From an uncultured Planctomycetales bacterium (GTDB lineage Bacteria; Omnitrophota; Gorgyraeia; Gygaellales; Profunditerraquicolaceae): 64,000 nt of DNA. The position numbers and the translations under genes are program-made. How positions within the stretch are numbered: the stretch's first letter is position 1; the number at the start of each line of letters is the position of its first letter. The notes below the pieces were generated by a model that was not told the DNA's origin, made no database searches, and saw only the letters and a list, made by a program, of their open reading frames with translations. This document shows, piece by piece, positions 1 through 64,000 of the stretch. The stretch is taken from contig CAZRVK010000001.1 in the NCBI GenBank assembly GCA_964603585.1, positions 438,541 through 502,540 on the forward strand, given 5' to 3'.

Positions 1-378
1 AGCGGAAACTAATTGCCCCGTTTTTAGCCTGCTCGATATCGTCTTTATTCGCCAGGCTCATTAACTCATAAGCAATGACCCCATCCAGTTTTTTTAACTC
101 ATCTGTGATCTCATATACCTTTTTTAAAGTATCTGGGTTAAACACCCCCAAATCATCTTTTTCATTGACCACTCCCAGCACAATATAATCATAAATAGCG
201 AATTCCTTCTTGACCTCGTGGTTAAAAATACGGACAAACTCTTTTTCCGGCAGCATATTCTCCGGATCAGTATCCACCTTGACCCGGATAAATGCCGCAA
301 GAGACGCTAAAATCAGCAATACCGTCACAAAAAATATCAACTTGGGTTTTTTAATGGCAAATAGTATAAGTCTTTCGA

Positions 379-732
379 TCATACCTGTCCTCCTTCAACC
401 AAATCCACGGCTTTTTCAACACACCCTAAACAGGAAAGTTTGCGTTTACTGCGGATTGAGCGGCAGTTAAGAGAGCCTGCGGCTTCAACAAATCCCTGCT
501 CAATTTGAGAGGCTCGAGATGGATATTTTCTTGAAATTAAATAATGAGCGGCATAATATGCCCCGCATCTTCCTTGAGGAGCCCTGCCACCGGCGAACGC
601 AAGAAAAGAATCGATATCATTGTCCGAAACATCGAAGAGATCGGAAAAAACCTTGATTACAGCCTGGGCGCAGTTAAGCTTTACATACCCGGCTTTGCCT
701 AAAAAATGATTTTTTGCTTTTTCTTTACGCAT
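379..732 (-). CDS. C_GCAxxG_C_C family redox-active protein
   Basis: Motifs RCGAYYAAHY (C-GCAxxG) and CLGCVEKA (C-C). The long ORF-track N-terminus is rejected; the start is taken at ATG 732 (MRKEKAK). This ATG overlaps the upstream gene's stop (ATGCGTAA). Confidence 0.6.
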   Translation of the reverse strand: MRKEKAKNHFLGKAGYVKLNCAQAVIKVFSDLFDVSDNDIDSFLAFAGGRAPQGRCGAYYAAHYLISRKYPSRASQIEQGFVEAAGSLNCRSIRSKRKLSCLGCVEKAVDLVEGGQV

Positions 733-1075
733 GAAACATTCCTTTTCCATTTTTCCCTTTGGAAACAGCATATGTCCCGCCTGCAATACGGATCGCCTTG
801 CCGCAAAGGATTGCCTCCGCCACTTTTTTACGGGCAGATTCGATGATATTCCCAAAAGTTTGCCGCGAAACCCGCATTTTTTTCGCCGCATCGGCCTGAT
901 ATAACCCCTGACGGTCGGCAAAACACATCGCCTCGCATTCATCGATAGTTAAAACGATCTCTTCAAGCAGAATATCAGCTATTCCTTGAGGGACAAAATA
1001 CTTTACCTTAGGCTCGGTCCTTACGCACCGGCATTTTCTCGGCCGGCCACGAAGGCTCTTTCTATTTTTTAGCAT
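725..1075 (-). CDS. DUF134 (UPF0251) putative DNA-binding protein
   Basis: RGRPRKCRCV N-terminal Cys pair, a sigma-70 region 4-like HTH core (AAKKMRVSRQTFGNII) and a C-terminal AIRIAGG. Paralog of 59039..59347. The start is taken at MLKNRK; the ORF track extends to 1093. Confidence 0.6.
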   Translation of the reverse strand: MLKNRKSLRGRPRKCRCVRTEPKVKYFVPQGIADILLEEIVLTIDECEAMCFADRQGLYQADAAKKMRVSRQTFGNIIESARKKVAEAILCGKAIRIAGGTYAVSKGKNGKGMFHA

Positions 1076-1085
1076 ATGCCAATAA

Positions 1086-1115
1086 TACAGCAAAGAGGTA
1101 TTTTTGTCAATAAAT
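1086..1115 (-). promoter_or_regulatory. sigma70-like promoter for the DUF134/C_GCAxxG operon
   Basis: Minus strand reads TTGACA, a 17-nt spacer, then TATTAT immediately upstream of the ATG. Confidence 0.4.
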
Positions 1116-1268
1116 TATTGAAGGAATAATCGGCCCAAGAAAAGGAAGGGTATTAAACACACCGTTTTTTATCGGATCTTTGACGGTTTTCGTTCGGATC
1201 AAACCAGGTCCCGGGAAACTGCCTGGATAAAAATATAAGTATTGTGCCCCCGGAGTTACTACTCGGAG

Positions 1269-3842
1269 TTACCCGGACTTAAAACAGACGACTTTTTGCG
1301 AAACTACATCCGACATTATCCGTACTCCCATATGGCTTACATCATAAACCCCGATAACATCTTCGTATTTGACGGCTTCCGGCATAAGACTCGCAAACAA
1401 ATTGTTCGATTGGCCAAACCAGGTATCATCAAATAAACAACCCTTATTTTCAGGGAATAACGCCACATAGAATATATTCGTTTCTACCAGGTCTTGAAAA
1501 AAATGGGTCCCGAAAGATAATTCCGGCATTAGATTGCCGGCAGAAAACGCCACTTCCGCTAAAGCCGCTACATTATTTATCTCTGCAAATTTCACCGGAA
1601 CTCCTAAAGATGGAGTAGTCGTCCCCCACCTCCCCGGCCCCATCAAGAGAGTAGGCAACTCGCCTTTGTCTTTGACCATCCTGTTCAAATTACCTATGAT
1701 CCGGGCAATGTCGTATTTATCCGTCAATATGAGTTTACTGTAGCTTTGAGGATTGACGTAAATAACCCAGTCGATTTTCTGCGAAACATTTCCGCCCAGG
1801 AAATACCCCTGTGACTCAAAAAGTTTTTCCTTTTTATTGATTTTGGCCGGCATAACCACTTTACTCCCCAATCCACGGGTCTGCAGGGGCCGGCATTGCA
1901 GGAGGTTTATTTTAAAGGCATCGGCATGTGTAAAATTTATGGTAAATTCTATCTCAATGGGATAATGATAGCTTTCCTGGAGTAAACCAAGTATCTTCTT
2001 CAATGCCTCCACTAAAGTCTTTTTTTCAAGCATTTTATCAAGCGTCAATATCCAGTGGTCCTTATCCGTCAGGCCCCTCTGGCGACTAAGCTGTTCAGCC
2101 TCATCATCCTTGACCGCAATGCGGTCAATATCCCCGACTAATTTATCATCCACTAATTTCTCGAAGAAAATGGTCTGAAAAACATTTTCTTTTGTATTTA
2201 TAATGTCCACATTGCGCTGTGAATATTTCTTTAAATCGTCGCGCTCCGCATACGGCCGGCGCAAAGGATCACTTAAGGCTACCATCCGCGGATAATCGCC
2301 TTCTACGCGGTTAACAGCCCTTGTCCCCAAACCAAATACCATTCTAAGCATCCCCGAATGAGGATCAATATCTTTGTTCCAAACATAAGTATTATAGGAA
2401 ACTCCTACCCCGGCAAGGTCAGGAAAGAAATAATTCTTATGGTGCGCCCCTGAAACACGCTGCACCAGAAGCGCCATCTGCTCATCAAGTTTATCCAGGC
2501 CTCTTTGCTTCCTGTAAACAAGAGCATCCTCATTCATCGTACTGGCATATATCCTCTTTACTGCCTCTGCGAATTGAATATACCTCTGTTCAGGCCCTCC
2601 CTGGTTCGCTAAAAAAATGCTCTCATATTTACCGGCGAAGGCATTTCCAAAATCATCCTCTAAAAGGGAACTCGAGCGGATGATGATCGGGGATGACCCA
2701 AAATACTCTACAACCTGCTGAAAATGCTCCATAATCTCATCCGGAAAAACCCCATATAGCATTTTTTCCTTAAGTACCTTTGCGATATTAAAATAGCCTT
2801 CCTCGCTCTTCTGCTGCATATGCAGTTTCCACCACCGATTATGAACAATAAACGAATAGAATATATCCGAACCCACGTAGAATGAATCATGCGGTTCAGA
2901 CAATTTATGCCAGCCAGGGAAATTCTTCTCCAGGATCTTTCTTGCTAAAAGCATCCCTACTGCTTTTCCACCTATAAATCCTGTACCGATCAACCTGGAC
3001 TTTATCTCAATCAATTCCTGAAGAGAAAAATTGTTCACCGCCAGTGACAGTATCTTTTTATTTTTGCCGATCATGATATTACAAAGCCGGTTTATCATTT
3101 CTTTCTTTTTACTGACAGGGGCATCTTTCTTGACCAAGGACTCTACCTCAATGAACAAACGGTCCCAGTAATCCAGGTTCCGCTTAGCATTTTCCGCCCC
3201 CTTTTCCCTGATATATGACAATATCTCCACGGCATTTACGCTGTCAGTTATCGGGACAAATGCCTCACCAACCTTTTGATGCGGTAAAAACATGGTCGGG
3301 GAGTAACGATTCCAGACCTTTAGCGGATGGATATAAAAGCTATCCTGGCCATGATAAACATCAAGCAACAACTGGGTAGTTTCTCGGATACGCGCGATAG
3401 ATTTAAAAGAATGGTTGTTCCGTAATATCGAAAAGTAAGTTACTGTCTTCAGCTCATACAGATACGGACAGGTAACCATGAAGAAGTTCCCTATCATAAG
3501 ATCTGTAGCCCAGGCCAAAAGAAGCTCCGACAAACAATCAAATACATAATAGGCGCCTTCGCCTTCCTGGGTAATGATGCTGTTGACTTTGGCGGTAAAA
3601 GATTCGAACCCTGCCTGCGCTTTGAGCTCATACCGCTTTATTTGCGGAGATGGCTTTATCAGCTCCTTATGAGTCGCAAACCTCATATAAACGACTTTCC
3701 GCTTATCTTTTAAGGCCTGGGTAACAAAAGGCTTTACCAGATCAACATAATCATCGATATCATCTATTTGCCAGACGACATTATCGCCAAGCCTTAATCC
3801 TGTAATTATACTATCCAATCCTTTTATACCGGTACTTATCAT
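1269..3842 (-). CDS. PEP/pyruvate-binding (pyruvate phosphate dikinase N-terminal-like) domain protein with a degenerate KaiC/RecA-like N-terminus
   Basis: IIRSSSLLEDDFGNAFAGKYES matches the PPDK_N / PEP synthase ATP-grasp signature (VRSSATAED..SFAGQ). The N-terminal GIKGLDSIITGLRLGDNVVWQ is RecA/KaiC-like but has no Walker A. Confidence 0.5.
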   Translation of the reverse strand: MISTGIKGLDSIITGLRLGDNVVWQIDDIDDYVDLVKPFVTQALKDKRKVVYMRFATHKELIKPSPQIKRYELKAQAGFESFTAKVNSIITQEGEGAYYVFDCLSELLLAWATDLMIGNFFMVTCPYLYELKTVTYFSILRNNHSFKSIARIRETTQLLLDVYHGQDSFYIHPLKVWNRYSPTMFLPHQKVGEAFVPITDSVNAVEILSYIREKGAENAKRNLDYWDRLFIEVESLVKKDAPVSKKKEMINRLCNIMIGKNKKILSLAVNNFSLQELIEIKSRLIGTGFIGGKAVGMLLARKILEKNFPGWHKLSEPHDSFYVGSDIFYSFIVHNRWWKLHMQQKSEEGYFNIAKVLKEKMLYGVFPDEIMEHFQQVVEYFGSSPIIIRSSSLLEDDFGNAFAGKYESIFLANQGGPEQRYIQFAEAVKRIYASTMNEDALVYRKQRGLDKLDEQMALLVQRVSGAHHKNYFFPDLAGVGVSYNTYVWNKDIDPHSGMLRMVFGLGTRAVNRVEGDYPRMVALSDPLRRPYAERDDLKKYSQRNVDIINTKENVFQTIFFEKLVDDKLVGDIDRIAVKDDEAEQLSRQRGLTDKDHWILTLDKMLEKKTLVEALKKILGLLQESYHYPIEIEFTINFTHADAFKINLLQCRPLQTRGLGSKVVMPAKINKKEKLFESQGYFLGGNVSQKIDWVIYVNPQSYSKLILTDKYDIARIIGNLNRMVKDKGELPTLLMGPGRWGTTTPSLGVPVKFAEINNVAALAEVAFSAGNLMPELSFGTHFFQDLVETNIFYVALFPENKGCLFDDTWFGQSNNLFASLMPEAVKYEDVIGVYDVSHMGVRIMSDVVSQKVVCFKSG

Positions 3843-3854
3843 TTTCCCGCTCCT

Positions 3855-5303
3855 TTAAATAATCGGCAACCTGGTTTCCTGCATCAAATATTTATCCATA
3901 AAATGAGCGCAGCGCCTGCCTTCTGAAATAGCCCAAACCACTAATGATTGCCCGCGCCTCATATCCCCCGCAGAGAACACTTTTTCTATATTAGTCATAT
4001 AATTTTCCTGCGTACGCACATTACCCCGCGCATCAAAATCGATTTTCAGATCATTCAGTAACCCTGAATGCTCCGGATGCAAAAATCCTACAGCCAGGAT
4101 CACTAAATCTGCGCTGATCTCAAACTCACTGCCAGGGATCTCCCGCATCACCGGGCAAGGATTCTTATCTGTTTTACTGAACTCCACCTTAACACAAGAA
4201 AGCTTCTTCACCAAACCTTTTTCTCCAATGAAACGCTTGGTCAATACTGCCCAATGCCGCTGCCCCCCCTCAATATGGCTGGAGGATACCTTTAAAAGCA
4301 ACGGATATTTCGGCCAGGGTTGAGACGGCATCCTGCATTCTTCGGGTTTAGGTAAGACTTCAATTTGCACGACACAACTTGCGCCCTGGCGATGAGCAGT
4401 CCCCACGCAATCAGCCCCGCTGTCCCCACCGCCAATAACTACCACCTGCTTATCTTTAGCATCAATTAAATTATCCTGTGCAATAAACTCTTTACTGACA
4501 CGCCTGTTCGACTGTGACAGATAATCCATAGCAAAATATATCCCCTTAAGATCCCTTCCTTCTATTAACAGGTCCCGGGGAATGCGCGATCCTCCAGCCA
4601 AACAGACCGCATCGAAATCTTCCAGAAGCTTACTGGCCGGATAATCAGGCCCGACATTGACGCCCGTCTTAAAAACAACCCCCTCTTCTTTCCAAATATC
4701 AATCCGCCTGTCCAGGATATGTTTCTCAAGCTTGAAATCCGGAATACCATATCTTAATATCCCGCCCACAGAACTATCCCGCTCAAAAACCGTTACATCA
4801 TGCCCGGCTAAATTTAGCTGTGCCGCAGCGGATAAACCGGCTGGCCCTGACCCAATAACCGCTATTTTCTTACCGGTCCGGTATTCTATCTGCCTGGGTT
4901 TTATAAATCCGTTCTTAAAAGCCGTTTCTATAACCGCCAGTTCATTCTCCCGGACAGTGACCGGATCATCATTTAGGCCTAATACACAGGAATATTCACA
5001 CAACGCCGGACAAACCCTGCCGGTTATTTCGGCAAGGTTATTTGTCGCCTCCAGCAATTTAAACGCCTCAACCCAGTTCCCGTGAAAAACAAGATCGTTC
5101 CATTCGGGGATATAATTGCCTATCGGACAACCCCAATGGCAAAACGGGGTTGAACAATCCATACAACGGCTGGCTTGATCAATAGAGTGTTCAGGCAAAC
5201 GTTGTTTATAAACATCTTTGAAATCCCCTATGCGCTCGCAGACCGGCCTATAGTCACCGCCTTTCCGCGCTACTTTCAAAAAACCTCTTTCTTCACCCAT
5301 CAA
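3855..5303 (-). CDS. gltD: glutamate synthase small (beta) subunit, NADPH/FAD oxidoreductase
   Basis: N-terminal 4Fe-4S Cys cluster (CMDCSTPFCHWGCP) and IAVIGSGPAGLSAA dinucleotide fold. Overlaps gltB by 11 bp. Confidence 0.9.
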   Translation of the reverse strand: MMGEERGFLKVARKGGDYRPVCERIGDFKDVYKQRLPEHSIDQASRCMDCSTPFCHWGCPIGNYIPEWNDLVFHGNWVEAFKLLEATNNLAEITGRVCPALCEYSCVLGLNDDPVTVRENELAVIETAFKNGFIKPRQIEYRTGKKIAVIGSGPAGLSAAAQLNLAGHDVTVFERDSSVGGILRYGIPDFKLEKHILDRRIDIWKEEGVVFKTGVNVGPDYPASKLLEDFDAVCLAGGSRIPRDLLIEGRDLKGIYFAMDYLSQSNRRVSKEFIAQDNLIDAKDKQVVVIGGGDSGADCVGTAHRQGASCVVQIEVLPKPEECRMPSQPWPKYPLLLKVSSSHIEGGQRHWAVLTKRFIGEKGLVKKLSCVKVEFSKTDKNPCPVMREIPGSEFEISADLVILAVGFLHPEHSGLLNDLKIDFDARGNVRTQENYMTNIEKVFSAGDMRRGQSLVVWAISEGRRCAHFMDKYLMQETRLPII

Positions 5304-8300
5304 TAGCCTCCGCGATATTAAGCTTTTCCTCCAACTTTGCCCCCTCTAAAATGCGTTTATATTCAAGCGGCATGACTCTGACAAATCTCTTAAGTTCAAC
5401 GTTCAGGGCATCCAGGATTTTCTTGGCTTTTGTACTTCTGGTATATTTGACATGATGGCTAAGCAGATGATATATTGTATCCCGGTCATCTGCTTTAATA
5501 TGCTCCAATTCCACCATATCCAGGTTACACCTTTCTTTAAAACTGGCATCTTCATCATAAACATAAGCTATGCCACCAGACATGCCTGCGGCAAAATTCC
5601 TTCCAGTCCGGCCAAGGATTATTACTCTACCCCCGGTCATATACTCACAGCCATGGTCTCCGACGCCCTCGACTACCGCATATAACCCTGAATTACGAAC
5701 GCAAAACCTTTCTCCTGCGATCCCGTTTATATAGGCCTCGCCGGATATTGCCCCATAAAAGGAGGTGTTACCGGCAATAATGTTGTCGTCGGCTTTATAA
5801 TTTATTCGACTATCCGGATAAACTATGATCTTTCCTCCTGAAATACCTTTTCCGATATAATCATTAGCCAAACCTTCCAATTCAAAAGTTATCCCTTTTG
5901 CCAGAAACGCGCCAAAACTCTGCCCGGCTATGCCTTTAAATTTAAAATACAGGGCATCTTCCAAAAGTACATTATCCCCGCACCTGCGACAAACCTCCCC
6001 GCTCAACAATGCACCGGCAGCCCTATTCGTATTATTGATATTCAATAAAGCCTTGACCGGCTCATTCTTCTGAAGGCAATTCTCCCATATTTGTATAAGT
6101 TTTCGGTCAAGGACATTATCTAAGCCACTATCTTGTTTTTCCTTGCAATAACGCCCGATATGCTCCGGAAGTTTGGGATTATAAAGTATCCGTGAGTAAT
6201 CGACGCCTTTAGCCTTTTCCGGAACGATCTTTCGGTTTAACTCCAACAGATCACATCTGCCGATCATCTCATTTACCGTCCTTAACCCAAGATCAGCCAT
6301 AATCTGGCGCAACTCTTGGGCTATAAAATGGAAGTAATTCACAATATATTCCGGCCTGCCCCGGAACCTTTTCTGTAAAATACTGTCTTGAGTGGCCACT
6401 CCCAGAGAACAATTATTTAAATGGCAGTGCCTTAACATCACGCAACCGATGACAACCAGGACCGCAGAACAAAAACCATACTCTTCTGCTCCAAGCAAGG
6501 CGGCAATTGCCACATCGCGTCCAGTACGCATCCCTCCGTCAGCTTGCAGGCGGACACGGGAGCGTAAATTATTAAGTAAAAGCGTCTGGTGCGTTTCTGC
6601 CAGGCCTAATTCCCAGGGAAGGCCGGCATATCGAATGGAACTTCTGGGTGATGCGCCTGTTCCCCCGTCTCCTCCGGAAATAAGGATCATATCCGCATGC
6701 CCTTTGGCAACTCCAGCGGCAACCGTTCCTACGCCAACTTCAGATACAAGTTTTACACTGACCCTGGCAACAGGATTGGCATTCTTTAGGTCAAATATCA
6801 GCTGTGCCAGGTCCTCGATGGAATATATATCATGGTGCGGAGGAGGAGAGATCAAAGTAACCCCTTGAGTGGTATACCGGGTACGGGCAATTATTTCACT
6901 GACCTTATGCCCAGGCAATTGCCCTCCCTCGCCAGGCTTAGCCCCTTGAGAGATCTTTATTTGTATCTCGTCGGCATTAACCAGATAATTTATCGTTACG
7001 CCAAACCTGCCAGAAGCAACCTGTTTGATCGCGCTCCGGCGGGAATCTCCATTCGGTAAACTGACGAACCTATTGGGATCCTCACCGCCCTCCCCAGTAT
7101 TGGATTTCCCACCAATACGGTTCATCGCAATAGCGATAGTCTCATGTGCGGCGCCGCTTATCGAACCAAAACTCATCGCCCCGGTTACAAAACGTTTTAA
7201 AATGCTGTGCACCGGCTCAACCTCATCGATAGGAACAGGTGTTATCTTCTTGCCGCCAGAGGCTGACCCGGAGAATTCAAGCAGGCTTCTTAAGGTAACT
7301 GGATTACTCGACTGGTCATTAATCAACCGGGCAAACTCCTTATATTTCTCATAATCACCACGGGAAGTAGCCTCTTGTAAAGCAGCAATACTCTCCGGCC
7401 GCCAAAGATGGAACTCCCCATCTTTCTTCCACTGATAAACCCCTCCGCTCGAAAGATAATCTGCGTCCGTGCTTCTTAGGGCATACGCCTGACGATGCCT
7501 TTCTAAAGTCTCTTCTACGATCCCTTCTAAAGATACCCCGCCGATCCTGGAAACCGTGCCGGTAAAATATCTGTCGATAAACTCATTATCTAAGCCCAAA
7601 GCCTCAAAAATCTGTGCGCCGCGATAACTCCTAAGGGTGGAAATACCCATTTTAGAAAGTATCTTCAATATCCCGTCGGTTATCGCCTTAATATAATTCT
7701 TTAAAGCCGTCTTGGGTTCCAGTTTGATTTCTTTTTGCCTGACCAGATATTCCACGGTTTCATAGGCAAGATAAGGATTGATACAATCAGCCCCATAACC
7801 GAAGAGCAGCGCAAAATGATGCACCTCTCTGGGCTCTGCACTCTCCACCACTAAAGCTACCTGTGAACGGACAGTTTTTCTTACTAAATACTGATGAATA
7901 GCACTGACCGCTAAAAGCGCCGGTAAAGCAACATTATCCTTATCTATACCGCGGTCGCTTAAGATTATAAAAGAATACCCTTGTTCAATAGCGTACTCGG
8001 ATTCAAAACAAACCCTATCCAGAGCTTGCACAAATCCTTCTTTACCGCTTAAAGCATCAAAAAAAGTATAGATCGTCTTGGTCTTAAAACTGTTTATACT
8101 GATATCCCGTATTTTTTCAAGGTCAGTATTGGTCAAAATCGGATTCCTTACTCTAAGTTTATGGCTATGCTTAGGGCTCTGTTCCAGGATATTCTTTTCC
8201 GGGCCGATGAAACTTTCTAAACTCATCACCAGTTTTTCTCTAATTGAATCTATGGGAGGATTAGTCACTTGAGCAAAAAGCTGGCGAAAATAACTATAAA

Positions 8301-9870
8301 GAAGTTGCGGCTCTTTTGATAGAAAGGCATAGGCAATATCGCTCCCCATAGAACCTACAGGCTCTTTAGCCTCAACCGCCATAGGTTTAATGATCATTTT
8401 CAGGTCTTCACGGGAATAGCCGAAAGCCTTAAGTTTAGGGAGCAAATCTTGTGATATCCTGTTACTTGTTTCCGAACCAATAAGTTTATCCAGATCAACC
8501 ATACTTTCATCATTCCATTTACCGTACGGAAACCTCCGGGCCACATCCTGCTTTATTTGAGAATCTTCGATTATGCGCCCATTCCGGGTATCGATAAAGA
8601 ACATTTTGCCTGGTTCAAGCCTGCCGGAAACCTTAATATTTGCCGGATCAATATCCAAAACACCGACCTCGGAAGCCATAACCACAAAATCATCATGAGT
8701 CAAAATGTAACGTGCAGGCCGAAGGCCGTTTCTATCCAAAATCGCCCCAATATTATAACCATCCGTAAAGGCAATGGCTGCCGGTCCATCCCAAGGTTCC
8801 ATAAAACAAGCATGGTATTTATAAAAATCCCGAAGTTCCTTGCTTATATGCTTGTCATGTTCCCAAGCCGCAGGGACTAACATCATCATTGCATGTTCAA
8901 GAGTCCGGCCGGACAAGACCAAAAGCTCGAAGAAATTATCCATTGCCGCTGAATCACTCCCCCCCTCAACGATAACCGGCTTGAGCTTCTCGATATCCAT
9001 ACCAAAAAGTTCACTGGTCAGCAACCGCTCCCGGGCTTTAACCCCGTTTACATTGCCCCGTAAAGTATTGATCTCACCATTGTGCGCCAGGAACCTGAAA
9101 GGCTGGGCTAAATTCCAGGTTGGGAAAGTATTGGTGGAATAACGCGAATGCACCAGGCACAAAGCGCTCTTTAAACTTTCATCCCTAAGGTCAAGAAAGA
9201 AATCATCTATTTGCTCGGGCATAAGCAGCCCTTTATAAGAGAAGGTACGGGCTGAAATATTAGTGATATAAAAGTATCCCTTCTGCTTCAGATCAGAGCC
9301 CAGGATGATATTCTCGATCTCTTTTCTAATACAGTACAGCCTTCGTTCAAAAACAAGTTCATCTTCCCCTGGCAGCTCTGTATTTACTCCGCCTGTATGC
9401 TTAGCGCGTTCGGGCACACTCTTTGCGACAAAGACCTGTTCAATTACGGATTGAGTACTTTTTGCGCCTTCGCCGATCACAGAATCATCGATTGGCACCT
9501 GGCGCCATCCCAGCAACACCTGGCCTTGATCTTCGATTACCTTATTGAATACTTCTTTGCAAAACCTGCGTTCCGAAATATCTGGGGGCAGGAATATCAA
9601 TCCACTGCCATAAGATCCTGGAACAGGCAACTCAATATTGATAGCTGCAGCCGCTTTTTTAAAGAAATCATGCGGGGTCTGGATCAAGATCCCTGCGCCG
9701 TCCCCGGTCTTTGGATCAGAACCAACCGCCCCCCGGTGCGCAAGACGATGCAAAACCTCTACCCCTTGTTTAATGATAGCGTTGGAGGAATGACCTTTGA
9801 TATTACAGACAAACCCTACTCCACAGGAATCATGTTCGAATCCCGGATCATATAAGCCTTGTTTTTTCAT
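5293..9870 (-). CDS. gltB: glutamate synthase large subunit
   Basis: 1525 aa. N-terminal CGVGFV Ntn-amidotransferase start, followed by FMN and GXGXG domains. Confidence 0.92.
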   Translation of the reverse strand: MKKQGLYDPGFEHDSCGVGFVCNIKGHSSNAIIKQGVEVLHRLAHRGAVGSDPKTGDGAGILIQTPHDFFKKAAAAINIELPVPGSYGSGLIFLPPDISERRFCKEVFNKVIEDQGQVLLGWRQVPIDDSVIGEGAKSTQSVIEQVFVAKSVPERAKHTGGVNTELPGEDELVFERRLYCIRKEIENIILGSDLKQKGYFYITNISARTFSYKGLLMPEQIDDFFLDLRDESLKSALCLVHSRYSTNTFPTWNLAQPFRFLAHNGEINTLRGNVNGVKARERLLTSELFGMDIEKLKPVIVEGGSDSAAMDNFFELLVLSGRTLEHAMMMLVPAAWEHDKHISKELRDFYKYHACFMEPWDGPAAIAFTDGYNIGAILDRNGLRPARYILTHDDFVVMASEVGVLDIDPANIKVSGRLEPGKMFFIDTRNGRIIEDSQIKQDVARRFPYGKWNDESMVDLDKLIGSETSNRISQDLLPKLKAFGYSREDLKMIIKPMAVEAKEPVGSMGSDIAYAFLSKEPQLLYSYFRQLFAQVTNPPIDSIREKLVMSLESFIGPEKNILEQSPKHSHKLRVRNPILTNTDLEKIRDISINSFKTKTIYTFFDALSGKEGFVQALDRVCFESEYAIEQGYSFIILSDRGIDKDNVALPALLAVSAIHQYLVRKTVRSQVALVVESAEPREVHHFALLFGYGADCINPYLAYETVEYLVRQKEIKLEPKTALKNYIKAITDGILKILSKMGISTLRSYRGAQIFEALGLDNEFIDRYFTGTVSRIGGVSLEGIVEETLERHRQAYALRSTDADYLSSGGVYQWKKDGEFHLWRPESIAALQEATSRGDYEKYKEFARLINDQSSNPVTLRSLLEFSGSASGGKKITPVPIDEVEPVHSILKRFVTGAMSFGSISGAAHETIAIAMNRIGGKSNTGEGGEDPNRFVSLPNGDSRRSAIKQVASGRFGVTINYLVNADEIQIKISQGAKPGEGGQLPGHKVSEIIARTRYTTQGVTLISPPPHHDIYSIEDLAQLIFDLKNANPVARVSVKLVSEVGVGTVAAGVAKGHADMILISGGDGGTGASPRSSIRYAGLPWELGLAETHQTLLLNNLRSRVRLQADGGMRTGRDVAIAALLGAEEYGFCSAVLVVIGCVMLRHCHLNNCSLGVATQDSILQKRFRGRPEYIVNYFHFIAQELRQIMADLGLRTVNEMIGRCDLLELNRKIVPEKAKGVDYSRILYNPKLPEHIGRYCKEKQDSGLDNVLDRKLIQIWENCLQKNEPVKALLNINNTNRAAGALLSGEVCRRCGDNVLLEDALYFKFKGIAGQSFGAFLAKGITFELEGLANDYIGKGISGGKIIVYPDSRINYKADDNIIAGNTSFYGAISGEAYINGIAGERFCVRNSGLYAVVEGVGDHGCEYMTGGRVIILGRTGRNFAAGMSGGIAYVYDEDASFKERCNLDMVELEHIKADDRDTIYHLLSHHVKYTRSTKAKKILDALNVELKRFVRVMPLEYKRILEGAKLEEKLNIAEAIDG

Positions 9871-10115
9871 ATCTTTACCTCATTCACAGAAATACCCAGT
9901 TTCTTTATTTTAGCGCGCAAAGTGTTCCGGTTAATACCCAATAACCTGGCAGCCTTGATCTGATTGCCAAAAGTTATTGCTAATGTATTTTTGATCAATG
10001 ATTTATCCAGCGCATCCAGCATAATATGGTATATTTTGCCTTCCTGCTGTTTAAGAAAAAACCTGTCCAGCTCTGCAAGCGCCTTTTCTATTTCCTTTGC
10101 CTTTTCATCATTCAT
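9867..10115 (-). CDS. Fis-family helix-turn-helix protein (stand-alone)
   Basis: 82 aa. C-terminus AARLLGINRNTLRAKIKKLGI is a Fis-type HTH. Overlaps the gltB start by 4 bp. Confidence 0.6.
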   Translation of the reverse strand: MNDEKAKEIEKALAELDRFFLKQQEGKIYHIMLDALDKSLIKNTLAITFGNQIKAARLLGINRNTLRAKIKKLGISVNEVKI

Positions 10116-10195
10116 TTTTTGTCTAAAAATTAATCACCCGTGTTTAACAAAAAAACTTTACTTGGGGTGCTGATCTCATAAGAACTTATCGCGCC

Positions 10196-12391
10196 TTAAC
10201 TGATAAACAGCATTTCCCTGTACTTAGGCAGGTCCCAGACATTATCCGGAACAACTTCTTCCAATGCATCAACGTGCTTGCGGATATGTTCCATTAACGG
10301 CTTAAGCTCATGAAAATAAAGCTGTGCGCGTTTCTCATTACTAAGAGGCCTGGCGCGCTCAAGCAATTTGACCATCTCTTGCGCATTGCGCCTGACATAA
10401 TAGATCTTTGCTACGATATCGCTCAAATGATATTTCTTATCCTCTAAAGCTGCTTTATCAATCTTAAGGCCGGCGGCATTTTTTAAAGCCACCAATTCAG
10501 AAAGTGAGCCGGCAAGAAGTTTTTCATAAATATATCCGGCCGGAACAACGGAAGCGTTGACCATTTCATTTAAGGTATTAGCTTCGATCTCTAAAGTAAG
10601 GTTATACATATGCACCCAGATATGATTCCGGGCAAGTATTTCTTCCTTAGAATAAACATTATATTTCTCGAATAACGCTATATTCTTTTCGTCTGCCAAA
10701 GCCTCTAACGCCTGGTAAGTTGAAGCGATATTCGGCAATCCTCTTTTCTTGGCCTCTTTAATCCATTCCGGCGAATAATTATTCCCCTCGAAACGAATAT
10801 CCTTGGTTTGTTTGACAATAGTACTAACCACTTTTAAGACCGCAGAATTGAAATCCTTACCCTGGGAACTTGCCATTTTGATCTGACCAGACACATAATC
10901 AAGGCTCTCGGCAATTATCGTATTCAATACCGCGATTGCCGTTGATATATTCTGCGATGAACCTACGGCACGAAATTCAAATTTGGCCCCGGTAAATGCA
11001 AACGGCGAAGTACGGTTCCTATCCGTAGAATCTTTATTGAAACTTGGCAAACGGCTGATACCCAGATCAATAATATCCCGTTTTGATACTTTTGCCTTCA
11101 CCCCAGCCTCCAGCATATTTAAGACCCCGGTTAATTGTTCTCCCAGGAATACACTAATGATCGCCGGAGGAGCTTCATTTGCGCCTAAACGGTGCTCATT
11201 ACCGGCTAAAGCCACTGACGCACGCAAAAGGTCCGCATGCAAATATACCGCCCTTAAAACCGCAGCCAAAACCGTTAAGAATTGCAGATTGTCCTGTGGA
11301 GTTTCCCCCGGATTAAGCAGATTATTCCCTTTATCATCCGACAAAGACCAATTAAGATGTTTACCGCTGCCATTAATACCGGCAAAAGGCTTTTCATGCA
11401 ACAAGCATACCAGATTATGCCGCAAAGCTACTTTTTTAAGCAACTCCATAAGCAGTTGATTGTGGTCCGCGGCAAGATTAGACTCTTCGAATATAGGAGC
11501 AAACTCGTATTGATGCGGAGCAACTTCATTATGGCGGGTCATAAGCGGAATACCCAGTTTATATGCCTCCTCGGCAACCTCAAACATAAAATTAACCACT
11601 CGCTCTTTGATCGTGCCGAAATACTGGTCTTCCAACTGCTGGCCTTTAGGGCTTGGTGCACCGATCAAAGTACGTCCGGTCATCACCAGATCCTGTCGCA
11701 AATTGTAATAATTCTTATCGATCAAAAAATACTCCTGCTCCGGTCCGCAGGTAGAAAAAACCTTTTTAATATCCTTATGCCCAAAAAGCTTAAGTAATCC
11801 CAAAGCGGATTTATTTAAAGCATCATCAGACCGTAAAAGCGGCAGCTTTTTATCTAAAGAAGCGCCATGATATGAAATAAATATGCTCGGGATACAAAGG
11901 GTCTTACCGAGGGTGCTTTCAATGATAAAAGCCGGGCTGGAAGGGTCCCATGCAGTATAACCCCTTGCCTCAAAGGTAGCACGTATCCCTCCGGAAGGAA
12001 AACTTGAGGCATCCGGTTCACCCTGGATTAATTTACTCCCGGAAAATTTCTCGATCACCTTTGCCTGTCCAGCAAAAGAAATGAAACTATCATGCTTCTC
12101 CGCAGTAAGCCCGGTCATCGGCTGGAACCAATGCGTATAATAAGTTGCCCCTTTTGCTATCGCCCAGTCCTTCATGGCATTAGCGATCTCATTAGCCTGG
12201 GTTAGACTTATGTTTTTTCCTTCCAGGATCCAGGACTGAAAAGCCTCAAAGGTATTTTCGGATATATGCTTGCGCATCGCCTCAAGGCTAAAGGTATTCT
12301 CTCCGAAATAAGCAGAAACTTTTTTGGCCGGGCAAGTTTTATCCAACTCGACGCTTTTAATCTTAAACAATGCTTTTTGTCTTATACTCAT
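10196..12391 (-). CDS. glnN: glutamine synthetase type III
   Basis: 731 aa, the GSIII size class, with GS catalytic-domain motifs (GINGSGKHLNWSL). Follows amt-glnK. Confidence 0.85.
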   Translation of the reverse strand: MSIRQKALFKIKSVELDKTCPAKKVSAYFGENTFSLEAMRKHISENTFEAFQSWILEGKNISLTQANEIANAMKDWAIAKGATYYTHWFQPMTGLTAEKHDSFISFAGQAKVIEKFSGSKLIQGEPDASSFPSGGIRATFEARGYTAWDPSSPAFIIESTLGKTLCIPSIFISYHGASLDKKLPLLRSDDALNKSALGLLKLFGHKDIKKVFSTCGPEQEYFLIDKNYYNLRQDLVMTGRTLIGAPSPKGQQLEDQYFGTIKERVVNFMFEVAEEAYKLGIPLMTRHNEVAPHQYEFAPIFEESNLAADHNQLLMELLKKVALRHNLVCLLHEKPFAGINGSGKHLNWSLSDDKGNNLLNPGETPQDNLQFLTVLAAVLRAVYLHADLLRASVALAGNEHRLGANEAPPAIISVFLGEQLTGVLNMLEAGVKAKVSKRDIIDLGISRLPSFNKDSTDRNRTSPFAFTGAKFEFRAVGSSQNISTAIAVLNTIIAESLDYVSGQIKMASSQGKDFNSAVLKVVSTIVKQTKDIRFEGNNYSPEWIKEAKKRGLPNIASTYQALEALADEKNIALFEKYNVYSKEEILARNHIWVHMYNLTLEIEANTLNEMVNASVVPAGYIYEKLLAGSLSELVALKNAAGLKIDKAALEDKKYHLSDIVAKIYYVRRNAQEMVKLLERARPLSNEKRAQLYFHELKPLMEHIRKHVDALEEVVPDNVWDLPKYREMLFIS

Positions 12392-12421
12392 ATAATCCTC
12401 CTCAAAAGTAAAAATAAAATG

Positions 12422-12763
12422 TTATCCTATTGCTACCGGGCCGCGTTCTTCAGTACGTATACGCACGCATTCCAGAAGGTCTAAAACAAAGATCTTGCCA
12501 TCTCCGGTCTCTTGGGTCTTGGCCCCACTCACAACCGCTCGAATCGTCGGCTCTAAAAAACTGTCATTCACTGCGATCTCCAGCCTAATCTTGCGTAAAA
12601 GGTTACCCGTCTCTTTCGCCCCGCGATAGATCTCGGTTACCCCCATCTGCCGGCCATGCCCCAGCACCTCACTCACAGTGATAAGATTCACCTCTGCTTT
12701 ATATAATTCTTCTTTTACCGATTCTAATTTATCCGGTTGAATAATCGCTATAACTAATTTCAT
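12422..12763 (-). CDS. glnK: P-II nitrogen regulatory protein
   Basis: 113 aa. MKLVIAIIQPDKLESVKEEL and a T-loop region GHGRQMG. Lies directly downstream of amt. Confidence 0.85.
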   Translation of the reverse strand: MKLVIAIIQPDKLESVKEELYKAEVNLITVSEVLGHGRQMGVTEIYRGAKETGNLLRKIRLEIAVNDSFLEPTIRAVVSGAKTQETGDGKIFVLDLLECVRIRTEERGPVAIG

Positions 12764-12859
12764 TGAACACCTCCGCTTTTTATCTAATTAAATCATTTAA
12801 ACCAGCCGGAATCAGCAGAAATAACCCAGGATCACCCAAAGAATGTATAGCCTGCCGTA

Positions 12860-14089
12860 TTATTCCAAAACAGTGTATGCCCTTTCGCGATGCTGGGTAA
12901 GGTCCAAACCCATTAACTCGGACTTTTTATCTACCCTGACACCAATAAATAAATCAACTATCTTATATATCACGATCGTGATCACGCTCGTATAAACAAT
13001 GGTTATCCCTACCGCAGCTAACTGCACTAATAATTGTTTTGGATTGCCGAAAAACAGACCGTCCGCACCAGCCGCATTTACTGTTTTGGAGGCAAATAAC
13101 CCGGTTGCGATTGCACCCCAAATCCCGCCAATACAATGGACGCCAAAAGCATCAAGAGAATCATCGTATCCGAATTTAGGCTTAATTACTGTAACCGCAA
13201 TAAAACAAAAAACACTGACCAGCAAACCAATAATGACAGCCGGGACCACACTGACAAAACCTGCGGCAGGAGTGATCGCAACCAAACCGGCAACTGCGCC
13301 TGAACATAAACCGAATATCGTAGGCTTGCCATTATGATACCATTCAATCAATGCCCAGCTTAACCCGGCAGATGCTGCCGCGGTATTAGTAACTACAAAA
13401 GCGTTGACCGCCAACCCGTTTGCCGCAAGCGCACTGCCGGCATTGAAACCAAACCAGCCGAACCACAATAAACCTGTACCCAGGACTACGAAAGGCATAT
13501 TATGCGGAGTAGGCACATTCTTTTCTAAATTAGTCCGTTTGCCTAAAACAACTGCCGTTATAAGTGCGGCGATCCCGGCATTAATATGCACGACTGTGCC
13601 TCCGGCAAAATCTAAAGCCCCCCAATTACGCAGGAACCCTCCGATTGCCCATACCCAATGACAAAGCGGGGCATAAACAAAAGTTGCCCAAAGTAAAGTA
13701 AAAACAAGAAACGCCGAGAATTTCATCCGTTCGGCAAAAGCTCCAATGATCAAGGCCGGGGTGATGATCGCAAACATACATTGAAAGATCATGAACGCCT
13801 GATGCGGAATAGTTCCGGCATAATCCGGGTACGGCTCTAAACCTACCCCGGATAAACCTGCCCATGAAAACCCTCCCCAAAACCCTTTTCCCGGGGCAAA
13901 AGACAGGCTATATCCGATCAAAACCCAATGAATACTTAAGATACACATTACGATAAAACACTGCATCAAAACACTAAGGACGTTTTTTCTCCTGACCATA
14001 CCCCCATAAAAAAAAGCCAAAGCCGGGGTCATAAGCAGAACCAAAGCCGATGAAATTAAGACCCACGCCGTATCCCCTGAATTTATCAT
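12860..14089 (-). CDS. amt: ammonium transporter
   Basis: 409 aa multi-TM protein with Amt/MEP signatures (DFAGGTVVHINAG, GAFAERMKF). Confidence 0.9.
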   Translation of the reverse strand: MINSGDTAWVLISSALVLLMTPALAFFYGGMVRRKNVLSVLMQCFIVMCILSIHWVLIGYSLSFAPGKGFWGGFSWAGLSGVGLEPYPDYAGTIPHQAFMIFQCMFAIITPALIIGAFAERMKFSAFLVFTLLWATFVYAPLCHWVWAIGGFLRNWGALDFAGGTVVHINAGIAALITAVVLGKRTNLEKNVPTPHNMPFVVLGTGLLWFGWFGFNAGSALAANGLAVNAFVVTNTAAASAGLSWALIEWYHNGKPTIFGLCSGAVAGLVAITPAAGFVSVVPAVIIGLLVSVFCFIAVTVIKPKFGYDDSLDAFGVHCIGGIWGAIATGLFASKTVNAAGADGLFFGNPKQLLVQLAAVGITIVYTSVITIVIYKIVDLFIGVRVDKKSELMGLDLTQHRERAYTVLE

Positions 14090-14142
14090 ATCATGCTCCT
14101 TGATTTAACCTTTCCACGGATCCTGTTTTGCTTTTTCATCTC

Positions 14143-14186
14143 AAAAAAAAGAGACGACTTCCCTTTGCCAGGTTGAAGACGTCTCT
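14143..14186 (-). terminator. intrinsic terminator 2 in the amt leader
   Basis: On the minus strand, AGAGACGuCUUC...GAAGuCGUCUCU forms a 12-bp stem with one mismatch, followed by UUUUUUUU. It sits about 50 nt upstream of the amt ATG. Confidence 0.55.
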
Positions 14187-14252
14187 GTCTTTTTGAAAAA
14201 ATAAGGCCCTTCTCAAAGCACTCATTGCTTGAAAAAGGGCATCTTTGTCCCT

Positions 14253-14285
14253 AAAAAAAGAAGCCCCAAAACTATTTGGGGCTTC
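14253..14285 (-). terminator. intrinsic terminator 1 (for the Zn-ribbon gene and/or an amt leader attenuator)
   Basis: On the minus strand, GAAGCCCCAAAUAGUUUUGGGGCUUC is followed by UUUUUUU. Confidence 0.6.
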
Positions 14286-14314
14286 TTTGCCTCTTTGACA
14301 TCGCTGTCAAAGTG

Positions 14315-14342
14315 AGTATATCATTTTCTTTTTTCTTGTCAA
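14315..14342 (-). promoter_or_regulatory. sigma70-like promoter upstream of the amt leader
   Basis: On the minus strand, TTGACA, a 16-nt spacer, then TATACT. It is followed by the palindrome CTTTGACAgcgaTGTCAAAG. Confidence 0.4.
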
Positions 14343-14376
14343 GTATTATTTTTCAGCAGACTCGCTTAAAACATTC

Positions 14377-14580
14377 TTAACGTCCTTCGTTCTTACGCTT
14401 CGAGTAACAATCCTTGCAATATATCGGACGGTCTTCTCTGGGTTTAAACGGGACCTCGCATTCTTTTTTGCACTCCGAACAAACTGCCTTGTGCATTTCT
14501 CTTGGCCCGCCGAATCCACCACCCTGGTATCCCATTGTTTCCTCCTTCGCCTTAGTTAACCCCAATACTGTCTTCATCAT
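14377..14580 (-). CDS. CxxC-x17-CxxC zinc-ribbon protein
   Basis: 67 aa. CSECKKECEVPFKPREDRPIYCKDCYSKRK matches the VPFKP..DRP.YC..C family signature. Confidence 0.5.
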   Translation of the reverse strand: MMKTVLGLTKAKEETMGYQGGGFGGPREMHKAVCSECKKECEVPFKPREDRPIYCKDCYSKRKNEGR

Positions 14581-14654
14581 GGGGGTATTCCTATTAAAAG
14601 GTTCGACCTTCAGCTGTGATTATAGGTCTTTTAAGAAAGAATGCAAGCCTTTCT

Positions 14655-14846
14655 TTATTCTCGAATATCCTGCCCAGAGGAACACCCTTCAGGCCCAATA
14701 TCAGCATCCAGCGTTTTTTTCTCTATTTTCTTCTGTTTCTTTTCCTCGGCTTTTTTCTTACGCGCCAATTCTTTCTGGTACTTCTTAAATGAATAATTAT
14801 CTCTATTCACAATACTCCCCCTTTTGTTAAGTTTTAAACAGTCCAT
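14655..14846 (-). CDS. small lysine-rich basic protein, unknown function
   Basis: 63-aa ORF with a K/E-rich coiled segment and no recognisable motif. Confidence 0.3.
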   Translation of the reverse strand: MDCLKLNKRGSIVNRDNYSFKKYQKELARKKKAEEKKQKKIEKKTLDADIGPEGCSSGQDIRE

Positions 14847-14867
14847 TATTGCAAACCACTCAAACGC

Positions 14868-16325
14868 CTAAAAACATAAACCTTTCAATAACTCCGGCAA
14901 AAGCGTTTTATAAAGAAAGCTTTTCGAATGTTTACGGCAAAGATATTGCAGGAATACCGGGGATTTCCTATTTAAGAATTCCGGATAATCCAAGGGATGC
15001 CTCTTAAAACGGCTCTCCCATTCTACCCAATCTTCCATTATTCTGGATATCCTCACCCCAGCTTTTTCCTTGAAGGCATAGAGTGTTTTCTGAAAAACCT
15101 GGCTATCATAAAGCCGGTCCATAGCATAGGATAACTTCTCTATTTTCTTTACCTGCTCTTCAGTCATAACATCGCTTTTATATGCATAATACGGGGGATG
15201 CGGATCGTATTTTATCCCAAATGCCGCGGCTTTATCCCGTAAAACCGTACCCGGAAGCAATCTTAAACGGAAAATCACTACTTTTGCCGGCTGCAAAGAA
15301 TAAAGCCAATCCAATGCCTCCATCAGATTGTCATAACTCTGATAAGGAAGTATGTCAATAAGCTGTATTTCATAATAAAGCTTGTATTTATTCAAGTGCC
15401 TTATACCCTGTAAGAATCTTTCTTTATTGAAGATGCGATTAACCGCTTTTAAGGTTTTAAGATTTGTGCTCTGGATACCGATCTCGATATTGTAGGCATT
15501 GGCTTTTGATAAAAGATATGCCATCTCTTCATCAACTAATTCTGCTTTTAGCTCTAAATGCAAATTAGATCCCTGATTGTACCTAACAAAGATCTTGAGG
15601 ATATCCTTGGCCCTTTTAGGATCAGAATTGAAAGTAGCATCCATTAAATAAACTTCATGGGGCTTATGGGAAAGAATAAGCTTTAACTCCCTCTCTACCC
15701 TGGCCAGAGGGAACTTTCTGACTACAGGGAAATTCTTATGATAATAACAATAATGACAACTGGAATAACAGCCTCGCATGGTCTCCAAAGGCACATCAAC
15801 GATTTTCTTATCTTCAAGATCCACCAATCCGGATAAATAAGGTGAAGGGATCCTGCCGATATTACGCATAAGCGGCCTATCCGGATTATGAATGATCTGC
15901 TTATTCTTACGAAAAGATACCCCTTTGGTTTTAAATAGGTCTCGGAACAACTCTACAAAACTCTCTTCTGCCTCACCTCTGGCCACAACATCCACCGCTT
16001 TTTCTTGAAACAATATATCTTCTGCCCTGGGGCTTACTTCCGGCCCGCCCAAAATGATCTTTATCCCCGGCTCCCTCTGTTTTAACCGGCGGCAAATACT
16101 CAAGATCTTTTCAATATTCCAGAGGTAACAGGAAAAACCAATTGCCTGCGGCTTAACCTGAAGGATCTTGCGTATGATCTCCCGGATACTTTGATTTTCA
16201 GGAAAAACACCGATAATAACCTCAAAAGAAGGATTAACTTTGAGCATATAAGCTTTTAGATAATAAAGAGCCAGCTGTACATCAGTACCGGTTTCCAGGC
16301 AAATAGAAGAAAGCAATATTTTCAT
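14868..16325 (-). CDS. B12-binding domain radical SAM protein
   Basis: N-terminal B12-binding-like domain, then a radical SAM domain with the CYSSCHYC (Cx3Cx2C) cluster motif. Confidence 0.8.
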   Translation of the reverse strand: MKILLSSICLETGTDVQLALYYLKAYMLKVNPSFEVIIGVFPENQSIREIIRKILQVKPQAIGFSCYLWNIEKILSICRRLKQREPGIKIILGGPEVSPRAEDILFQEKAVDVVARGEAEESFVELFRDLFKTKGVSFRKNKQIIHNPDRPLMRNIGRIPSPYLSGLVDLEDKKIVDVPLETMRGCYSSCHYCYYHKNFPVVRKFPLARVERELKLILSHKPHEVYLMDATFNSDPKRAKDILKIFVRYNQGSNLHLELKAELVDEEMAYLLSKANAYNIEIGIQSTNLKTLKAVNRIFNKERFLQGIRHLNKYKLYYEIQLIDILPYQSYDNLMEALDWLYSLQPAKVVIFRLRLLPGTVLRDKAAAFGIKYDPHPPYYAYKSDVMTEEQVKKIEKLSYAMDRLYDSQVFQKTLYAFKEKAGVRISRIMEDWVEWESRFKRHPLDYPEFLNRKSPVFLQYLCRKHSKSFLYKTLLPELLKGLCF

Positions 16326-16597
16326 TTGACGATAATTAGTGACGTATAGGTTTAATACCGGCCTTACCCCGGTAATGGCAAGGATTTAATTGTACTCCCC
16401 TCTATGCTGACTGTCTATATATATTTAGGATAAAATCAGCCTCAAAGATCATTATTTTAGGGTTGTATCTTGCTTAACTTATTTAATTACAGATACTTAA
16501 GAATAGCAACTTGATCGTCCAATAAAAACCATACATTCTGGCTTACTTGAAATCGATAACTTAGTGTGCTATATTTATATAGGAAATAGAGCTTACT

Positions 16598-16678
16598 GAT
16601 AAAGGCAAACTAGCAGCAATGCTGGGACGCAAAGCTTCCGGCCCAAGGTCTTGGGCAGCGGGGTTACCAAAGAAGCAA
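16598..16678 (+). ncRNA. c-di-GMP-I (GEMM) riboswitch
   Basis: AAAGGCAAAC, then a P2 hairpin AGCA-GCAA-UGCU with a GNRA loop, then GGGACGCAAAGCUUCCGGCC...GGCAGCGGGGUUACCAAAG. This is a near-consensus match to the Vc2-type aptamer. Confidence 0.72.
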
Positions 16679-16688
16679 AAAACCGCTA

Positions 16689-16713
16689 ACCCTAAAGTAA
16701 TTTAGGGTTTTTG
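16689..16713 (+). terminator. riboswitch expression-platform terminator 1
   Basis: ACCCUAAAguaaUUUAGGGU followed by UUUU. Confidence 0.5.
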
Positions 16714-16721
16714 TATTACGT

Positions 16722-16750
16722 GCCCAGCAAAAAATGCTGGGCTTTTTTAT
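16722..16750 (+). terminator. riboswitch expression-platform terminator 2
   Basis: GCCCAGCAaaaaaUGCUGGGC followed by UUUUUUAUU, 12 nt before the ATG. Confidence 0.55.
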
Positions 16751-16762
16751 TGCGGAGCGAAA

Positions 16763-17059
16763 ATGGCTAAGAAAATAAGAGTTTTTACCTTAATTCTGGG
16801 AGCTATATTCCTGCTTACCTACCAATACGCTTGGGCAGGAGACAGCTACTCCATAAAAGTTTCCTGTGTAATACCGGCGATACCCGGATTTAACGCCCCA
16901 ACCATCATTGAGAAAACAGCCGTTAAACCTAAAGCGGAAGAACCTGTATATAAGGAATCTAATAATAAAGGACTGATCCAGAAGGAAACAAAAAAAGAAA
17001 TTATCTCAAGAGGACAGGAACCAACTTTAATAGCCTTACAAACAGTATATGTAAAATAA
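16763..17059 (+). CDS. small secreted protein (signal peptide), unknown function
   Basis: 98 aa. N-terminal hydrophobic signal LILGAIFLLTYQYAWAG. The only plus-strand gene in the area and the riboswitch target. Confidence 0.45.
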   Translation: MAKKIRVFTLILGAIFLLTYQYAWAGDSYSIKVSCVIPAIPGFNAPTIIEKTAVKPKAEEPVYKESNNKGLIQKETKKEIISRGQEPTLIALQTVYVK

Positions 17060-17064
17060 AACCT

Positions 17065-19968
17065 TTAATCCTTTGTGCGTTTAAGCGGGATATTATGCAC
17101 AAAAACCACACCCTCAAAAAGGGTGATTTTTTTTGTAATAGATATCTCCGGCAAATAATAAACCGGCACGGTGCTTAGATCCAGGTTTAAAATATGTTCC
17201 CCGCTGGAAACATGCGGAAAAGAATACCTGCCCCGGTCATCGGTACTACCCCGGAGCCCATTCTCCAAGGTCAGAGAAACCCCTCTTACTCCCACATCAC
17301 CGCTGGAATACCTGCCGTCGCCATCGACATCCTCAAACACAAAACCAGATATTTCAGAGCGGGCAACAAGGCCGAACTCCAACCGGGATGTCTGAAAGTT
17401 CTTTATATAGGTTGACTGTGTAGCAGGGACCGTTAAAACAAAACCTGCCGGAATAGTAGCAGTATCTATTGTTACCGGCACCAGCCGGCCGCTCACTTTC
17501 TTAAACCTGAAATAGCCAAAGATATCGGTTTCTTCCGACCGGTTCTTGCCCAGCCATATTTTTACCCCGGATATAGGCGGCTCATTATTCTCTCGTAAAC
17601 CATCGGCGTTATAATCCTTGAATACATATCCGTCAATATCGCCCTCTGACTGCCAACTTAATCCAGTATTCCAAAGATATCTGACCCCGGAATTGAAACT
17701 GCCTTCAAGGCGTTTTGTAACATTCTGATTATCTGCCCATACATTGCGCACTCTGGCAGAAGCATAAATCTCACTGCCTTCAGCCGGGCGGAAGGATAAC
17801 TCGGAATAACCTTCGATATAATCCTCCCCGGAAAGAAAACTCAAAGGTGAAGCCGTATCCTGCTCGTTACGATACGTAATACGGGTGGCATTATGGAATG
17901 GGCTTTGACCGATCTGTCCTGACCAATCAAGCCCGGTCTCATAAGCGTTGGGAAAAGTCCTGTTTTTGCTAAATCTTTCCCGCAGCCAATTCACCTCGGC
18001 GTTTGCGTAATAAAACAGATTCCGGATCAAATCAAACCTTAATCCCGCATAAATACGGTCGTTGATATAATCAGACATATGGGAGGAGAAATTAGTGTTC
18101 TCCTGATGAAAATAGGTCAAAGAAGTATTTATTTCCCGGATAAATTTAAAGCTTTTTGCCAAACCAATATCGGCATTCTGATATCTATAGCGGGATAAAC
18201 TCCCTAATCGGTTTTGTAGAGTATAGTTCAATTTAAGAGAGGTCTTAGGATCAAACTGGTATAAAAACCGCGAGGTAAAGTCTTCATTCGGGACAATGGA
18301 ATCCGCCTGTGCCGGAAAAAGCCTGTCTCTAAAAACATCCAGGCTGCTTTCAAAACTTAACTTTTCATTAAACCTGTAGTTGAGATGAAACAAACCTCCT
18401 AATTCCCCCTGGCTCCAGCTGCTGCCGGTGATACTTAAGAACTTTTTGTTAATATTCCTTATCTGCGCATCAAAATCCAGATTGGGACGGATATAATGAG
18501 TATCCAATGTATTGGCGAATGTATTGGAATCAAAAGCTACTTCCTGCCTTATTTTCCAGGCGCCTAAATCCCAGCTCCCCATAAGGTCATAGCCATAATT
18601 ATGCAAATTCTCTTCTCTATCCTGCCCCCATCCCCGTACAAAATTAAACCGGTAATTACTTCCGGCAATCGGGGAATAGTCCAAGTTTATCCCCTCAAGG
18701 AATGCATCTTTCTTCGTATTAAGGTTAAATGAAAGGTTGCCATAACTGGTAGGATTTTCTTTTCCGTGGAAAACCGTATATTTCAAATGATTATTAAATG
18801 CCGGAGAAGAAAACATTACCCCGCGTAAAGCAATCCCCGGGAATGAAAGATTAGAAAAGTACGGCGGGATATCAAAGAAATCGAACCCCCGAAGGCTGAA
18901 TCCCTGAAAAGGTCCTAATTGCCCATTAGTTAAACCCAAGGTATAGTGGCTTAATTTAGTCGCCTGGTATTGAAACTGATTAACGGAAATTGTCGAATCA
19001 AGATCGCCATAGGGGGTTTGCCCCCAAAGGCTAAGGTTATGATTATAAAAATAATCTGTCCGGCCCAAGTCCCTGAAACTCCGGCCTTTTTCGAATAATG
19101 ACCAGTCCATGGAATAAAGCACTTTAAAATTTTCCGCTAACTCTTCGGCCTGGCGCATCTGATCCTCTAAAGTGGGACCTTCGACCCTGGCAGGGACGAT
19201 AAGAAACTCCAAAGTCCACCGGCCATTTTCATCCCAAACATGCATATAAGTATAGCCGATCTGCCGGCCCACAACCAAAAGCTCATCAGCACCTTGCTGG
19301 ACAACCTTTAAAATATCAGGCTGAATAACCAGAAATCTTTGTATGGATTTGCCGGAAATAATTACCCCTTTGCCGAGTTCGACTTGCACAGGAGCGGTCC
19401 CTTTGCTTAAAGATTCATCTAAAATGACCATTTCCTCACTGATCTCTGGAGGCTCTTCTTCCATAGTAACAGGGGGATCTATTCCCCCCTCACCAGTAAC
19501 GGCTACTTCCTGGCTCAACATCTGACTGCCTAAGACCTCTGTCTGAATAAGATGCGAAGGATCTGCCGGTTGTTTTAAGACCGGGTTTAGCGAATGGGTT
19601 TCTTTGCCTAAGATCAACTGCTCGATCATGATCAATTCACGATCCACGATCTCTTTTTTCTCCGATAAAGGTATTGATGGCACATCCGCAACCCGAGCCT
19701 TAGCGGCCTCGGACTTGCCAGTTTTTTGTTTGATCGCACGGATCTTCTGAATATAATCTTGAGCCGGCTTATATCCCGGGAATATTATCAATGCCTTTTT
19801 GAATTCATCCAGGGCATAATCATATAAACCTTGTTTGTAAAGCCTGGCTCCTTCCTCACAAAGAAATTCGTGCACTGATGCTGCATGGGCGGGAAATACA
19901 AAAATAAGGGTCAGGACTAAAACTGCAGAACAAAGGAAGGTTTTCTTCATTATGTTACTTAAACTCAC
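17065..19968 (-). CDS. large outer-membrane usher-like protein (TPR-like plus pilus-N-like N-terminal domains, beta-barrel, two C-terminal Cna-B/SdrD-B-like domains)
   Basis: 967 aa with a signal peptide. GKSIQRFLVIQPDILKVVQQGADELLVVGRQIGYTYMHVW resembles a secretin/pilus-N domain. The long middle is aromatic-rich and beta-strand-like. The C-terminus has GYVFKDYNADGLRENNEPPISGVKIWL and GFVFEDVDGDGRYSSGDVGVRGVSLTL. Overlaps the chaperone-like gene by 14 bp. Confidence 0.45.
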   Translation of the reverse strand: MSLSNIMKKTFLCSAVLVLTLIFVFPAHAASVHEFLCEEGARLYKQGLYDYALDEFKKALIIFPGYKPAQDYIQKIRAIKQKTGKSEAAKARVADVPSIPLSEKKEIVDRELIMIEQLILGKETHSLNPVLKQPADPSHLIQTEVLGSQMLSQEVAVTGEGGIDPPVTMEEEPPEISEEMVILDESLSKGTAPVQVELGKGVIISGKSIQRFLVIQPDILKVVQQGADELLVVGRQIGYTYMHVWDENGRWTLEFLIVPARVEGPTLEDQMRQAEELAENFKVLYSMDWSLFEKGRSFRDLGRTDYFYNHNLSLWGQTPYGDLDSTISVNQFQYQATKLSHYTLGLTNGQLGPFQGFSLRGFDFFDIPPYFSNLSFPGIALRGVMFSSPAFNNHLKYTVFHGKENPTSYGNLSFNLNTKKDAFLEGINLDYSPIAGSNYRFNFVRGWGQDREENLHNYGYDLMGSWDLGAWKIRQEVAFDSNTFANTLDTHYIRPNLDFDAQIRNINKKFLSITGSSWSQGELGGLFHLNYRFNEKLSFESSLDVFRDRLFPAQADSIVPNEDFTSRFLYQFDPKTSLKLNYTLQNRLGSLSRYRYQNADIGLAKSFKFIREINTSLTYFHQENTNFSSHMSDYINDRIYAGLRFDLIRNLFYYANAEVNWLRERFSKNRTFPNAYETGLDWSGQIGQSPFHNATRITYRNEQDTASPLSFLSGEDYIEGYSELSFRPAEGSEIYASARVRNVWADNQNVTKRLEGSFNSGVRYLWNTGLSWQSEGDIDGYVFKDYNADGLRENNEPPISGVKIWLGKNRSEETDIFGYFRFKKVSGRLVPVTIDTATIPAGFVLTVPATQSTYIKNFQTSRLEFGLVARSEISGFVFEDVDGDGRYSSGDVGVRGVSLTLENGLRGSTDDRGRYSFPHVSSGEHILNLDLSTVPVYYLPEISITKKITLFEGVVFVHNIPLKRTKD

Positions 19969-20848
19969 CTACTTTTACCGATCCTCCTTCTCCAATCTCC
20001 ATTTCTGCTTCTTTTACTATTACCGGGCCTCTGCCTGTTCCGGCTTCTTCCAATGCTTTGCCTAAATTAAAAGTAAGGATTAAATGATACTTACCCTTTG
20101 GCAAAGCTTCTTTCCACGTAGCAGAAAGAAGCGCACTATCGCCCGGGAATGTATAGATATCTTTAAACTCACCCCTGGCCAATACCATATTTTTCTCATC
20201 CAGAATATTGAAATTCCCTCCGGCAGTAATATCAACGTTGCCGGTATTCTTGAACTTTATTGAGATCAAAAAAGGATCGTCGGAAGTTGTGTGCTCGACA
20301 CTGTAATCACTTAATTGACCTGTCCGGTTCAAGGAACCTTCTGCCTCTATATAAAACAAAGTAGCGACCCTGATAGCAATATTCATGCCGACTTTAAGGC
20401 CACCCTGCTCGGGCCCGGGATTATTGAATACACTCTCAAAAAATAAAACCGCATAGTACCCCCCTTTTGCCTCGGGAGGAACCCTGACAGAATATTTAAG
20501 TTTTTGTTTGCTAAAAGGCTCCAGAGTAAACTCGGCGGGAGAAAAACTTATCCAGGTAGCAGCAGATAAAGGAGTTGTTCCGGCAGGGAGAAATTCCTTT
20601 GTGCCATCGGCAGGCGGCAAATAACGCCAATCCTCAAGATACGCCCGAATGCTCCTGGTCTCCGAAGTAACATTCTCGATATTTATCTCCCCGTAACCAC
20701 TCTCACCGGGAGAAATAGAAAGCCTGATCTTGGACTGATCGATATACGGTAGCTCGATCGCCTGGGCAAATTGATAAAAGCCGATGAAAAGAAAAATAAA
20801 GAATATCCCTGTACTTATGATCTTGTATCCCTTGATTTTTCCTCTCAT
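19955..20848 (-). CDS. periplasmic pilus chaperone-like protein (PapD/CsuC-like fold inferred)
   Basis: 297 aa with a signal peptide. N-terminal IRLSISPGESGYGEINIENVTSETRSIRAYLEDW fits the PapD_N-type pattern. Sits between the pilin and the usher-like gene. Confidence 0.4.
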   Translation of the reverse strand: MRGKIKGYKIISTGIFFIFLFIGFYQFAQAIELPYIDQSKIRLSISPGESGYGEINIENVTSETRSIRAYLEDWRYLPPADGTKEFLPAGTTPLSAATWISFSPAEFTLEPFSKQKLKYSVRVPPEAKGGYYAVLFFESVFNNPGPEQGGLKVGMNIAIRVATLFYIEAEGSLNRTGQLSDYSVEHTTSDDPFLISIKFKNTGNVDITAGGNFNILDEKNMVLARGEFKDIYTFPGDSALLSATWKEALPKGKYHLILTFNLGKALEEAGTGRGPVIVKEAEMEIGEGGSVKVGEFK

Positions 20849-20882
20849 CGGCTTCCCTCGATCAATAATATTGTGTTAATGC

Positions 20883-21479
20883 TTACGGTGAAAGCGTTAA
20901 AGTTACCGTGCCGGTGTATGCACCGATGGCTTTTGTTGAAGTAATCACCGATACACCTGAAGCATCACCGCTTCCTGAAGCCAAGGCATAGTATATCCGT
21001 AATCTGGCACCAGACAGATCAGAACTATTGATAATCTTGCTATTACTGTTTTCATAACTAATATAGCCGTTTGTAAGCTGCGTCTCGGCATTTGTTGAGT
21101 TATCCACCTTGACAAATTTTACATTGGTATGGCCATTCAAGGTTTGTGCCGGAGTAGTCGTGTTGGCGAAATTTGTCCTGGTATGAGTTATAGACCAGCT
21201 GCTATGGTTGGAAACTACCGGGGCATCGACGTAAAAATAGGCATCGGAACGAAAATTATTATCCGCGCCCTTTACCAGTGTCCCAAAATCCATACCGATT
21301 CCGGTTAGATCTGCGATTGGGGTATAAACACTGCCCACGATCTTCATCAGGCTAACATTCATTTGATGCACCTCGCCGATATTGGCGGCGATCTTGATAT
21401 TCGTCGCAGCAAAACCAACAGATGCCAGACAAGTTATCAATAACGATACCACAGTAAACAAAAAGATCTTTTTCCTCAT
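20883..21479 (-). CDS. SCPU (spore coat protein U/Csu)-type pilin subunit
   Basis: 198 aa with a signal peptide. C-terminus GAYTGTVTLTLSP matches the SCPU G-x-Y-x-d-T-v-t-v-t-v signature. An internal DFGTL motif resembles that of CsuA/B. Confidence 0.5.
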   Translation of the reverse strand: MRKKIFLFTVVSLLITCLASVGFAATNIKIAANIGEVHQMNVSLMKIVGSVYTPIADLTGIGMDFGTLVKGADNNFRSDAYFYVDAPVVSNHSSWSITHTRTNFANTTTPAQTLNGHTNVKFVKVDNSTNAETQLTNGYISYENSNSKIINSSDLSGARLRIYYALASGSGDASGVSVITSTKAIGAYTGTVTLTLSP

Positions 21480-21543
21480 TGCCCCCTCCTTATTTTTGTT
21501 AAAACATCTTCTCCGTTTAAAACTTTTTTATCCCTCCTTTTTT

Positions 21544-22953
21544 CTATATTTCTGACAAAGAATACGTGACATTGGTCGAATAATCACCCGCCTTTGCATC
21601 CTTTGGACATTCTAATTCATAAATGATCTTAAACTTATCCGAAGAACCCTGATTGTCAGAGGCAAATAAAACAACATTCCCGGATCTCACTTCCTGCCTT
21701 TTAGGGAACTTTAAAGTCCCTTTTGTCGAGAGGCTTTCCGTCCAGAAGGTAAAATACCGATCCGGTATAATATCACCCTGCTTATTAGTAAGAGCCGAAG
21801 TTATCCCCTGGATCACTTGATAGGGTTTACCGATATTAGTCCGCGTTTCAAAAATAACTGCATTCTGCTTCGGAGGAGTAAGCGGGGTAAGGTTAGAAAA
21901 TTCAATGGCATACTTCTGATTTTCTGGCGCAACGGTAAAATCGAACATCCGCTCATTATTCACTTCAATTTGCAAAGTATCGATCTTCTTCTGGGCAGTG
22001 CGCTCTTCTAAAATGAACTGAACCCTCCCAAGATATTTCCCGGCTTTCTGACTGGATATATCACCCAACTGATAAAGTAAAACAAATTCATTATCATATA
22101 CCCCGGGGGCAGATGATGTATAAATGTCCTGCGGCTGTAAGGTCAACGGCGTAAAACGATTTATCGATACGCCTTTTTGTGCATTTTGGATCATAAAATT
22201 TACTGTCCCGTCATTCAGGCGGCTGCCTTCTGCGGATTCAAGGGACTGCGATAAGGATTGGCTAATACTAAAAGGTTCCTTATAAACCCCTTTTATCCTA
22301 ATTAAAACCTCCGCTTTCTGCACTCCATCTTTCTTTGAATTAAGGACAACCTGCCTTGCTCCTCCCGGAGTGATGATTTCAATAGTAGATTTTGCCGAGG
22401 GATTAATATTAACCATAACATCAAGTATTTTAGTGACTTGCTGTCTATTCGATCCAATAGGATTTAAAATAAAACCGATGCGCCCAGAATAATAGCCTGG
22501 TTCTATGTTCTCGATATTCTTTATCCCGTAAACCAAACTGAAAGTATCCGCCTCTCCTGTGGGAGCCGAGACATAAATCACATCATCGGACCTTACCGGA
22601 TGCTCATTGGACATAAACCGGAGATTCCCGAATTTATTACTGCCTCTTAAAGCATAAACGACAAAATTATCCCGAATAACTATCCCGGGATTCTGGTTAT
22701 TCTCCAATGGTTTAATTATTTTCTGGATAACTTCGTAACGGGTGGAGACATTAGAATTTACCTCTAAATTCAACCCCCGGTAAAGCCGTGATTGGTCAAA
22801 TTCTAAACGGAAACCGCCTTCGGTAAGATTAAAAGACAGATCGAAATTATCACTGGCACTGGCAGACAAGAAAACAAGAAGAGAAAAACAAATGAATGCA
22901 AGAGATCCGATTATTCCCGTGGCTTTTCTCACTATATACACCTTTTTGCACAA
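21544..22953 (-). CDS. three-domain SCPU-like secreted protein (putative tip adhesin)
   Basis: 469 aa with a signal peptide. Three repeats each end in an SCPU-like strand (GYYSGRIGFILNP, GKYLGRVQFILEE, GDYSTNVTYSLSEI). First gene of the cluster. Confidence 0.42.
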   Translation of the reverse strand: MCKKVYIVRKATGIIGSLAFICFSLLVFLSASASDNFDLSFNLTEGGFRLEFDQSRLYRGLNLEVNSNVSTRYEVIQKIIKPLENNQNPGIVIRDNFVVYALRGSNKFGNLRFMSNEHPVRSDDVIYVSAPTGEADTFSLVYGIKNIENIEPGYYSGRIGFILNPIGSNRQQVTKILDVMVNINPSAKSTIEIITPGGARQVVLNSKKDGVQKAEVLIRIKGVYKEPFSISQSLSQSLESAEGSRLNDGTVNFMIQNAQKGVSINRFTPLTLQPQDIYTSSAPGVYDNEFVLLYQLGDISSQKAGKYLGRVQFILEERTAQKKIDTLQIEVNNERMFDFTVAPENQKYAIEFSNLTPLTPPKQNAVIFETRTNIGKPYQVIQGITSALTNKQGDIIPDRYFTFWTESLSTKGTLKFPKRQEVRSGNVVLFASDNQGSSDKFKIIYELECPKDAKAGDYSTNVTYSLSEI

Positions 22954-23189
22954 TCCCTGAACAATAAACCCGTGTTAATGCCTTTTAAGAAGAATAAAGT
23001 ATAGAGAAATGGCTTTAAGGATGATCAATAGATGACTTAGGTATAATTAATAATTTTAACATATAAGTTTAATATGTCAACGAATACTTTATAAAATTGT
23101 TTATAAATTGTTTTATATCTCGATCCTTAAGCAATAAGACATTGCCGCATAAAGGATTACAATTATATGGTTCAGGGGTTAAGAAACAT

Positions 23190-23579
23190 TTAGTTTTGTA
23201 TTCGCGGTTTTATTTCGCCTTTTTGGACCTTATCCAGGAAAGCGTCCAGAAGCTCATCCGCTTCTTCCAGGCTGGCAAGCAAATTATCAGAAAGGATCTT
23301 AACCGATTCAAAAACCAGCTTTATCTGCTCTTGGGGATTAACCAGCATAAACGATCCGCCTTTTTCCTCTACTATTTTCTTCGCCTTAAATAATGTTCTT
23401 AGCCCCATACTACTGATATAGGTGAGATCTTTTAGTTCAAAGATTATTGCGGCAGCAGAAGGAAGGATACGAATAACCTCTTTTTCAAGGATATCGTAAG
23501 TAGTAGTATTAAGCTCTCCCGCCAAGGTAAACAAAAAAACCTTATCTCTTGTTTCTTTAGTCGATATCTCCAGTGGCAT
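23190..23579 (-). CDS. STAS-domain anti-sigma-factor antagonist
   Basis: SpoIIAA-like, with the conserved phosphorylatable Ser region DLTYISSMGLRTL. Confidence 0.7.
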   Translation of the reverse strand: MPLEISTKETRDKVFLFTLAGELNTTTYDILEKEVIRILPSAAAIIFELKDLTYISSMGLRTLFKAKKIVEEKGGSFMLVNPQEQIKLVFESVKILSDNLLASLEEADELLDAFLDKVQKGEIKPRIQN

Positions 23580-23688
23580 GCTCTTTAGTTTTTATATAAC
23601 CCTGTTTTCAGTGAGTGATAAAGCGCATGTATTATAGATATTATACAACTCATTTAAATATTTAGCAATACCTTTAAAGACCGTAATT

Positions 23689-24075
23689 TCATCCACGGTC
23701 CGTTTTCTCTGCCATTTGGATCGCGGTCTTTAATGCAGACTCCGAATCGGTAAATACGCCGGCCTTCGGGATATATGCAAACACCCCGAGGTCCTCGGTC
23801 GCTTCCATAGAGCGCTTGTCAGGGGATGTGGTAAACATGATGACAGGCACTTTTTTATCTATACTGCGCAGATGCTTTAATGTATCAATACCATCCATAC
23901 CCGGCATTAAATAATCCAGGACGATCAACCCTACTTTACTATTAGTAACGGTATCAACCGCATCCTTCCCGCTAAAAACGGAAATTACCTCATACCCCCA
24001 AGAATGTATCTTCCTGGACAAAAGCCCAGAAAAATCCTTATCGTCGTCAACAATCAATATTTTCAGATTATCCAT
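23689..24075 (-). CDS. single-domain response regulator (receiver)
   Basis: ILIVDDD...LIVLDYLMPGMDG and a conserved K signature. No output domain. Confidence 0.8.
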   Translation of the reverse strand: MDNLKILIVDDDKDFSGLLSRKIHSWGYEVISVFSGKDAVDTVTNSKVGLIVLDYLMPGMDGIDTLKHLRSIDKKVPVIMFTTSPDKRSMEATEDLGVFAYIPKAGVFTDSESALKTAIQMAEKTDRG

Positions 24076-24087
24076 AAGTCCCCTCCC

Positions 24088-25356
24088 TCAAGGTATTACA
24101 GGCAACTGAATAGTAAAGGTTGCCCCTTTTCCGATACTACTTTCAACACTTATACTACCCTTGTATTGGTTGATTATCCCGTAAACCATGGCAAGGCCCA
24201 GGCCTAAACCTTCCCCTGCATTCTTTGTAGTAAAAAATACCTCCCCTGCCCTTTTCAGGTCTTCCTGCTTAAAACCAACACCTGTATCCTTAAAAACAAT
24301 TTTTACTACCTCATCTTTTTCCATATATTCTGTACTGATTGTAAGCTTGCCTTGTTTAGGCACCGCATCGATTGAATTCAGGATAAAAGCTAAAAAAACC
24401 TCCTGTAAATCATCACCGCCTGTATTAATAAACGGTAAATGCGGATCAAACACCTTTTCAATTTCTACATTTGAATAACGTAAGATCGGATTTGCCAGGT
24501 CCAAGGCATCATCAATGGCTTTATTTATATTTGTCGGCCTCAAATCATGCCCAGATTCTTTAGAGAATTTTCCCAATCTTTTTACCAAATCGATACTCTT
24601 CTGCTGCATTTTTTCAATTGTCTTTAACATATCGCGCCTGGCACCATCATCGCCGGCCTGCTCTAATAATATCTGTGTGTATCCCTCGGCGTTTGTCAGA
24701 TTATTCAACAAGTCATGCGCCGTATTGCACACAAGATACCCGGTCAAGGTAAGCTTATGTGTGTTACGCAAAGCATCTTCCTGGCGTTTTCTCTGCAGGA
24801 ACCCTATAACTGCAGAAGAGTGGGCGCTGAAATATCCAAAAGCGAATAGGAATGCTATATTACCAATTAGAAGGCTTATAAGCTGCGAAGCAGGCATCCT
24901 ATAACCATATTGGGATGTGGGCGGCAATATCCCAGAATATTCGAATGCTACGATCAAGGAAAAGAAAAATGAAGATGCGATCACTGCGAATAATACGGCG
25001 TGAGTCGTAGAGGCAAACCCCGCCCATAAGATAACAGCATAATAAGCTATACTGATAATGGGGGCATCGATCCCTCCCATGTAATAAATTATCCAGGAAA
25101 TAGAAACAATATCCGTTAACATCTGATAATATTGGAATCTTAAGATATCAACCTTCTTAAGGATAAAAGGATACGGTTGGTTTAGAACCGCTTCGATGAA
25201 GATAAAAGCAAGGAATGCGGCATTTATTTGTGCATATCCGCCAATAAACTTCAGTAACAACAAGAAGGATAACAACAGGGAAAAACTTATGAAGCGGATC
25301 ATCCCTGCCAGCCGGTATTTCTTTATCAACTCATCCTTAAGATCTTTCGCTATCAT
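24088..25356 (-). CDS. membrane sensor histidine kinase
   Basis: Multi-TM N-terminus. H-box region TAHDLLNN. HATPase_c G-boxes (GEGLGLGLAMVYGII, GKGATFTIQLP). Confidence 0.8.
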   Translation of the reverse strand: MIAKDLKDELIKKYRLAGMIRFISFSLLLSFLLLLKFIGGYAQINAAFLAFIFIEAVLNQPYPFILKKVDILRFQYYQMLTDIVSISWIIYYMGGIDAPIISIAYYAVILWAGFASTTHAVLFAVIASSFFFSLIVAFEYSGILPPTSQYGYRMPASQLISLLIGNIAFLFAFGYFSAHSSAVIGFLQRKRQEDALRNTHKLTLTGYLVCNTAHDLLNNLTNAEGYTQILLEQAGDDGARRDMLKTIEKMQQKSIDLVKRLGKFSKESGHDLRPTNINKAIDDALDLANPILRYSNVEIEKVFDPHLPFINTGGDDLQEVFLAFILNSIDAVPKQGKLTISTEYMEKDEVVKIVFKDTGVGFKQEDLKRAGEVFFTTKNAGEGLGLGLAMVYGIINQYKGSISVESSIGKGATFTIQLPVIP

Positions 25357-25507
25357 CGTCAGGCCCCTCTCCGCATTATACTATCTTATATAGTTGAATC
25401 AACAATAATAGTGATCCGCAAGCAATAAGAAAGGCTATAACCGCTTTTAACGATCATAGCCTTTAATTTACATTTACCCGGAGGATGCGAATACAGTTTT
25501 TCTTATA

Positions 25508-25903
25508 TTACGAATGGGATTCGATAACGCTGACAAAATTAGCTATATCCTCCCTGATCCTGTCATCCAGATTAAGGAACGCTATTCCTAAACGATAAGA
25601 ATCCTTATCGAAATTTGTATTGGAAGTTACTTTTCCCAACAGCTCCAGATCCCCATAAAATCCGCCGCTTTTGCCTACAGATTCGAATAAAGAAAACTTT
25701 ACTAAAATATCAGTCCCTACCGAAACATTGATTTTGGTCAATATCGCCATACCGCCTTCGCCAATATCAACCATCTTGGCATCGTTTTCCCCCTTATCAT
25801 CGCGGATGCGCACATCAGGGACATCGTTCTTACGGTAAACAACCGTTACCCCCAGCTTCACCCTCCGATATTTTCTTTTTTCGACTCCAGAATAGTTCGA
25901 CAT
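25508..25903 (-). CDS. PilZ domain c-di-GMP-binding protein
   Basis: RRVKL (RxxxR) and DIGEGGMAI (D-x-S/G-x-GG) motifs. Confidence 0.65.
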   Translation of the reverse strand: MSNYSGVEKRKYRRVKLGVTVVYRKNDVPDVRIRDDKGENDAKMVDIGEGGMAILTKINVSVGTDILVKFSLFESVGKSGGFYGDLELLGKVTSNTNFDKDSYRLGIAFLNLDDRIREDIANFVSVIESHS

Positions 25904-26072
25904 ATACCCCTGCTAATTTTGGGCTATTATTGCCTTTTTATCCTCCCCCATAAAGGCTGCTATTTGCCTTGAATCCGGAGGTATTTCTTTTGTGTTTAAT
26001 TTGCATTATAAGACTTAATGCCGATCTTATCAAGTAAATTTACGATAAAAATATTAAACATAACAACCTTAT

Positions 26073-26783
26073 TCATACTTGCAAACTATCCCCTTCTTTT
26101 ATTCGCATAAATCCCTGTCCAAATAATTTACGCATTGCCTCTGTCGCCCGTTCACCAGTACAATGCATCGGACCAATCTTTCGGATGCCAAGCTTCTGGA
26201 TCTCCTTAATAACACTCATATTAATTTCGTCAGCGTTATCTTTTAAATGAAAACCGCCAATAAGCGAATAAACGCTTGTTTGAAGATTCTCTTTAGTTTG
26301 CCTTACGATATTTACTACTCCCGGGTGTGCACAGCCACAGATTACCGCCAGGCCATAAGTTGTCTTTATTACGACAGACTGCTCATAAATCTTTCTGCCT
26401 TCTGATTCTCCGTAAAGCTGTCCTGTAGAATAGATACTGTCTTTAATCTGCATCATCCCTTCTACTTCGATAAGCTTAACCCCAGTTGAGACAATTTTGT
26501 CTTTTATTCCCTGCTTAAATCCATGGCAAACGTATACCGTAATATATTCCCGATTATCTATCAGGCTCCACAAACCTGCGATATGATCCCAGTCATCGTG
26601 TGATAAAATAATGTGCTTGATTTTTGCGGTATTGATATTAAACTTTTGAATATTATTGAAAAACACACCCGGATCGCCAAAGGCATCAAAAATCAGGTCA
26701 TCTCCAATGAGAAACGAAACACCCCACCTGCGGATAGACCTTTCAAACTTGCTTGAACCTGTAGCGATAACTTTTATTTGCAC
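26073..26783 (-). CDS. MBL-fold metallo-hydrolase
   Basis: HxHxDH-type motif (ILSHDDWDHIAGL) and downstream His/Asp ligands. Confidence 0.7.
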   Translation of the reverse strand: MQIKVIATGSSKFERSIRRWGVSFLIGDDLIFDAFGDPGVFFNNIQKFNINTAKIKHIILSHDDWDHIAGLWSLIDNREYITVYVCHGFKQGIKDKIVSTGVKLIEVEGMMQIKDSIYSTGQLYGESEGRKIYEQSVVIKTTYGLAVICGCAHPGVVNIVRQTKENLQTSVYSLIGGFHLKDNADEINMSVIKEIQKLGIRKIGPMHCTGERATEAMRKLFGQGFMRIKEGDSLQV

Positions 26784-27608
26784 TTAATCCCTCTGAAACT
26801 TCTTTATCTTCTCCACTATTACCATAAACGCCTCTGCGGATTTTGATTTTTCCTGAAAGGAAACAAATGGAGTCCCTTTATCAGCAAAATCGACAAATTC
26901 CGGTTGAAATGGTATACTTCCTAAAAACGGGACCTTCAACTCTTCTGCCGCCTTTTTGCCTCCGCCTTTCTTGAAAATATCTGTCTGGCTATGGCAATGC
27001 GGGCAAATAAACCCGCTCATATTCTCGATTATGCCAACTACCGGTATTTTTATTTCTTTAGCGAACAAAACGCTTTTACGCGCATCAAGTATAGCCACAT
27101 CCTGTGGAGTAGTCACAATAATGATCCCGCTGACACTGGGAATCAATTGGCATACGCTTAAAGGTTCATCGCCTGTTCCTGGAGGAGAATCAACAACAAG
27201 ATAATCCAACCTGCCCCAATTCACATCGCTTAAAAACTGACGAATAACTGCGGTTTTAGCTGGCCCGCGCCAAATTATCGGTTGATCCGGGCTGTACCCA
27301 GAAAGGGCGATACTTACTGCCTTAAGGTTCTTGCTGACTAAAACCGGGTCTATCCCGGATTCAAAAGCAGAAACCGATTGCTTCTCGATACCTAACATTT
27401 TTGCGATATTAGGCCCATGGAGATCAATATCCAAGATCCCGACCGAATTACCGGCGAGTGATAAAGCATACGCTAAATTCACAGCCACCGTAGTCTTACC
27501 TACCCCGCCTTTACCGCTCATAACAATAAAAGAATGTTTTATTAACGACATTTTTTCATTGAATTGCTTCTGTTTCTCGATTAAATCCTGTTCATCCATT
27601 TGAGCCAT
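26784..27608 (-). CDS. apbC: Mrp/NBP35 family Fe-S cluster carrier ATPase
   Basis: Deviant Walker A (SGKGGVGKTT) and a C-terminal CPHC motif. Confidence 0.85.
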   Translation of the reverse strand: MAQMDEQDLIEKQKQFNEKMSLIKHSFIVMSGKGGVGKTTVAVNLAYALSLAGNSVGILDIDLHGPNIAKMLGIEKQSVSAFESGIDPVLVSKNLKAVSIALSGYSPDQPIIWRGPAKTAVIRQFLSDVNWGRLDYLVVDSPPGTGDEPLSVCQLIPSVSGIIIVTTPQDVAILDARKSVLFAKEIKIPVVGIIENMSGFICPHCHSQTDIFKKGGGKKAAEELKVPFLGSIPFQPEFVDFADKGTPFVSFQEKSKSAEAFMVIVEKIKKFQRD

Positions 27609-27622
27609 AAGAACACCCCTTT

Positions 27623-28021
27623 TTATTTCTTAAGTAAATGATCCGCTATCGCCCGATAAAGCGTGCTTACTGCAAGTATGGAACAATGCAAATGATCCTC
27701 TGGCAAACCTTTTAAATTCCTTATTACATCCCCGGCCGAAACCAAAAGGGCGTCTTTAATGGTTTTTCCTTCTACCAACTTTGCCGTCATCGCCGCAGAA
27801 GCCCGTGTCGGGTAACAACCATCAGTATAGTATTTGATACCTGTGATCTTATCATTCTCAATCACCAGATAAAACTCCATTGAATCCCCGCAAGGCCCTT
27901 TTAAATACGAAGAACTTACAGGATCATTCATCCTGCCTAAATACCTGGGGTCATTGATCAGCTCAACTATATCTAATTGATACTCCGTAAGGCTGCCTTT
28001 ATCATCATGTTTCATGCTCAA
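27623..28021 (-). CDS. IscU/NifU N-terminal-like Fe-S scaffold protein
   Basis: GPCGDSMEF...DGCYPTRAS...HCSILAV gives the three Cys ligands of U-type scaffolds. Confidence 0.7.
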   Translation of the reverse strand: MSMKHDDKGSLTEYQLDIVELINDPRYLGRMNDPVSSSYLKGPCGDSMEFYLVIENDKITGIKYYTDGCYPTRASAAMTAKLVEGKTIKDALLVSAGDVIRNLKGLPEDHLHCSILAVSTLYRAIADHLLKK

Positions 28022-28104
28022 CCTCCTGGCATATTAAGAGCTTGCTCAAACAAAACTTTTACTGAATAAAGGAGAGGAAATACCTTAAAACATGTATGTC
28101 CCGC

Positions 28105-28977
28105 TCAACAATATTCACCATGAATTGATCTTCTTAAGATCTCCCAGACCTTTTTGATCTCATCGCCGGCCGCGCAACGGGCATATTCAACGATGGGTTT
28201 CCCCTCAACCAAAGCCTTAACCACTGCTTCATCAAACGCGATCTTTCCAATAACCGGAATGCTCTGTCGACGGCAGAATTCTTCGATCTTTTCAGTAGTA
28301 GTTAAATTTAAATCATATTTATTCACAACCAGCCTGACCGGGATATTGAAATGTCTTGCAACTTCTATAACCCTTTCGGCATCATGCAGGCCTGAAAGCG
28401 TAGGTTCAGTTACGATCAAAGCGCAGTCAACCCCTGACAAAGAAGCAATCACCGGGCATCCTATACCAGGAGGGCCGTCAATGATCACGCAATCAAGTTC
28501 TTGTTTTTCTGCTAATTCTTTAGCAATCTGCCGTATCTTTGCAACTAGCTTGCCGGAATTATCCTCGGCAATCCCTAACTTTGCATGCACAAAATGGCCG
28601 TATTTAGTATCGGAAACAAACCACTCACCGGCCACGTTCTCTTCCATTTGAACTGCCCCACAGGGGCATAGATAGCTGCAAAGAGCACATCCTTGGCAGG
28701 AAAAACGCTCAATCGTATAATCGGCTTTTATTGCCTCGAACCTGCATGCAGATAGGCATTTCCCGCATTTTTTACAAAGTTTCTTATCAATAACCGCGGT
28801 ATGTCCGCTTAGAAATTCATAGCGCTCTTTAATTACGGGATGCAACAGTAAATGCAGATCTGCCGCATCTACATCGCAGTCCACCATAACCTTATTCTTG
28901 GCCAAAGCGGCAAACGAAGCTGTAACAACTGTCTTACCTGTCCCACCTTTACCGCTAATAACTACGATTTGCTTCAT
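28105..28977 (-). CDS. MinD/ParA-superfamily P-loop ATPase with inserted 4Fe-4S ferredoxin domain (COG1149)
   Basis: SGKGGTGKT Walker A and two CxxCxxC(x)C ferredoxin motifs (CKKCGKCLSAC, CQGCALCSYLCPCG). Confidence 0.75.
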   Translation of the reverse strand: MKQIVVISGKGGTGKTVVTASFAALAKNKVMVDCDVDAADLHLLLHPVIKERYEFLSGHTAVIDKKLCKKCGKCLSACRFEAIKADYTIERFSCQGCALCSYLCPCGAVQMEENVAGEWFVSDTKYGHFVHAKLGIAEDNSGKLVAKIRQIAKELAEKQELDCVIIDGPPGIGCPVIASLSGVDCALIVTEPTLSGLHDAERVIEVARHFNIPVRLVVNKYDLNLTTTEKIEEFCRRQSIPVIGKIAFDEAVVKALVEGKPIVEYARCAAGDEIKKVWEILRRSIHGEYC

Positions 28978-29824
28978 TTTTTATCCTGCAAATATTTAAA
29001 AACAATTCCATGAACTTATCTTTATAAGAAACATCATTTTCCACGATAGGCACCCCCTGGGAATAACTAAGCGCTATTTCCCTGCTGAAAGGTATTTTCA
29101 TTAAAACAGGTATATTCTCAAGAGAACAATAATCCTCTGCTTTCTTATCACCGATATCCGAGCGATTAATAACCACTCCAAAAGGGATCCCGATTTTACG
29201 TAATACATCAACGGCCAGGATCAAATCGTTTAATCCAAAAGGAGTCGGTTCTGTAACTAACACGCAAAAATCACTTCCCTTAACTGAAGCAATTACCGGG
29301 CATGACGTTCCCGGAGGGGCATCAACAATCACTATTCTTGTTGAATTGATATACTCCTTTACCTGTCGAATAAGAGGAGGCGACATCGCCTCCCCGATAT
29401 TAAGCCGGCCATGGACAAACTGCATATCGTTATTATCGCCAATTTCGATCACACCGATCTCTTTATTGACTTCTCTTATCGCGCCTTGAGGGCAAAACAT
29501 GCTGCATGCCCCGCATCCATGGCACAAATGCGGGAAGATCAAAACATTGCCCTTTTTATCTGCCGACCCCGGTAATACCGCGATAGCGTGATACGCGCAA
29601 ACCTGGCGGCACTTACCGCAATAAGTGCATTTCAACTCATCCACCTCCGGAACCAGAACACATGCATTCAATTCGTCTTTTATACACGGTTTAATAAACA
29701 AGTGTGCATTTGGCTCTTCGACATCACAATCAAGAAGCTGGACATTATTAAGGGAAAGTGCTAAATTAACCGCGACTGTAGTCTTTCCGGTGCCGCCTTT
29801 TCCGCTGGCTACTGAAATAATCAT
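28955..29824 (-). CDS. MinD/ParA-superfamily P-loop ATPase with inserted 4Fe-4S ferredoxin domain (COG1149), paralog
   Basis: SGKGGTGKTT plus CTYCGKCRQVC and CHGCGACSMFCPQG. Overlaps the previous gene by 23 bp. Confidence 0.75.
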   Translation of the reverse strand: MIISVASGKGGTGKTTVAVNLALSLNNVQLLDCDVEEPNAHLFIKPCIKDELNACVLVPEVDELKCTYCGKCRQVCAYHAIAVLPGSADKKGNVLIFPHLCHGCGACSMFCPQGAIREVNKEIGVIEIGDNNDMQFVHGRLNIGEAMSPPLIRQVKEYINSTRIVIVDAPPGTSCPVIASVKGSDFCVLVTEPTPFGLNDLILAVDVLRKIGIPFGVVINRSDIGDKKAEDYCSLENIPVLMKIPFSREIALSYSQGVPIVENDVSYKDKFMELFLNICRIKNEANRSY

Positions 29825-29825
29825 G

Positions 29826-30452
29826 CTAATTCCTGTCTGCCGGCAGGAAGCAATGGTATGCGATTAATACCTCTTGGAATTTACTGCTGGCCTTATCGGT
29901 CTTAAACCCCTTACTGTTTAAATATTGTTCTATATCAAATAACGTGGTTTCACTAACTTCATGCTTATTTCCTTCGCTGGCATGGACCTTATCCATAAGG
30001 GCGAATCCCTCTTTAGTAAAATCGCTTAAAACGAGCTTTCCTGGACAAGAAAGCACGCGCAAAAGCTCATCAATCACCTTATAGGGATTAGTTAAATGAT
30101 GCAGGGTATTGACGGAAAAAACAACATCAAAGCTTTTATCCTTAAAATTTAATGTTTCTGCGTTTTCAATCCTAAAATCAACCTGCCGGTCAAAGCCGAA
30201 ATAACGCAGAGTTAATTTCGCAAAGGCTTGTTCTGTCTCCGAAATATCGAAGGTAGTAAAGACACACCCCGCTTTTGCAAGCTCAAGCGCAAAATGCCCC
30301 TTACCCGTGCCAGCCTCAAGGATACCGCCGCTAATAGGCTGGGCCTTCTCTAAAATGAAAGCCCGCTCCTTATCAACATCATATCCAAAACTGGCATATA
30401 ACGCTTTACGCTCTAAATAACGTTTGTAGTTTTCTAAAAGCTCTTTTTCCAA
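29826..30452 (-). CDS. class I SAM-dependent methyltransferase
   Basis: Motif I ILEAGTGKGHFALELAK and Rossmann MTase layout. Confidence 0.7.
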   Translation of the reverse strand: MEKELLENYKRYLERKALYASFGYDVDKERAFILEKAQPISGGILEAGTGKGHFALELAKAGCVFTTFDISETEQAFAKLTLRYFGFDRQVDFRIENAETLNFKDKSFDVVFSVNTLHHLTNPYKVIDELLRVLSCPGKLVLSDFTKEGFALMDKVHASEGNKHEVSETTLFDIEQYLNSKGFKTDKASSKFQEVLIAYHCFLPADRN

Positions 30453-30457
30453 TTATA

Positions 30458-30943
30458 CTACTTTCCTGACATGTCATCTAAAATTGATTCCAGGTCCTCT
30501 TCGTGCTCGATTTCATCTGCCATGATCTCTAAAGCGAGATGATAGGTAACGACATCTTTTTCTTTTACCTCTGCAGAAAGCTTATTATAAACCTCAATCG
30601 CACACTGTTCGCCTTTAATATTCTGCTTTAAAATCGCCTTCACCGAAGGATCTTCCGGGGCATCATAACCGCAGTTAGCCTGTTTATACCAATCTTCCGG
30701 CTTTAAAATAGGCGTACCACCCAGCTGTATGATCCTCTCGACAAGCATACCCGCATGTTTCAGCTCTTCACTGGCATGCTGTTCTAATTCAGCGACTACT
30801 GCTCCACGCATCTGTCCACGGGCAACTTTTGCCCCTACCCAATATTGATAATAAGCAAGCCACTCATCGGCAAAGGCCTTATTCAATAATGCGACTATTT
30901 TATTCATATCGGAACCAACCAGCTCTCTTGCTTTTGTCCCCAT
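30458..30943 (-). CDS. ferritin-like diiron protein (bacterioferritin/Dps-like)
   Basis: Four-helix bundle pattern with E..H pairs (EQHASEELKHAG, ADEIEHEED). Confidence 0.6.
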   Translation of the reverse strand: MGTKARELVGSDMNKIVALLNKAFADEWLAYYQYWVGAKVARGQMRGAVVAELEQHASEELKHAGMLVERIIQLGGTPILKPEDWYKQANCGYDAPEDPSVKAILKQNIKGEQCAIEVYNKLSAEVKEKDVVTYHLALEIMADEIEHEEDLESILDDMSGK

Positions 30944-30954
30944 ATTTTCCTCCC

Positions 30955-31323
30955 TTATTTAGCAATCCCGAATTTAGAACTTACACTTGGCCCCTGGGTA
31001 ATTTTCAGTTTTCCGCTTTTATATTCTTCAATCGCCTCTTTGACCGAGCCGGACATATTGGTATATATTTCAATCTTTGCCTTGTTTAAGGTTTCAAACG
31101 CATTCGGCCCAACATTTCCAGTCAAAACAGCCGTAACCCCTTTAGAACTAACTAACTGGGCTGACTGGATCCCCGCACCTCCCTGAAATTGAGCATTAAT
31201 GTTTCCCTGGACCTCGAATTCCCCGGAATCAGTATCAAAGAAAATAAAGTTCTGGCACCTGCCAAAACGAGGGTCGACCTTTGAATCTAAAGTTTTTCCT
31301 TCTGCAGTAATGCATATTTTCAT
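30955..31323 (-). CDS. NifX/NifB-C-terminal-like (dinitrogenase FeMo-cofactor-binding domain) protein
   Basis: MKICITAEG...FGRCQNFIFFD...AVLTGNVGPNAFE is a PF02579-like fold. Confidence 0.75.
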   Translation of the reverse strand: MKICITAEGKTLDSKVDPRFGRCQNFIFFDTDSGEFEVQGNINAQFQGGAGIQSAQLVSSKGVTAVLTGNVGPNAFETLNKAKIEIYTNMSGSVKEAIEEYKSGKLKITQGPSVSSKFGIAK

Positions 31324-31401
31324 AGAAAACCTTCCTTTTTCCCCTGGTGAACCTTAAAGAACTTATATCCCAAAAGGTCACTTCGATATATCCCGGTTAC
31401 T

Positions 31402-31779
31402 TTAATGGCAGCTGGAATCACTGCCATGCTCTTTACAAGCATCAAGCCCACCCAAGGTATTACTCATAAAATCATCAAGCGCTTTCTGCACTTTACCAGA
31501 ATAACCAAAGACCTCAACTCCTGCCTGTGCAAACTTCTGTTGGGCACCCATCCCCATGCCACCGGCAATAACGTGGGTGATTTTGTACTTTAGGAGCTCA
31601 TCGACCGCAACACATCCTCCTCCGCCATGTACCGCGGTATTAGGCACAATCCGCGAACCGGTTATTTTCTTCTTATCCTTATCGATATCAGCTAAAAAAA
31701 AGAACTTACACTGTCCAAAATGCGCACAAACATTGCCATGGACTCCATTTTCATCTTCCAAAACAACCCCAACTCTCAT
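31402..31779 (-). CDS. NifX-like (dinitrogenase FeMo-cofactor-binding domain) protein, paralog
   Basis: MRVGVVLED...HFGQCKFFFLADI...HVIAGGMGMGAQQKF. Confidence 0.75.
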   Translation of the reverse strand: MRVGVVLEDENGVHGNVCAHFGQCKFFFLADIDKDKKKITGSRIVPNTAVHGGGGCVAVDELLKYKITHVIAGGMGMGAQQKFAQAGVEVFGYSGKVQKALDDFMSNTLGGLDACKEHGSDSSCH

Positions 31780-31827
31780 CTTTAATACCTCCCTTTAGAT
31801 AAAAAACTACTTTTTCCATCCCTATTA

Positions 31828-32082
31828 TCACTCTTGCTTATAATCTACACGGCCAAAACCCCCGAACGCCTGCATTCCATTTTTTGCTCTCATCCAGCCG
31901 GGAAGCCCTGTAGCATAAAAACAATTACGCCTGCCTCTACCGCCTCCTCCTGCCCCGGAAATACCTCGCATGGACTGCCTTTTAGCCCCATCAACAGGCA
32001 TAACACAATAACCCCTTCCGCCTCCTGTCATCGATCCCTGTCCTCTCGGCCCTGTTCCGTCAAAACCTGGCATCTCTATCAC
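31828..32082 (-). CDS. DUF5320 glycine-rich small protein
   Basis: MPGFDGTGPRGQGSMTGGGRGYC matches the conserved DUF5320 N-terminus. Confidence 0.6.
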   Translation of the reverse strand: MIEMPGFDGTGPRGQGSMTGGGRGYCVMPVDGAKRQSMRGISGAGGGGRGRRNCFYATGLPGWMRAKNGMQAFGGFGRVDYKQE

Positions 32083-32094
32083 CTACCTTCCTTT

Positions 32095-32113
32095 AATGAA
32101 AATCATTTTCATT
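32095..32113 (-). promoter_or_regulatory. candidate Fur-family operator (perfect 9-1-9 palindrome)
   Basis: AATGAAAATcATTTTCATT is exactly self-complementary. It lies between the Fur-family gene stop and the DUF5320 start. Confidence 0.5.
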
Positions 32114-32135
32114 AATTAGCAAAAAAATATAGCGC

Positions 32136-32609
32136 TCATTTCATTTCCCTGCATTTCTCGCATACACCGTAAAACTGTATAAGATGATTGGTGATCTTAA
32201 ACTTATATTTTTGAGCCAATCCTCTCTCTGTTTGATTAAGCAGCTCAACCTCTTCATCAATAAAGTCAGTATAGTCGATCACCATATTGCATTGTGTACA
32301 AACCAAATGATGGTGATGATGCGCCCCTTTAGGCCCTTCGGCAAATTCATACCTGGACCTGCCATCGCCGAAATCAAGCTTATATACCATACCCAGATTT
32401 GATAATACATCCAGCGTCCGATAAACAGTAGTTAATCCTATGCTGGGATATTTAGAATGTACCTTTATGTATATATCCTCGGCACTCAAGTGTCCTTCGG
32501 CTTTGGATAAGATATCGAGAATTGCTTCACGGCCTAACGTAAGCCTGTACCCGCAACCCCGGAACTTACCATGCCACCATCCCTCTTTCTGGCAATTACC
32601 TCTTTGCAT
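32136..32609 (-). CDS. Fur-family metalloregulator (Fur/Zur/PerR)
   Basis: Winged-helix N-domain. HHHHLVCTQCNMVIDY gives the metal-binding His cluster plus CxxC. The start is taken at MQRGN; the ORF track extends to 32636. Confidence 0.8.
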   Translation of the reverse strand: MQRGNCQKEGWWHGKFRGCGYRLTLGREAILDILSKAEGHLSAEDIYIKVHSKYPSIGLTTVYRTLDVLSNLGMVYKLDFGDGRSRYEFAEGPKGAHHHHHLVCTQCNMVIDYTDFIDEEVELLNQTERGLAQKYKFKITNHLIQFYGVCEKCREMK

Positions 32610-32638
32610 TATATCTTTCCACTTGCAAACATACAAGG

Positions 32639-32664
32639 TTAATGAAAATGGTTTCCATTACTAA
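32639..32664 (-). promoter_or_regulatory. second candidate Fur-family box upstream of the regulator gene
   Basis: TTAATGAAAATGGTTTCCATTACTAA shares the AATGAAAAT half-site and contains the inverted repeat AATGG-ttt-CCATT. Confidence 0.35.
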
Positions 32665-32704
32665 TATATACAAGAAAACCGCATTTGTCAAGAAAAACTT
32701 TATT

Positions 32705-33517
32705 TTAGCTAAATGCTACATCAAGGATCATCATCGCCAAAAAACCAGCGATAGTCCCTGCTGTAGATAGATCCGTATGGCCATTACGTTGCGATTCGGG
32801 GATCACTTCTTCAACCACGACAAAGATCATCGCTCCGGCGGCAAAACCCAATGCATACGGCAACAACGGCCTGGCCCAGAGGACTGCAATCACTCCTAAA
32901 ACAGCAGAAATCGGCTCAACTACTGCCGAAAGCTGTCCATACCAGAAACTTTTAAAACGTGATATTCCCTCCCGGCGCAAAGAAACAGATACCGCAAAGC
33001 CTTCGGGTATATTTTGGATGCCGATTCCTGCTGTCAACGCTATAGCACCGGCTATTGTCGTCTCTGGAAAACCCAAAGCCACTGCACCGATCGCAACCCC
33101 AACTGCCAGCCCTTCCGGGATATTATGCAATGTTATCGCAAGAACCAATAATACACTGCGCTGCCAGGATGTCTTGATCCCTTCTGCATCTTTTGTAGGA
33201 AAACCAAGATGAAGATGCGGTAAAACCTTATCGATCAATCTCAAAAATATAGTCCCCAGAAGAAACCCGGATGCAGCAGGCAGCCATGGCGCCACGCTAA
33301 TGTGATAAGACATTTCGATTGCCGGAGCAAGCAATGACCAGAAACTGGCTGCGATCATAACCCCACCGGCAAAACCCAGCATCGAATCAAACGCCTTCTG
33401 GCTGAATTTATTGGTTACGAACACAAAAGCAGCTCCAACCGCGGTCAAGATCCAGGTAAAGATCCCCGCAAACAATGCCTGCAAAACAGGATTAAGGTGT
33501 TGTATTGTACTGATCAT
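32705..33517 (-). CDS. ZIP-family divalent metal (zinc) transporter
   Basis: 8-TM protein with HNIPEGLAVG and a second NIPEGFAVS motif (ZupT-like). Confidence 0.85.
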   Translation of the reverse strand: MISTIQHLNPVLQALFAGIFTWILTAVGAAFVFVTNKFSQKAFDSMLGFAGGVMIAASFWSLLAPAIEMSYHISVAPWLPAASGFLLGTIFLRLIDKVLPHLHLGFPTKDAEGIKTSWQRSVLLVLAITLHNIPEGLAVGVAIGAVALGFPETTIAGAIALTAGIGIQNIPEGFAVSVSLRREGISRFKSFWYGQLSAVVEPISAVLGVIAVLWARPLLPYALGFAAGAMIFVVVEEVIPESQRNGHTDLSTAGTIAGFLAMMILDVAFS

Positions 33518-33522
33518 ATAAA

Positions 33523-34581
33523 TTAATCTTGTTTTGCCAACTTCCGCTTCAAACTTTCCACTTCATTCTTAAGCGCGATAATCCGCTCTTCTCTGTCCAT
33601 ACTGATCCGATAAAAAATCTCCAATTCATGCAAACGTTTTTTTGCTTCTTCTTCTATTTTCTTGCGTTCAGTAATATCCTCAACCAGTTCAATAAATCCC
33701 GTACAAACACCATTCTTATCATACGTACCCACAGCCCAGATATTAACATAAAAATAACTTCCGTCCTTACGCACACCTTTAGCCTCGATCTTTTCTGTAG
33801 GTTTACCGCGCATAACAATACTACCCGGGCAATGCGCACAAATCCCATCACGATTCTCAAATTCAGAGAAACACAATTTCCCCTCAAAATCCTCTGGAGA
33901 CCTGTTAAACAAACGGCCAATATGGCTATTGACCTTTAAAATCCTGTAATTAGTGTCCATAATGGAAATCCCCATATTAATATTCTCAAAAATACCCATG
34001 AACCGTTCTTGGCTCACACGCAATGCATTTTCCATAACCCTGCGTTCAGTGATATCTTTATCCACGCCGAGATAACCTTTGAAATTCCCACTCTTATCAA
34101 ATATAGGCACACCGTTGGTAAGTAGGCAAATCTTTCTGCCGGTTTTTTGGATATTCCAATTCTCCAAATCCTTGATCGGAGCTTTATTTGCCAGGATCTC
34201 GAAGAAAATAGCTGACACTCTTTTTGCTTCATCCGGCGGCATAAAATCGAATGGGGTTTTTCCTATCATTTCTTCGGGAGAACGCCCAAAGAATTCAGAA
34301 CTCTTATATGAACTATATGTATAAACACCTTTCTCGTCTACCTCCCAAACCCAATCCGCTATACTAAATATCAAATTCTCCAATCTTTGCTCATTATCAT
34401 GTAATACATCTTCGATCTTTTTACACTCCGCTACTTCCTGCCCCGATTCAACCGCCTTAGGATTAACAGACTGATACGATTTAATCTTTCCCGCCCAAAC
34501 AGTAAAAATTGCAAGCAAGTAATTTATAAGGCTTTTCAAGGTTAAACGGCTGTTTTTATTTACGGCTTTTTTATCTACCAT
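33523..34581 (-). CDS. PAS-domain protein without output domain
   Basis: Two PAS folds. C-terminus KRLHELEIFYRISMDREERIIALKNEVESLKRKL. Confidence 0.65.
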   Translation of the reverse strand: MVDKKAVNKNSRLTLKSLINYLLAIFTVWAGKIKSYQSVNPKAVESGQEVAECKKIEDVLHDNEQRLENLIFSIADWVWEVDEKGVYTYSSYKSSEFFGRSPEEMIGKTPFDFMPPDEAKRVSAIFFEILANKAPIKDLENWNIQKTGRKICLLTNGVPIFDKSGNFKGYLGVDKDITERRVMENALRVSQERFMGIFENINMGISIMDTNYRILKVNSHIGRLFNRSPEDFEGKLCFSEFENRDGICAHCPGSIVMRGKPTEKIEAKGVRKDGSYFYVNIWAVGTYDKNGVCTGFIELVEDITERKKIEEEAKKRLHELEIFYRISMDREERIIALKNEVESLKRKLAKQD

Positions 34582-34588
34582 CGTCTGA

Positions 34589-35971
34589 TCAACTCGTATT
34601 TCCCAATTTTTTCTTCAACCTCACGATTTCTTCCTTAAGCTCAATAATACGATCTTCCCGGCCTAAACTCGCCCTATAGAATATTTCCAGTTCCTGCAAA
34701 CGCTTGCGGGACTCTTCCTCCAGGTTCCTGCGTTCAGTAATATCCCGGAAATACCACACCCGGCCGTAATATTTCTTATCCGAATCAAGCATCGGTGCCG
34801 AATAACGCTCAAAGAACCTGCCGTCTTTTAAGGCAACAACATCTGCGCACACTTCATCGCGAACCGCATAAAGATGTTGTACCTTCGCAATGAATTCTTC
34901 AGGATCATCAAGTTTACTCATTACCGATTCCAACGTGTGTTGATCGGATTTTGTTTCGATTACATCAGGGGGGATCCCCCACATATCAACAAACCGCTGA
35001 TTAAAAGACAAAATCTCCCCTTTTTCATTCACAATGAGGATCCCGTCAATAGAAGATTCCTGCTGCGTCCGCAAAATAATATTATTAAATAACAATGCCT
35101 CTTCCGCCTTTTTACGTTCGGTGATATCCTCAAAGATCACGCAGAATTTTTCTTTTGTCTGAAAAGGACGATACACATTACAGTGATAGATCTTTTTGGT
35201 CGGAGAGTGATACAGCTCAAATTCCTGGCTTTTCCCGGTCACTGCCACCTCGCCATACCTTTTGACCCATTCGGGCTCGGTTTCAGGCCAAACCTCATGG
35301 ACAGTTTTGCCACTCACCTCTAAATATTTTACGCCTGTTATAATTTCATATGCGGTATTGATATAGACAAATCGATAGCTGATAAAATTGCCCGCATCAT
35401 CAAACACTGATTCAAAAACCACAAACGCATTTATCATACTCTTGAGCATCGAACTCATTTCCTGTTCCCTTTGCTGCCGCTCTTCCTCGGCTTTTTTTAG
35501 TTCAGTAACATCGTCATAAACAGCGACTATTTCGCCTGAAGGCAGCTTATAAACGTAATTTGCCACCCACTGCGAAACACGTCCATCATGATAAAATGAA
35601 ATCGGGCAATGCTGCGGCTCTCCGGTCTTCCAGACGCGCGAAAATGCCTCAAATAAACCTATTTCTTTCACCCCCGGAAAAACCTCAAGAACACTCTTAC
35701 CGATTATCTGGTCACGGCTTAATTTACTATTTAGCTCACCACTCTTATTTATATCCTTAAAGATAAAATCCCGGCCTTCCTCTTTTGCCTCATAAATAGC
35801 GACACCACTCGTCATATTATCAAAAAGTTCTTTAAAATGCACATTGCTATTGCGCAATGCCTGCTCGGATTCTTTGAGCTTAAGGATATCATTTTTAAGT
35901 TCAATTACCTGCCCTTGCAAAAGTCTTACTTGCTCAAAGAGTTCTTCCCGGCTAATATCTGTCTCTGACAT
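34589..35971 (-). CDS. multi-PAS-domain protein without output domain (paralog)
   Basis: Three PAS folds. C-terminus KRLQELEIFYRASLGREDRIIELKEEIVRLKKKL is nearly identical to that of the neighbouring paralog. Confidence 0.65.
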   Translation of the reverse strand: MSETDISREELFEQVRLLQGQVIELKNDILKLKESEQALRNSNVHFKELFDNMTSGVAIYEAKEEGRDFIFKDINKSGELNSKLSRDQIIGKSVLEVFPGVKEIGLFEAFSRVWKTGEPQHCPISFYHDGRVSQWVANYVYKLPSGEIVAVYDDVTELKKAEEERQQREQEMSSMLKSMINAFVVFESVFDDAGNFISYRFVYINTAYEIITGVKYLEVSGKTVHEVWPETEPEWVKRYGEVAVTGKSQEFELYHSPTKKIYHCNVYRPFQTKEKFCVIFEDITERKKAEEALLFNNIILRTQQESSIDGILIVNEKGEILSFNQRFVDMWGIPPDVIETKSDQHTLESVMSKLDDPEEFIAKVQHLYAVRDEVCADVVALKDGRFFERYSAPMLDSDKKYYGRVWYFRDITERRNLEEESRKRLQELEIFYRASLGREDRIIELKEEIVRLKKKLGNTS

Positions 35972-36319
35972 AATCCCCTGTAATTTCCTAATATTTTAGA
36001 GTGATCTTACCATCATAAAACAACCTTTTCGAATGAACATAGCCTTAATACTTTCTTAAAGCAAAAAACCCAAAGCCTGCATTTTCTTGCAGGGCTTTGG
36101 GTTACTTTATAACAATTGCCCAAACCGGATATCCTTAATTCTCTTTTTACTCTTACTCCCCAAAGATACCTCCTTTTACAGGCATCTTGATCTATACTTT
36201 CATTTTCAGGTTGGCAGTTATATCACAGTAGCATCCCGGGAGCAAGTCATTATCCTGCCCAAAACCTTTTTTTTGATTATACTATCAAAAACCCGCACTG
36301 TAAAGCTAAAGTAAAAAAT

Positions 36320-36390
36320 AAAGGGGACGTTTCTATTTTTCTGGTGATGGTTGCATTTTGGGGCTTCAGAAAAATAGAAACGTCCCCTTT
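36320..36390 (-). terminator. palindromic element copy 1, acting as terminator of the amt2-glnK2 operon
   Basis: 21-bp arms AAAGGGGACGTTTCTATTTTT and AAAAATAGAAACGTCCCCTTT with a 29-nt loop, followed by a T-run on the minus strand. Flanked by CCCTTTATT direct repeats. Confidence 0.6.
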
Positions 36391-36413
36391 ATTCCCTTTA
36401 TTCCCCCTTTATT

Positions 36414-36755
36414 CTATACAGCGATATCGCCTTTTTCTCCGGTGCGGATCCTTATAGCATCATCTACAGGATAAACAAATATCTTGCCATCGCCAATTTC
36501 ACCGGTCCTGGCGGTTTTAGCTATAGAATTTACGACTTTATCGAAATCACTGTCCTTAACAATTATTTCGATTTTTACTTTCGGCAAAAAATTAACTTTG
36601 TATTCCCGGCCGCGGAACTGCTCAACCAAGCCTTTTTGCCGGCCATGCCCTTCAATATGCGTGATCATCATCCCGGGGCAGCAATGCAATGTTTCTAAAG
36701 CCTCGGTAACTCCTTCTAACCTTTCTACCCGAATAACTGCCTCTATTTTCTTCAT
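36414..36755 (-). CDS. glnK: P-II nitrogen regulatory protein (second copy)
   Basis: 113-aa P-II fold (MKKIEAVIRVERLEGV...GDGKIFVYPV). Downstream of amt2. Confidence 0.85.
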   Translation of the reverse strand: MKKIEAVIRVERLEGVTEALETLHCCPGMMITHIEGHGRQKGLVEQFRGREYKVNFLPKVKIEIIVKDSDFDKVVNSIAKTARTGEIGDGKIFVYPVDDAIRIRTGEKGDIAV

Positions 36756-36811
36756 TTTGCTCCTTCCTCCCCTCTGCCTGAAAGCGAAACAAGAAAAATC
36801 AGGTTAATGGG

Positions 36812-38179
36812 TCAATTTTGATTCGTTGTATAAAAATTCGGATAAGCCGGAGTTCCATGTTCAATAACATCCAGCCCTTTTAATTCTTCTTCCGGCGAAA
36901 CTCTGACACCAAAACATTTATCCATCAGCTTAAAGGTAATTAATCCCAGACTAAAAGCCCAAGCCACACAAACGGCCGCTCCAATCACTTGAGCGATTAA
37001 CTGCCCCCAACCTCCCCCGTAGAATAACCCTTTAATTAATGGCGCAGTAGTTGTCCCCAAGCCATATGTTCCGTCAGCAAAAAGCCCCACACTAATAAGG
37101 CCCCAGACACCATTTACAGCATGCACACTGACCGCACCAACCGGATCATCTACCTTCATTGCTTCCCAAAAATATACGCTTACAACTACCAAAACACCGG
37201 CTATCGCACCAATAACCACAGCTGCCCACGCCTCTACCCAGGCACAAGGCGCGGTAACGGCGACCAATCCTGCCAGACAACCGTTTAGCATCATCCCCAG
37301 ATCCCACTTCTTTGTCTTCATAAATACCAAAAGAATAGCAACCGCCGCTCCTGCTGCTGCTGCCAGATTAGTATTCACCGCAATAACCGCAATCCTTAAT
37401 TGATGCGCAGAAAATGTAGAGCCTGGATTAAAACCAAACCATCCAAACCATAATATGAATGTACCCAGTGCCGCAAGGGTTATACTATGCCCGGGGATAG
37501 CCTTTGATTTTCCGTCTTTGCCTATTTTCCCGAACCTCGGACCAAGGACAATAGCACCGGCTAAACCAACAAAACCCCCTATAGTATGCACGACTCCGGA
37601 TCCGGCAAAATCAACATGTCCTGCTCCAAAAGGAAGTTTAGAAAGCCATCCTCCGCCCCAAACCCAGTGACCAAATATAGGATAGATGATCGCCGAAACT
37701 GCAAGGCTATATAAAAAATACGCCTTGAATTTTAATCTTTCTGCAACTGCTCCGGAGACAATCGTTGCCGCGGTTCCGGCAAAAACCATCTGCCAAAAGA
37801 ACACGAGATACTTTCCTACATCATAATTTGCCCCGTGTAAGAACCAACCCGATGTGCCGATTATCCCTTTGTAGTCATTTCCCATCATAAAAGCAAAACC
37901 AACAGCCATAAAAACAAGTGAAGCGACAACGAAATCAATCGTGTTTTTAGCCATAAGGTTAGTCGCATTTTTTGCCCGGCAAAACCCGGCCTCAACCATC
38001 GCAAACCCTGCCTGCATAAAAAAAACCAGGAATCCACAAACCAACACCCATACATAATCAACCGGTGCCTGTGGATTTTGCGCCAGCGTTTCGGCGCCTC
38101 CAGGATCCTGGGCAAAGCAGACCCCGCTAACCCAGGCAATCACTGCAGTAAATAAGAATATGAATATTCTTAGAAACAT
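36812..38179 (-). CDS. amt: ammonium transporter (second copy, with signal peptide)
   Basis: 455 aa. Amt signatures (DFAGSGVVH, GAVAERLKF). Confidence 0.9.
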   Translation of the reverse strand: MFLRIFIFLFTAVIAWVSGVCFAQDPGGAETLAQNPQAPVDYVWVLVCGFLVFFMQAGFAMVEAGFCRAKNATNLMAKNTIDFVVASLVFMAVGFAFMMGNDYKGIIGTSGWFLHGANYDVGKYLVFFWQMVFAGTAATIVSGAVAERLKFKAYFLYSLAVSAIIYPIFGHWVWGGGWLSKLPFGAGHVDFAGSGVVHTIGGFVGLAGAIVLGPRFGKIGKDGKSKAIPGHSITLAALGTFILWFGWFGFNPGSTFSAHQLRIAVIAVNTNLAAAAGAAVAILLVFMKTKKWDLGMMLNGCLAGLVAVTAPCAWVEAWAAVVIGAIAGVLVVVSVYFWEAMKVDDPVGAVSVHAVNGVWGLISVGLFADGTYGLGTTTAPLIKGLFYGGGWGQLIAQVIGAAVCVAWAFSLGLITFKLMDKCFGVRVSPEEELKGLDVIEHGTPAYPNFYTTNQN

Positions 38180-38199
38180 GGTTATTCCTCCTTTCTAAT

Positions 38200-38967
38200 T
38201 TAGAATGCATATACTAATGTACCCCCGCCGTAAAAACGCGATTTTTGATTGGCATGCGACTCGCTGGCTAAATCGCCAAAGGGAATCGAATAATTCAGGT
38301 TAGGGGAAAACTTCAGGTTTTTAGTTAACGGCATAGTCAACCCCACCTTTAAAGCAACATCTCCGCCATCTCCGTCGATGAATTGATTATGATTAAAACC
38401 TACATGGCCCGATAAATCCAAACTAAAATCATAACCTTTCAGCACAAACGGCAAGCTATGAGATGCATTGACTACAGTGTAATTGCCTAAACCTCCTCCA
38501 CTGGAAGGATTGCCATAGTCACGGTAAAAATATACCGAAGGGCTCAAGAACAAATTAGGGAAAGAAACCCCAGCATAGAATTCACGGCTGAATTTATTGG
38601 TGCCGGTGAAATCATAATACGTATGCCCAAAAGATATGCTGAAGTTCTTAAACCCGTAAGTATAATCAATGATATAGTCAAACTCATCCGAGTTTAAATC
38701 ATCGCTATTTTGCAAATCCTCATTGACCCACATACCCAGTTTCAGCTTGCCAAACTTTGTTTCTGGAGTTGATACATAAACTTCCGGCTGTAGTACAGCA
38801 TCCCTGTCCATAATGAACCCTCTCCAGATATACTGGCTAAACACTGATAAACCACCGCTTACTTCGACTTTCAGGTCAGACAACAAACCGGTTTTTTCTT
38901 CCTGTCCAAATACATTTGTCACCACCACCAAAAGAAACATAAATACTCCTATTGCTCTCTTCCACAT
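38200..38967 (-). CDS. TorF/Gcw_chp-family putative outer-membrane porin
   Basis: Signal peptide. FSQYIWRGFIMDRDAVLQPEVYVS matches the Gcw_chp N-terminal pattern. C-terminal aromatic residue. Lies 20 bp upstream of amt2. Confidence 0.6.
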   Translation of the reverse strand: MWKRAIGVFMFLLVVVTNVFGQEEKTGLLSDLKVEVSGGLSVFSQYIWRGFIMDRDAVLQPEVYVSTPETKFGKLKLGMWVNEDLQNSDDLNSDEFDYIIDYTYGFKNFSISFGHTYYDFTGTNKFSREFYAGVSFPNLFLSPSVYFYRDYGNPSSGGGLGNYTVVNASHSLPFVLKGYDFSLDLSGHVGFNHNQFIDGDGGDVALKVGLTMPLTKNLKFSPNLNYSIPFGDLASESHANQKSRFYGGGTLVYAF

Positions 38968-39267
38968 GCTTCCCTCCTTATTTAAAACCGTTTTATACGT
39001 AGTTTTTCCTCATAAATATTGTCAACCTGATACCGCATCCATCTTGGAGCGCCCCTGATCCAACGAGTACTCTTTTGTACTCAAAAACCCAAGGAGAGTG
39101 CCTCCTGTTCTTTTGAGGCACCTATGCCCCAAACACACTACTACAAACAAAAACGCCCTTTCGGCACTCAACATTAGCGCCTTAAGGACGTCTACGCCCT
39201 GCCACTTGCCACTTCTCTGCAGCAAATGAATAAACCAATTTTTAATCGGATATTACATTTTCTCCGG

Positions 39268-40494
39268 TTACTTCTTCATATTACTGGCTAAAATAATTGC
39301 CTCGGCAATCTCACGCATGGGCTTACAGGTATCCATGCTTTTACGGTTGATCAAGCGATAAGCATCATCCTCATTTATCTTTAACTCCTTCATTAAGAAA
39401 CCCTTGGCCCGCTCAACCATCTTTCGCGTCTCTAACGCCTCTTTAACCCGTAATGTCTCTTCCATAAGTTTTGTATTCTCTACCGCCACAGCAGCCTGAT
39501 TTGCCACCATTTGCAATATATCGATTTCCTCCTGCGCGAAAGAATGAAGTTCTTTTGTGTATATATTAATAATACCTATTGCTTTATCTTTTACGACCAT
39601 CGGAACCGATAACATCGACGTAAGATTTTCTTTAATTGCCAAATCACGGTAATGGTATCTTTTTTCATCACGCACATCATAGATTACGATAGGTTTCCTG
39701 GTTTTAACCACCTCTCCGCTTAAGCTGGCATTAACTTTGATATTGGACTTCTTTTTATACTCCTCACTCAAGCTCTGGGTAGCTTTAATAACCAGTTCAT
39801 CCCCTTTTTGGTCCAAAAGCATAATAGAACATATCTTCGAATCAAGCATTTTAGCGGTAACAACCACAATAAGGTTTAAAATCTCATCCAGATACACCTG
39901 CGAAGTAATGGACTGGCTGACCTTGATCAAGCTATCAAACTGCAAAGCCTTCCTTCTTTTGTCCTCATACAACCGGGCGTTTACAATCACCCCTCCGGTT
40001 TGCTTGGCTATAATCGAAATTAAACTAACAGTATTGCCGGCATATTCATGCGGTTTTTTATGCTGGATATTGATAACCCCAATACAATCACCTTTGCAAA
40101 CAATCGGGACAGAAAGAAATGCTTCATATTTATCCTCCAGCAACACATCCAGGTTCTTGAAACGCGGGTCCAGATATGCCTTGTTATTGATAACAACCGG
40201 CTTATTTTCCTTAGCTACCCAGCCGGTAATCCCCTCTCCTATTTTAAGATTTACCCTGCCTAATTCTTTTTGATGCGGCATCTTTGAAGCCATAAGGACT
40301 AAATGCCGCTTTTTCTCATCAAATAAATAGATAAAAACAGAATCCGCATGAGTCATATCATTAACGACCTGAACCATCTCCCCAAGGATCAAGTTTAAAT
40401 CCAATGCGGAATTAGTAATTTCAACAATCCTTCTTAATATCTTGACTTCCTGCAGCGAAGTAATATTCAACGTCTTTCCTTTTGTCTTTTCCAT
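39268..40494 (-). CDS. tandem GAF domain + ANTAR RNA-binding antitermination regulator
   Basis: Two GAF folds. C-terminus RKMVERAKGFLMKELKINEDDAYRLINRKSMDTCKPMREIAEAII is an ANTAR domain. Confidence 0.75.
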   Translation of the reverse strand: MEKTKGKTLNITSLQEVKILRRIVEITNSALDLNLILGEMVQVVNDMTHADSVFIYLFDEKKRHLVLMASKMPHQKELGRVNLKIGEGITGWVAKENKPVVINNKAYLDPRFKNLDVLLEDKYEAFLSVPIVCKGDCIGVINIQHKKPHEYAGNTVSLISIIAKQTGGVIVNARLYEDKRRKALQFDSLIKVSQSITSQVYLDEILNLIVVVTAKMLDSKICSIMLLDQKGDELVIKATQSLSEEYKKKSNIKVNASLSGEVVKTRKPIVIYDVRDEKRYHYRDLAIKENLTSMLSVPMVVKDKAIGIINIYTKELHSFAQEEIDILQMVANQAAVAVENTKLMEETLRVKEALETRKMVERAKGFLMKELKINEDDAYRLINRKSMDTCKPMREIAEAIILASNMKK

Positions 40495-40735
40495 ATACCA
40501 CCTTTAATCAAGCCTTTTACCTTGGATCTACCCCAAAAACAAAAAATCCTCTTTCAAACAAAGCTGTTTGTAAAGAGGACTTCTTCGCCCTTATTGAAAA
40601 GCTCTCGCGGCTTCTGCATTAACTCTGATTTTCATTTAAAGTTTACAGTATGCATCCTAAACTGTCAAGAATTATTTTACGGCCAGAAAAAATGACCGGA
40701 ACAATTTTCTTTTCCTCTACCGGTAAATCGGCGGG

Positions 40736-41503
40736 TTATTTGGGGATTTTCTGCAGGATCTTATTTGTTTCATAATAAATTATACCTGGCAGGCTTATTC
40801 GGCTAAGATATGCTTTTATTTGGGACTCATCAGAAGTAATCTGACATATTTCTTTTTTATCTTTCCAGGGAAGGCTTTTAACATTGATCCCCAAGAATGA
40901 AATCTTTTTTATCAGGCTGTATATCACCGGAATAAGCGAACCAACTCCCTCCCCCGAGAACACAATATTATCTAACCCACCCAATACCGAGATCCCCTCA
41001 CCGACATACTTTAATAATTGCGCCTCGTAAATCTCAAAAGCTGAATTAACCTTGGGATCTTTGCCGTAAAACTTAACCAATTCCTTTAGTTCAAGATCAT
41101 ACCCTGTAAGCCCTAAAAATCCGCTTTCATTCTTTAAAATATCATCGATCTTATAAATTGAAAATTTATGTTCGTTCATTAAATAAAATACTGTTCCTGG
41201 ATCCAGGTCTCCGCAACTTATCCTGGACATCACCCCTTCTAACGGAGTAAATCCAAGGCTAATAGCAAGAGGAAGATTATTTCTTACCGGGCAAACCGTA
41301 GTTTGTTTATCGAGGACTACGGAGATAATATTCCCTTTTTGCGCAAACATGTCTGCATTAGCCTCATGGAATATGCCATGGAATCCCCATTTTTTTATCC
41401 TATTGTTCTTATGAAACTCGTAAGGAATAGCGTAATATTTTTCCTCTATCAAAAGGCAGTTTAAGTCAATAGGGGCCGGAACAAATCCAGCCCCTATCTG
41501 CAA
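40736..41503 (-). pseudogene. acetate kinase C-terminal fragment (N-terminal ~180 aa absent)
   Basis: Matches AckA from the GFHG(T/I)SH motif onward (SLGFTPLEGVMSRISCGDLDPG, NESGFLGLTG). Lacks the N-terminal ATP-binding domain. The ORF begins 15 bp from the upstream gene. Confidence 0.5.
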
Positions 41504-41518
41504 TACACCAAAAAGGCC

Positions 41519-41944
41519 TTACCTGCTTTTATTCATTTTCTTCTGATAATCTTTTACCTCTTTGTTGACTTTTGCCTCTGCTTCTTTTGCCTTCTTCTTG
41601 GTTTTTGTTCCCATTTCCTTTGCTTTATTCTTGGCATCTTCCAGTTGCGCCTTATGCGACTTAGCTGCTTCTTGCACTTTAGCAGCAAGATCCTTGCCCT
41701 TTAATCCTTGAGCTCTGGCCGATTTTGCTGCCTGGGCAACAACACTTTTTGCTTCCGAAGCAGTAACGCCGCTTTCAACAAGACTCTTTACAGACGCGCT
41801 TATAGATGGAACTTCATTAGAAGCGATAACCCCGGATTTTTGCAACTCCGCAGCCACTTGATTGGCTATCTTCGAAGCATCCTCCGCATACGCACATAGC
41901 GCAAACCCCATTACCAATACTGCTGTTAACAATATACTCTTCAT
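41519..41944 (-). CDS. secreted Ala/Lys-rich low-complexity protein
   Basis: Signal peptide followed by AK/KA-rich repeats. Confidence 0.4.
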   Translation of the reverse strand: MKSILLTAVLVMGFALCAYAEDASKIANQVAAELQKSGVIASNEVPSISASVKSLVESGVTASEAKSVVAQAAKSARAQGLKGKDLAAKVQEAAKSHKAQLEDAKNKAKEMGTKTKKKAKEAEAKVNKEVKDYQKKMNKSR

Positions 41945-42118
41945 ACACCCTCCTCTTATTCCTAATGCTATTAACTACCAACTGTCCACAAACAATATGC
42001 TCTGTATAAGCGGTCATACGCAAAAACTTCAGCGCACACCCACCTCCTTTCCATATCTATTTTTTTCTTCACCTCAACAATAAAAGCTTCCCAGAAGCTC
42101 CCTTAGTTAAATCCATAT

Positions 42119-42529
42119 CTACTTGGATAAATATTTATTTAATTCTGCTGATGTCTTCTTGCCAATAATGCCGTCGGTCTTAAGACCTTTTGCTCTTTGG
42201 AATTTAATAATTGCTGCCTTCGTCTTAGGCCCTATATTTCCGTCGATTGATCCATCATAACAACCGGCATTTTTAAGCGCCCGCTGAATTTGTTTCGGGC
42301 TTAACTGTATTCCCTGACCGGTATGAGTTTTCTTTAGAGACTTCTCATAGTTCTCGGATAAACGCGTATCACTATAATCATAATTTTGGTAAGACAACTC
42401 TTGTTGGGATGCTTCTTGGAGTTTTTCGGATACTGCCGGCTGTGATTTAATAACCTGTTTCTTAGAATTTGAAGCGCATCCACCTAAAACAAAAACAAAC
42501 AGCACAAGAAAAATCACTTCTTTAGACAT
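42119..42529 (-). CDS. lipoprotein with peptidoglycan-binding (PG_binding_1) domain
   Basis: LGGCAS lipobox. C-terminus CYDGSIDGNIGPKTKAAIIKFQRAKGLKTDGIIGKKT. Confidence 0.6.
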   Translation of the reverse strand: MSKEVIFLVLFVFVLGGCASNSKKQVIKSQPAVSEKLQEASQQELSYQNYDYSDTRLSENYEKSLKKTHTGQGIQLSPKQIQRALKNAGCYDGSIDGNIGPKTKAAIIKFQRAKGLKTDGIIGKKTSAELNKYLSK

Positions 42530-42557
42530 ACTGGCTCCTCCCGTTTAAAAAGCTAAT

Positions 42558-43505
42558 CTACTCTATAGGGATAATTATTTTCTTTCCCGGCTTAAGCTTA
42601 TTGGGATCCTTAATAATATCCTTATTTAATTCGTATAAATACTTCCAACGATGCGCCGCACCAAGCTGGTCTTTGGCAATTCTTGACAGGCTATCCCCTT
42701 TTTTTATGACGTACTCTCTTGTGCTGGATTTAACTTCAGCTTCAACTATTTCTTTCTTCTCAATCATATACCTGCCCTCTTCTATAGGCAGTGCCTCAGG
42801 TTCCTGCGGGACTCCAGGATACGGAAGCATCACTTCTTCAACTTCAGCCAGCATAAATTGAGCATTTCTATCTTTTTGCATGCCTTCAATATCCGTAACA
42901 TGAGCCACAGCGTCAAGCTTCCCCCGGCTGATAATCTTTATACGTTCCTCATCAATACCGCTTTCAAGCATATAACGCTTAACCGATTCCCCTCGCCGCC
43001 TGCCCAGCTTTTCATTATAAGCCTCTGAACCACGGCGATCGCAATTTCCTGTAATAAGAATACTCGATCCAGGATTGCGTTTTAAGGTTCCAACAGCACC
43101 TTGAAGGATCCTAAGTGCATCATCGCGTAAAATCGATCTATCGTAGTCAAAGTAAATCTTTACGTTTCTTATTATTTTCTTAATAAGCAATGCCGGTCGA
43201 AGCTCTTGCGGTTTTGGCTCCGGGAGTTCTTCTGCCCGATAATCAAAAATTATCTTATACACATACACATATCCCCTATTACCCCATGGACGGGCTTTTC
43301 CGGGCTCTTCCGGCCACCACCAGTACCCGCCGTGTTCGGGATCTTTTACCGGCCCAGGCTTAGCGTCAGTAGGCCACCACTCAAATCGTTTCTGCAATTC
43401 TTTTAATTCTTTTTCCCTCCTTGATTTTCTTTCCGGTTTAAAATCAGCGTAACTTAAATTAGAGAACGCCAGAATAAGAACCAACGCTAAGATTATCTTC
43501 TTCAT
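42558..43505 (-). CDS. OmpA/MotB-domain protein with C-terminal LysM
   Basis: TGNCDRRGSEAYNEKLGRRRGESVKRYM is an OmpA_C signature. C-terminus YVIKKGDSLSRIAKD...KPGKKIIIP is LysM. Confidence 0.75.
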   Translation of the reverse strand: MKKIILALVLILAFSNLSYADFKPERKSRREKELKELQKRFEWWPTDAKPGPVKDPEHGGYWWWPEEPGKARPWGNRGYVYVYKIIFDYRAEELPEPKPQELRPALLIKKIIRNVKIYFDYDRSILRDDALRILQGAVGTLKRNPGSSILITGNCDRRGSEAYNEKLGRRRGESVKRYMLESGIDEERIKIISRGKLDAVAHVTDIEGMQKDRNAQFMLAEVEEVMLPYPGVPQEPEALPIEEGRYMIEKKEIVEAEVKSSTREYVIKKGDSLSRIAKDQLGAAHRWKYLYELNKDIIKDPNKLKPGKKIIIPIE

Positions 43506-43562
43506 AACTACACCTCACTCATTGTATTTTCTTACGGCGCATCCATTAAAATAAATACCTGC

Positions 43563-43904
43563 TTAATAGGCTTTTTCCTCTTGTCTTTCCTGCTGAAAAG
43601 CTTTTAGCTTATCGATCACAATCCCGATTTCATCCCACTTTTTCCTGGGGATATGTCTCTCTAAATCCTTAAGATCAACCTTACTTTCTAATTCCATTAG
43701 CGCCCCTTCGATCTCGTTTAGAATACGGTCTTTATCGGCCTGGATACTATTTAACCGCATCAATTCCTGCTGGAGATATTCAATCTTTTTCCCGCAAAGC
43801 ATAGAACTATCCTGGAGGATGAAAAGTTCTTTTTGTAAATAATAAGCCCTGGTCGCCAATATTACTGCGACCACAACTAATATTGTAAAAATTAACGGTT
43901 TCAT
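43563..43904 (-). CDS. membrane-anchored coiled-coil protein, unknown function
   Basis: N-terminal TM helix, then a coiled-coil region. Confidence 0.3.
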   Translation of the reverse strand: MKPLIFTILVVVAVILATRAYYLQKELFILQDSSMLCGKKIEYLQQELMRLNSIQADKDRILNEIEGALMELESKVDLKDLERHIPRKKWDEIGIVIDKLKAFQQERQEEKAY

Positions 43905-44006
43905 AGTTCAATCAGGCCTTTTGCAAATAAATTTACCGTATTAGACAAGTAAATTAGTATAACTTAAAATCGTCCGCCGAAAGCACTTGGCATGTAAAAA
44001 TCAGAA

Positions 44007-44360
44007 CTACTGATTTACTGCCTCTTTTATCTTGGCCACGAGTATATCTACTCCTTGTGATTTATTATGGTATGCAAAAGCTCCCAAGACGCATTGCACC
44101 TGTTCTTCGATCGGATAGACGCTTGAAACTATAACTTTCATATTCCGGTCATACTCACGAACAACCTCATACATCACTTTCCCATTCACTTCCGGCATAT
44201 TGATATCAAGCAGGACTAAATCGAATTGCTCTCGGATCAAAAGATTAGTTGCCTCTTGCGCGGTTGAAGCATGCTTTGCCTCAAGCCCCTCCTCCAATAA
44301 CAACCTGGAATACAATTCGCCTATTCTCTGCTCATCATCAATAATAAGTATCCTTTGCAT
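44007..44360 (-). CDS. single-domain response regulator (receiver)
   Basis: ILIIDDE...LVLLDINMP and a conserved K. Confidence 0.75.
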   Translation of the reverse strand: MQRILIIDDEQRIGELYSRLLLEEGLEAKHASTAQEATNLLIREQFDLVLLDINMPEVNGKVMYEVVREYDRNMKVIVSSVYPIEEQVQCVLGAFAYHNKSQGVDILVAKIKEAVNQ

Positions 44361-44515
44361 AACCTGGCCCCTTAAAACACCATCCGATTTTATAATTTAA
44401 ACCACCTTAACAGGCAAAACCATTTTCAGGTTATGTTAACAAACCTCTCATGAACAGAAGATTAAAATTAAATTAATTTTTTGTAATCTTTGAATTTGGA
44501 TCCAAGGACTAAAAA

Positions 44516-45970
44516 TCAGGCGTGTAGAATAGGAAGGATTACGATAAATGTTGTGCCTTCGCCAAGATGGGTTTCCACTTCGATGTCTCCATTATGAAAT
44601 TTGGCAATGGACTTGGCAATACTTAAACCTAAACCGATACTACCGTCACTTTCTTTCTGAAATTTTTCTTTATGGAAAAACCGCTGAAAAATCCTGGACA
44701 GATCCTCTTTGTTTATTCCCGGGCCGTTATCCGATATATAGACCTTTACTGCTGGGCCTTGATTAACTACAGATAAACTGATCTTTCCGTTTTTAGGCGT
44801 GAATCTAACTGCATTCTGAATAAGATTAAAGAATAAACGGCTTAAATGCAATTTATTACCCTCCATCATAATTTGGCCTTCAGGGACAACACCTGCCAAG
44901 ACTATTTGCTTCTCTTTCACCAGAGTTTGGACGCGATTGCGTATATCCGTAAAAAATGGTATAAAATCAAAAACTTCTTTCTTTATGTTATCAGGATTGT
45001 AATCAAGCTTTGCCAAAAACACCAAGTCCTCTACAATACGAATCATCCTATTGGCTTCATCAATATTGACGCTTAAAGCTTTTCGATAATCATCGGTTTG
45101 CCTTTCTTTGCGCAGAGCGATTTCCGATTCACCTTTAATAATCGCAAGCGGGGTTTTTAATTCGTGTCCGATACTGGAACTGAATTCTTTTATGTAGTCA
45201 AAAGAATTCTCTAAACGCTCAAGCATCATGTTGATTGATTTAGCCAAACATTCCAACTCCATTTCCAAATTCGCAGTACTCACACGCCCGCTTAGGCTTT
45301 TAAGATTAATATTGCGCGTCGTTACCGCAATATCCTCAACGGCAGAAAGAATCCTCCTTGTCAATAGAACAAACGTTGAGCCCACTAAGACAATTATGAC
45401 CAACGCCGGGACAGCGATTAAAACCATCATCCCGACAATTTTTCTCCCTAAAGAAATCTCGGATTCTTTGATGTTTAATTCGTTGATCCTAATAAACTCC
45501 TCGCACTTCTCATATAGGGATTCGAAGGCTTTCCACATATCCTTAAGGAGTATTCTTTTTGCACTCCGGATCTTGCCTAAATCATAAAGCCGTTTAGCCT
45601 TATAACGTTCGCTTTCATATAAATCATAAAGTTTTTTAATGTCTTTGACAATCTCCTTTTCCCGCGAAGTCAAGGCCGTATCTGAAACTTTGTTCAGCCA
45701 CTCCGAAAAATTAACTTTTTTTTCTTCAAGTTTCTTTATCCAGACTGGATTACCATCCAGAAAATAATTAGATAAAAATCCTTTCTGGCTAAGCAGGGCC
45801 AGCTCTAACTCTTCCGCAGCTTTAATGGCCGCGACATTATCCCGCATAGTGCTCAAAAAGATCTTTTGCATATTACGGGTAGTGATAAAAGCAAATATCA
45901 CCGTAAATACGCATAAAAGCACCATAACCCAAAAACCGGTCATGACTCTCTTACGGAAACTTTTCTGCAT
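44516..45970 (-). CDS. sensor histidine kinase (TM sensor, HAMP, HisKA, HATPase_c)
   Basis: H-box SIGHELKTPL. N-box NLIQNAVRF. G-boxes SDNGPGI and GLGLSIAK. Confidence 0.85.
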   Translation of the reverse strand: MQKSFRKRVMTGFWVMVLLCVFTVIFAFITTRNMQKIFLSTMRDNVAAIKAAEELELALLSQKGFLSNYFLDGNPVWIKKLEEKKVNFSEWLNKVSDTALTSREKEIVKDIKKLYDLYESERYKAKRLYDLGKIRSAKRILLKDMWKAFESLYEKCEEFIRINELNIKESEISLGRKIVGMMVLIAVPALVIIVLVGSTFVLLTRRILSAVEDIAVTTRNINLKSLSGRVSTANLEMELECLAKSINMMLERLENSFDYIKEFSSSIGHELKTPLAIIKGESEIALRKERQTDDYRKALSVNIDEANRMIRIVEDLVFLAKLDYNPDNIKKEVFDFIPFFTDIRNRVQTLVKEKQIVLAGVVPEGQIMMEGNKLHLSRLFFNLIQNAVRFTPKNGKISLSVVNQGPAVKVYISDNGPGINKEDLSRIFQRFFHKEKFQKESDGSIGLGLSIAKSIAKFHNGDIEVETHLGEGTTFIVILPILHA

Positions 45971-45972
45971 CG

Positions 45973-46647
45973 CTATCCTTTGAGGATGTATCCGGTACCA
46001 CGAAGAGAATGGATAAGCTTCTTCTTAAATCCACTGTCTATCTTATTGCGCAGACGATTTATAAAGACATCTATAACATTTGTCAGGCTATCAAAATCTT
46101 CATTCCAGACGTGTTCAGATATATCGGTTCTCGTAACTACATGATTCGCATGCAGCATAAGATATTCGAGCAAATTATACTCTCTGCCCGTCAAGTTAAT
46201 TTCTTTTTGCCCACGAATGGTTTTATGAGTAAGCTGGTTTAATTCCAAGTCCGCTACTTTTAAAATGGGACTTTTATCCAAACGTTTCCGTCGTAAAAGT
46301 GCAGCAATCCTAGCCAGAAGCTCGTCAAAATCAAACGGCTTGCCTAAATAATCATCTGCCCCGGTCTCAAGGCCCAGCACTTTATCTTTAACGTCATCAC
46401 AGGCAGTAAGCATAAGGATAAAGGCATCTATTTTCTTTACCCGCAGATCCTTGCAAATCGCAAATCCATTTGTATCCGGCAGCATAACATCAAGGATAAT
46501 TAAGTCGTAGTGGTTAGTCTCCGCCAAGAAGAACGCATTTTCTCCGTTTGGAGCAACATCAACTACATAGCGCTCCTCTTCAAGCCCGCGCTTGATAAAA
46601 CTCGCCATTCTTCTTTCATCTTCTACTAATAGTATCCGCATTCCCAA
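45973..46647 (-). CDS. OmpR-family DNA-binding response regulator
   Basis: Receiver domain (ILLVEDE, LIILDVMLP) plus a winged-helix C-terminus. The kinase gene follows 2 bp downstream. Confidence 0.9.
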   Translation of the reverse strand: MGMRILLVEDERRMASFIKRGLEEERYVVDVAPNGENAFFLAETNHYDLIILDVMLPDTNGFAICKDLRVKKIDAFILMLTACDDVKDKVLGLETGADDYLGKPFDFDELLARIAALLRRKRLDKSPILKVADLELNQLTHKTIRGQKEINLTGREYNLLEYLMLHANHVVTRTDISEHVWNEDFDSLTNVIDVFINRLRNKIDSGFKKKLIHSLRGTGYILKG

Positions 46648-46814
46648 GAAAATAAAGCATCATCCTGCACCATACAGGATAACACCCACCCTGCTTTCTA
46701 AAGTTTTTTTCGAGAAATCTATCCGCAGCCCATTTATTACGGCTTGTTGCCCGGCATTATATCACGGTAAACTTTCACGGCAAAAGAAACGTCACCCAAC
46801 TTATACCATAACCG

Positions 46815-47510
46815 CTATTTCTCAAGATTAGCTGCTGCAAAATCCCAATTGATCAATTTATCGATCACAACATTTACATAATCGACGCGCCGATTCTGAT
46901 AATCCAGGTAATACGCATGCTCCCAGACATCGATGACCAATAACGGTTTCATCTTTTGAGTCAACGGCGAATCGGCATTCCCGGTTTTGACTACCTTAAG
47001 TTCTTCTCCATCTAATACAAGCCAGGCCCAACCACTGCCAAATTGAGTACTTGCCGCATCCGCCAGGGCCTTTTTGCAGACCTCTACACTCCCAAAAGAA
47101 TCCTCCATCTTTGCCGCAAGAACCTTTGGTATTTCGCCGCCGCCGCCCGGAGTCAAACTGCTCCAGAAAAACGAGTGGTTCCACGCCTGTGAAGCATTGT
47201 TAAAAATTGCGGTTTTATCCGCTTTGCCTGCTGTGGCGATAATAACTTCTTCCAAGGGCAACCCGTAGAACTCCGTACCTGCTACAAGCTTATTTAAATT
47301 ATCTACATATCCTTTATGATGTTTACCGTAATGAAAACTGATTGTGTTCGCAGTTATTATCGGAGCCAGGGCATCTTGCGCGTATGGTAAAGGCGGCAAG
47401 GAAAATACAGCATCCTGCGGATCACCGTTCTCCGCAAATACCCGGGCAGGAACAAAACCCATCATGGCAAAAACGGCAACTCCTACGATCAAATTTATTA
47501 TGTATCTCAT
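46815..47510 (-). CDS. sod: Fe/Mn superoxide dismutase with signal peptide (periplasmic)
   Basis: [15 protein letters not shown] and [15 protein letters not shown] metal-ligand motifs. N-terminal signal sequence. Confidence 0.9.
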
Positions 47511-47564
47511 TTTATCCTTTTTGTTTATGTAACCCCTTGTATATTTCCCAAGAGAAAATGCCCC

Positions 47565-48116
47565 TTAATTCTTCCTGATCATCCTTTTTAACAATTCCTC
47601 AATCATTCCGATATCTTTATCATCAACCTTACCCGAAACATAATACCGTATAACCCCTTTCTTATCTATGATTATCAAATTACTTTCTTCTTTAATGCGG
47701 TAATCCGCAGACATCTTTCCATCCCAATCACCATATATCGTTATCCCTTCTTTCTGCGAATTATCCCGCAGGCCTTCATCCCAAGCTCCTCTAAAAAACA
47801 CCCCCCGGCAATTAATCACTCCTATTCTTATAATATCTTTTTTTATGGGACCAGGCTGGACATCATAGAATGCATTGAGACTGATCTTGAGTTTTCGATT
47901 TTGCTCAACCGCGCTTTTAACTTCATAGAACACTACCGCCACCTTACCTTTGATATCATCTAAAGTCAGCGTTTCTCGACTACCCGATATAACCTTGAAT
48001 GCAGGGGCCAAGTTGTCAATAAGAGGATCACTGGCGCAAATAAAAACAGGCAATAAAAACAAGGCAGCAAGAAATGAAGCGATAAAAACCAAGCGTATTC
48101 TGCAAGTTACCATGGC
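47565..48116 (-). CDS. secreted thioredoxin-fold-like protein lacking CxxC
   Basis: Signal peptide starting at MVTCRIRLVFIAS. GKVAVVFYEV has a redoxin-like beta-alpha pattern. The start overlaps the upstream stop (ATGGTAA). Confidence 0.35.
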   Translation of the reverse strand, partial: AMVTCRIRLVFIASFLAALFLLPVFICASDPLIDNLAPAFKVISGSRETLTLDDIKGKVAVVFYEVKSAVEQNRKLKISLNAFYDVQPGPIKKDIIRIGVINCRGVFFRGAWDEGLRDNSQKEGITIYGDWDGKMSADYRIKEESNLIIIDKKGVIRYYVSGKVDDKDIGMIEELLKRMIRKN

Positions 48117-48529
48117 AGGCACCTGAAATATTCGAGAGCCTTTGCGTTTTTCTCGATAAAAGACCAGACATACTGGCCATAGCCTATTTGACAAAGCACA
48201 TAATTGCCTATGCCAAATTGGCCGATAGCGGTTATCCCTATCGCGAATTGCCCCAGAGCAAATATAAAACCTATGGCAAATTGGGCAACCGCAAACATTC
48301 CTACAGAAAACTGCGCCAGGCCTAATAATAAACCAACCGCGAACTGCCCTATCGCAACCACCCCTATCGCAAACTGGCCTATTGCAATAATGCCTTTTGC
48401 TATAAGAAACTTTCCTGTTTGACGGTTGCGGCCTACAGCAATATGGATAACGGGGAGTCCGAAAATCTCCGCCTTACTCCTCCATTCATAACCGCTATTC
48501 CAAATATTTTTTAGCATTTGACTTTGCAT
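48107..48529 (-). CDS. membrane protein with about nine tandem octapeptide repeats A-[IV]-G-Q-F-A-[IV]-G
   Basis: AIGQFAIGVVAIGQFAVGLLLGLAQFSVGMFAVAQFAIGFIFALGQFAIGITAIGQFGIG. The coding DNA is a corresponding ~24-bp tandem repeat. Confidence 0.35.
   Translation of the reverse strand: MQSQMLKNIWNSGYEWRSKAEIFGLPVIHIAVGRNRQTGKFLIAKGIIAIGQFAIGVVAIGQFAVGLLLGLAQFSVGMFAVAQFAIGFIFALGQFAIGITAIGQFGIGNYVLCQIGYGQYVWSFIEKNAKALEYFRCLPW
48200..48420. repeat. coding tandem repeat (~24-bp unit) underlying the octapeptide repeats
   Basis: Repeated CCTATCGC(A/G)AA(C/T)TGGC-like units are visible on both strands. This is not a CRISPR array: there are no unique spacers and the region is in-frame coding. Confidence 0.6.
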
Positions 48530-48601
48530 TATTTCATCGGTTCTCTTTGATTAATTATACATCCGATATCTTCTTGCATCAACGACATTCAAATAACGGG
48601 A

Positions 48602-51355
48602 TCATGCAGACTTCCGAGACAAAAACCACCTACCGCCCCATTTTTTAGCTTCCATAACGATAAAGATCAATACCCCTATCAGGACAATCCGTAACCAGGC
48701 ATTCAGAGAAATCGGCGCGCTATGAAAAAAACGATTCATGGCGGGAGAATAAGTAAATAGGATCTGCAAGCCTATCATAATCAAGATACCAAAAATCAGC
48801 CAACGGTTCGAAAATACCCCAAGAGCGAACATTGATTTTGACAATGAACGGCAATTAAGAAGATAGAAAAGTTCGCCTATAACCAGAACACCAACGGCAG
48901 CAGTACGTGCCTCTTCAATACTCAAACCATTATTTCTTTCGTAAAAAAACAGCCCAAAAACACCGAGTGCTAAAAGCAAGCCAACAAAAATTGTCTGCAC
49001 AATAAGATCTACGGTCATAATCGGGGTCTTGGGATCACGGGGTGGACGCCGCATCAAATCAGGCTCCTTAGACTCAAAAGCTAACATCATCCCCAAACAT
49101 ACAGCAGTAGTCATATTTATCCAAAGCAATTGCACCGGCGCAACAGGAAGCACCATGCCCGCAAAAATGGCAACCATAATAGCAAGCGCCTCGCCTAAAT
49201 TTGTCGGCAATGTCCAGACAATAAATTTCTTTAAGTTGTCAAAGACACATCGCCCCTCTTCGACTGCGGCTTCAATTGAAACAAAATTATCGTCTGTTAA
49301 AATCATATCCGCCGCCTCTTTTGCAACCTCTGTACCTGTGCGCCCCATAGCTATACCTATGTTAGCTTGTTTAAGCGCCGGAGCATCATTGACGCCGTCT
49401 CCGGTCATTGCCACAATATAGCCTCTTGTCTGAATCGCTTTAACAAGCCGCAACTTTTGTTCCGGGGTCACACGGGCAAAAACACTAACTCGATCAACGG
49501 ATTTCTGTAAATCCTCGTCATTCATAGTTTCCAGTTCGCTTCCGCTTAACGCTATCAAACTTTGAATTGACTCTCCATCCCCAAGACGACTTTTCAGGTT
49601 TAATTGTGCAGCGATGGCTTTGGCCGTCAACACATGGTCTCCGGTTATCATCTTAACCAATATCCCGGCCGAATGACAACGCCGCACAGCCTCGATTGCT
49701 TCTTTTCGCGGAGGATCAATCATTCCCTGTAACCCTAAAAACGTCAGAGACTCGTTAATATCACCATGCTCAATCCTGTCTTTCTTCGGAGAAATACCCC
49801 CACGGGCAAAAGCAAGCACTCTAAGCCCTTTTGCCGCCATAATCTCAACCTGATGCTCGATAATGGCGCGCTCCAAAGGATGCACACCCCCATTTTCATC
49901 AATATAATCAACACATTTGGCTAAAACTTTTTCTACGGAACCTTTTACATAAACAATCCCATCCCCATCAGGCAAAACATGAAAAGTCGCCATATATTGA
50001 TATTCGGATTCAAAGGGAATAGAATCTTTACGCGGCAATCCCGGCATGCCTTCTACAAATAAGCTCTTTGCTTTATGCGCAGATACAATAAGTGCCGCTT
50101 CTGTAGGATCACCTTCCACCCGAAGCAACCCTTCTTTCTCTACGATCCTGCTATCATTGCACAAAAATCCGGCGGTCAAACACTCTTTAAGAGCTATCGA
50201 AGATACGGACTTACGAGAAGTCCCTTGGATAGACCCCTCAAACCCATATCCTACCCCTGAAACATTATATATCTGGCCATCAGCAAATATCTCCTGGACA
50301 GTCATTTGATTTTCGGTAAGTGTTCCGGTTTTATCAGAACAAATAACCCCGGTACTGCCCAACGTCTCTACTGCCGGAAGCTTTCGAATGATAGCACGGC
50401 GCTTAGCCATTCTTGCCACCCCTATTGCCAGTGTTATTGTTACAGCCGCAGGTAATCCTTCAGGAATTGCACCTACCGCAAGCGCAATCGCAGCCATAAA
50501 CATTTCCGCGGCAGACTCACCTCTAATTACCCCCACAACAAAAGTAATGACGGACAAACCAATAATAATGAATAGAAGATACCGGCTAAAGTGGGCGATT
50601 TTAATTGTAAGAGGCGTTTCTAAATCCTCCGCAGTAGTGATTAACTCGGATATTCGTCCGACTTCAGTGGTATCTCCGGTAGAGATAACAATAGCTTTTC
50701 CTCTGCCATAAGTAACAAAAGTGGAGGCATAAAGCATATTCAACCTGTCTGCTAAAACAGTTTTGGCATCGATAGCATCAATTTGCTTCTCAACCGGCAC
50801 AGACTCACCCGTAAGAGGAGACTCATTAACTTGCAGATCCCGAATATGAACAAGGCGCATATCAGCCGTAATCTTATCGCCCGAAGCGATCATAACCACA
50901 TCACCGGGAACCAAATCAATAGATGAAATATGCTGTTCTTTACCATCTCTTAAGACAGAGACAGAAGAAGTCATAGAGCGAGAAAGCGCCTCCAGGGCTT
51001 TTAACGCCTTGGTTTCCTGCAAAAAACCGATAACAGCATTAATAAAGACTACTCCAAAAATCACCGAGGCATCAACCCACTCTTTTAAGAATAGAGTAGT
51101 TACAGCTGCCACCAGAAGAATATATACAAGAGGCTGATTAAACTGCAGTAAAAACCGCAGCCACAGGGGTGTGCCTTTTTTAGGAGTGATTTGATTTAAT
51201 CCAAACTGCTCCTTGCGTTTTGTAACCTCCCCCAAAGGCAGGCCTACCGAAATATCAACCTCAAGCCGTCTGATAACTTCATCTACGGACAACGAATGCC
51301 AGCTTTCTTTAATAACATCCGCGTTTTCCTTACCCATTTCTATCTCCTTTTTCAA
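48602..51355 (-). CDS. P2-type cation-transporting ATPase (Ca2+/Mg2+-type)
   Basis: CSDKTGTLT phosphorylation motif, PEGLP, MTGDGVNDAPALK and 10 TM segments. Confidence 0.9.
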   Translation of the reverse strand: MKKEIEMGKENADVIKESWHSLSVDEVIRRLEVDISVGLPLGEVTKRKEQFGLNQITPKKGTPLWLRFLLQFNQPLVYILLVAAVTTLFLKEWVDASVIFGVVFINAVIGFLQETKALKALEALSRSMTSSVSVLRDGKEQHISSIDLVPGDVVMIASGDKITADMRLVHIRDLQVNESPLTGESVPVEKQIDAIDAKTVLADRLNMLYASTFVTYGRGKAIVISTGDTTEVGRISELITTAEDLETPLTIKIAHFSRYLLFIIIGLSVITFVVGVIRGESAAEMFMAAIALAVGAIPEGLPAAVTITLAIGVARMAKRRAIIRKLPAVETLGSTGVICSDKTGTLTENQMTVQEIFADGQIYNVSGVGYGFEGSIQGTSRKSVSSIALKECLTAGFLCNDSRIVEKEGLLRVEGDPTEAALIVSAHKAKSLFVEGMPGLPRKDSIPFESEYQYMATFHVLPDGDGIVYVKGSVEKVLAKCVDYIDENGGVHPLERAIIEHQVEIMAAKGLRVLAFARGGISPKKDRIEHGDINESLTFLGLQGMIDPPRKEAIEAVRRCHSAGILVKMITGDHVLTAKAIAAQLNLKSRLGDGESIQSLIALSGSELETMNDEDLQKSVDRVSVFARVTPEQKLRLVKAIQTRGYIVAMTGDGVNDAPALKQANIGIAMGRTGTEVAKEAADMILTDDNFVSIEAAVEEGRCVFDNLKKFIVWTLPTNLGEALAIMVAIFAGMVLPVAPVQLLWINMTTAVCLGMMLAFESKEPDLMRRPPRDPKTPIMTVDLIVQTIFVGLLLALGVFGLFFYERNNGLSIEEARTAAVGVLVIGELFYLLNCRSLSKSMFALGVFSNRWLIFGILIMIGLQILFTYSPAMNRFFHSAPISLNAWLRIVLIGVLIFIVMEAKKWGGRWFLSRKSA

Positions 51356-51398
51356 CCTGCTTTTACTGGGTTTATTTTAGAAGGTAATATGCAAGTTT

Positions 51399-52349
51399 TC
51401 AGTTGGTTTTAGATCCGGCATATTTTACTACTTGATCAAAATATTGATAGGCATGCAAAGATACTTTCGCAATAAACTCCTTAGCCTGCGAACTATTCGG
51501 ACTCGCATGTTTGGTTAACACGATAATTACAAAATCTCCATTACGGGTAAAAACTATACCCGCGTCATGGCATACGCCTTTCTCAAGGCCGGTTTTATGC
51601 GCAATATTTATCTCGGGAGGCAAATATTTAGGGATCCGGTCATTCATTCGAGTCAATCTTAACATCCGCAAACACTGGTCCGAAATGTTTTTATTCCCCA
51701 GAGTTTTCCAGTATATCTTCTCTAATAATAAAGACATATCTTCGGCTGTTGTATAATTTTCTATACCTTTGGCCCGTGAATGATAATCGGCAATTTTTCG
51801 CGACAACTCCGTATTCTTCAATCCGAAAGATTTAAACGTATTATTCAGATAATCAATACCGACCAGATTAGTAACGATGTTGGTCGCGGTATTATCGCTG
51901 TCATAAATCATAAGCCCAATGAGCCTTTCAACGCTAAAGATAGTACCAGCAGGCATATCCTTTAATACGCCTGAACCGGTGAGTTTATCTGCTGGCTTTA
52001 AAGCGATATTACGATCAAGCTTAATCCGCCCCTGTTCAGCTGCGAGAAAACATGAAGCCATAAGTGGAACCTTGGCCAAACTCGCAGACGGAAAAAGATT
52101 ATCTTTGTTATACGTAAATTCCCATCCGGTCTGTAAATCTTTGATAATAATCCCGGATTCGCCTTTAAACTGGCTTATTTCGGCATGGACACGTTGCCTT
52201 AACTCTTGCCACCCTGTTTTCCTTGTTTCATATAGAAACTTTTTCTGTCGGGATTCTTGAAAATCCCTATAATAACGCTGGCCGCAATATACTCCAGCAC
52301 CCAAAAAAGAAACAATGATCATAAACAAGAATACTTTTTTTGCTTTCAT
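51399..52349 (-). CDS. class A beta-lactamase family serine hydrolase
   Basis: SASLAK (SxxK), YDSDN (SDN) and HKTG (KTG) motifs, with a signal peptide. Confidence 0.8.
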   Translation of the reverse strand: MKAKKVFLFMIIVSFLGAGVYCGQRYYRDFQESRQKKFLYETRKTGWQELRQRVHAEISQFKGESGIIIKDLQTGWEFTYNKDNLFPSASLAKVPLMASCFLAAEQGRIKLDRNIALKPADKLTGSGVLKDMPAGTIFSVERLIGLMIYDSDNTATNIVTNLVGIDYLNNTFKSFGLKNTELSRKIADYHSRAKGIENYTTAEDMSLLLEKIYWKTLGNKNISDQCLRMLRLTRMNDRIPKYLPPEINIAHKTGLEKGVCHDAGIVFTRNGDFVIIVLTKHASPNSSQAKEFIAKVSLHAYQYFDQVVKYAGSKTN

Positions 52350-52462
52350 TTTCGTTTATTACAGTAAATATCCTCTTAGTTGCTCACCGTGCACAATCCC
52401 GATAGTCTCTTTTTCGCACAACCCCTTATTGTCAGAAGAGTGATCTTTTACTGAATACCCAT

Positions 52463-52497
52463 AAAAAAAACCATCCTGCAGCAAAACTGCAAGATGG
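52463..52497 (-). terminator. intrinsic terminator after the crcB-DUF190 operon
   Basis: On the minus strand, CCAUCUUGCAGuuuuGCUGCAGGAUGG is followed by UUUUUUUU. Confidence 0.6.
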
Positions 52498-52697
52498 CGG
52501 CCCGACCACCTTAACTTTCCTACCTCCAGGAATACCTGCGTATCCCCAGACCACTTATCTGTCGCAACTTAATATACCATAATCGAAGGAAAACGCAAAG
52601 TAATAGTGCTGACTCGCATACGTAGCCCAAAAGTTTCTTGCATGATCATATAAAATCTATAAGATTCCGGCCTTATCAGCCATTTGAATTAAAATAA

Positions 52698-53030
52698 TTA
52701 TTTATGCCGGTATTTAATTACCCGGGCTTTCTCAAGCGTAATCAGCCCCTCTTGCACGGTCTCATCTAAAAAAGGCAGTAGTTTATTCAGATTTTCCTCG
52801 GTATCCACAAGCTCAATAACTACCGGCAAGTCTTCCGAGAGGCGTAAGATCTTGGCTGAATGCATACGGCTGTCAGCCCCGAACCCCATGATCCCGCGGA
52901 GTACTGTCGCTCCGGCGAGGTTAAGCTCTCTGGCTTTAATGACGATCTGCTCGTATAAAGCCTTGCCCTTATATTTATCTGATTCACCCACAAATATTCG
53001 CAGCAGCATTCCCTCTTCCGGCAATTTCAT
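52698..53030 (-). CDS. DUF190 (PII-like fold) protein commonly paired with CrcB
   Basis: 110 aa. LRIFVGESDKYKGKALYEQIV matches DUF190. Lies immediately downstream of crcB. Confidence 0.75.
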   Translation of the reverse strand: MKLPEEGMLLRIFVGESDKYKGKALYEQIVIKARELNLAGATVLRGIMGFGADSRMHSAKILRLSEDLPVVIELVDTEENLNKLLPFLDETVQEGLITLEKARVIKYRHK

Positions 53031-53041
53031 TCCACACCCCC

Positions 53042-53428
53042 TTATTTAAATAAATTCAAAAACATTCTTGAGGCGGCATATCCGGCAAATACAGCACCAA
53101 TACTCAAAACCACTGAAAGAGCCGCGTTAGCGAAGGCAATACGATATTCCCCGTCTCGCATGAGGTTAAACGTTTCGAGACTGAAGGTAGAGAACGTCGT
53201 ATAGCCGCCTAAGATACCGATAAAAATAAAAAGCCTAATATTCGGAGAGATTTCAAACCGGTCGATAATCCCCCAGAGGAAACCGATCACTAAGGATCCC
53301 GTAACATTAACAACCAACGTACTGACAGGGAACGCCCCGTTTGCGAAACGGTAATCAAGCCCGCCCATAATATAACGCAGGATTGTTCCGATCGCGCCGC
53401 CTAATCCTAAAATAAAAAACCTCAACAT
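53042..53428 (-). CDS. crcB: fluoride ion channel CrcB/Fluc
   Basis: MLRFFILGLGGAIGTILRY...GGYTTFSTFS. The start is set at MLRFF because the longer ORF-track N-terminus covers the riboswitch. Confidence 0.85.
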   Translation of the reverse strand: MLRFFILGLGGAIGTILRYIMGGLDYRFANGAFPVSTLVVNVTGSLVIGFLWGIIDRFEISPNIRLFIFIGILGGYTTFSTFSLETFNLMRDGEYRIAFANAALSVVLSIGAVFAGYAASRMFLNLFK

Positions 53429-53449
53429 AAACTGATACCCCCCTTTCTT

Positions 53450-53505
53450 TTGAGTAGGAGTTATCAGCCTGTTGAGGCGGTTATTGGCGAACCCCATCGC
53501 CAGTA
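53450..53505 (-). ncRNA. fluoride riboswitch (crcB motif)
   Basis: The minus-strand RNA reads GGCGAUGGGGUUCGCCAAUAACCGCCUCAACAGGCUGAUAACUCCUAC. This matches the consensus GGCGAUGG..UUCGCC, AAACCGCC and GGCUGAU..CCUAC blocks. Confidence 0.8.
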
Positions 53506-53547
53506 TAAAGATATTGTATCAGATAAAACAAGTTCTTTTAAGTGAAA

Positions 53548-53985
53548 TTATACCTCACTCAACCAATCTTTTATTTTAGCTTCTACCTGGCCCCTAACTT
53601 CTTTTGTCTTTTTCAATTTTTCTTCATGCGATCCCATAAAAACGGAAGGATCCGGAAAACCCCAATGAAGCCGTTCTCCCTTGCCCGGGAATACTGGACA
53701 AGCCCCGGATTGCGATTCGTCGCAAACAGTGATAACGTAATCGTACTGCCTGCCTTGCTTATAAAAATCAAACACACTTTTGGTTTTGTTCTGTGATATA
53801 TCAATATCGACTTCTTTCATCGCCTCAACCACAATAGGATTGAGCTTGCCCGGTTCAAGACCGGCGCTTTCTACCTCGAAACGGTCTCCTCCATATTTCT
53901 TCAAGAACGCTTCCGCCATTTGAGACCGTGCCGAATTGTGAACGCACACAAAAAGGACTCTTTTTTTATCCATGGCTAACCACAA
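53548..53985 (-). CDS. arsC: arsenate reductase, LMW-PTP/thioredoxin-coupled family
   Basis: [20 protein letters not shown]5R P-loop plus downstream Cys residues. Confidence 0.85.
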
Positions 53986-55063
53986 CCTTAAACCAATTTT
54001 GTGTCCTTAAACAAACCTTCACCAGCATAAGCATCACCGGAACCTCAATAAGAACCCCAACGACTGTCGCTAAAGAAGCGCCTGATGAGAGCCCAAACAA
54101 AATAGTTGAAGTAGCAATCGCCACCTCAAAATGATTGCTTGCTCCCACCAATGCCGAAGGCGCCGCATCGCGATAAGGCAGCTTCAGCCACTTTGCTAAG
54201 CCATACGTTATTGCGAAAATAAGGCACGTCTGAATAAAAAGAGGTATCGCAATCAAAAGGATGATCTGGGGCTGATTGATAATCAGCTCTCCTTTAAAAG
54301 AAAATAAAAGAATCAGCGTGAGCAATAATGCGCAAATTGATACCGGCGTCAGGTAATGCAAGAATTTCTCCTCAAACCATCGAAATCCTTTCTTTGCAAT
54401 CAACCACTTTCTCGAGTAATAACCCAAGAGTAGCGGCAAGCCGACATAAATAACGACAGAAAGAACGATTGTCTGCCACGGGATAGGCATTTTATTCACC
54501 CCTAAGAGCCAACCGCCCAACGGCGCATAAAAAAACAACATAGTCAAGGAATTTATAGCGACCATAACCAGCGTGTGGCCGTCATTGCCTTTTGACAAAT
54601 GCCCCCAAATTAAGACCATGGCCGTGCATGGTGCTATGCCAAGCAAGATGCATCCGGCGATATATGACCGAAACAACTCAACCGGTAAGCCGCCTTTTAC
54701 GATCTCGGACCCCGGAAGCCACCCTTTAAACAATACCCCAAGGAAAAGCCATGCAATCGCAAGCATGGTAAACGGCTTTATGCACCAATTCACGATAAGA
54801 GTAAGAATAACCGGCTTAGGCGTCTTGCCCGCTTTAATAACCTCCGCAAAATCAATCTTGACCATGATCGGGTACATCATGAAAAATAGGCAGATTGCGA
54901 TAGGAATAGACACCTGATAAACCGAGATCTGATCCAACGCCACCGCCACTTGAGGAAACAGCTTGCCCAAAGCGATCCCAGTCCCGATACAAAGCACTAC
55001 CCATCCGGTGAGATACTTCTCAAAAAAACTTAATTTCCGTTCCTCATGAACAACGTATTCCAT
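53966..55063 (-). CDS. acr3: arsenite efflux transporter ACR3
   Basis: ACR3/ArsB-bile-acid-symporter fold with 10 TM segments. The start is taken at MEYVV. Confidence 0.85.
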
Positions 55064-55157
55064 CCACCCTCCTCGCCCACAAGGGCACACCGGCCAATCA
55101 GATAAGCCAGAAAGGCAATGGTTTGACTTCCTTTAGCCAAAGCCATATAGCCTATTG

Positions 55158-55844
55158 TTAAAATAACCGCAAGATATAAATCCCTGTATAATAGAGTCCA
55201 ACGAGAATAAAAATCACTCCGGTAATTCTTCGAGTATAAAATTCCAATTTCGTGATCTTATTAAACCAATGACTCATTGAAGTCACGCCCAGCGCAATAG
55301 CGATAGCGAACGCCAATACCGGAAGCCCAGTCCCCACTCCATAGATAAACGGCAACAACGTCCCCGCTTTGCTATTAAGCGCCAAGGGAATAAGACTGCC
55401 AAAAAATAACGCCGCTGAAACCGGGCAAAACGCCAAGGCGAATATAAGGCCCAAAAGAAAAGCACCCGGAGCGCCGGAATCAACAAGTCTATTGTGATGC
55501 TTCTGTGATAGCGCTACTCCGGGAAATTTGAGCGTGATTACCTCAAGTAGAAATAACCCCGTGATTATCAACAAAGGCCCCAATGCCTTGACCATATACT
55601 TTTGCAGAAACTGCGCAACTTGCGGCACGCTTAAAAGAGAGCTGATAATGATCCAGCCGAGAACCGCATAAGCAACCATCCTGCCAAGTGTATATGCTAA
55701 CCCTGAAATCGCCACACGCGCCGGATGAGTGATCTTTTTTGAAAGAAACGACACCGCCGCGATATTTGTAGCTAAAGGGCATGGGCTAATCGAAGTCAAT
55801 ATTCCCAGCCATAACGCAGAGCCAAAAGCAATTAATAATTCCAT
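55158..55844 (-). CDS. CcdA/DsbD-family transmembrane thiol:disulfide electron transporter
   Basis: Two TM Cys-Pro motifs (ISPCPLA and AFCPVSA), typical of CcdA. Confidence 0.6.
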   Translation of the reverse strand: MELLIAFGSALWLGILTSISPCPLATNIAAVSFLSKKITHPARVAISGLAYTLGRMVAYAVLGWIIISSLLSVPQVAQFLQKYMVKALGPLLIITGLFLLEVITLKFPGVALSQKHHNRLVDSGAPGAFLLGLIFALAFCPVSAALFFGSLIPLALNSKAGTLLPFIYGVGTGLPVLAFAIAIALGVTSMSHWFNKITKLEFYTRRITGVIFILVGLYYTGIYILRLF

Positions 55845-56263
55845 TATTGAGCGTCCTTCATAAACGCATTCACTTCGCCGGTCACGTAATCAATAAACTT
55901 CTGCTTGTTGCGAGCAAGTTCCCAGATCTTATCGAGATTCTTCGATTTAACTTCCTTCCCGTCCTTGATCATTGAGAGAATAAGTGATTTGGTATACAGC
56001 TTATAGTCATTCACAAAATGCTCGTTACCCCGATCCTCGACATTAACGACCTTGAACTCAAGATTGCCTGAATCAAGAGCATCTTTGAAATTTAAATCAA
56101 TCGCTTCCATTGAATACTTCTCCATGTTCATGCACGTAGGGCAACGAAATGATCCATGGAAATAATACGCTACGACTTTTGCTGAACTGCTTTCTGCCGC
56201 AAAGGCTATCGGAGCGCTAATTACCGCAACAACCGCCAGAATTACAAGAAGAAGTTTCTTCAC
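55844..56263 (-). CDS. secreted thioredoxin-fold CxxC protein
   Basis: GTG start preceded by AGGAGG. Signal peptide KKLLLVILAVVAVISAPIAFA. Active-site FRCPTC. The long ORF-track N-terminus is rejected because it overlaps the DGC gene. Confidence 0.5.
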   Translation of the reverse strand: MKKLLLVILAVVAVISAPIAFAAESSSAKVVAYYFHGSFRCPTCMNMEKYSMEAIDLNFKDALDSGNLEFKVVNVEDRGNEHFVNDYKLYTKSLILSMIKDGKEVKSKNLDKIWELARNKQKFIDYVTGEVNAFMKDAQ

Positions 56264-56621
56264 TTTTACCTCCTGAAATTTTATTGGCCGCTTTCTCAAT
56301 ATTTTCCTCACTAACTTGAGTCTTACCCTTCTCAAATCCGATTTCTTTAAGATTAAAAGAAATCGGATTAAATCCAGCATGTTCAAGAATCTTTTTCGAA
56401 CATAAAACCTGACATCCATCAATGGCGATAATTTTATTCGCCGCCTTCGCCGACTCGACCATACCCGGGACATGCGCTCCGATACCGGCTAAGCAAAACA
56501 TCTTTGCCTGCCCGCATTTGGCCATCTTGCGCGCCAGGCGATCGGACAATTCTCCCACATCAGACCCGCCGGAGCACGGAAATATCAAAGTACCTGCCTC
56601 TTGACACATACAATTACCCAT
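56217..56621 (-). CDS. DGC-domain protein (putative metal/metalloid chelating)
   Basis: AIDGCQVLC DGC motif and a Cys-rich C-terminus CNSGGCCGN. Confidence 0.65.
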   Translation of the reverse strand: MGNCMCQEAGTLIFPCSGGSDVGELSDRLARKMAKCGQAKMFCLAGIGAHVPGMVESAKAANKIIAIDGCQVLCSKKILEHAGFNPISFNLKEIGFEKGKTQVSEENIEKAANKISGGKSEETSSCNSGGCCGN

Positions 56622-56678
56622 TAATGTCCTCCCTTGCAGTTAGCAAGCACCCGCGCAATTTTTGCATAAACAGGGGTG

Positions 56679-56912
56679 CTATTTCGATAAAATCATTTTA
56701 ATCTCATCTTTACTTAATACCTTTCCTACCGAAATCACTGTTCCGTCGACCGCAAAGCCCGGAGTCATCATGACACCGTACTCGGTGATCTTATCAATAT
56801 CGGTAACCTTACCGATCTCGGCTTGAATGTTCAGCTCTTTAACGGCCGCCTCGGCATTGGCCGTAAGCTGTTTACATTTAGGACAACCGACACCCAAGAT
56901 TTCTATTTTCAT
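56679..56912 (-). CDS. thioredoxin-family small protein (redox-active disulfide protein 2 type)
   Basis: 77 aa with the MKIEILGVGCPKCKQL CxxC motif. Confidence 0.75.
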   Translation of the reverse strand: MKIEILGVGCPKCKQLTANAEAAVKELNIQAEIGKVTDIDKITEYGVMMTPGFAVDGTVISVGKVLSKDEIKMILSK

Positions 56913-56925
56913 TCTCTGCCTCCAT

Positions 56926-57708
56926 CTATTTTTTCACCGCTGAAACTTTTATACTCACGATAGCGTCAGAAGCGACCTCAAGATTGTCAAACATGGCATC
57001 AACCGGATAACTGGCTTGACTTATTACCTTAATATCCTGAAACCCCGCCTGCTCAATAAAACATAAATATTCTTCTTTCTTAATTGCTCCGGCAAGACAT
57101 CCCACATATGCCTCAACAGAATCCCTGATTTCTCGCGGAAGTTCTTTTGCCAACACCAAATCCGAGACCATCAACCTACCTTCTACTTTCAAGGCCCGGT
57201 ACGCCTCTTTAAATACTGTTTCTTTATCAGGTGACAAGTTAATAACGCAATTTGATATGATCACATCGATTGAATTGTCTTCTACCGGAAGTTTTTCGAT
57301 CTCCCCCAGCCGAAAATCCACATTGGCATAGTTACCCTTTTTTGCATTTTCTTGCGCTTTAGCGACCATCTCCGGCGTCATGTCAACGCCGATGACCCTG
57401 CCGGTCTTGCCGACACGTTGGGCCGACAAAAATGCATCGAATCCCGCGCCGCTTCCTAAATCGAGCACAACATCGCCTTCCTTTAATGAAGCAAGGGCTA
57501 CCGGATTCCCGCATCCAAACCCTAAATTTGCCCCTTCAGGAACAGCATTAAGCTCTGCATCACTGTATCCCACTTTTTTACTAATATCTTCCGCCTGCGT
57601 TACACCGCCACAACACGAATTCGAAGAACAGCATGACTTCTTTTTCGACAACGCTTTTGCGTAGCCGTCCCTAACGATCTTTTTGATTTTATCCGCTTCG
57701 TTTTTCAT
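56926..57708 (-). CDS. arsM: arsenite S-adenosylmethionine methyltransferase
   Basis: SAM motif VLDLGSGAGFD plus conserved As-binding cysteines (GCGNP, ISNCVINL). Confidence 0.85.
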   Translation of the reverse strand: MKNEADKIKKIVRDGYAKALSKKKSCCSSNSCCGGVTQAEDISKKVGYSDAELNAVPEGANLGFGCGNPVALASLKEGDVVLDLGSGAGFDAFLSAQRVGKTGRVIGVDMTPEMVAKAQENAKKGNYANVDFRLGEIEKLPVEDNSIDVIISNCVINLSPDKETVFKEAYRALKVEGRLMVSDLVLAKELPREIRDSVEAYVGCLAGAIKKEEYLCFIEQAGFQDIKVISQASYPVDAMFDNLEVASDAIVSIKVSAVKK

Positions 57709-57873
57709 TTATATCCCTTCCCTCTTAAGTTTTGAGACATTCTCTTTATCGATCTGTTTCTTGATTACCTCTCTAACAAAATCCAGTGCCTCATCTTTAT
57801 CCCGATCAAGGACAATCTGTTCAATCCTAAGCAAATCCGCCTCACTAAGATTAATTGTCTTTTTAAACGTCAT
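57709..57873 (-). CDS. cryptic 54-aa ORF, ribbon-helix-helix-like (below the ORF-track size cutoff)
   Basis: MTFKKTINLSEADLLRIEQIVLDRDKDEALDFVREVIKKQIDKENVSKLKREGI. Its ATG overlaps the arsP stop (ATGA). Its TAA is immediately followed by the arsM ATG. Confidence 0.4.
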   Translation of the reverse strand: MTFKKTINLSEADLLRIEQIVLDRDKDEALDFVREVIKKQIDKENVSKLKREGI

Positions 57874-59042
57874 TTGACTATCGTTCCAAAAATCATCCCG
57901 CTTATCGTCGCCATAATGACCACAAGGCCAACATACACAACAGTTTTTTTTGTACCGATAACTTCACGAATAACCAGCATGCTCGGCAAGCTCAAAGCAG
58001 GCCCAGCCAGAAGAAGCGCCAGCGCTGGCCCCTTCCCCATACCAGATCCGATCAAACCCTGTAAAATAGGCACTTCTGTAAGCGTGGCGAAATACATGAA
58101 CGCCGCTACGATCGATGAAAAAAAGTTCGCCCTGAAAGAATTGCCTCCGACCATCGCCTCCACCCAGCTGGAAGGAATAACGCCTTCATGGCCAACCCTA
58201 CCCAAGAGAAACCCTGATATCAAAACCCCACCTAAAAGAAGCGGCAATATCTGTAGGGCGAATCCCCATGAAGCGGATGTCCACTCTTTAAGTTCATCTT
58301 TCTTAAACCAATTAACGAGCGTCAACCCTAAAACTACCAGGAAAAATCCGGTAATCCACCATTTAGATGCATAGATCAAACTCCAAATGCCGGTATCGCC
58401 CTCTATCGGCTTGGCCCAATTAGCAAACACGAGTATTGCTACCATCGAAAAGAAATAAACAATATCTTTCCATAACGGACGGCTTGCCTTAACCTCTCCA
58501 AATTGAACATCTCCGTTAGCGTGGCGGGCACGCTCCTCCTTTAGGAAAATCAAATGCATGAATAACCCTATAACAATACTAAAAATGACTGCCCCAATAG
58601 CCCTGCCTAAGCCTAACTGCCAGCCAAGGATCCGGGCTGTCAGGATAATCGCTAAAACATTGATGGCCGGTCCTGAATATAGGAATGCAATCGCGGGACC
58701 CAGCCCAGCGCCTCTCTTATAAATCCCCGAGAATAACGGCAGAACCGTACATGAACAAACAGCAAGAATAGTCCCGGACACTGAAGCCACGCTGTAAGAA
58801 AGAAACTTGTTTGCCTTGGCTCCAAAATACTTCATCACCGACGCTTGGCTGACGAACACAGATATCGCTCCGGCTATAAAGAACGCCGGAACAAGACACA
58901 AAAGAACATGTTCCCGGGCGTACCATTTAACAAGCGCTAATGCCTCAAAGAGCGCGTTAGTAAACCGCAGATTCTCAATTGGTAAGTAAAAACACGCCAA
59001 GAATACCGCTACAACGTATAATAACTTCTTCCACTCGTTCAT
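57870..59042 (-). CDS. arsP: DUF318 permease, ArsP-like organoarsenical efflux permease
   Basis: Multi-TM protein with the TM Cys motif AVCSCTVLP (compare ArsP TPFCSCSxxP). Embedded in the ars operon. Confidence 0.7.
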   Translation of the reverse strand: MNEWKKLLYVVAVFLACFYLPIENLRFTNALFEALALVKWYAREHVLLCLVPAFFIAGAISVFVSQASVMKYFGAKANKFLSYSVASVSGTILAVCSCTVLPLFSGIYKRGAGLGPAIAFLYSGPAINVLAIILTARILGWQLGLGRAIGAVIFSIVIGLFMHLIFLKEERARHANGDVQFGEVKASRPLWKDIVYFFSMVAILVFANWAKPIEGDTGIWSLIYASKWWITGFFLVVLGLTLVNWFKKDELKEWTSASWGFALQILPLLLGGVLISGFLLGRVGHEGVIPSSWVEAMVGGNSFRANFFSSIVAAFMYFATLTEVPILQGLIGSGMGKGPALALLLAGPALSLPSMLVIREVIGTKKTVVYVGLVVIMATISGMIFGTIVK

Positions 59043-59347
59043 TTCTTAACCATCCTTCCTCCAATAGTACAGCACCCGCCCTCGATACGGATCGCCTTAA
59101 CATTAACCAATGCTTCCGTTACCTTCTTGCAGGCTGAAGCAACTATCCGCGAGAATGTCGGCCGGGATATTTTCATCACCTTTGCGGCATCCTTCTGTTT
59201 CATTCCCTCAAGGCAAGCCAAACGCATCGCTTCAAACTCATCAATGCTTAAAACCACGCCATCAAGTTCATTTAATGGTTTGCACTTAGGGCGAAAACAT
59301 CTCTCACCCGGCAAACATTTAACCCACCTGGTTTTTTTCGGCCTCAT
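59039..59347 (-). CDS. DUF134 (UPF0251) putative DNA-binding protein, first gene of the ars operon
   Basis: WVKCLPGERCFRPKC N-terminal Cys motifs, an HTH core AAKVMKISRPTFSRIV and a C-terminal AIRIEGGCC. Paralog of 725..1075. Overlaps arsP by 4 bp. Confidence 0.6.
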   Translation of the reverse strand: MRPKKTRWVKCLPGERCFRPKCKPLNELDGVVLSIDEFEAMRLACLEGMKQKDAAKVMKISRPTFSRIVASACKKVTEALVNVKAIRIEGGCCTIGGRMVKK

Positions 59348-59384
59348 AGCTACCCCTTTTAGTTATGCACCATTGTTCATAATG

Positions 59385-59412
59385 ATTATATCACGAATTC
59401 GTGCCGGGTCAA
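59385..59412 (-). promoter_or_regulatory. sigma70 promoter of the ars operon with an embedded 12-bp palindrome (candidate operator)
   Basis: On the minus strand, TTGACC, then cgg-CACGAATTCGTG-a as a 16-nt spacer, then TATAAT. The perfect palindrome CACGAATTCGTG (59392..59403) sits between the -35 and -10 elements. Confidence 0.55.
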
Positions 59413-59469
59413 GAAAAACCCCCTATTTTATCAGGCAGTCCTTCTGGAATATTTCGCAAGAATTAAAAA

Positions 59470-59556
59470 CAGGGAAAAAAGGGGGAAAAAAGGGGACGTT
59501 TCGAAAAAAGGGGACGTTTCTATTTTTTTTAGAAAAATAGAAACGTCCCCTTTATT
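59470..59556. repeat. palindromic element copy 2 (same 21-bp arms as 36320..36390) with an extra partial arm and AAAAGGGG direct repeats
   Basis: GGGAAAAAAGGGGGAAAAAAGGGGACGTTTCgAAAAAAGGGGACGTTTCTATTTTTtttagAAAAATAGAAACGTCCCCTTT. The arms are identical to those at locus 1. Confidence 0.7.
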
Positions 59557-59567
59557 GCAGGCACACC

Positions 59568-60016
59568 GGCACAATCTGGATGCTTGCGTTAAAAAGTTGG
59601 ACGCGCTTTTCAATATGCGCTTAAACGAAGAGATCAGCCCAGAGGAATATGCTCGGAAGAAAGACGATCTGACGAAGGCAAAGCAGAAATATGAATGATT
59701 GATCGCGGATACGCAAGACCGCGTTGAAACATGGCTCAAACGGGCTGAAGATATGTTTACATTCGCCCAAACCGCCCAGAAACGGTTCGACACGGGCACT
59801 TTGGAGGACAAGCGGTATGTTCTCTCGTGTCTGGGCACAAAACTCGTCTTACACGGCAAGAAACTGCAATTTGAGCAGGAAAAGTGCCTTGCCATGTTCG
59901 AATGTGTGGCACCTGACGTACAAAGCCTCCACAACAGGTTAGAACCGACGCAACTCGTTGATTCTATGACCAGTTGGGAGGCTTTATATGCTCAAAATAA
60001 AAAATGGGGTGGGTAA
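59568..60016 (+). pseudogene. large serine recombinase C-terminal remnant with in-frame TGA
   Basis: Translation gives LDALFNMRLNEEISPEEYARKKDDLTKAKQKYE, then a stop, then LIADTQDRVETWLKRAE...KRYVLSCLGTKLVLHGKKLQFE. This has the coiled-coil and C-terminal beta-strand pattern of large serine recombinases. There is no catalytic N-domain and an in-frame TGA at 59696..59698. Confidence 0.5.
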
Positions 60017-60082
60017 CGGGGATCGAACCCGCAAACCTTCTGAGCCACAGTCAGACGCTCTAACCAGTTGAGCTATACCCAC
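60004..60082 (-). tRNA. tRNA-His (anticodon GTG)
   Basis: Cloverleaf with G-1:C73 and acceptor GTGGGTA/TACCCAC. D-arm GCUC-AACUGGUUA-GAGC. Anticodon loop CUGUGGC. T-arm GCGGG-UUCGAUC-CCCGU. CCA is encoded. Confidence 0.85.
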
Positions 60083-60138
60083 CATAAGGGGTCAAGTATA
60101 TCTTATGCAAATACGAAAATCAAGAAGATATTGCCAAA

Positions 60139-60753
60139 CTACTTTGCCTGAGGCTTCGGCTTTTCCTTGCCTTTAAATAAGAGTTTCCAGGGATGGCTTT
60201 TAATATCTGCGCTGAATTCCTCAAAATTCTTGGAAGTCGACTCCATATTCTTTACCATCTGATTGATACTGCCCTTATTATCATCTAAGAGACCGTTAAC
60301 TTGCGCCATCATGGCATCCATATCCACATAAGGTTTGCCGACAATCACTGTTTCCTTTGCGATAAAATCCTTGCCTTCTTTGGAAGATATCTGGATATAT
60401 TTCTCACCCATCAAACCCAGGGTTTTTATCGAAATGACCGCGTCATCTCTAATCTTTGCACTTTTATCCAGCCAGAGCTTCATTGCAATTTGAGTCCGAT
60501 CATTCTCATAATGGACAGTTATATCGTCTACTTTTCCTACCTCAAGCCCATTAAGCATGACCGGGGAATTCTTCTGCATCCCGGCAGCATCATTAAAAAT
60601 AACATGGATATTATACCCGTCTTTCTTGAAATTCAGCTTGCCGGTAGAGACGGTCAAATAGAAAAGCCCCGCCAAACAAATAACAATAAACAATCCCACC
60701 TTAAACTCATTAGTATGTTTTCTCATCCTCTTCCCCTTTATTAAATTACGCAA
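60139..60753 (-). CDS. mlaD: MlaD (MCE-domain) periplasmic lipid-transport protein
   Basis: N-terminal TM anchor followed by an MCE domain. Final gene of the mlaEFD run. Confidence 0.8.
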   Translation of the reverse strand: MRNLIKGKRMRKHTNEFKVGLFIVICLAGLFYLTVSTGKLNFKKDGYNIHVIFNDAAGMQKNSPVMLNGLEVGKVDDITVHYENDRTQIAMKLWLDKSAKIRDDAVISIKTLGLMGEKYIQISSKEGKDFIAKETVIVGKPYVDMDAMMAQVNGLLDDNKGSINQMVKNMESTSKNFEEFSADIKSHPWKLLFKGKEKPKPQAK

Positions 60754-61555
60754 ACGAATCTAATAATCCCGCATCCTCTTTAAAGAAATCTATCGGCCCT
60801 TCAGGCCGGCCATTAATGAACTGCTGAATATATTCATTTTTGGAAGACTTTATCTGTTCAGGGGTACCTACCTCAACTATCTCGCCTTTATGCACCATGG
60901 CAATACGATCCCCAATAGAAAAAACACTGTGCATATCATGTGTAACAACCACCGAGGTCATCATTAATTTTATGCTCAAATCCTTGATCAATTTATCGAT
61001 CACACCACCCACGACAGGATCAAGTCCCGAAGTAGGTTCATCATAAAAAACAATATCCGGGTCTAATGCAATAGCGCGCGCCAGCCCCACACGCTTTTTC
61101 ATCCCTCCAGATATCTGTGAAGGCGCGTATTTTTCGTAACCTTTCAAGCCAACCAGGGAAAGCTTCAATTTAATGATTATTTTAATGATCTCATCCGCCA
61201 ATTTAGTGTGTTCCTTAAGAGGTAAGGCCACGTTCTCTTCAACCGTCAGAGAATCTAAAAGTGCGGAATATTGAAAACACATCCCGAAAGTCTTTTTTAC
61301 CTCATCAAGTTCATCGCTGGATACCCGGGAAATATCCTTGCCTTTTATAACGATACTGCCTTCATCCGGTCTGATCGCTCCGGTCATCAAACGAAGTAAA
61401 GTGCTCTTACCTGAACCAGAACACCCCATGATCACAAAGGTTTCACCTGGGAAAATGTCTAAACTGACATTATTGATGGTTTTTTTGCCCTGAAAAACCT
61501 TAGAAACATTCTTCAGGGAAATGATCGGCTCGAGTTTATTCTCTATCTGGCTCAT
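60746..61555 (-). CDS. mlaF: ABC transporter ATP-binding protein MlaF
   Basis: Walker A GCSGSGKST and ABC signature ISGGMKKRV. The start MSQIENK overlaps the mlaE stop (ATGA). Confidence 0.85.
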   Translation of the reverse strand: MSQIENKLEPIISLKNVSKVFQGKKTINNVSLDIFPGETFVIMGCSGSGKSTLLRLMTGAIRPDEGSIVIKGKDISRVSSDELDEVKKTFGMCFQYSALLDSLTVEENVALPLKEHTKLADEIIKIIIKLKLSLVGLKGYEKYAPSQISGGMKKRVGLARAIALDPDIVFYDEPTSGLDPVVGGVIDKLIKDLSIKLMMTSVVVTHDMHSVFSIGDRIAMVHKGEIVEVGTPEQIKSSKNEYIQQFINGRPEGPIDFFKEDAGLLDSFA

Positions 61556-62340
61556 GTTTTCGAAAAATAGAATATCGCGGTAACAACACAATCCGCCACG
61601 ATTATCAAAATAAAGCTTAAAACTACTGACCGGGTAGTAGCACGGCCTACACCTTCTGCCCCGCCTTTAGTATTCATCCCTTCATAACAGCAGACAAGAG
61701 CAATGATTACCGCAAAAACAAAAGATTTTACAAGGCCGGTATAGATATCCTTTAGTTCAAGATATTTAAAAGTCGTCTGCATATAAAGGTCAGGGTTAAT
61801 ATGCAAACTGCCGGTTCCCACAATATATCCGCCCAGTATCCCGGAGATATTCCCTACTATGGTCAGCGCCGGCAGCATTACCAAAAGCGCTAAAAACCTC
61901 GGTACCGCCAAAAAACGCACCGGATTTATCGCCATAGTATCCAGGGCTTCGGTTTGCTCGGTAACTTTCATCGTGCCTAATTCTGCAGCGATCGCAGACC
62001 CTGCACGGCCGGCAATAACAAGTGCCGTCAGTACCGGGCCAAGCTCACGGCATAATGATACCGCTACAAGAGAAGCCACATAAATGACTGCACCCATCTT
62101 TTCCAGTTGATAAGCGGTCTGCATCGCTAAAACCATGCCGGTAAAAATATCCACAAAAAAAACAATAAAGATCGAACGCACACCCACAAAAACCATCTGT
62201 TCAAAGATACCTTCACGATGAGCGGTTTTACCTTTAAACGGGCCGATAAATATCCAGTAAAATATCCCCCAGGAAAGTTTACCTACCCCTTTAATCCAAT
62301 CCAGGTATTCAATAACTATCCTGCCGATCTTAGTTATCAT
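61552..62340 (-). CDS. mlaE: ABC transporter permease MlaE
   Basis: 262 aa with 5-6 TM segments of the MlaE/YrbE family. Confidence 0.85.
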   Translation of the reverse strand: MITKIGRIVIEYLDWIKGVGKLSWGIFYWIFIGPFKGKTAHREGIFEQMVFVGVRSIFIVFFVDIFTGMVLAMQTAYQLEKMGAVIYVASLVAVSLCRELGPVLTALVIAGRAGSAIAAELGTMKVTEQTEALDTMAINPVRFLAVPRFLALLVMLPALTIVGNISGILGGYIVGTGSLHINPDLYMQTTFKYLELKDIYTGLVKSFVFAVIIALVCCYEGMNTKGGAEGVGRATTRSVVLSFILIIVADCVVTAIFYFSKT

Positions 62341-62672
62341 TAGAAATCCTTTAAAGCTGTCTCTTGAGTATCAAAAATCTCAAAAAGCTTGTTCAATTTA
62401 GTAAGCTCAAATACGCTCTTTATCTTTTCTGCCATATTACAAAGGCGCAGTTTCCCACCGATTTTCTTCAGGCGCTGGAACATCTCGATCAAAGTCGCAA
62501 GCCCGGAACTATCAATATAGGAAACCGAAGAAAGATCCAAGAGGACACGCTTTTCATCGCGTTTAATAATCGCATCAAATATCTTTCTAAGCTCCGGGGA
62601 ATTATTGATATTTATCTCCCCCTGCATCAGGCATATCAAAGCCCCGTCTTTCTTTTGTTCTATCATCTGCAC
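62340..62672 (-). CDS. STAS-domain protein (MlaB-like/anti-sigma antagonist-like)
   Basis: 110-aa STAS fold with a conserved Ser region (SYIDSSGLATL). Overlaps the mlaE start. Confidence 0.65.
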   Translation of the reverse strand: MQMIEQKKDGALICLMQGEININNSPELRKIFDAIIKRDEKRVLLDLSSVSYIDSSGLATLIEMFQRLKKIGGKLRLCNMAEKIKSVFELTKLNKLFEIFDTQETALKDF

Positions 62673-63085
62673 GGTTTGCCTCCTTTAATGGATTTTACCA
62701 TTTCTATCCCCCGACCACAATCAAAAAAACTCACCTGATCCATTAATTTCCGGATCAGGAATATCCCCCTGCCGGAATTTCTAATAAGCGCATCCGAACT
62801 GGTAGGGTCAGGGATCTCTTTGGGATCAAATCCTTGCCCCTGGTCATGCACCTTCATGATCAAACGGTCTGCTTCGGACTTTATTTCAATATCCACAAAC
62901 TTATCCGGATCAAACCGGTTCCCATGCTTCATCGCATTAGCTAAGGCTTCACCTAAAGACAGTTTTATGTTAAATAACTCATCTTCATAAAAAGGCAAAG
63001 TCCCAAGCTTATCTATAAATGAAACTATGAATAAAGGGATCAATTCCACTCTGGAAGGGATTTTCTCTAAAATATGCACTTTCAT
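62663..63085 (-). CDS. RsbW/SpoIIAB-like anti-sigma regulatory factor (Ser/Thr kinase, HATPase fold)
   Basis: LSLGEALANAMKHGN N-box and DQGQGFD G1-box. Overlaps the STAS gene by 10 bp. Confidence 0.7.
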   Translation of the reverse strand: MKVHILEKIPSRVELIPLFIVSFIDKLGTLPFYEDELFNIKLSLGEALANAMKHGNRFDPDKFVDIEIKSEADRLIMKVHDQGQGFDPKEIPDPTSSDALIRNSGRGIFLIRKLMDQVSFFDCGRGIEMVKSIKGGKPCR

Positions 63086-63957
63086 GGCAATACCTTTTTT
63101 TCTCTCTTAAAAGCCGCCTGAAAGGTCTTTTTTAATTCTAAACCCAACGCCATTGTCCCATCTACAAATGCAGAAGAAATATCAGTTGCGCCTTTTACGG
63201 TTCCTTCAATGATATGCTTCGGGAACATCACGACATCTTCAACCCCGATCTTATTGCCTTGTAAACCAACAGCCAGCTTATCCTGAAACGCCATTTTTAT
63301 ATCTGCAAAACCTAATTCCGGACGGTCCATCTTGGTACGTACCGTAAAGTCCAGAACAATCTTGCCCTTATCCAAAGCTTTGAATACATCGATAACCGTT
63401 GAAGTGATCCTTTCGGCTTTACCTTCAGATTCTTCCGGAGGGCGTTTTTTACGCACGATATCTGTAAGTTCCAGGTGGCATTGAGCAGTCAAATTATTAT
63501 TTACACCAAGGATATCACTCGTAAAATTAAGTTTTGCTTTTTCGATCTTTGCTTTATCCAAATCCACCCAGGTTGAATAATATGGATGCAAATAAATTCC
63601 ATCGATATCCTGAATATTAACCGTCACTTTCATTTCCCGTTTAAAGAAATTGATCCAGCCGGCAACGTTAACTTTACCTTCTTCTGTTTCCTTTGCCCAA
63701 GGGATCCTTGCGCTAAACGAAAAATCGGTATTCCCCGAATGAGGGATAAGCCGCAGGTTATGTAATTTAAAATTAACATCTTTAAATACTATTTTTATAC
63801 CACTTTCACCTGCAGTATGATCAATAAAATTTATCCGACCATCTTTTATACTTGCATCTTTTAGAACAAGTTTAAGCCGTTTTATCTGCGCTGGAGTTAC
63901 CATTACCTTTGGCCCCAAAGCTACCACCGGAAGACTCTCATGTTTGGGGTCTGCCAC
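63082..63957 (-). CDS. AsmA-like/DUF748-like protein (possibly N-terminally incomplete at the window edge)
   Basis: Periplasmic beta-rich region. LDFTVRTKMDRPELGFADI resembles the AsmA/DUF748 C-terminal pattern. Coupled (ATGA) to the downstream kinase gene. The reading frame may continue beyond position 64000. Confidence 0.35.
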   Translation of the reverse strand: MADPKHESLPVVALGPKVMVTPAQIKRLKLVLKDASIKDGRINFIDHTAGESGIKIVFKDVNFKLHNLRLIPHSGNTDFSFSARIPWAKETEEGKVNVAGWINFFKREMKVTVNIQDIDGIYLHPYYSTWVDLDKAKIEKAKLNFTSDILGVNNNLTAQCHLELTDIVRKKRPPEESEGKAERITSTVIDVFKALDKGKIVLDFTVRTKMDRPELGFADIKMAFQDKLAVGLQGNKIGVEDVVMFPKHIIEGTVKGATDISSAFVDGTMALGLELKKTFQAAFKREKKVLP

Positions 63958-64000
63958 AGCGGATTTCTTTTCCGTAACCGGGAACCTTTCAAAGGTGAAT

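Follow-up and report, generated by a model that had tools for sequence, protein, structure and literature searches.

We examined a 64,000-nucleotide stretch of DNA (the window) and found, from its ORF listing and Pfam matches, ten close-packed genes at positions 26073 to 32082, all on the minus strand and spaced by −23 to 83 nt. Read 5′ to 3′, the operon encodes a DUF5320 protein, two Nitro_FeMo-Co proteins, a ferritin, a methyltransferase, two CbiA/ParA ATPases, both with Fer4 dicluster motifs, a NifU_N protein, an Mrp protein of the ParA/NUBPL type, and an MBL protein. These gene identities, established computationally, bear out the domain content given in the initial annotation, which had counted eleven genes between 26073 and 32113; ten lie there, and the number rises to eleven only if the Fur-family gene at 32136 to 32609 is included. 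Functional signatures were intact (Walker A, every ferredoxin Cys, the IscU ligands, and the Mrp CxxC). As had been stated, nitrogenase is absent; neither nitrogenase nor hydrogenase-maturation genes were found among the window ORFs of at least 110 aa, and no sulfur donor, such as a cysteine desulfurase, is encoded in the operon. A ZIP metal transporter lies near the cluster in the window, and its position next to the cluster was not conserved in the compared loci.

The two ATPases are of the Orp3/Orp4 type. Copy a (28955 to 29824, minus strand), a COG1149 member of the MinD family with an inserted 2×[4Fe-4S] ferredoxin domain, retains the invariants GKGGxGKT, C66/69/72/76, C101/104/107/111, and D168. 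Copy b (28105 to 28977, minus strand) overlaps copy a by 23 nt and is 35% identical to it; its eight ferredoxin Cys and C174 are each kept in at least 94% of 79 homologues. The folds closest to an AF2 model of copy a (pLDDT of 94.9) were MinD, ATPase-type HypB, ApbC, and Cfd1, and no MinD-type ATPase with an inserted ferredoxin domain was found among solved structures. Since MinD proteins are the nearest solved folds, these matches bear on the original proposal for ORP (orange protein) systems, under which the ATPase pair would act in MinD-like positioning of cell division and the metal proteins would be cofactor-maturation helpers only. ORP proteins have been described as “putatively involved in cell division,” and MrpORP is found at the cell poles. 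The metallochaperone folds of HypB, ApbC, and Cfd1 are, however, equally near, no min, fts, or other division genes were linked to the cluster in the window or in 90 loci, and its consistent neighbors were the genes for Fe-S scaffolds and carriers and for Fur; we regard a role in division as unlikely.

The IscU/NifU_N-type scaffold (27623 to 28021, minus strand; PF01592, 79 bits; TIGR03419, 86 bits, below the cutoff) has the complete ligand set C44, D46, C69, H112, and C113. The Mrp/NBP35 Fe-S carrier ATPase (26784 to 27608, minus strand; PF10609, 318 bits) carries GKGGVGKT and CPHC. The label ApbC given to it earlier has to be replaced, as the protein is nearer to MrpORP (NF041136, 357.5 bits over model positions 1 to 250 of 365, cutoff 450) than to ApbC (223.7 bits). 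It corresponds to the P-loop half of MrpORP without the fused Di-Nase domain, whose absence explains the score below the cutoff.

NifX-like A (31402 to 31779) and NifX-like B (30955 to 31323), both on the minus strand, belong to PF02579, with scores for the two copies, listed in gene order 5′ to 3′, of 63.5 and then 90.2 bits, and both match the C-terminal Di-Nase part of the NCBIfam MrpORP model. NifX-like A matched PH0822 in the PDB (E = 8.7 × 10−7), and its C-terminal Cys115 is kept in 89% of 64 homologues. NifX-like B is of the orange-protein/MTH1175/TM1290 type, with PDB matches to 2WFB (D. gigas ORP, E = 4 × 10−19), 1RDU (E = 1.4 × 10−19), and MTH1175 (E = 5 × 10−18). PF02579 is shared with the nitrogenase cofactor carriers (NifX, NafY, and the NifB C-terminal domain); however, the window lacks nifEN/B as well as nitrogenase, and in sequence searches its PF02579 proteins group with ORP, MTH1175, and TM1290. 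The DUF5320 gene (31828 to 32073, minus strand; PF17253, 35.3 bits) is a candidate Orp5 counterpart, and its true start is probably the ATG at 32073. Its 81-aa product is rich in Gly, Arg, and aromatic residues (28% Gly, 12 R/K, 8 aromatic residues, 2 Cys, pI 10.6) and, in the family alignment, is a short form made up of the N-terminal half only, without the usual C-terminal coiled coil.

These small proteins recall IssA (PF2025) of Pyrococcus furiosus, an iron-sulfur storage protein that binds thioferrate and consists of an MTH1175-clade PF02579 domain and a cationic Gly/Arg/Trp tail (pI 10.7). The window has in common with IssA the PF02579 domain of that clade (NifX-like B), a cationic Gly/Arg/aromatic-rich segment of similar chemistry (DUF5320), and ties to the provision of iron and sulfur for building [4Fe-4S] clusters. 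It is conceivable, though doubtful, that the NifX-like proteins and DUF5320 make up a “split IssA” for storing an anionic linear polymer of iron sulfide (like thioferrate) or of some other metal sulfide, which the ferredoxin-ATPases would reduce and release to IscU and Mrp. DUF5320 adjoins NifX-like genes in 38 of the 80 clusters compared, the ORP cofactor is likewise a linear anionic metal sulfide held noncovalently, and locus L088 encodes a PF02579-PF17253 fusion protein (91.6 and 43.9 bits), which together with the resemblance to IssA suggests a storage role. However, the likeness between DUF5320 and the IssA tail is one of composition, which does not establish homology, and the L088 fusion, the only one seen, includes the Gly-rich plus coiled-coil half of DUF5320, which is not the half present in the window protein. 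Moreover, the IssA tail is part of one polypeptide, whereas its window counterpart would be a separate gene; IssA, unlike the window set, acts alone, its particles needing no partner proteins, and its production under abundant iron and sulfide fits poorly with derepression on loss of iron.

The description of the ORP complex cluster in Desulfovibrio vulgaris dates from 2011, and further studies have followed (PMC6345978, PMC8359166, PMC3897727). It comprises Orp3 and Orp4, each with two [4Fe-4S] motifs, Orp5, Orp8, and MrpORP, whose Di-Nase domain binds Fe-S and from which clusters are transferred to Orp proteins in vitro. We compared the window with the genes of D. vulgaris Hildenborough (Orp3/DVU2103, Orp4/DVU2104, Orp5/DVU2105, Orp7, Orp8/DVU2108, and Orp9, i.e., MrpORP/DVU2109). 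Common to both are a paralogous pair of MinD-type ATPases with two [4Fe-4S] motifs each, PF02579 proteins of the orange-protein type, an Mrp/NBP35 carrier, a small-protein gene 5′ of the ATPases, an anaerobe-only distribution, and a dedicated local regulator for which no targets beyond the ORP genes were detected; the orthology of the window proteins to Orp3, Orp4, and Orp5 is judged from architecture, position, and family models. The two differ in that the window has a single codirectional operon with a sigma70 promoter and a Fur-family repressor, whereas Desulfovibrio has two divergent operons under sigma54, IHF, and OrpR, a redox sensor of the Fe-S PAS type that is reported to occur only in delta-proteobacteria. 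The window Mrp is unfused, whereas MrpORP is fused to the Di-Nase domain, and IscU, DPSL, methyltransferase, and MBL genes are present in addition. We conclude that the locus is probably a “Candidatus Omnitrophota” variant of the anaerobe-specific ORP gene cluster, merged into one operon. The initial annotation had described the neighborhood as having no assigned function; it does have an identity, its core being the ORP complex cluster, whose physiological role is itself unsettled.

The D. gigas orange protein, to which NifX-like B is close, has the cluster [S2MoS2CuS2MoS2]3−, and metal transporters lie nearby in some loci (ZIP in the window; ArsP and CDF in L001), as would suit a set of genes that handles Mo, W, or Cu thiometalates, in detoxification or trafficking, instead of an Fe-S system. 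Such a role is improbable, given that the regulator and operator are of the Fur/PerR type and not of the ModE or CsoR type, that IscU, Mrp, and the MrpORP Di-Nase domain belong to Fe-S biochemistry, and that the ZIP adjacency is not conserved.

Next, we counted the genes of the cluster across 80 species-representative genomes from many anaerobic phyla, archaea included. Of the 80 clusters, 74 had the COG1149 pair and 70 had one or more NifX-like genes; Mrp was present in 40, DUF5320 in 38, and IscU in 29. The neighborhood recurs in anaerobes, as had been claimed, and does so in both bacteria and archaea; COG1149, PF02579, and DUF5320 recur together, and DUF134, which had been expected alongside them, is not in the operon. 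The widely conserved set consists only of the COG1149 pair, the NifX-like proteins, Mrp, DUF5320, and IscU, and the MBL, methyltransferase, Fur, and DPSL genes are lineage-specific additions. The DPSL (Dps-like, bacterioferritin-related diiron protein; 30458 to 30943, minus strand; PF00210, 99.5 bits) had been placed in the right fold family as ferritin-like and is more exactly defined by its structure match (2VZB, E = 2 × 10−39). Its C90 and C114 align with Cys in the B. fragilis DPSL, and it scored 79.6 bits, below the cutoff, against the NCBIfam archaeal DPS model; it occurs in 1 of the 80 ORP-type clusters and is therefore not a core target. The class I SAM-dependent methyltransferase (29826 to 30452, minus strand; PF08241, 74 bits) reached no NCBIfam equivalog; it occupies the same place in Omnitrophota loci and in part of those from Planctomycetota. 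The COG1237-type MBL-fold protein (26073 to 26783, minus strand) gave weak Pfam matches and PDB matches to 7DCK (E = 7 × 10−33), TM1679, and 2P4Z, with conserved His and Cys residues at H62, H67, C151, H153, H179, H207, and C208. The position of these three genes outside the widely conserved set would fit the view that iron-related genes with nothing else in common came together by chance behind a Fur box and form no functional unit. This explanation is hardly credible, however, and is effectively refuted by the synteny data: the complete Fur-to-MBL order recurs in Omnitrophota at 75 to 82% protein identity, the core recurs in different phyla and in both bacteria and archaea, and the short gaps include one 23-nt overlap.

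The first gene of the operon encodes the Fur-family repressor (32136 to 32609, minus strand; 157 aa when read from the ATG at 32609), a member of a “WW” clade distinguished by an N-terminal extension (MQRGNCQKEGWWHGKFRGCG here) and by two insertions relative to B. subtilis PerR and Fur. The protein has two CxxC motifs, and its ligands are H40, D82, H98-H101, and D112. The WW motif was invariant over 241 clade sequences. The top NCBIfam match was Bacillus-type Fur (138 bits, under the cutoff of 220), and the top PDB match was 9IRE Fur (E = 1.4 × 10−33). The perfect 19-bp palindrome noted earlier just upstream of the cluster is exact and is a Fur-family operator (operator 1, 32095 to 32113, AATGAAAATCATTTTCATT) of 9-1-9 form, 22 nt past the fur stop and 21 nt ahead of the DUF5320 ATG. 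It is identical to the clade consensus and scored 29.1 bits with a PWM built from orthologous sites, and its placement is kept in Omnitrophota, WOR-3, and Nitrospirota-labelled loci. Operator 2 (32641 to 32659; AATGGAAACCATTTTCATT on the coding strand; 28.1 bits) has two to three mismatches to the operator 1 palindrome and is the predicted autoregulation site of the fur-family gene, beginning 4 nt past the −10 element and 32 nt upstream of the fur ATG. Most of the fur-led loci examined have a box at the same place, 29 to 38 nt upstream of fur in L085 to L089; in L090 the upstream box lies 1.5 kb from fur, at the head of a longer operon. The fur gene is preceded by a sigma70-type promoter, TTGACA-N17-TATATT (32663 to 32691, minus strand; 11/12 match), which was the best match in an 8.4-kb scan, and a TTGACA-N17-TAxxxT equivalent precedes fur in L001, L003, L007, L009, L010, L034, and L060. 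The same scan detected no clear sigma70 promoter around operator 1.

Operator and regulator were paired computationally. Palindrome matches with up to three mismatches were expected 0.16 times by chance, and no shuffle reached four. The PWM scan found no further operators in the 64-kb window, the next-best site scoring 9.9 bits. All six loci outside the PWM training carry 20- to 27-bit sites adjoining fur, and across 1.16 Mb of loci every match scoring 19.8 bits or more lay beside a WW-type fur or, in L090, at the head of the operon that contains it. Furthermore, ORP-type genes (DUF5320 and/or NifX-like) directly follow fur in 14/14 distinct fur-led loci (L001/L002, L003, L007, L009, L010, L034, L060, and L085 to L090) as well as in the window.

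The earlier assignment to the Fur family holds, with the qualification that the regulator may behave like PerR and not like plain Fur. If it is a functional PerR, the operon would be a peroxide/oxygen-stress regulon, in which H2O2 would oxidize the Fe-bound His ligands and release the repressor, so that DPSL and an Fe-S repair and reassembly kit are made. With B. subtilis PerR-MrgA (Dps) and Fur, the window shares the Fur-family fold, two CxxC Zn sites, a 7-1-7-type operator, predicted autoregulation, and a Dps-type target gene, and with PerR the His/Asp/His/His/Asp regulatory site. All five PerR ligands are present, and D112, conserved in at least 95% of the 241 clade members, aligns with PerR D104 and with Glu in two Fur structures, a position at which Asp or Glu is reported to decide H2O2 reactivity (PMC4866751). 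Moreover, a Dps-type gene lies in the operon of both the window and L003, and a rubrerythrin gene follows the operon in L001. Nevertheless, the Asp rule is established for Bacillus proteins only, DPSL is rare in ORP-type clusters (1/80), and the regulator is globally nearer to Bacillus-type Fur than to PerR (138 versus 90 bits; PDB, 119 versus 80), as is the operator, which agrees with the 7-1-7 box of B. subtilis Fur at 12 of 14 positions, compared with 10 of 14 for the PerR box. The WW extension, the two insertions, and the ORP cluster as target also set it apart from both B. subtilis proteins. We consider the PerR explanation possible but tentative.

For the Omnitrophota ORP-type operon, we infer the polarity of the repressor, the signal sensed, and the biochemical function. 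A dedicated, autoregulated Fur-family repressor would gate transcription, its metallated dimer binding the two 19-bp 9-1-9 palindromes, one overlapping the start region of the strong sigma70 promoter at fur and the other between fur and DUF5320. Loss of functional Fe2+, through iron starvation or peroxide oxidation, would derepress the operon, the peroxide route being possible because the repressor has the PerR-type Asp ligand. Fur-family proteins can also activate transcription. In Desulfovibrio, ORP is turned on only when the redox potential is very low, and the sign predicted for a Fur/PerR repressor in the window would be the opposite, which may count against this mechanism. The products would assemble, hold, and pass on Fe-S or metal-sulfide clusters during stress on the Fe-S pool, the scaffold supplying the Mrp carrier and the carrier in turn supplying the Orp ATPases and the NifX-like holders; the earlier suggestion that the system assembles, stores, or delivers metalloclusters seems reasonable. 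The regulatory logic may be likened to that of E. coli sufABCDSE, which serves Fe-S assembly under stress and is controlled by Fur, OxyR, and IscR: both would be Fe-S operons under Fur-type repression, expected to be expressed under iron shortage or in the presence of oxidants. However, the window has no SufBCD or SufS homologue, its components being of the ORP, IscU, and Mrp types, and its repressor, unlike that of suf, appears to be dedicated and encoded in the operon. The kind of system, ORP, is already known, and the novelty is its regulatory wiring.

The metal and Fe-S gene group that the initial annotation had counted as eleven genes comprises ten consecutive minus-strand genes (26073-32082); the eleventh must be the Fur-family gene (fur, 157 aa; 32609-32136, minus), which lies just outside the span that the annotation had drawn. 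The ORF table and Pfam matches give, from gene 1 to gene 10 and all on the minus strand, a DUF5320 protein (32073-31828), two PF02579 proteins, NifX-like A (31779-31402) and NifX-like B (31323-30955), a ferritin-family protein (DPSL; 30943-30458), a class-I SAM methyltransferase (30452-29826), two MinD/CbiA ATPases with a Fer4 dicluster insert (copy a, 29824-28955; copy b, 28977-28105), a NifU_N/IscU-like protein (28021-27623), a ParA/NUBPL-type Mrp (27608-26784), and an MBL-fold protein (26783-26073). The genes are spaced by -23 to 83 nt, with the ATPase copies adjoining and overlapping, and terminator matches within the operon all fell inside coding sequence, at a count close to the shuffle expectation. 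As had been claimed, nitrogenase genes are missing: nifHDK and nifENB were absent from the ORFs of at least 110 aa in the 64 kb and from the annotated neighborhoods of the inspected relatives. All window ORFs of at least 110 aa with a Pfam match lie on the minus strand, an unusually long co-directional run (64 kb). A ZIP gene upstream was considered as a part of the unit and rejected, since its position beside the cluster is not conserved and no operator accompanies it.

Judged from its sequence matches, the core of this operon is an ORP-type cluster, a version of the orange protein system already described in Desulfovibrio. The earlier proposal is partly supported: these genes do form a real module that is conserved, but one whose core has been described before and is not a neighborhood without assignment. 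In Desulfovibrio vulgaris, the complex comprises the paralogues Orp3 and Orp4, each carrying two [4Fe-4S] ferredoxin motifs; Orp5, which is homologous to a small [2Fe-2S] protein; Orp8, a homologue of the orange protein; and Orp9 (MrpORP), in which an Mrp/NBP35 domain is joined to a PF02579 domain termed "Di-Nase" (PMC6345978, PMC8359166, PMC3897727). The orp genes form two divergent sigma54 operons, orp5-orp4-orp3 and orp7-orp8-orp9. Their activator, OrpR, is a redox sensor whose PAS domain contains an Fe-S cluster. In vitro, MrpORP passes Fe-S clusters on to Orp proteins, and the ORP complex has tentatively been tied to cell division (PMC6345978, PMC8359166, PMC3897727).

ATPase copies a and b resemble Orp3 and Orp4 in being a MinD-family pair with two CX2CX2CX3C [4Fe-4S] motifs each (Pfam). 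In an alignment of 26 sequences, the 8 Cys residues and the deviant Walker A motif were invariant; they were kept in 79 homologues as well, the ferredoxin Cys of copy b in at least 94% of these. No solved structure was found to share the architecture of ATPase plus inserted ferredoxin; the folds nearest to the AlphaFold model (pLDDT 94.9) were archaeal MinD and the metallochaperone ATPases HypB, ApbC, and Cfd1. NifX-like B is a PF02579 protein of the ORP/Orp8 type, matching the D. gigas orange protein (2WFB, E=4e-19) as well as TM1290 and MTH1175, and NifX-like A was the more divergent of the two in the PDB comparison. The Mrp protein, which had been named ApbC, scored 357.5 bits against the model NF041136 ("iron-sulfur cluster carrier protein MrpORP") and 224 bits against ApbC (NCBIfam). 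Its match covers positions 1-250 of the 365 in NF041136, and the total stays below the cutoff of 450 because the Di-Nase domain is absent from the Mrp polypeptide; instead of a two-domain MrpORP, the operon has separate NifX-like A and B proteins, which match model positions 266-365. In many loci the DUF5320 gene precedes the ATPase pair on the 5' side, comparable to the gene order orp5-orp4-orp3 of Desulfovibrio. The ORP assignment was drawn from PDB, NCBIfam, and the literature. Whereas the Desulfovibrio genes depend on sigma54, IHF, and OrpR in a divergent arrangement, the operon described here is single and co-directional, with a sigma70-type promoter and a Fur-family gene, and no EBP gene adjoins it among the window ORFs.

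Among the other genes, the IscU-like protein (PF01592, 79 bits) has the residues of an ISC scaffold, with C44, D46, C69, H112, and C113 kept in 95 to 100% of homologues. Neither the cysteine desulfurase IscS nor HscAB nor Fdx is encoded in the operon or the 64-kb window. The DPSL protein matched B. fragilis 2VZB (E=2e-39), in which Cys residues align with its C90 and C114; the MBL protein belongs to the COG1237 group (7DCK, TM1679) and has conserved His/Cys residues; and the methyltransferase reached no specific family model in NCBIfam. Among the loci that we collected from other genomes (L001 to L090), some Omnitrophota versions have further genes inserted in or appended to the operon: a pyridine-nucleotide-disulfide oxidoreductase in L085 and L087 (L085:8900-10592; L087:10585-11934), a DsrE-like protein in L085 and L001 (L085:8900-10592; L001:11678-12300), and a rubrerythrin fragment in L001 (L001:11678-12300). 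The variants with the oxidoreductase and the DsrE-like protein hint that sulfur might come from a source other than cysteine.

Candidatus Omnitrophota supplied nearly all of the nearest homologues of the ATPase and the regulator (72 to 86% identity), and the whole arrangement recurs in contigs of this phylum with small variations, in the order Fur, DUF5320, NifX, NifX, (DPSL), methyltransferase, ATPase pair, (DUF2099), IscU, (Mrp), MBL. A search of contigs, with one genome per species and with ORFs classed by HMMs grown from the window proteins, yielded 80 loci spanning Omnitrophota, Chloroflexota, Desulfobacterota, Bacillota, Planctomycetota, Bathyarchaeia, methanogens, and others; no Desulfovibrio locus was among these 80. 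The same-strand cluster contained the ATPase pair in 74 of the 80 loci, at least one NifX-like gene in 70, and at least two in 58, followed by Mrp (40/80), DUF5320 (38/80), IscU-like (29/80), MBL (14/80), methyltransferase (12/80), Fur (9/80), and DPSL (1/80), all of these counts being lower bounds because many contigs are incomplete. By these counts, the conserved part consists of the ORP core and IscU, and the remaining genes are lineage-specific additions.

The window holds several features apart from the operon. An arsenic/metal-type cluster (53548-59042) encodes an LMWPc phosphatase, ACR3/SBF, a DsbD-like protein, a 260-aa methyltransferase, and an ArsP_1 permease. It is 25 kb from the operon, unlike in the Omnitrophota loci L001 and L002, where this permease and this methyltransferase, together with DUF134, CDF, Trx, and DGC, recur just downstream of the ORP-like operon. 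A fluoride riboswitch (53448-53510, minus) precedes crcB (53042-53497) and a DUF190 gene, and an nhaA-I RNA (52492-52553, minus; 37.3 bits against a gathering threshold of 37) is upstream of a class-A beta-lactamase-family gene. On the plus strand, as opposed to all other annotated genes, a c-di-GMP-I-GGC riboswitch (16595-16672; 63 bits, E=1.8e-14) is followed by a 98-aa ORF (16763-17059) with a signal-peptide-like N terminus. One nitrogen assimilation block (3855-14089) encodes the large and small GOGAT subunits, type III glutamine synthetase, PII, and Amt, and a second (36414-40494) has a PII-Amt pair adjoining a GAF-ANTAR regulator.

The perfect palindrome that had been reported upstream of the operon, AATGAAAATCATTTTCATT, is exact at 32095-32113 (operator 1), in the spacer that separates fur from the DUF5320 gene. 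With up to 3 mismatches allowed, it occurs twice in the window, against 0.16 matches expected by chance, and the second, imperfect copy (operator 2, 32641-32659) begins 4 nt past the -10 element of a strong sigma70-type promoter that precedes fur (TTGACA-N17-TATATT, 11/12; 32691-32663, minus). At operator 1, no promoter exceeded the scan threshold. The promoter-operator-fur layout was also present in Omnitrophota loci and in loci labeled Clostridia, WOR-3, and Eubacteriales, with a further operator, placed like operator 1, found in Omnitrophota and WOR-3 loci. A position weight matrix (PWM) built from the promoter-operator-fur sites had a consensus identical to operator 1 and returned operators 1 and 2 only from the 64 kb. 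Six loci obtained later and excluded from PWM building carried sites of 20 to 27 bits beside fur: in five of them (L085-L089) the operator was 29 to 38 nt upstream of fur, in L085, L087, and L090 an operator was also present about 20 nt after fur, and the other operator of L090 was at the head of a longer operon. Across 1.16 Mb of loci, all PWM matches of at least 19.8 bits were beside a fur gene of this type or, in L090, headed its operon. Weaker operator-like palindromes (14 to 17 bits) were seen in ORP-type clusters of other phyla without an adjacent fur (L033:3550-3568, L035:3473-3491, L083:5914-5932, and L029:11841-11859); these may reflect a trans-encoded regulator, or chance.

The regulator belongs to a group that we call the WW clade, which differs from other Fur homologues near ORP clusters by two short insertions and by an N-terminal extension in which W11-W12 is invariant. 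ORP-type genes (DUF5320 and/or NifX-like) directly followed fur in the window and in each of the 14 distinct loci in which a WW-clade fur was inspected, including contigs labeled Ratteibacteria, Bacillota, and Nitrospirota. Our literature searches on DUF5320, COG1149, and MTH1175 and on a Fur link to PF02579 or MinD retrieved nothing describing such regulation; a paper on A. ferrooxidans Fur names MTH1175 only as a CDF C-terminal signature. OrpR is reported to be restricted to the delta-proteobacteria (PMC8359166), which makes the WW clade a candidate for its dedicated counterpart elsewhere. N-terminal Cys residues were considered as an OrpR-like Fe-S site and rejected, C6 being 39% and C19 73% conserved compared with the invariant W11 and W12. 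One Omnitrophota contig carries a second Fur-family paralogue without the WW extension (L003:14263-14700), with a different, Zur-box-like palindrome (TAGTAATTATTACTA) upstream of its own gene and another upstream of a PTPS gene; this paralogue is probably a Zur.

The signal sensed by the regulator could be iron, as for Fur. The protein has the Fur fold (PF01475) with two CxxC motifs (CTQC and CEKC), and its global similarity is highest to Bacillus-type Fur, the best NCBIfam match at 138.5 bits (below the equivalog cutoff of 220) compared with 90 bits for PerR; it also matched the Fur structure 9IRE (E=1.4e-33). The operator is likewise nearer to the Fur box: by eye, its core TGAAAAT-C-ATTTTCA agrees at 12/14 positions with the published consensus of the B. 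subtilis Fur 7-1-7 box TGATAATNATTATCA and at 10/14 with that of the PerR box TTATAATNATTATAA, PerR operators varying widely between lineages, and the half-site TGAAAAT matches the two boxes at 6/7 and 5/7 positions, respectively. The signal could also be peroxide, as for PerR, whose regulatory ligands are His37, Asp85, His91, His93, and Asp104; at the last of these positions Fur proteins have Glu and PerR proteins Asp, a residue proposed to decide H2O2 reactivity (PMC4866751). In the WW clade the fifth ligand is Asp: D112, kept by at least 95% of the 241 sequences of the clade, aligns with the Glu of two Fur structures and, in a BLASTP comparison with a B. subtilis PerR sequence, with Asp104. 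In the alignment to PerR, the rest of the PerR site corresponds to H40, D82, and two of H97-H101. DPSL is the only classic PerR target type in the operon. The Fur-like similarity and operator, taken together with the PerR-like Asp, leave iron, peroxide, or the two combined as candidate signals. We infer a repressor from the operator positions, and loss of the Fe-loaded form would derepress the operon for iron and peroxide alike.

In members of the DUF5320 family, the motif MPxxDGTGPxGxGPMTGRxxGxC is N-terminal, the middle is rich in Gly, Arg, and aromatic residues, and the C-terminal part is usually a coiled coil. The window protein (31828-32073) has 81 aa, a pI of 10.6, and 28% Gly, and it is without the coiled coil. 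L001 likewise encodes a short form, whereas most members have the coiled coil, among them the Omnitrophota copy of L003; the 48-nt gap after the window gene is too small for the missing part. In Pyrococcus furiosus, IssA stores Fe and S as anionic thioferrate and combines a PF02579 domain of the MTH1175 clade, to which MTH1175 itself belongs, with a cationic Gly/Arg/Trp tail (PMC5524996). NifX-like B has a PF02579 domain of this clade (E=5e-18 to MTH1175). Whereas the IssA tail is part of the PF02579 polypeptide, NifX-like A and B end at most 20 residues past the domain, and a separate DUF5320 protein has the matching composition. The two parts are joined in the Bacillota-labeled locus L088 (L088:8905-9483), where, by precomputed Pfam annotation, the C-terminal half of DUF5320, Gly-rich and with the coiled coil (43.9 bits), shares a 192-aa protein with a PF02579 domain of the ORP type (91.6 bits); with our own HMMs, no such fusion was found in the raw ORFs of 84 loci. 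The same locus has three more DUF5320 genes, with FeoAB and a DtxR-type regulator just upstream.

The fusion and the shared chemistry suggest, speculatively, that NifX-like and DUF5320 proteins might act jointly on anionic metal-sulfide species. We consider it rather unlikely, though conceivable, that the whole forms one scheme in which the WW clade, as a Fur/PerR hybrid, is the dedicated ORP switch outside the delta-proteobacteria and controls a "split IssA" machine. Under this scheme, the WW clade would be a previously unrecognized hybrid sensor that pairs an Asp ligand as in PerR with an operator as for Fur, the orange-protein-type NifX domains and the cationic DUF5320 would hold linear anionic iron-sulfide or metal-sulfide species, and the Orp3/4 ferredoxin ATPases would reduce these and hand them over to IscU and Mrp. 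If true, the split IssA would be an emergency Fe-S reservoir of strict anaerobes, and the ORP complex would gain its long-missing function.

The orange protein was discovered in 2000, and the ORP complex is conserved in anaerobic bacteria and archaea, with proposed roles ranging from cell division to Fe-S maturation. New here are the single-operon form that includes IscU, DPSL, the methyltransferase, and MBL; a predicted repressor clade, Fur/PerR-like and dedicated to these clusters, that has a well-defined operator and takes the place of sigma54 and OrpR; and the NifX-DUF5320 fusion in L088. From the gene content, we infer that the operon would serve Fe-S or metallocluster handling. Outside Desulfovibrio, the ORP core is coupled directly to a scaffold (IscU) and a carrier (Mrp) and, in several phyla, also to a Fur-family repressor, predicted to sense iron or peroxide, with a recognizable operator. 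This wiring directs the question of ORP function to Fe-S stress, and the operator, the regulator, its D112 residue, and the NifX-DUF5320 fusion offer handles that may be used in heterologous hosts, although the Omnitrophota are uncultured.

Follow-up and report, generated by a model that had tools for sequence, protein, structure and literature searches.

Dispersed head-to-head palindromes of an Omnitrophota genome resemble the terminal units of TIRYT transposase genes

Two long palindromes in the window (the whole 64,000-nucleotide stretch of DNA analysed here) belong to a repeat family that is far larger than the original prediction supposed. We put at roughly 0.75 the probability that these elements are REPIN/MITE-like, non-autonomous derivatives of a TIRYT transposase system, built as head-to-head dimers of the terminal units of TIRtrons. 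They are probably parasitic or domesticated mobile DNA, and they may also act as transcription stops.

Results

The 21-mer AAAGGGGACGTTTCTATTTTT matches the window exactly four times, at 36320-36340 (+), 36370-36390 (-), 59507-59527 (+) and 59533-59553 (-), and had no match in any of 100 dinucleotide-preserving shuffles of the window. These copies form two inverted pairs, in agreement with the original prediction that an identical palindrome occurs at two loci. The 21-mers lie where they had been placed, but the arms extend beyond the 21 bp then given: at locus 1 the arms (36317-36343 and 36367-36393) are 27 nt long and 100% complementary around a 23-nt loop, and at locus 2 (59504-59527 and 59533-59556) they are 24 nt long with one mismatch around a 5-nt loop. 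The two elements are composed as follows.

36317..36343: left arm of locus 1, a 'G-form' unit with the A-rich word AATAAA, the core GGGGACGTTTC at 36323-36333 and the inner word TATTTTTCTG
36344..36366: loop or spacer of locus 1, 23 nt, unrelated to the loop of locus 2
36367..36393: right arm of locus 1, an inverted 'C-form' unit with the core complement GAAACGTCCCC at 36377-36387
36394..36413: the flanking word twice more, as CCCTTTATT and CCCCCTTTATT, reaching the glnK stop codon at 36414-36416
59472..59491: mirror-image word repeats of locus 2, GGGAAAAAAGGGGGAAAAAA
59486..59502, plus strand: extra cut-off unit of locus 2, AAAAAAGGGGACGTTTC, with its core at 59492-59502, ending exactly at ...GTTTC
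59504..59527: left arm of locus 2, a G-form unit with its core at 59510-59520
59528..59532: loop of locus 2, 5 nt
59533..59556: right arm of locus 2, a C-form unit with the core complement at 59540-59550

The extra partial arm previously noticed at locus 2 is real and carries the core GGGGACGTTTC, and the direct repeats described there are the G/A-rich words to the left of the palindrome. At locus 1, repeats of the CCCTTTATT type occupy the right side (36384-36413) as a mirror image of the left-side repeats of locus 2, indicating that the two loci are mutually inverted. The '++-' layout of locus 2 recurs in two other loci (L144 and L166). A search of the window with a profile built from 469 related units gave exactly five units, with no additional degenerate ones. 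Outside the element, the flanks of locus 1 and locus 2 do not align, which rules out segmental duplication and contradicts a single duplicated segment as the source of both copies, a possibility raised together with the original prediction. The features that adjoin the two elements are these.

36414..36755, minus strand: P-II (glnK-like) gene, with 26 nt between its stop codon and the nearest core
36276..36304, minus strand: sigma-70-like promoter match (11/12), immediately downstream of element 1 on the minus strand
59385..59412, minus strand: sigma-70-like promoter match (11/12, with TG), between element 2 and the DUF134 gene (59039-59347)
59555..60016, plus strand: decayed ORF with an in-frame stop, abutting the end of element 2 and running into tRNA-His (60005-60082, minus strand)

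The C-terminal third of the integrase profile phrog_95 matches the decayed ORF weakly (E = 0.0015), and a tblastn search of plasmids with this integrase-like fragment found nothing; the fragment, near tRNA-His, is probably the remnant of an integrated element. Since element 2 abuts the start of the fragment and the fragment abuts tRNA-His, the palindrome of locus 2 could be read as an att-like recombination site of a decayed integrase, with locus 1 as a second such site. The weakness of the integrase match, the lack of any such neighbour at locus 1 and the hundreds of related copies that lie beside housekeeping genes with no recombinase nearby make this reading hardly credible.

Several other features of the window were recorded. 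A terminator-like hairpin with a T-run lies at 36093-36076, 3' of the promoter-like site 36304-36276 (-), and the two could mark the start and end of a short transcript, about 200 nt long, in the gap between glnK and the PAS-domain gene. About 24 kb away (12484-13612 versus 36473-37612) lies another amt/glnK-like pair that has diverged from the first, the pairs containing repeat families D2, D4 and D17 with 71-84% identity over short stretches. The gene for a GAF-ANTAR regulator at about 39268-40494 (-), equivalent to 6262-7488 of the matching Logan contig L001, adjoins the porin-amt-glnK cluster, a position that suggests RNA-level antitermination control of nitrogen genes. Matches at or above the Rfam gathering score were a c-di-GMP-I-GGC riboswitch at 16595-16672 (+), a fluoride riboswitch at 53448-53510 (-) and an nhaA-I RNA at 52492-52553 (-).

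The extent of the family was determined by scanning for the core palindrome, defined as GGGGACGTTTC, 15-45 free bases and GAAACGTCCCC, in one genome per species. Matches were found in more than 115 stretches of species-representative genomes, where by our own calculation about one is expected in random sequence, and the window's exact 21-mer arm was found in at least 120 metagenome stretches; since both scans accept only exact matches, the abundance and the invariance of the core are partly shaped by the search method. These numbers bear out the proposal that the palindromes form a dispersed REP/MITE-like family rather than independent terminators. Among the matches listed, Clostridia and other Bacillota, Omnitrophota and Aminicenantes supply most hosts of the core palindrome; Planctomycetales and Actinomycetota supply a few, and one host is a Steroidobacteraceae MAG. 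The listed matches include the isolates Butyrivibrio sp. NC2007 and Desulfocucumis palustris, and dimers per single assembly reach about 10, 9, 6, 6 and 6 among them. The core-palindrome pattern had no match in viral contigs, and a phage origin was dropped for that reason. Rfam searches, at the gathering threshold for the window and under permissive settings for the elements, gave at the elements only generic hairpin noise far below family cutoffs, and the core string was encountered in the searchable literature only as unrelated chance primers. Hammerhead-like motifs, parS, transcription-factor boxes, CsrA sites, CRISPR repeats and mimicry of the tmRNA 5' end were all dropped on inspection of the sequence.

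Every copy follows one plan, in which a lineage-specific word of 6-9 nt is followed by the 11-nt core GGGGACGTTTC and then by the complement of the word, so that the core of a single unit can be displayed in the loop of a small hairpin. The best stem formed by the flanking words averages 5.3 nt, compared with 2.9 nt after the outer flank is shuffled, and single units, of which many are present among the matches listed, have the same layout. Most elements consist of two units head to head, with their GGGG ends outside, giving a long palindrome. In the metagenome loci listed, which were selected on one arm only, adjacent cores no more than 150 nt apart are arranged +- in 47 cases, ++ in 6, -- in 6 and -+ in none. 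Loop length varies from 5 to about 100 nt and loop sequence from copy to copy, yet loops are recognisably related within one genome (for example in the Omnitrophota genome JAZDMX), indicating that whole dimers were copied and that their loops then diverged. Further copies of the flanking word often lie beyond the palindrome, and both window loci show this. When the pattern-selected copies are set aside, the genome loci listed hold about 41 further exact copies of the core; one-mismatch cores number 31 in the same set against 13 expected by chance, and two-mismatch variants show no excess.

Extra units cut off at ...GTTTC occur at 59502 in the window and also in L011, L023, L039, L060, L144 and L166. 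An insert of about 151 nt resembling a MITE lies within a core at L081 5148-5298; its ends are GAGACTGCTGAAAAA and GAAGCCACTGAAAAAG, and it is flanked by direct copies of GGACGTTTC, a 9-bp duplication. The end sequence of this insert also abuts cores in L002 (from 6215) and L094 (near 100), in a second MAG, and the insert looks like an insertion sequence that targets the core. Because the cut-off units and the MITE-like insert duplicating GGACGTTTC end at the same point, strand cleavage would be placed just 3' of ...GTTTC. A tandem array at L033 7674-7864 has four direct units with a 43-45 nt period followed by one inverted unit.

The elements are found mainly after genes. Between tandem genes, the median distance is 18 nt from the stop codon of the upstream gene to the element and 92 nt from the element to the start of the following gene among the matches listed, which also include 20 convergent contexts against 6 divergent ones. 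Single units are oriented one way relative to genes in 27 cases and the other way in 21, not a strong strand preference. Clustering the ORFs of the genome loci yielded no recurrent neighbour, the largest cluster covering 11 of the 115 fetched loci, and the genes between close element pairs, judged by eye from their sequences, look like housekeeping genes or otherwise unremarkable ones. In an Acetatifactor MAG (L108 4100-5450), elements occupy nearly every gap between small genes, with 8 cores in 8 kb and one element directly upstream of a ribosome-binding site.

One comparison captures the presence and absence of an element at an orthologous site. In the Omnitrophota MAG MFD03726, a 79-nt region (L009:5502-5580) holds a dimer whose flanks match both another Omnitrophota MAG (L092) and a metagenome contig (L122), in each of which about 3 nt separate the two flank matches. 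The element, about 76 nt including its A/T-rich flanks, sits exactly between the pgk stop and the tpiA start, about 10 nt before the tpiA start codon, and at both empty sites pgk and tpiA nearly abut. No target-site duplication or clear insertion rule is evident at this filled and empty site. A different kind of change is seen at L016 1126-1212, where an outer pair with the variant core GGGGACGCTTC encloses a dimer; in L136 (312-346) the orthologous position is arranged differently, indicating rapid local rearrangement. Both comparisons show turnover at fixed genomic positions and do not in themselves identify the enzyme that causes it.

Candidate enzymes were found beside the units in related loci. 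In a Eubacteriales MAG (L081), a 275-aa ORF about 420 nt from a unit scored 49 bits with Pfam Y1_Tnp (cutoff 23), and its best NCBIfam model was the REP-associated tyrosine transposase, at 70.6 bits versus a cutoff of 80. Utilizing this protein as a tblastn query, homologues about 29-39% identical to the Clostridial protein were detected in 13 more loci, giving 14 among the matches listed, all of them selected by the DNA motif; about 12 are distinct and two have internal stops. The Y1 gene lies between a + core and a - core in 7 of the 14 loci, on either gene strand, and a G-form unit lies about 80-160 nt upstream of the gene start. At the 3' ends of the genes in six loci (L171, L229, L209, L183, L123 and L225), the TAG stop codon overlaps the first base of the right-hand C-form unit, the junction reading ...AAAAATAG/AAACGTCCCC. 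In MAG CAYYRM, the unit beside the transposase gene carries the word GGACAA/TTGTCC, as dispersed copies do (L035, L081). The original prediction had called for a search for target-site duplications or associated transposase genes; the transposase half of that search succeeded, with units bracketing a Y1 gene in related loci, while the duplication half did not at the filled and empty site. The bracketed gene and the filled and empty pgk-tpiA site add to the support for a dispersed family.

All 14 proteins contain the motifs NH[VILT]H and (W/F)Q(G/N)R, together with Y[IVA]E.NP or YIHRNP. Reference sequences were taken from the alignment in Additional file 5 of Di Nocera et al. 2013 (PMC3733652). 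By BLASTP the proteins scored 63-145 bits against six typical TIRYTs (gbm2474, dau2153, pca3049, rba2408, hch1378 and aba2776) and 24-61 bits against the canonical RAYTs E. coli b228, pfs3939 and sml2816. NCBIfam NF047646, the equivalog model for REP-associated tyrosine transposases in the strict sense, was the best model for all seven proteins tested, six of them at 61-73 bits (cutoff 80) and one at 87, and the NCBIfam IS200 model gave 19-25 bits versus a cutoff of 55. By these comparisons the motif-linked proteins are a far better match to TIRYTs (TnpA-Y1 subclass 2.1, group 1 RAYT) than to canonical RAYTs. Pfam detected Y1_Tnp only, and no C-terminal HTH, in the seven proteins tested (E <= 0.001-0.01). 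In the six loci with the stop overlap the proteins end in RGRP(R/K)(K/T), an AT-hook-like tail; a C-terminal GRP(R/K)K is common to most complete proteins and to many published TIRYTs. A PDB sequence search with a TIRYT-like protein gave no match, and no TIRYT gene was found within the 64-kb window. In the 5' leaders of several TIRYT genes (L209 1000-1065, L183 920-987, L063 7510-7572 and L143), an inverted repeat (cctcctttcacgtct...agacgtaaaaggagg) covers the Shine-Dalgarno sequence, which suggests translational control of the transposase.

The nature of the neighbouring enzyme bears on whether the elements might instead be MITEs derived from a conventional DDE insertion sequence, bounded by terminal inverted repeats and flanked by a target-site duplication. 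Their inverted terminal units around a variable interior would fit such an origin, as would the unrelated MITE-like insert with its 9-bp duplication inside some cores. Among the matches listed, however, the sole recurrent neighbour is a Y1/HUH enzyme and no DDE transposase recurs, nor is a duplication visible at the filled pgk-tpiA site, and a DDE origin appears very improbable.

A more serious alternative is that the motif is a host-selected signal (protein-binding, RNA-stability or uptake-like) that spread by selection, recombination or convergence rather than by transposition, the transposase genes being merely flanked by an abundant motif or having adopted it. Neisseria DUS pairs, uptake signals that often form terminators when paired, provide a precedent. 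Such a signal would account for a core that is almost constant between phyla although protein identity to the Clostridial one is only about 29-39%, for the tight placement of elements 3' of stop codons, and for the many single units and the majority of loci with no transposase nearby. It accounts poorly for the precise geometry of gene and units (the stop overlap and the roughly similar upstream distance), which recurs with differing proteins, or for TIRYT genes making up about 1% of ORFs in the motif-selected loci (an estimate, among the matches listed), far above the expectation if each genome held one or two of them. Loops that resemble one another within a genome suggest that dimers were copied whole, and a DUS-like signal would be expected inside genes and in both relative orientations, whereas -+ pairs are absent. 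On balance we consider a host-selected signal unlikely, and derivation from a TIRYT system remains the preferred reading.

The original prediction also held that both elements act as minus-strand intrinsic terminators. On that strand the hairpin of locus 1 is followed by UUUAUUUUUU and that of locus 2 by UUUUUU, both runs being weaker on the plus strand; the function itself is a prediction, and a simple consensus terminator scan called neither window element, because stems of 24-27 bp and one 23-nt loop far exceed the usual. On either strand, both hairpins are very stable, with energies of -34 to -50 kcal/mol for about 120 nt (z-scores -5.5 to -9). Past each hairpin on the minus strand comes a promoter-like site (11/12), directly adjacent at locus 1 and no more than about 100 nt away at locus 2. 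This layout of hairpin then promoter at both loci would suit an insulating terminator. Element 1 is predicted to end the amt-glnK unit. Upstream of element 2 on the minus strand the first gene is tRNA-His, at a distance of about 450 nt; the element would keep transcription that comes from there across the decayed integrase-like fragment out of the DUF134-ArsP genes. The A/T-worded elements of the window's lineage are predicted to look like bidirectional terminators.

In the family as a whole, T-runs follow the hairpin in 74% of Omnitrophota copies and 14% of Bacillota copies among the matches listed, and the position of the L009 copy implies that tpiA is probably read through the hairpin. The scarcity of T-runs in Bacillota, together with this copy before tpiA, indicates that termination is not the defining trait of the family; it is likely to be a by-product of the A/T-rich words used in this lineage. 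What the window elements and most Omnitrophota copies have in common with intrinsic terminators is an A-run before and a T-run after a hairpin just past a stop codon. They differ in stems 2-4 times the usual length, in loops of up to 100 nt and in a sequence common to unrelated genes and phyla, and most Bacillota copies have no T-runs. That the two palindromes are ordinary intrinsic terminators, identical by chance or local duplication and with neither a wider family nor mobility, is suggested by the U-rich runs on the minus strand (UUUAUUUUUU and UUUUUU) and the promoter-like sites that follow at both loci. It is contradicted by the hundreds of copies elsewhere with the same arms and by the unrelated flanks of the two loci, and was rejected on these grounds. 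Stems and a loop outside the usual form, uncalled by the terminator scan, Bacillota relatives mostly lacking T-runs and a member about 10 nt before a start codon also argue against it, leaving it with scarcely any likelihood.

Discussion

The architecture of the elements, their placement after genes and the geometry of the units around TIRYT genes are all consistent with dimers of TIRtron terminal units that depend on a transposase acting in trans. In the mechanism that we favour, two units in single-stranded DNA would pair into a long hairpin, or each would fold into a small hairpin displaying the core. A TIRYT encoded elsewhere in the genome would recognise the core and cut and rejoin the strand through its tyrosine, and whole dimers would thereby be copied or moved. 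TIRYTs are not known to move DNA. The enzymatic steps proposed here (single-stranded DNA, folded unit and tyrosine) are modelled on IS200/IS605 TnpA and E. coli TnpA-REP (Messing et al. 2012, PMC3479197; summarised in Quentin et al. 2018, PMC6006769). Dimer copies would survive chiefly just 3' of stop codons. In this lineage the A-run and T-run words would give a transcribed dimer the shape of a bidirectional intrinsic terminator, and each of the two window dimers separates the end of a minus-strand transcription unit from the promoter-like site that follows.

The closest known relatives are TIRtrons. These are TIRYT genes flanked by inverted repeats, most of which share GGGGWSAS, and the repeats also occur as moderately abundant dispersed copies in dimers or clusters (Di Nocera, De Gregorio and Rocco 2013, PMC3733652). 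The equivalents of TIRtrons and TIRYTs in other classifications are TnpA-Y1 subclass 2.1 (PMC6006769) and group 1 RAYTs (PMC5581495). For subclass 2.1, the motifs NHVH/NH[YF]H, W[EQ]/FQ and YIELNP/Y[IV]HLNP are tabulated, C-terminal HTH domains (Bac_DnaA_C, HTH_23 or HTH_28) are reported and no REP-like sequences were found around the genes (Quentin et al. 2018, PMC6006769, motifs in Table 1). Group 1 RAYTs are described as having the widest host range, including Clostridia, with some signs of horizontal transfer and with flanking 16-mers present in only about 12 copies (Bertels et al. 2017, PMC5581495).

The system described here shares with TIRtrons a Y1/HUH gene flanked by GGGG-led inverted repeats, dispersed singles, dimers and clusters, the NHVH and YIELNP motifs, the GRP(R/K)K tail and wide, patchy hosts that include Clostridia. 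It differs in several respects. The core GGGGACGT... fits the published GGGGWSAS at 6 of 8 positions (GGGGWS, with the last two not matching); the Bacillota flanking words GGGGACAC and GGGGACAT match GGGGWSAS fully. One 11-mer is used here in at least 5-6 phyla; the published relatives use somewhat different GGGG-led motifs, and Omnitrophota and Aminicenantes are among the hosts here and are not among the hosts named in those available accounts. Dimers here are always head to head, and an HTH was not detected by Pfam.

Similarity to REPIN-RAYT systems (Bertels and Rainey 2011, PMC3116915; E. coli TnpA-REP, Messing et al. 2012, PMC3479197) extends to two inverted units forming a long hairpin, an extragenic position mostly 3' of genes, multiple copies and a cognate Y1 gene bracketed by repeats. 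The conserved sequence of the present elements, in contrast to that of REPINs, is internal to the arm, or occupies the loop when a unit forms its own small hairpin, and the proteins are much nearer to TIRYTs than to RAYT groups 2 and 3. Since the foot of the units lacks the 5' GT[AG]G tetranucleotide that canonical REPs have, the elements are not filed as classical REPs, although they are REPIN-like. With IS200/IS605 they share the Y1/HUH catalytic core (Pfam Y1_Tnp) and hairpins in single-stranded DNA. IS200/IS605 elements, which often carry tnpB, have ends that are not inverted repeats, unlike the units described here. What goes beyond PMC3733652, PMC6006769 and PMC5581495 is one 11-nt core common to several phyla; otherwise the elements are best filed with the TIRYT-associated kind of repeat.

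A bolder form of the preferred reading would make all copies one REPIN-like population, whose invariant core GGGGACGTTTC is the recognition and cutting site of TIRYT (3' of ...GTTTC) and which spread with TIRYT across at least 5-6 phyla. We advance this tentatively, as a possibility with less than even odds. Group 1 RAYTs (TIRYTs) are the largest and least understood RAYT branch, so far with no clear substrate, and would, if this is true, gain a defined DNA partner. REPIN-RAYT systems are discussed as long-lived, vertically inherited replicators; the same proposal would describe a REPIN-type system kept by horizontal transfer rather than by strict vertical descent.

For annotation, long hairpins after genes in MAGs of this kind should be recorded as repeat elements and not presumed to be gene-specific terminators. 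The hosts of TIRYT-linked repeats include the poorly studied phyla Omnitrophota and Aminicenantes. With these data the TIRYT branch acquires a concrete DNA partner that is short, highly conserved and clearly arranged around the gene, and a direct biochemical test, combining the enzyme with an oligonucleotide of about 35 nt, becomes possible.

Follow-up and report, generated by a model that had tools for sequence, protein, structure and literature searches.

ArsR repressors are the autoregulated products of first genes, acting on a palindromic operator that overlaps the promoter of operons whose cargo includes acr3, arsC, arsM and arsP. Their As(III) sites evolved independently within this winged-helix family, and three cysteines including a vicinal pair are the recurring pattern. 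A further set of arsenic genes, ArsEFG of Shewanella putrefaciens, reportedly reduces the nitro group of roxarsone or nitarsone and exports the resulting amino compounds. Outside the ArsR family, Bacillus subtilis DeoR (SorC family; PDB 7BHY/8R7Y) binds DNA as a dimer that contacts the bases TTGAACA within the operator ATTGAACAAAATTTCAAT (PMC11229326). DeoR also carries a sugar-phosphate effector domain of ~260 aa and forms a tetramer on a 39-bp operator. Here we describe an ars operon from an uncultured Omnitrophota bacterium, found in the 64-kb stretch of DNA that we analyzed (the window), in which a DUF134 protein appears to have taken the place of ArsR. Control of ars genes by regulators other than ArsR is of a known kind, and this variant of it offers a first functional lead for the uncharacterised DUF134 family.

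The operon spans 53548-59347 and comprises ten minus-strand genes in the order DUF134, ArsP-like permease, 54-aa ORF, ArsM, ArsE-type thioredoxin, DGC, ArsF, ArsG, ACR3 and ArsC (Table 1). Adjacent genes either share 1-47 nt or leave gaps of 0-94 nt, and together with the family matches this same-strand layout agrees with an earlier, sequence-only reading of the locus, which had proposed a single ten-gene operon. An arsenite efflux permease (ACR3) and an arsenate reductase (ArsC) lie in this one transcription unit, which marks it as an ars operon; the true start of ACR3 may be the ATG at 55063 and that of ArsC the ATG at 53973, and ArsC scores 122.7 bits against TIGR02691, under the equivalog cut-off of 174.3. 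The permease that follows DUF134 is the most frequent second gene in related operons, and there is a 4-nt overlap between its start and the end of the DUF134 gene. Its CSC motif lies within AVCSCTV, and it shares only 20-25% identity with the canonical 317-aa ArsP of the TPFCSCS type, which replaces it in about a third of related operons; we take TPFCSCS to be the vicinal Cys-x-Cys motif of the Campylobacter jejuni methylarsenite efflux permease ArsP.

Table 1. Features of the DUF134-headed ars operon, its promoter region and the second DUF134 locus (window coordinates)
Feature	Position	Strand	Evidence or remark
ArsC, thioredoxin-coupled LMW-PTP-type arsenate reductase	53548..53985	-	PF01451, 69 bits
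ACR3 arsenite efflux permease	53966..55090	-	TIGR00832, 409 bits (cut-off 282.8)
ArsG-family membrane protein, CcdA/DsbD_2 fold, two membrane cysteines	55158..55844	-	NF040495, 288 bits (cut-off 200); PF13386
ArsF-family protein, 139 aa, CPTC motif	55844..56263	-	NF040494, 108.5 bits (cut-off 60)
DGC-domain protein, Cys-rich C-terminal tail SSCNSGGCCGN	56217..56621	-	PF08859, 103 bits
ArsE-type cytoplasmic thioredoxin-like protein, CPKC	56679..56912	-	TIGR00412 MTH895/ArsE, 102 bits (cut-off 62)
ArsM, As(III) S-adenosylmethionine methyltransferase	56926..57708	-	NF008823, 356.7 bits (cut-off 263)
54-aa ORF, conserved, zero cysteines	57709..57873	-	coil-helix-helix, possibly ribbon-helix-helix; accessory
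ArsP_1-family permease, 390 aa, AVCSC motif	57870..59042	-	PF03773, 261 bits
DUF134/UPF0251 protein, 102 aa	59039..59347	-	PF02001, 76 bits (cut-off 27), residues 2-91
Conserved operator (predicted), 20-bp inverted repeat TTATGAACAATGGTGCATAA	59363..59382		TTATGAAC-AATG-GTGCATAA
-10 hexamer TATAAT	59385..59390	-	operon promoter; preceded by TGA (extended -10)
Perfect 12-bp palindrome CACGAATTCGTG	59392..59403		promoter spacer; single occurrence
-35 hexamer TTGACC	59407..59412	-	operon promoter
Terminator-like hairpin (GGGGACGTTTC repeats)	59492..59555		insulates promoter from upstream tRNA
Second DUF134 paralog, HTH VSRQTFGN	725..1075	-	PF02001, 81 bits (scored as 725-1093); without ars-clade cysteines
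Family-type operator (predicted) of second paralog, TTATTGGCATATGCTAAAAA	1066..1085	minus-strand reading	overlaps the gene's -10 box, contains ATG

Models for ArsE, ArsF and ArsG all exceeded their cut-offs, and the three genes follow the order seen in S. putrefaciens, identifying an ArsEFG module with a DGC gene inserted between arsE and arsF; here, by contrast, the module sits inside a larger operon with an ArsP-like permease, ArsM, DGC and a putative DUF134 regulator. ArsF bears either a signal peptide or a membrane anchor; it begins at a GTG preceded by an AGGAGG ribosome-binding site. Judged by sequence, the trio looks like a relay from thioredoxin through CcdA to a periplasmic CxxC protein. 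The sequence-only reading had likewise seen a trans-membrane thiol relay, which is a reasonable view of these genes, but the set is not an unrecognised module, as NCBIfam already holds ArsE, ArsF and ArsG. Their names go back to Chen, Zhang & Rosen 2019, a study that PMC9144182 cites. The DGC protein, which had been counted as part of the relay, is better regarded as accessory; fewer than half of the related operons encode it.

The promoter (TTGACC-16-TGATATAAT, 59412..59385) matches the consensus at 11 of 12 positions with a 16-nt spacer and a TG-extended -10 element, and the arrangement TTGAC-16/17-TAnAAT recurs in 99 of 123 related promoters with sufficient upstream sequence. The 12-bp palindrome between the -35 and -10 elements had been put forward as the site at which DUF134 acts. 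It is present and perfect, and its place within the promoter spacer would suit a regulator; however, CACGAATTCGTG occurred in none of ~130 related promoters, including those of relatives whose protein is 86-91% identical, and the window contains many perfect palindromes of 12 bp (23 against 16 expected from composition). The element is specific to the window and probably fortuitous. A different element, the inverted repeat TTATGAAC-N4-GTKCATAA, was retained in all 81 sequences compared, those of 80 related loci and of the window itself, and varies in step with the protein, which makes binding of DUF134 to CACGAATTCGTG hardly credible. This predicted operator, the sole copy in the window, begins 2 nt past the -10 box and stops 15 nt ahead of the ATG, on the promoter side of the ribosome-binding site. 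In 80 of the 81 sequences it lies 12-22 nt upstream of the start codon, and in related loci its most frequent offset from the -10 element of the TTGAC-16/17-TAnAAT promoter is likewise 2 nt.

The half-site of the operator co-varies with the recognition helix of the DUF134 protein. SRPT helices were accompanied by ATGAAC..GTTCAT half-sites in 107 of 108 cases, [HS]RST helices by ATGCAC..GTGCAT in 14-16 of 16, and HQST helices by ATGCAT..ATGCAT in both instances. Generic DUF134 proteins followed the same pattern, with SRQTFGR paired with TTATGRGC and SRQTFGN with TTATTRGC. Comparative evidence supports the predicted operator itself, the specificity of the protein for it and the link between regulator and operon. 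Comparison of DUF134 neighborhoods, as the sequence-only reading had proposed, points the same way. Related loci were drawn from 80 species-level genomes (GTDB) and from metagenome contigs, 54 of which entered the synteny count, all of them from uncultured organisms. A DUF134 gene followed by 700 nt or more of sequence was scored as linked if an ars gene on its strand began no further than 700 nt away. DUF134 genes of the Cys-Cys type, whose products carry a C-terminal Cys-Cys pair, had an ars gene immediately downstream in 117 of 118 related loci, counts that are not phylogenetically independent and come nearly all from one phylum. Scorable DUF134 genes without the Cys-Cys pair were ars-linked in only 2 of 19, both degenerate clade members, and generic DUF134 genes showed no ars linkage of this kind in the loci compared. 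The cargo varies across at least 40 architectures, from DUF134-acr3 and DUF134-arsC-acr3 up to the full ten genes, and DUF134 is the only constant gene. Synteny and operator covariation together indicate that the DUF134 head gene is, as had been suggested, very probably the transcription factor of the operon.

The fold of the protein is consistent with this role. Its helix-turn-helix occupies about residues 35-80, and Foldseek matched it to sigma70 region 4 and to the DeoR DNA-binding domain, not to winged-helix ArsR. The DUF134 profile matched the B. subtilis DeoR domain (HTH ISRPTVSRLL) with an E value of 2.6e-7, making it the closest solved homologue; both recognition helices begin ISRPT, and the operators are alike in architecture (TTGAAC-N4-TTTCAA for DeoR, ATGAAC-N4-GTTCAT here). 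In place of an effector domain and tetramer, the DUF134 protein has merely short N- and C-terminal arms. We rejected membership of the SorC/DeoR family, as the alignment to DeoR is limited to the HTH (residues 38-75) of a 102-aa protein lacking an effector domain. A sigma-70 factor was likewise rejected, with region-4 matches below threshold (16-20 bits against cut-offs of 24-26) and a chain too short for region 2.

Within the 64-kb window, the absence of ArsR noted earlier was borne out: an HMM made from five ArsR/SmtB/CadC sequences found no ArsR/SmtB-like ORF in the whole window at E<=10. Annotated neighbors gave no HTH_5 or HTH_20 Pfam match. The DUF134 head protein also lacks these winged-helix domains, Pfam returning DUF134 along with sub-threshold matches to sigma70_r4 and HTH_23/29. 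Across 84 loci the same HMM gave four ArsR-like ORFs, two of them clear and two weak, in four related loci, and in a few related loci (L033, L078, L070) such an ORF lies nearby. These ORFs, and the fact that the portion of the genome examined is 64 kb, lend something to the idea that an ArsR/SmtB repressor encoded elsewhere controls the operon while DUF134 is otherwise occupied, for example as a metallochaperone. We consider this very improbable, however, in view of the covariation of the operator with the DUF134 recognition helix, the homology of that HTH to a proven operator-binding domain, and the fact that minimal operons of three genes have DUF134 where arsR would stand. The DUF134 protein further resembles ArsR repressors in being small (~100 aa), probably dimeric, encoded first, predicted to be autoregulated through a palindromic operator overlapping the promoter, and followed by the same cargo. 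It differs in family and fold, a three-helix HTH of the sigma70-region-4/DeoR type, and in operator sequence.

A further likeness to ArsR lies in the cysteines. The clade-specific cysteines of the DUF134 protein are C11, C17, C22, (C45), C92 and C93; C17, C92 and C93 do not vary among 76 unselected homologues, in which C11 and C22 are at least 90% conserved. Every ars-linked member retains the Cys-Cys pair and at least one N-terminal cysteine (C11, C17 or C22), the minimal set being exactly three, and these residues, including the vicinal pair, might together make up an S3 As(III) site. They are the obvious sensor candidates for the ars clade. The earlier suggestion that DUF134 proteins in general are thiol-based sensors is not supported: 150 representatives of the wider family carry Y17, G22 and D45 at the corresponding positions with no pair at 92/93, and the second paralog in the window also lacks the ars-clade cysteines. 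Generic DUF134/UPF0251 proteins (PF02001) share the domain, the N-terminal RPxKxRxV...P...F.P arm and the C-terminal KA[IL]RIEGG strand; they differ in having none of C17, C22, C45 and C92-C93, no ars link and often longer C-terminal tails. An upstream palindrome of like architecture was present in 18 of 26 generic loci, and predicted autoregulation through such a palindrome is a family-wide trait of DUF134.

Collectively, these comparisons are reasonably well explained if DUF134 is an arsenic-responsive, autoregulated ars repressor and a functional analogue of ArsR, a reading we hold as probable though far from assured. A small dimeric HTH protein of the cysteine-bearing clade would fill the role of ArsR, binding the 20-bp repeat when arsenic is absent. 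The operator would lie across the transcription start of a near-consensus sigma-70 promoter, and binding there would block both the DUF134 gene and the whole ars operon; we assign the protein as a putative repressor because the operator follows the -10 box. As(III), possibly also methyl- or aryl-As(III), would bind the clade-specific thiolates, namely the vicinal C92-C93 that follows the conserved C-terminal IEGG strand and one to three of the N-terminal-arm cysteines C11, C17 and C22. Tying the N- and C-terminal segments together in this way would weaken DNA binding and relieve repression of the operon. Such an As(III)-thiolate switch fits the cysteine pattern, and by analogy with ArsR, given the operator position, As(III)-responsive release from the operator would be expected. 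The AlphaFold2 model is confident for the HTH core only, with pLDDT <50 at the cysteine-bearing ends, and we therefore infer, rather than read from the model, the proximity of the N- and C-terminal cysteines.

The cysteines might alternatively sense redox or thiol stress, or hold Zn or Fe-S, in an operator-binding autoregulator that does not bind arsenic directly, so that the ars genes would follow thiol depletion or cofactor state. Five conserved cysteines, where an S3 arsenic site needs just three, would serve just as well for a Zn or Fe-S site. In many generic DUF134 proteins the C-terminal tail has a CxxC...CxxC pattern resembling a zinc ribbon, and other paralogs adjoin redox or Fe-S-type genes (C_GCAxxG_C_C, Nitro_FeMo-Co). 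Yet the Cys-Cys clade is tied exclusively to arsenic genes at the level of synteny given above, and its most reduced members keep exactly three cysteines with the vicinal pair among them, leaving this alternative possible but unlikely. Still less likely, in our view, is that DUF134 merely sets a basal autoregulated level or needs a partner for the arsenic response, such as the DGC protein, the 54-aa ORF or an unlinked sensor. The Cys-rich tail of the DGC protein would fit such a role, as would the weak RHH_8 match (E 0.0095) and coil-helix-helix model (pLDDT 80) of the 54-aa ORF. Homologues of this ORF fall into 38 clusters at >=70% identity, all devoid of Pfam domains, and a PDB fold search with its model gave no significant match; it was detected in 24 of 160 related loci (12/80 GTDB, 4/80 metagenome). 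Most related operons lack both the 54-aa ORF and DGC while the operator and DUF134 are always there, and minimal operons consist of DUF134, arsC and acr3 only, which counts against this alternative.

The second DUF134 paralog heads a C_GCAxxG_C_C 'putative redox-active' gene (379-~750), confirming the redox neighbor reported for it, and the pairing is kept in a related locus (L056). Its predicted operator has one mismatch to the SRQTFGN-type consensus, where no occurrence is expected by chance.

The ten genes of the ars operon lie in one direction on the minus strand (53548-59347), with junctions that range from overlaps of 1-47 nt to gaps of 0-94 nt and with closest homologues in Candidatus Omnitrophota MAGs, and the sequence-only reading of this unit proved largely correct. 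The operon promoter, TTGACC-16-TGATATAAT, matches 11 of 12 consensus positions, and the unit is clearly delimited on both sides. The fluoride riboswitch directly past arsC controls crcB and a DUF190 gene, which places the end of the ars operon at 53548, with a separate fluoride-resistance unit after it. The hairpin between the tRNA and the ars promoter is long and near-perfect, carries GGGGACGTTTC repeats with A/T runs on either side and is probably a bidirectional terminator; its setting beside a tRNA hints at an integration hotspot.

Features of the ars operon, its flanks and the second DUF134 locus, in window coordinates
Feature	Position	Strand	Remark
tRNA	60008-60082		upstream of operon
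Terminator-like hairpin	59492-59555		between tRNA and ars promoter
ars promoter	59412..59385
Predicted operator	59363-59382		TTATGAACAATGGTGCATAA
DUF134	59039-59347	minus	PF02001, 76 bits
ArsP_1-family permease	57870-59042	minus	390 aa
54-aa ORF	57709-57873	minus
ArsM	56926-57708	minus	NF008823, 357 bits
MTH895/ArsE-type thioredoxin	56679-56912	minus	CPKC
DGC-domain protein	56217-56621	minus
ArsF-family protein	55844-56263	minus	signal peptide and CPTC; GTG start behind AGGAGG site
ArsG-family protein	55158-55844	minus	CcdA/DsbD_2 fold
ACR3	53966-55090	minus	TIGR00832, 409 bits
LMW-PTP ArsC	53548-53985	minus
Fluoride riboswitch	53448-53510	minus	RF01734, 61.5 bits; directly past arsC
crcB	53042-53497	minus	fluoride-riboswitch unit
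DUF190 gene	52698-53030	minus	fluoride-riboswitch unit
nhaA-I riboswitch candidate	52492-52553	minus	37.3 bits; Rfam gathering threshold 37
Second DUF134 paralog	725-1075	minus	HTH VSRQTFGN
Palindrome of second paralog	1066-1085		TTATTGGCATATGCTAAAAA

To our knowledge, ars resistance operons are known under ArsR/SmtB-family repressors only. Searching all frames of the 64-kb window at E<=10 with an HMM made of five ArsR/SmtB/CadC sequences gave no match, in line with the earlier view of an operon without ArsR. The window reaches 4.6 kb beyond the operon promoter and 53 kb beyond arsC, and a controlling arsR just outside it, the refuting condition set beforehand, appears improbable. The same HMM returned two clear and two weak ArsR-like ORFs in 84 related loci scanned up to ±10 kb, and HTH_5/HTH_20 were not seen in the Pfam-annotated neighbourhoods of relatives. 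Such ORFs lie near DUF134-ars units in a few of the numbered related loci, L033 (2573-2881), L070 (994-1329) and L078 (1206-1808, between DUF134 and arsE), indicating that both regulator types can coexist.

The head gene itself had been proposed as the regulator, and its linkage to ars genes was scored in two sets of loci, each annotated by tblastn with the window's ars proteins as queries. The first comprised 80 loci, found by scanning a single genome for each GTDB species (orthologues 70-91% identical) and the second 80 further metagenome loci, seeded with divergent members that carry the C-terminal Cys-Cys pair (38-63% identity to the seed). A locus was scorable if its downstream sequence ran to 700 nt or more, and an ars gene counted if it was encoded on the same strand no farther than 700 nt away. 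DUF134 genes of the Cys-Cys type were followed by an ars gene in 117 of 118 scorable loci, the sole exception being L078, where the ArsR-like ORF intervenes before arsEFG. Among DUF134 genes without the pair, 17 of 19 scorable loci had no downstream ars gene, although one of the 17 (L157) encodes a canonical ArsP farther out, at about 2.6 kb and so past the 700-nt limit; the remaining two are degenerate members of the clade, of which one has GGSC and the other is frameshifted. The association gave a Fisher p of 1e-18, a statistic that ignores kinship. Downstream cargo took at least 40 architectures, from DUF134-acr3, DUF134-arsC-acr3, DUF134-arsM-acr3-arsC or DUF134-arsP alone to the full set, and such constancy of the head gene over modular cargo is characteristic of a dedicated regulator. 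The divergent HRST clade is apparently of Omnitrophota origin, as judged from one named match.

Two unrelated-looking types of ArsP_1 permease alternate as the second gene (L063, L069, L071, L072, L079 and others): the window's 390-aa type with an AVCSC motif and a canonical 317-aa type with TPFCSCSSIP, which in L071 precedes genes for a thioredoxin-reductase-like protein and a ZIP-like transporter. In loci L001-L004 a further DUF134 paralog (890-1575) heads Nitro_FeMo-Co (PF02579) and metallo-beta-lactamase-fold genes, so DUF134 paralogs of one genome head quite different small operons.

The operator proposed from sequence alone, the palindrome CACGAATTCGTG between the -35 and -10 elements, was ruled out: the spacer is variable among the aligned upstream regions, the palindrome is unique to the window, and perfect 12-bp palindromes of that kind are common (23 observed in the window vs 16 expected). 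Conserved instead was a 20-bp inverted repeat, TTATGAAC-N4-GTTCATAA, present in 81/81 sequences (the window and 80 related loci) and located 12-22 nt ahead of the start codon in all loci but one. A TTGAC-16/17-TAnAAT promoter preceded it in 99 of the 123 promoters with enough upstream sequence, the operator most often starting 2 nt past the -10 box. No further copy of either DUF134 operator type was detected when the window was searched for possible regulon members. Because the predicted operator lies over the point where transcription from a near-consensus promoter begins, repression is favoured over activation, and we consider it likely that DUF134 acts as a repressor.

The sequence of the recognition helix covaries with the operator. 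Proteins whose helix begins S-R-P-T were paired with ATGAAC/GTTCAT half-sites in 107 of 108 cases, [H/S]-R-S-T helices with ATGCAC/GTGCAT (left half 16/16, right half 14/16), and H-Q-S-T helices with ATGCAT/ATGCAT in both of two proteins. Generic DUF134 genes, drawn from the wider PF02001/UPF0251 family, had a palindrome built in the same way, 10-30 nt ahead of the gene, in 18 of 26 cases (0.2 expected in shuffles), SRQTFGR pairing with TTATGRGC and SRQTFGN with TTATTRGC. Across loci L139-L164 and the window the code reads SRPT/GAAC, xRST/GCAC, HQST/GCAT, SRQTFGR/G[AG]GC and SRQTFGN/T[AG]GC. The palindrome of the window's second paralog overlaps that gene's own -10 box and holds the start codon ATG within its central CATATG, suggesting a leaderless, autoregulated transcript; the same arrangement was observed in L145, L148 and L154.

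A family profile searched against the PDB matched the DNA-binding domain (DBD) of B. subtilis DeoR (E 2.6e-7, HTH ISRPTVSRLL), and only DeoR HTH matches, no solved DUF134 structure, were found by sequence or profile. In DeoR-operator structures the DBD dimer contacts TTGAACA bases specifically within ATTGAACAAAATTTCAAT (PMC11229326), and the GAAC-N4-TTC geometry is common to the DeoR and DUF134 operators. The AF2 model contains a confident three-helix HTH (residues 30-80), for which Foldseek returned sigma-70 region 4, ECF sigma factors and the DeoR DBD. Together, the ars linkage and the covariation of helix and operator support the proposal of DUF134 as the operon's regulator, and we regard it as very probably an operator-binding autoregulator.

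Whether this protein would sense arsenic turns on its cysteines. Across 76 unselected homologues C17, C92 and C93 were invariant and C11, C22 and C45 were at least 90% conserved. The wider family, sampled as 150 representatives of 3137 clusters at 50% identity, has Y17, G22 and D45 at these columns and variable, non-cysteine residues at 92/93, which identifies the cysteines as an innovation of the ars-linked clade and means that the extension of thiol sensing to all DUF134 proteins was over-generalised. All 131 ars-linked sequences retain the Cys-Cys pair and one or more N-terminal cysteines. The set is smallest, exactly C11, C92 and C93, in L131, L134 and L136, whose DUF134 genes stand at the front of short units of arsC or arsC-acr3. 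Coordination of As(III) calls for just such a trio of thiolates with a vicinal pair among them, and As(III) sites of this kind arose independently in different ArsR lineages. These patterns point to the clade-specific cysteines as the likely sensor, and we infer, with somewhat more confidence than doubt, that trivalent arsenicals act through them. The same cysteines may instead form a Zn or Fe-S site; the ends that bear them have pLDDT <50 in the AF2 model.

With the arsenical-sensing reading, we lean slightly toward a broader one in which Cys-Cys DUF134 proteins are a second, independent family of arsenic-sensing repressors that displaced ArsR across Omnitrophota, and DUF134 at large (>3000 clusters at 50% identity) consists of miniature one-component autoregulators reading TTAT-KNNC-N4-GNNM-ATAA via a simple helix/half-site code. 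If true, operators and regulons would be predictable for the whole family, which is widespread in anaerobes and archaea. Apart from four incidental mentions of DUF134/UPF0251/COG1342/PF02001, we found no functional study of the family in the literature, and nothing relevant on Omnitrophota arsenic genes or non-ArsR ars regulators; new here are an ars operon under a predicted non-ArsR repressor and a first functional lead and operator code for DUF134. A smaller, different scaffold in ArsR's role would represent fresh convergent evolution of a metalloid switch, would give a long-standing Pfam DUF its first functional assignment and DNA target, and could supply arsenic biosensors with a new, compact component and improve the annotation of arsenic regulons in a phylum that is abundant but uncultured. 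Binding is concretely testable from the operator sequence, the five cysteines and the predicted specificity code.

The thiol-relay module noted within the operon stood in part. Its features fit a relay (55158-56912, minus strand), namely a thioredoxin with CPKC in the cytoplasm, a CcdA/DsbD_2-like membrane protein that has two cysteines in the membrane and a CPTC protein that is secreted, so that ArsE, ArsG and ArsF look like a trans-membrane thiol-disulfide relay running from Trx to CcdA to a periplasmic oxidoreductase, a reading in mild tension with the efflux-permease annotation of ArsG. The module is not new, as ArsE, ArsF and ArsG, all three above cut-offs, are already named NCBIfam families that go back to Chen, Zhang & Rosen 2019 (cited in PMC9144182).

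Both DGC and the 54-aa ORF count as accessory. The latter is real, conserved and free of cysteines; its place is invariably between arsP and arsM or arsE, and the few named members of its 38 homologue clusters are all Omnitrophota. Its predicted coil-helix-helix topology and weak RHH_8 match made it a candidate for the real regulator, which was rejected: its model gave no significant fold match, and, being missing from most related operons, it cannot be a general operator-binding protein. Past the fluoride unit, the nhaA-I (Na+-responsive) riboswitch candidate would join the ars and fluoride units in what may be a run of ion-stress units.

Follow-up and report, generated by a model that had tools for sequence, protein, structure and literature searches.

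A truncated large serine recombinase gene at the 3' end of tRNA-His in an Omnitrophota contig, the probable scar of a compact integrative element

Introduction

At one point in a 64,000-nucleotide stretch of an Omnitrophota contig (hereafter the window), a piece of a large serine recombinase (LSR) gene runs into the 3' end of a tRNA-His gene, with resistance and stress genes adjoining it on the other side. Is this piece the trace of an element that integrated into the tRNA gene, and did that element bring the neighboring genes with it? A first-pass annotation of the window had proposed both, describing a decayed integrative element and, as part of it, a resistance island of about 12 kb. The former is upheld by the remnant, its junction with the tRNA and 26 related loci, while the latter is not. 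The features on which the following argument rests are collected in Table 1.

Table 1. Positions of the features discussed, in the window and at related loci (L numbers).
Feature	Position	Strand	Basis or remark
LSR gene remnant	59559..60016	+	last ~152 codons and stop; tblastn, blastn, alignments
In-frame TGA nonsense codon	59696..59698	+	E or G in aligned homologues
Element-side arm of attachment site (P arm), ends TGGGGT	59972..60010	+	within last recombinase codons; forms attR with the tRNA
Putative crossover zone, TGGGGT	60005..60010	.	only stretch common to element and host sides across loci
tRNA-His (GTG), complete, with G-1 and encoded CCA	60005..60082	-	ARAGORN; Rfam RF00005, 63.9 bits
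Palindromic repeat unit, copy B, adjoins 5' break	59486..59556	-	hairpin and U-run, z = -4.3
Palindromic repeat unit, copy A	36319..36391	-	z = -6.2; just past stop of minus-strand gene 36414-36755
Sigma-70-like promoter candidate for DUF134/ArsP operon	59385..59412	-	TTGACC, 16 nt spacer, TG-TATAAT; 11/12 consensus match
Region of tRNA-His in closest relatives	L032 16330-16838; L033 9344-9421		
Distant recombinase relatives at tRNA-Trp/tRNA-Pro	L028 10567-10638; L029 10563-10638; L030 2994-3069		
Truncated unrecombined recombinase copy	L001 9690-10495		phage-like genes at 10600-20400
DNA left of intact elements	L005 437-4151; L012 849-4380; L013 ~4330-4390		

Results and Discussion

A recombinase fragment with a nonsense codon

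The plus-strand frame from about 59540 to 60016 reads ...LLQAHRHNLDACVKKLDALFNMRLNEEISPEEYARKKDDLTKAKQKYE, a stop, LIADTQDRVETW...SWEALYAQNKKWGG and a second stop, the first of the two being the TGA of Table 1. Positions 59559-60013 of this frame are homologous to residues 366-524 of intact LSRs of 524-542 aa, the C-terminal 159 residues of the 524 aa form, so that 30% of the gene is left in the window. The fragment aligns with the intact recombinases of two related loci at 75% (L005, E 1e-76) and 81% (L012, E 4e-84) amino acid identity in tblastn, and blastn extends the similarity to L012 from 59561 to 60085 at 85.7% nucleotide identity. Since only residues 366-524 are matched, the piece is the putative coiled-coil and C-terminal region that, by homology to intact LSRs, lies past the zinc ribbon. 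When full-length L005 and L012 were used as tblastn queries, neither the Resolvase catalytic domain with its active-site serine nor the Recombinase and zinc-ribbon domains were found in the window. The same lack of a tblastn match led us to reject a split or inverted gene with its N-terminal half elsewhere in the window. With its catalytic domain missing, the locus is therefore a remnant and not a recombinase; the first-pass annotation, which had described a serine-recombinase remnant without catalytic domain made of the coiled-coil and C-terminal part, was right on this point.

Database profiles contributed little to this identification. Pfam held no significant model for the fragment, PHROGs returned a weak match to PHROG 95 'integrase' (E 1.8e-4), and a search of PDB sequences with the C-terminal profile gave nothing meaningful, no PDB sequence covering the fragment. 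A protein homology search with the fragment retrieved 26 proteins, up to 80% identical and mostly from Candidatus Omnitrophota, some of which (P0009, P0015, P0026) carry the zinc ribbon PF13408.

The in-frame TGA, also noted by the first-pass annotation, is a real stop in this genome. It terminates 15 of the 46 long minus-strand open reading frames (ORFs) of the window, and the standard code leaves long ORFs here without interruption; on this ground TGA as a sense codon was rejected. Where the window has TGA, the closest relatives over that half of the fragment have GGA (Gly) and others GAA (Glu).

Could the fragment nonetheless be a working gene, either with TGA decoded as an amino acid or as a domesticated C-terminal protein made from the 105-codon ORF at 59699-60016, for example a site-binding protein that blocks re-integration? 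We consider this very improbable. Such a reading would fit the absence of frameshifts over the 152 codons of the remnant, the small number of unusual substitutions and the retention of C-terminal fragments in many genomes. Apart from the use of TGA as a stop, however, the fragment is without the cysteines of the zinc ribbon, by which the DNA-binding domain is defined, and no promoter-like site or start context accompanies it. Truncated or frameshifted copies of the recombinase are common in other genomes, and they are broken at different points (residues 146, 270-289, 366, 389 and 404), as in random decay; such scatter is expected where deletions cannot extend into an essential tRNA.

Furthermore, the low level of decay is explained by a recent origin. 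Over its final ~250 nt the remnant shares 93-98% identity with the intact gene of L012, from Candidatus Omnitrophus magneticus, and the two differ by three silent and two replacement changes over the 78 codons at the 3' end. The tRNA-His genes of the window and L012 differ despite the near-identical recombinase ends that adjoin them, and this combination indicates horizontal transfer with little decay since. By these comparisons the remnant is of recent foreign origin and, except for its truncation and one nonsense codon, little decayed. Substitutions specific to the window were considered as signs of decay and dismissed, the pattern TKL..H..QFEQEKCLAMFEC being common to the intact genes of L012 and L013. 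The remnant (59559-60013) is also a mosaic, its first half nearest to a variant seen in L010, L011 and L020 (80-93% nucleotide identity), which has GGA at the TGA position, and its second half to L012 (93-98%), which implies recombination between element variants. It is an ordinary integrase remnant that cannot recombine and has no likely function, and the locus is an ordinary scar.

The junction with tRNA-His

The recombinase frame ends at a TAA (60014-60016) that lies within the acceptor stem of the tRNA. An overlap of the gene end with the tRNA 3' end had been put at 13 bp; the overlap is real, and measures 12 bp including the stop. At the DNA level, every relative linked to tRNA-His keeps AGTTGGGAGGCTTTATATGCTCAAAATAAAAAATGGGGT, and immediately past it the sequence becomes host-specific; an alignment of the gene ends of all loci shows GATTGGGAGGCTTTATATGCTCAAAAYAAAAAATGGGG on the element side to be conserved including its silent positions. 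Past TGGGGT, the window and the tRNA-His-linked loci each continue into the tRNA-His sequence of their own host, and the identity of the window to L012 stops at this hexamer. Read on the opposite strand, the hexamer is A71-C72-C73-CCA, with which tRNA-His ends. The right junction of the window is thus the conserved P arm joined to tRNA-His at a fixed position. An arm conserved up to TGGGGT, with host-specific tRNA beyond, points to a crossover within the last 5-6 nt of tRNA-His, that is, the discriminator and CCA.

The left junction (attL) is a different matter, as nothing in the window matches the left ends of L005, L012 or L013. With attL not found, integration is inferred from one junction and from comparison with the relatives; and since the window holds neither a left junction nor any gene of the element module described below, the element is truncated. 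We also examined two other arrangements of the attachment site. An attP located inside the gene, so that integration would split it, was rejected because at many loci an intact gene meets the tRNA with its own 3' end; a left arm that would repeat the right arm in inverted form gave no clear match in the intact loci. The stub also marks tRNA-His as an integration hot spot.

Intact relatives and their element

A scan of species-representative genomes with the recombinase family yielded the 26 related loci. After extension of frames, intact recombinases of 524-553 aa were found in L005, L006, L007, L012, L013, L015 and L018, which come from other Omnitrophota and from Planctomycetota genomes. The genes end in ...NKKWG and overlap the 3' end of tRNA-His in all of these except L013, where the gene is intact and the contig stops at the junction. 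In L012 the intact gene occupies 9116-10744. The intact proteins carry the catalytic motif YFLYARKSSENEDKQVAS and match the Resolvase model PF00239 (E 3e-19, motif YFLYARKSS); in L005 the domains run from Resolvase PF00239 (residues 9-152) through Recombinase PF07508 (197-266) to Zn_ribbon_recom PF13408 (279-336). They also match the solved structures of the SPbeta YokA and TP901-1 recombinases (E 1e-9 to 3e-6).

Upstream of the intact recombinase lies a conserved module, observed in L005, L006, L007, L012, L013, L015, L019, L021 and L026. Its order is a variable gene, a DUF5906 protein of primase/helicase type (~680 aa), two small genes whose products (~150 and ~210-230 aa) belong to no family, a MerR/HTH_17 protein of 77 aa and then the LSR. 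By its position, the MerR/HTH_17 protein may be an excisionase (Xis-like). A homology search of the window against the intact elements recovered no module gene, whether primase/helicase, small genes or MerR/HTH_17. The left end of the element was placed by homology between loci: L012 and L013 are homologous from L012 position 4386 to the tRNA and L005 has the same left end, giving a length of ~6.3 kb.

Because the element arm sits inside the last recombinase codons, the reading frame of the integrated gene continues into the tRNA, and the acceptor stem supplies its stop. Depending on the host tRNA, the tail of the integrated gene accordingly reads WGG-stop, WGE-stop or WGS-stop, or continues for ~19 extra codons (L006, L012, L020). 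L009, which is the same as L001-L004, shows an unrecombined 3' end instead (WGRSHYNPG..., +33 codons). In this group, a 1.6 Mb Omnitrophota contig and three other assemblies, the recombinase is truncated at residue ~289 and no tRNA-His lies within 10 kb; downstream of the recombinase come phage-like genes for an HNH protein, a JAB/UQ_con/ThiF ubiquitin-like set, a trypsin-like protease, a large terminase and a ParB-methylase. A search of viral contigs for the recombinase family gave no match.

Two side observations concern the surroundings of these elements. On the left of the intact elements, L005 and L012 have type I restriction-modification genes that are 68-79% identical at the nucleotide level; L005 also has a regulator pair, Schlafen/AlbA_2 and HATPase_c_4, of which L013 shares only the AlbA_2 start, and defense genes appear to collect beside the tRNA-His integration site. 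More distant recombinases, at 25-33% identity, end on or beside the 3' ends of tRNA-Trp and tRNA-Pro, and targeting of tRNA 3' ends may be a trait of a wider clade.

The break point and a palindromic repeat

The 5' end of the remnant coincides with a dispersed palindromic repeat, whose presence on this side of the fragment the first-pass annotation had noted and which we could confirm together with its second copy. In copy B, a perfect palindrome of 21-24 bp at the break, the arms occupy 59504-59527 and 59533-59556, with an additional tandem 18-mer at 59485-59502. The nearer arm is 3-5 bp from 59559-59561, where blastn places the start of homology with the element. A 15-mer of the repeat has five matches in the window against 0.25 expected by chance, and the 64 kb contain two copies of the unit. 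Transcribed from the minus strand, these would form hairpins with perfect stems of 21 bp (copy B) and ~30 bp (copy A), with UUUUUU or UUUAUUUUUU right behind. Rich in A/U, the stems exceed those of typical terminators in length, and Rfam gave the hairpin only microRNA-type matches below threshold. Judging from its structure and location, the palindrome is probably an intrinsic terminator with which the tRNA-His/Mla transcription unit ends; to its left, the promoter candidate would mark the start of the next unit.

Truncation points are not, as a rule, accompanied by hairpins. Of the loci checked, only the window and L009 have one, the latter (with L001-L004) in the form of a 20 bp perfect palindrome just upstream of the recombinase break. 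A related Omnitrophota contig (L036, 2101-2604) carries an IS200/IS605-type Y1 transposase gene. Transposases of this type mobilize hairpin-ended repeats, and one of them is a possible origin of palindromic repeat families like that of the window.

A break this close to a dispersed repeat of ~70 bp raises the concern that a longer or full-length element, interrupted by the palindrome, was shortened when the assembler jumped between copies. The contig is metagenome-assembled, and the join between the remnant and the block to its left lies at the repeat. Moreover, a single further contig, the independent L031, has the identical flanking genes, and it ends inside tRNA-His; at many related loci, too, the contig stops close to the element. 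Run SRR15237810 contains identical flanking genes. We nevertheless regard an artifact as quite unlikely: the repeat has just two copies in 64 kb, a hairpin and U-run followed by a strong promoter-like site make a coherent operon boundary, and other assemblies commonly show truncated remnants next to tRNA-His (L014, L017, L023, L025). The TGA, in addition, makes the gene dead regardless of how the join came about.

Collectively, these data make it highly probable that the locus is the attR scar of a ~6.3 kb LSR element at tRNA-His, later deleted to a stub that also acquired a TGA. In the order of events that we infer, an element made up of the LSR, a small MerR/HTH_17 protein, two small proteins and a DUF5906 primase/helicase would have integrated site-specifically into the last 5-6 nt of tRNA-His. 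A later deletion would have removed everything from the left junction through about codon 365 of the recombinase, with its endpoint at the foot of the long terminator-like hairpin, and a G-to-T change would then have turned GGA into TGA. The tRNA-His itself is intact, and ~450 nt of dead coding sequence now lie between it and its probable terminator.

Comparison with described integrative elements

To place the family, we compared it with the LSRs of SPbeta (SprA/YokA), TP901-1, A118/LI, phiC31 and Bxb1 Int. The intact relatives share their order of Resolvase, Recombinase and zinc-ribbon domains and match the catalytic domains of YokA and TP901-1, whereas the window copy is a dead fragment. 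Very short identity between element and host sites is usual for the LSR class, and here amounts to 5-6 bp. To our knowledge, the well-studied LSRs target protein-coding genes or intergenic sites and not tRNA ends. The present family differs from them in its target, the CCA end of tRNA-His, and in the position of the element arm within the last codons of the recombinase. A precedent for this second feature is the myxophage Mx8, in which attP lies inside the int coding sequence and integration alters the 3' end of int. As in Mx8, the attachment site overlaps the integrase 3' end, with a tail of WGG-stop, WGE-stop or ~19 extra codons in the integrated gene as against the +33 codons of L009; unlike the serine recombinase of this family, Mx8 Int is a tyrosine recombinase.

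The locus also recalls classical tRNA-linked islands with integrase pseudogenes, in that a remnant lies beside the 3' end of a tRNA and accessory-type genes adjoin it. Those islands usually involve tyrosine integrases, and at their far border the 3' end of the tRNA is directly repeated. In contrast to them, the window shows neither a far-border repeat nor a shift in composition.

The closest described kind is that of tycheposons and PICI-like elements, which are likewise small, target tRNAs and combine an integrase with a primase/helicase; the likeness is one of architecture. The tycheposons of Prochlorococcus, small elements that integrate at tRNA genes, encode an excisionase besides their integrase and primase/helicase (Hackl et al., bioRxiv 10.1101/2020.12.28.424599). 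Most of them use tyrosine recombinases and a minority use an LSR, and they leave partial copies of the tRNA; degenerate integrase fragments also remain in the tRNA-adjacent islands of Prochlorococcus (bioRxiv 10.1101/2020.12.28.424599). The elements described here differ from tycheposons in belonging to other phyla, Omnitrophota and Planctomycetota, and in that neither a cargo module nor a partial copy of the tRNA was observed.

A literature search returned no paper that pairs a large serine recombinase with tRNA-His, or Omnitrophota with a serine recombinase. The tRNA-His-targeting LSR elements are thus a family for which we found no paper, and one of a known general kind. We advance a broader reading tentatively and with some doubt, namely that a compact LSR and primase/helicase family, for which no description was found in the literature, spans Omnitrophota and Planctomycetota and carries its attachment arm within the recombinase gene in such a way that the tail acts as a switch. 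In the same tentative sense, the family may have the CCA end of tRNA-His as its target while more distant kin use tRNA-Trp and tRNA-Pro, and its integration may rewrite the tail and stop of the recombinase. If this were true, a tail rewritten from the host tRNA could amount to a built-in switch between the integrated and the free state. The family is of moderate interest because its serine integrase has a defined target, the 3' end of a near-universal tRNA, and because it recurs in poorly studied phyla; the unusual overlap of attachment site and gene end could supply new integrases as well as a case of integration-dependent change in an integrase tail.

The neighboring resistance genes

Did the same element also bring the block of genes to the left of the remnant? 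The inventory given by the first-pass annotation (ars genes, a fluoride channel, a beta-lactamase, a P-type ATPase and a superoxide dismutase) was accurate: Pfam identifies DUF134, ArsP_1, a methyltransferase, DsbD_2, SBF, LMWPc and CrcB, followed by DUF190, a class A beta-lactamase, a P-type ATPase and an Fe/Mn superoxide dismutase (SOD). We take the SBF gene to encode an ACR3-like arsenite carrier and the LMWPc gene an ArsC-like protein.

The two further marks of an island that had been suggested, a composition shift over 46.8..60.0 kb and a direct repeat of the tRNA-His 3' segment at a far border, were both looked for in the window without success. GC content is 0.42-0.46 between 46 and 60 kb and 0.39-0.47 elsewhere in the window, and the tetranucleotide distance of 0.135-0.189 compares with 0.113-0.187 in the rest. 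The window contains no second tRNA-His 3' end, no partial tRNA and no left end of the element. A 14 bp match at 43829-43842 was considered as a tRNA repeat and rejected, being on the wrong strand and of a size expected by chance (E 0.02). A serine recombinase requires only a few shared bases between its sites, which makes the absence of an att repeat weak evidence against an island.

The arsenic genes offer a further line of evidence. A cassette of DUF134, ArsP, methyltransferase, thioredoxin and DsbD, in some cases with ACR3, occurs in the window (55158-59347) and in L038-L041. ArsP is 85-95% identical in more than 100 Omnitrophota proteins or clusters, compared with 72% for the best MlaD relative, so the cassette either moves between genomes or evolves very slowly. 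Elsewhere in Omnitrophota it sits among Tad pilus or TrkH/efflux genes, and in none of the loci examined was it beside tRNA-His or a recombinase.

Comparison with the closest relatives shows where the gene order changes. Their MlaD is 70-72% identical and the Mla operon is shared, yet synteny is lost right after MlaD; tRNA-His lies ~5.7 kb further on, beyond five other genes, and none of their downstream genes are found in the window. In the closest relative, the genes between MlaD and tRNA-His encode a FecR-like protein, a protein of unknown type, a CHASE2-SpoIIE protein, an ion channel and a GDSL lipase, and the gene right after tRNA-His presumably encodes a ParB-like product, not a recombinase, at which point the contigs break. 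The tRNA-His site thus looks like a variable spot in this lineage. An older island at this tRNA-His, unrelated to the element, is possible, given that the closest relatives are only ~70% identical and that synteny breaks here.

Taken together, these data make it unlikely that this recombinase brought in a ~12 kb island (about 46.8-60.0 kb) with ars, crcB, bla, ATPase and SOD genes as cargo. Several observations would suit such an island. The resistance and stress genes directly adjoin the remnant, the gene order shared with the closest relatives is lost here, and the ars cassette, found in differing contexts with highly similar ArsP, may be mobile. The restriction-modification or Schlafen/AlbA_2 genes left of the elements in L005, L012 and L013 likewise indicate that variable DNA gathers at this tRNA. 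The intact elements, however, are ~6.3 kb long and carry no ars, bla or crcB cargo, and the block is no outlier in GC or tetranucleotide distance. Its genes are oriented like those of the rest of the window, in which neither a partial tRNA-His nor a sequence resembling attL nor any further mobility gene was found, and the cassette occurs elsewhere with no adjoining tRNA-His or recombinase. A deleted compact element, with no cargo of this kind, therefore remains the preferred reading. While the stub itself matters little for the window, it cautions against calling neighboring resistance genes cargo without evidence.

The orientation of the genes is also of note for the window as a whole. Long ORFs are almost confined to the minus strand, with 46 ORFs of at least 150 aa on this strand compared with 11 on the plus strand, and GC skew is negative throughout positions 1-64000 (-0.10 to -0.29), so that the entire window looks like part of one replication arm with strong gene-strand bias.
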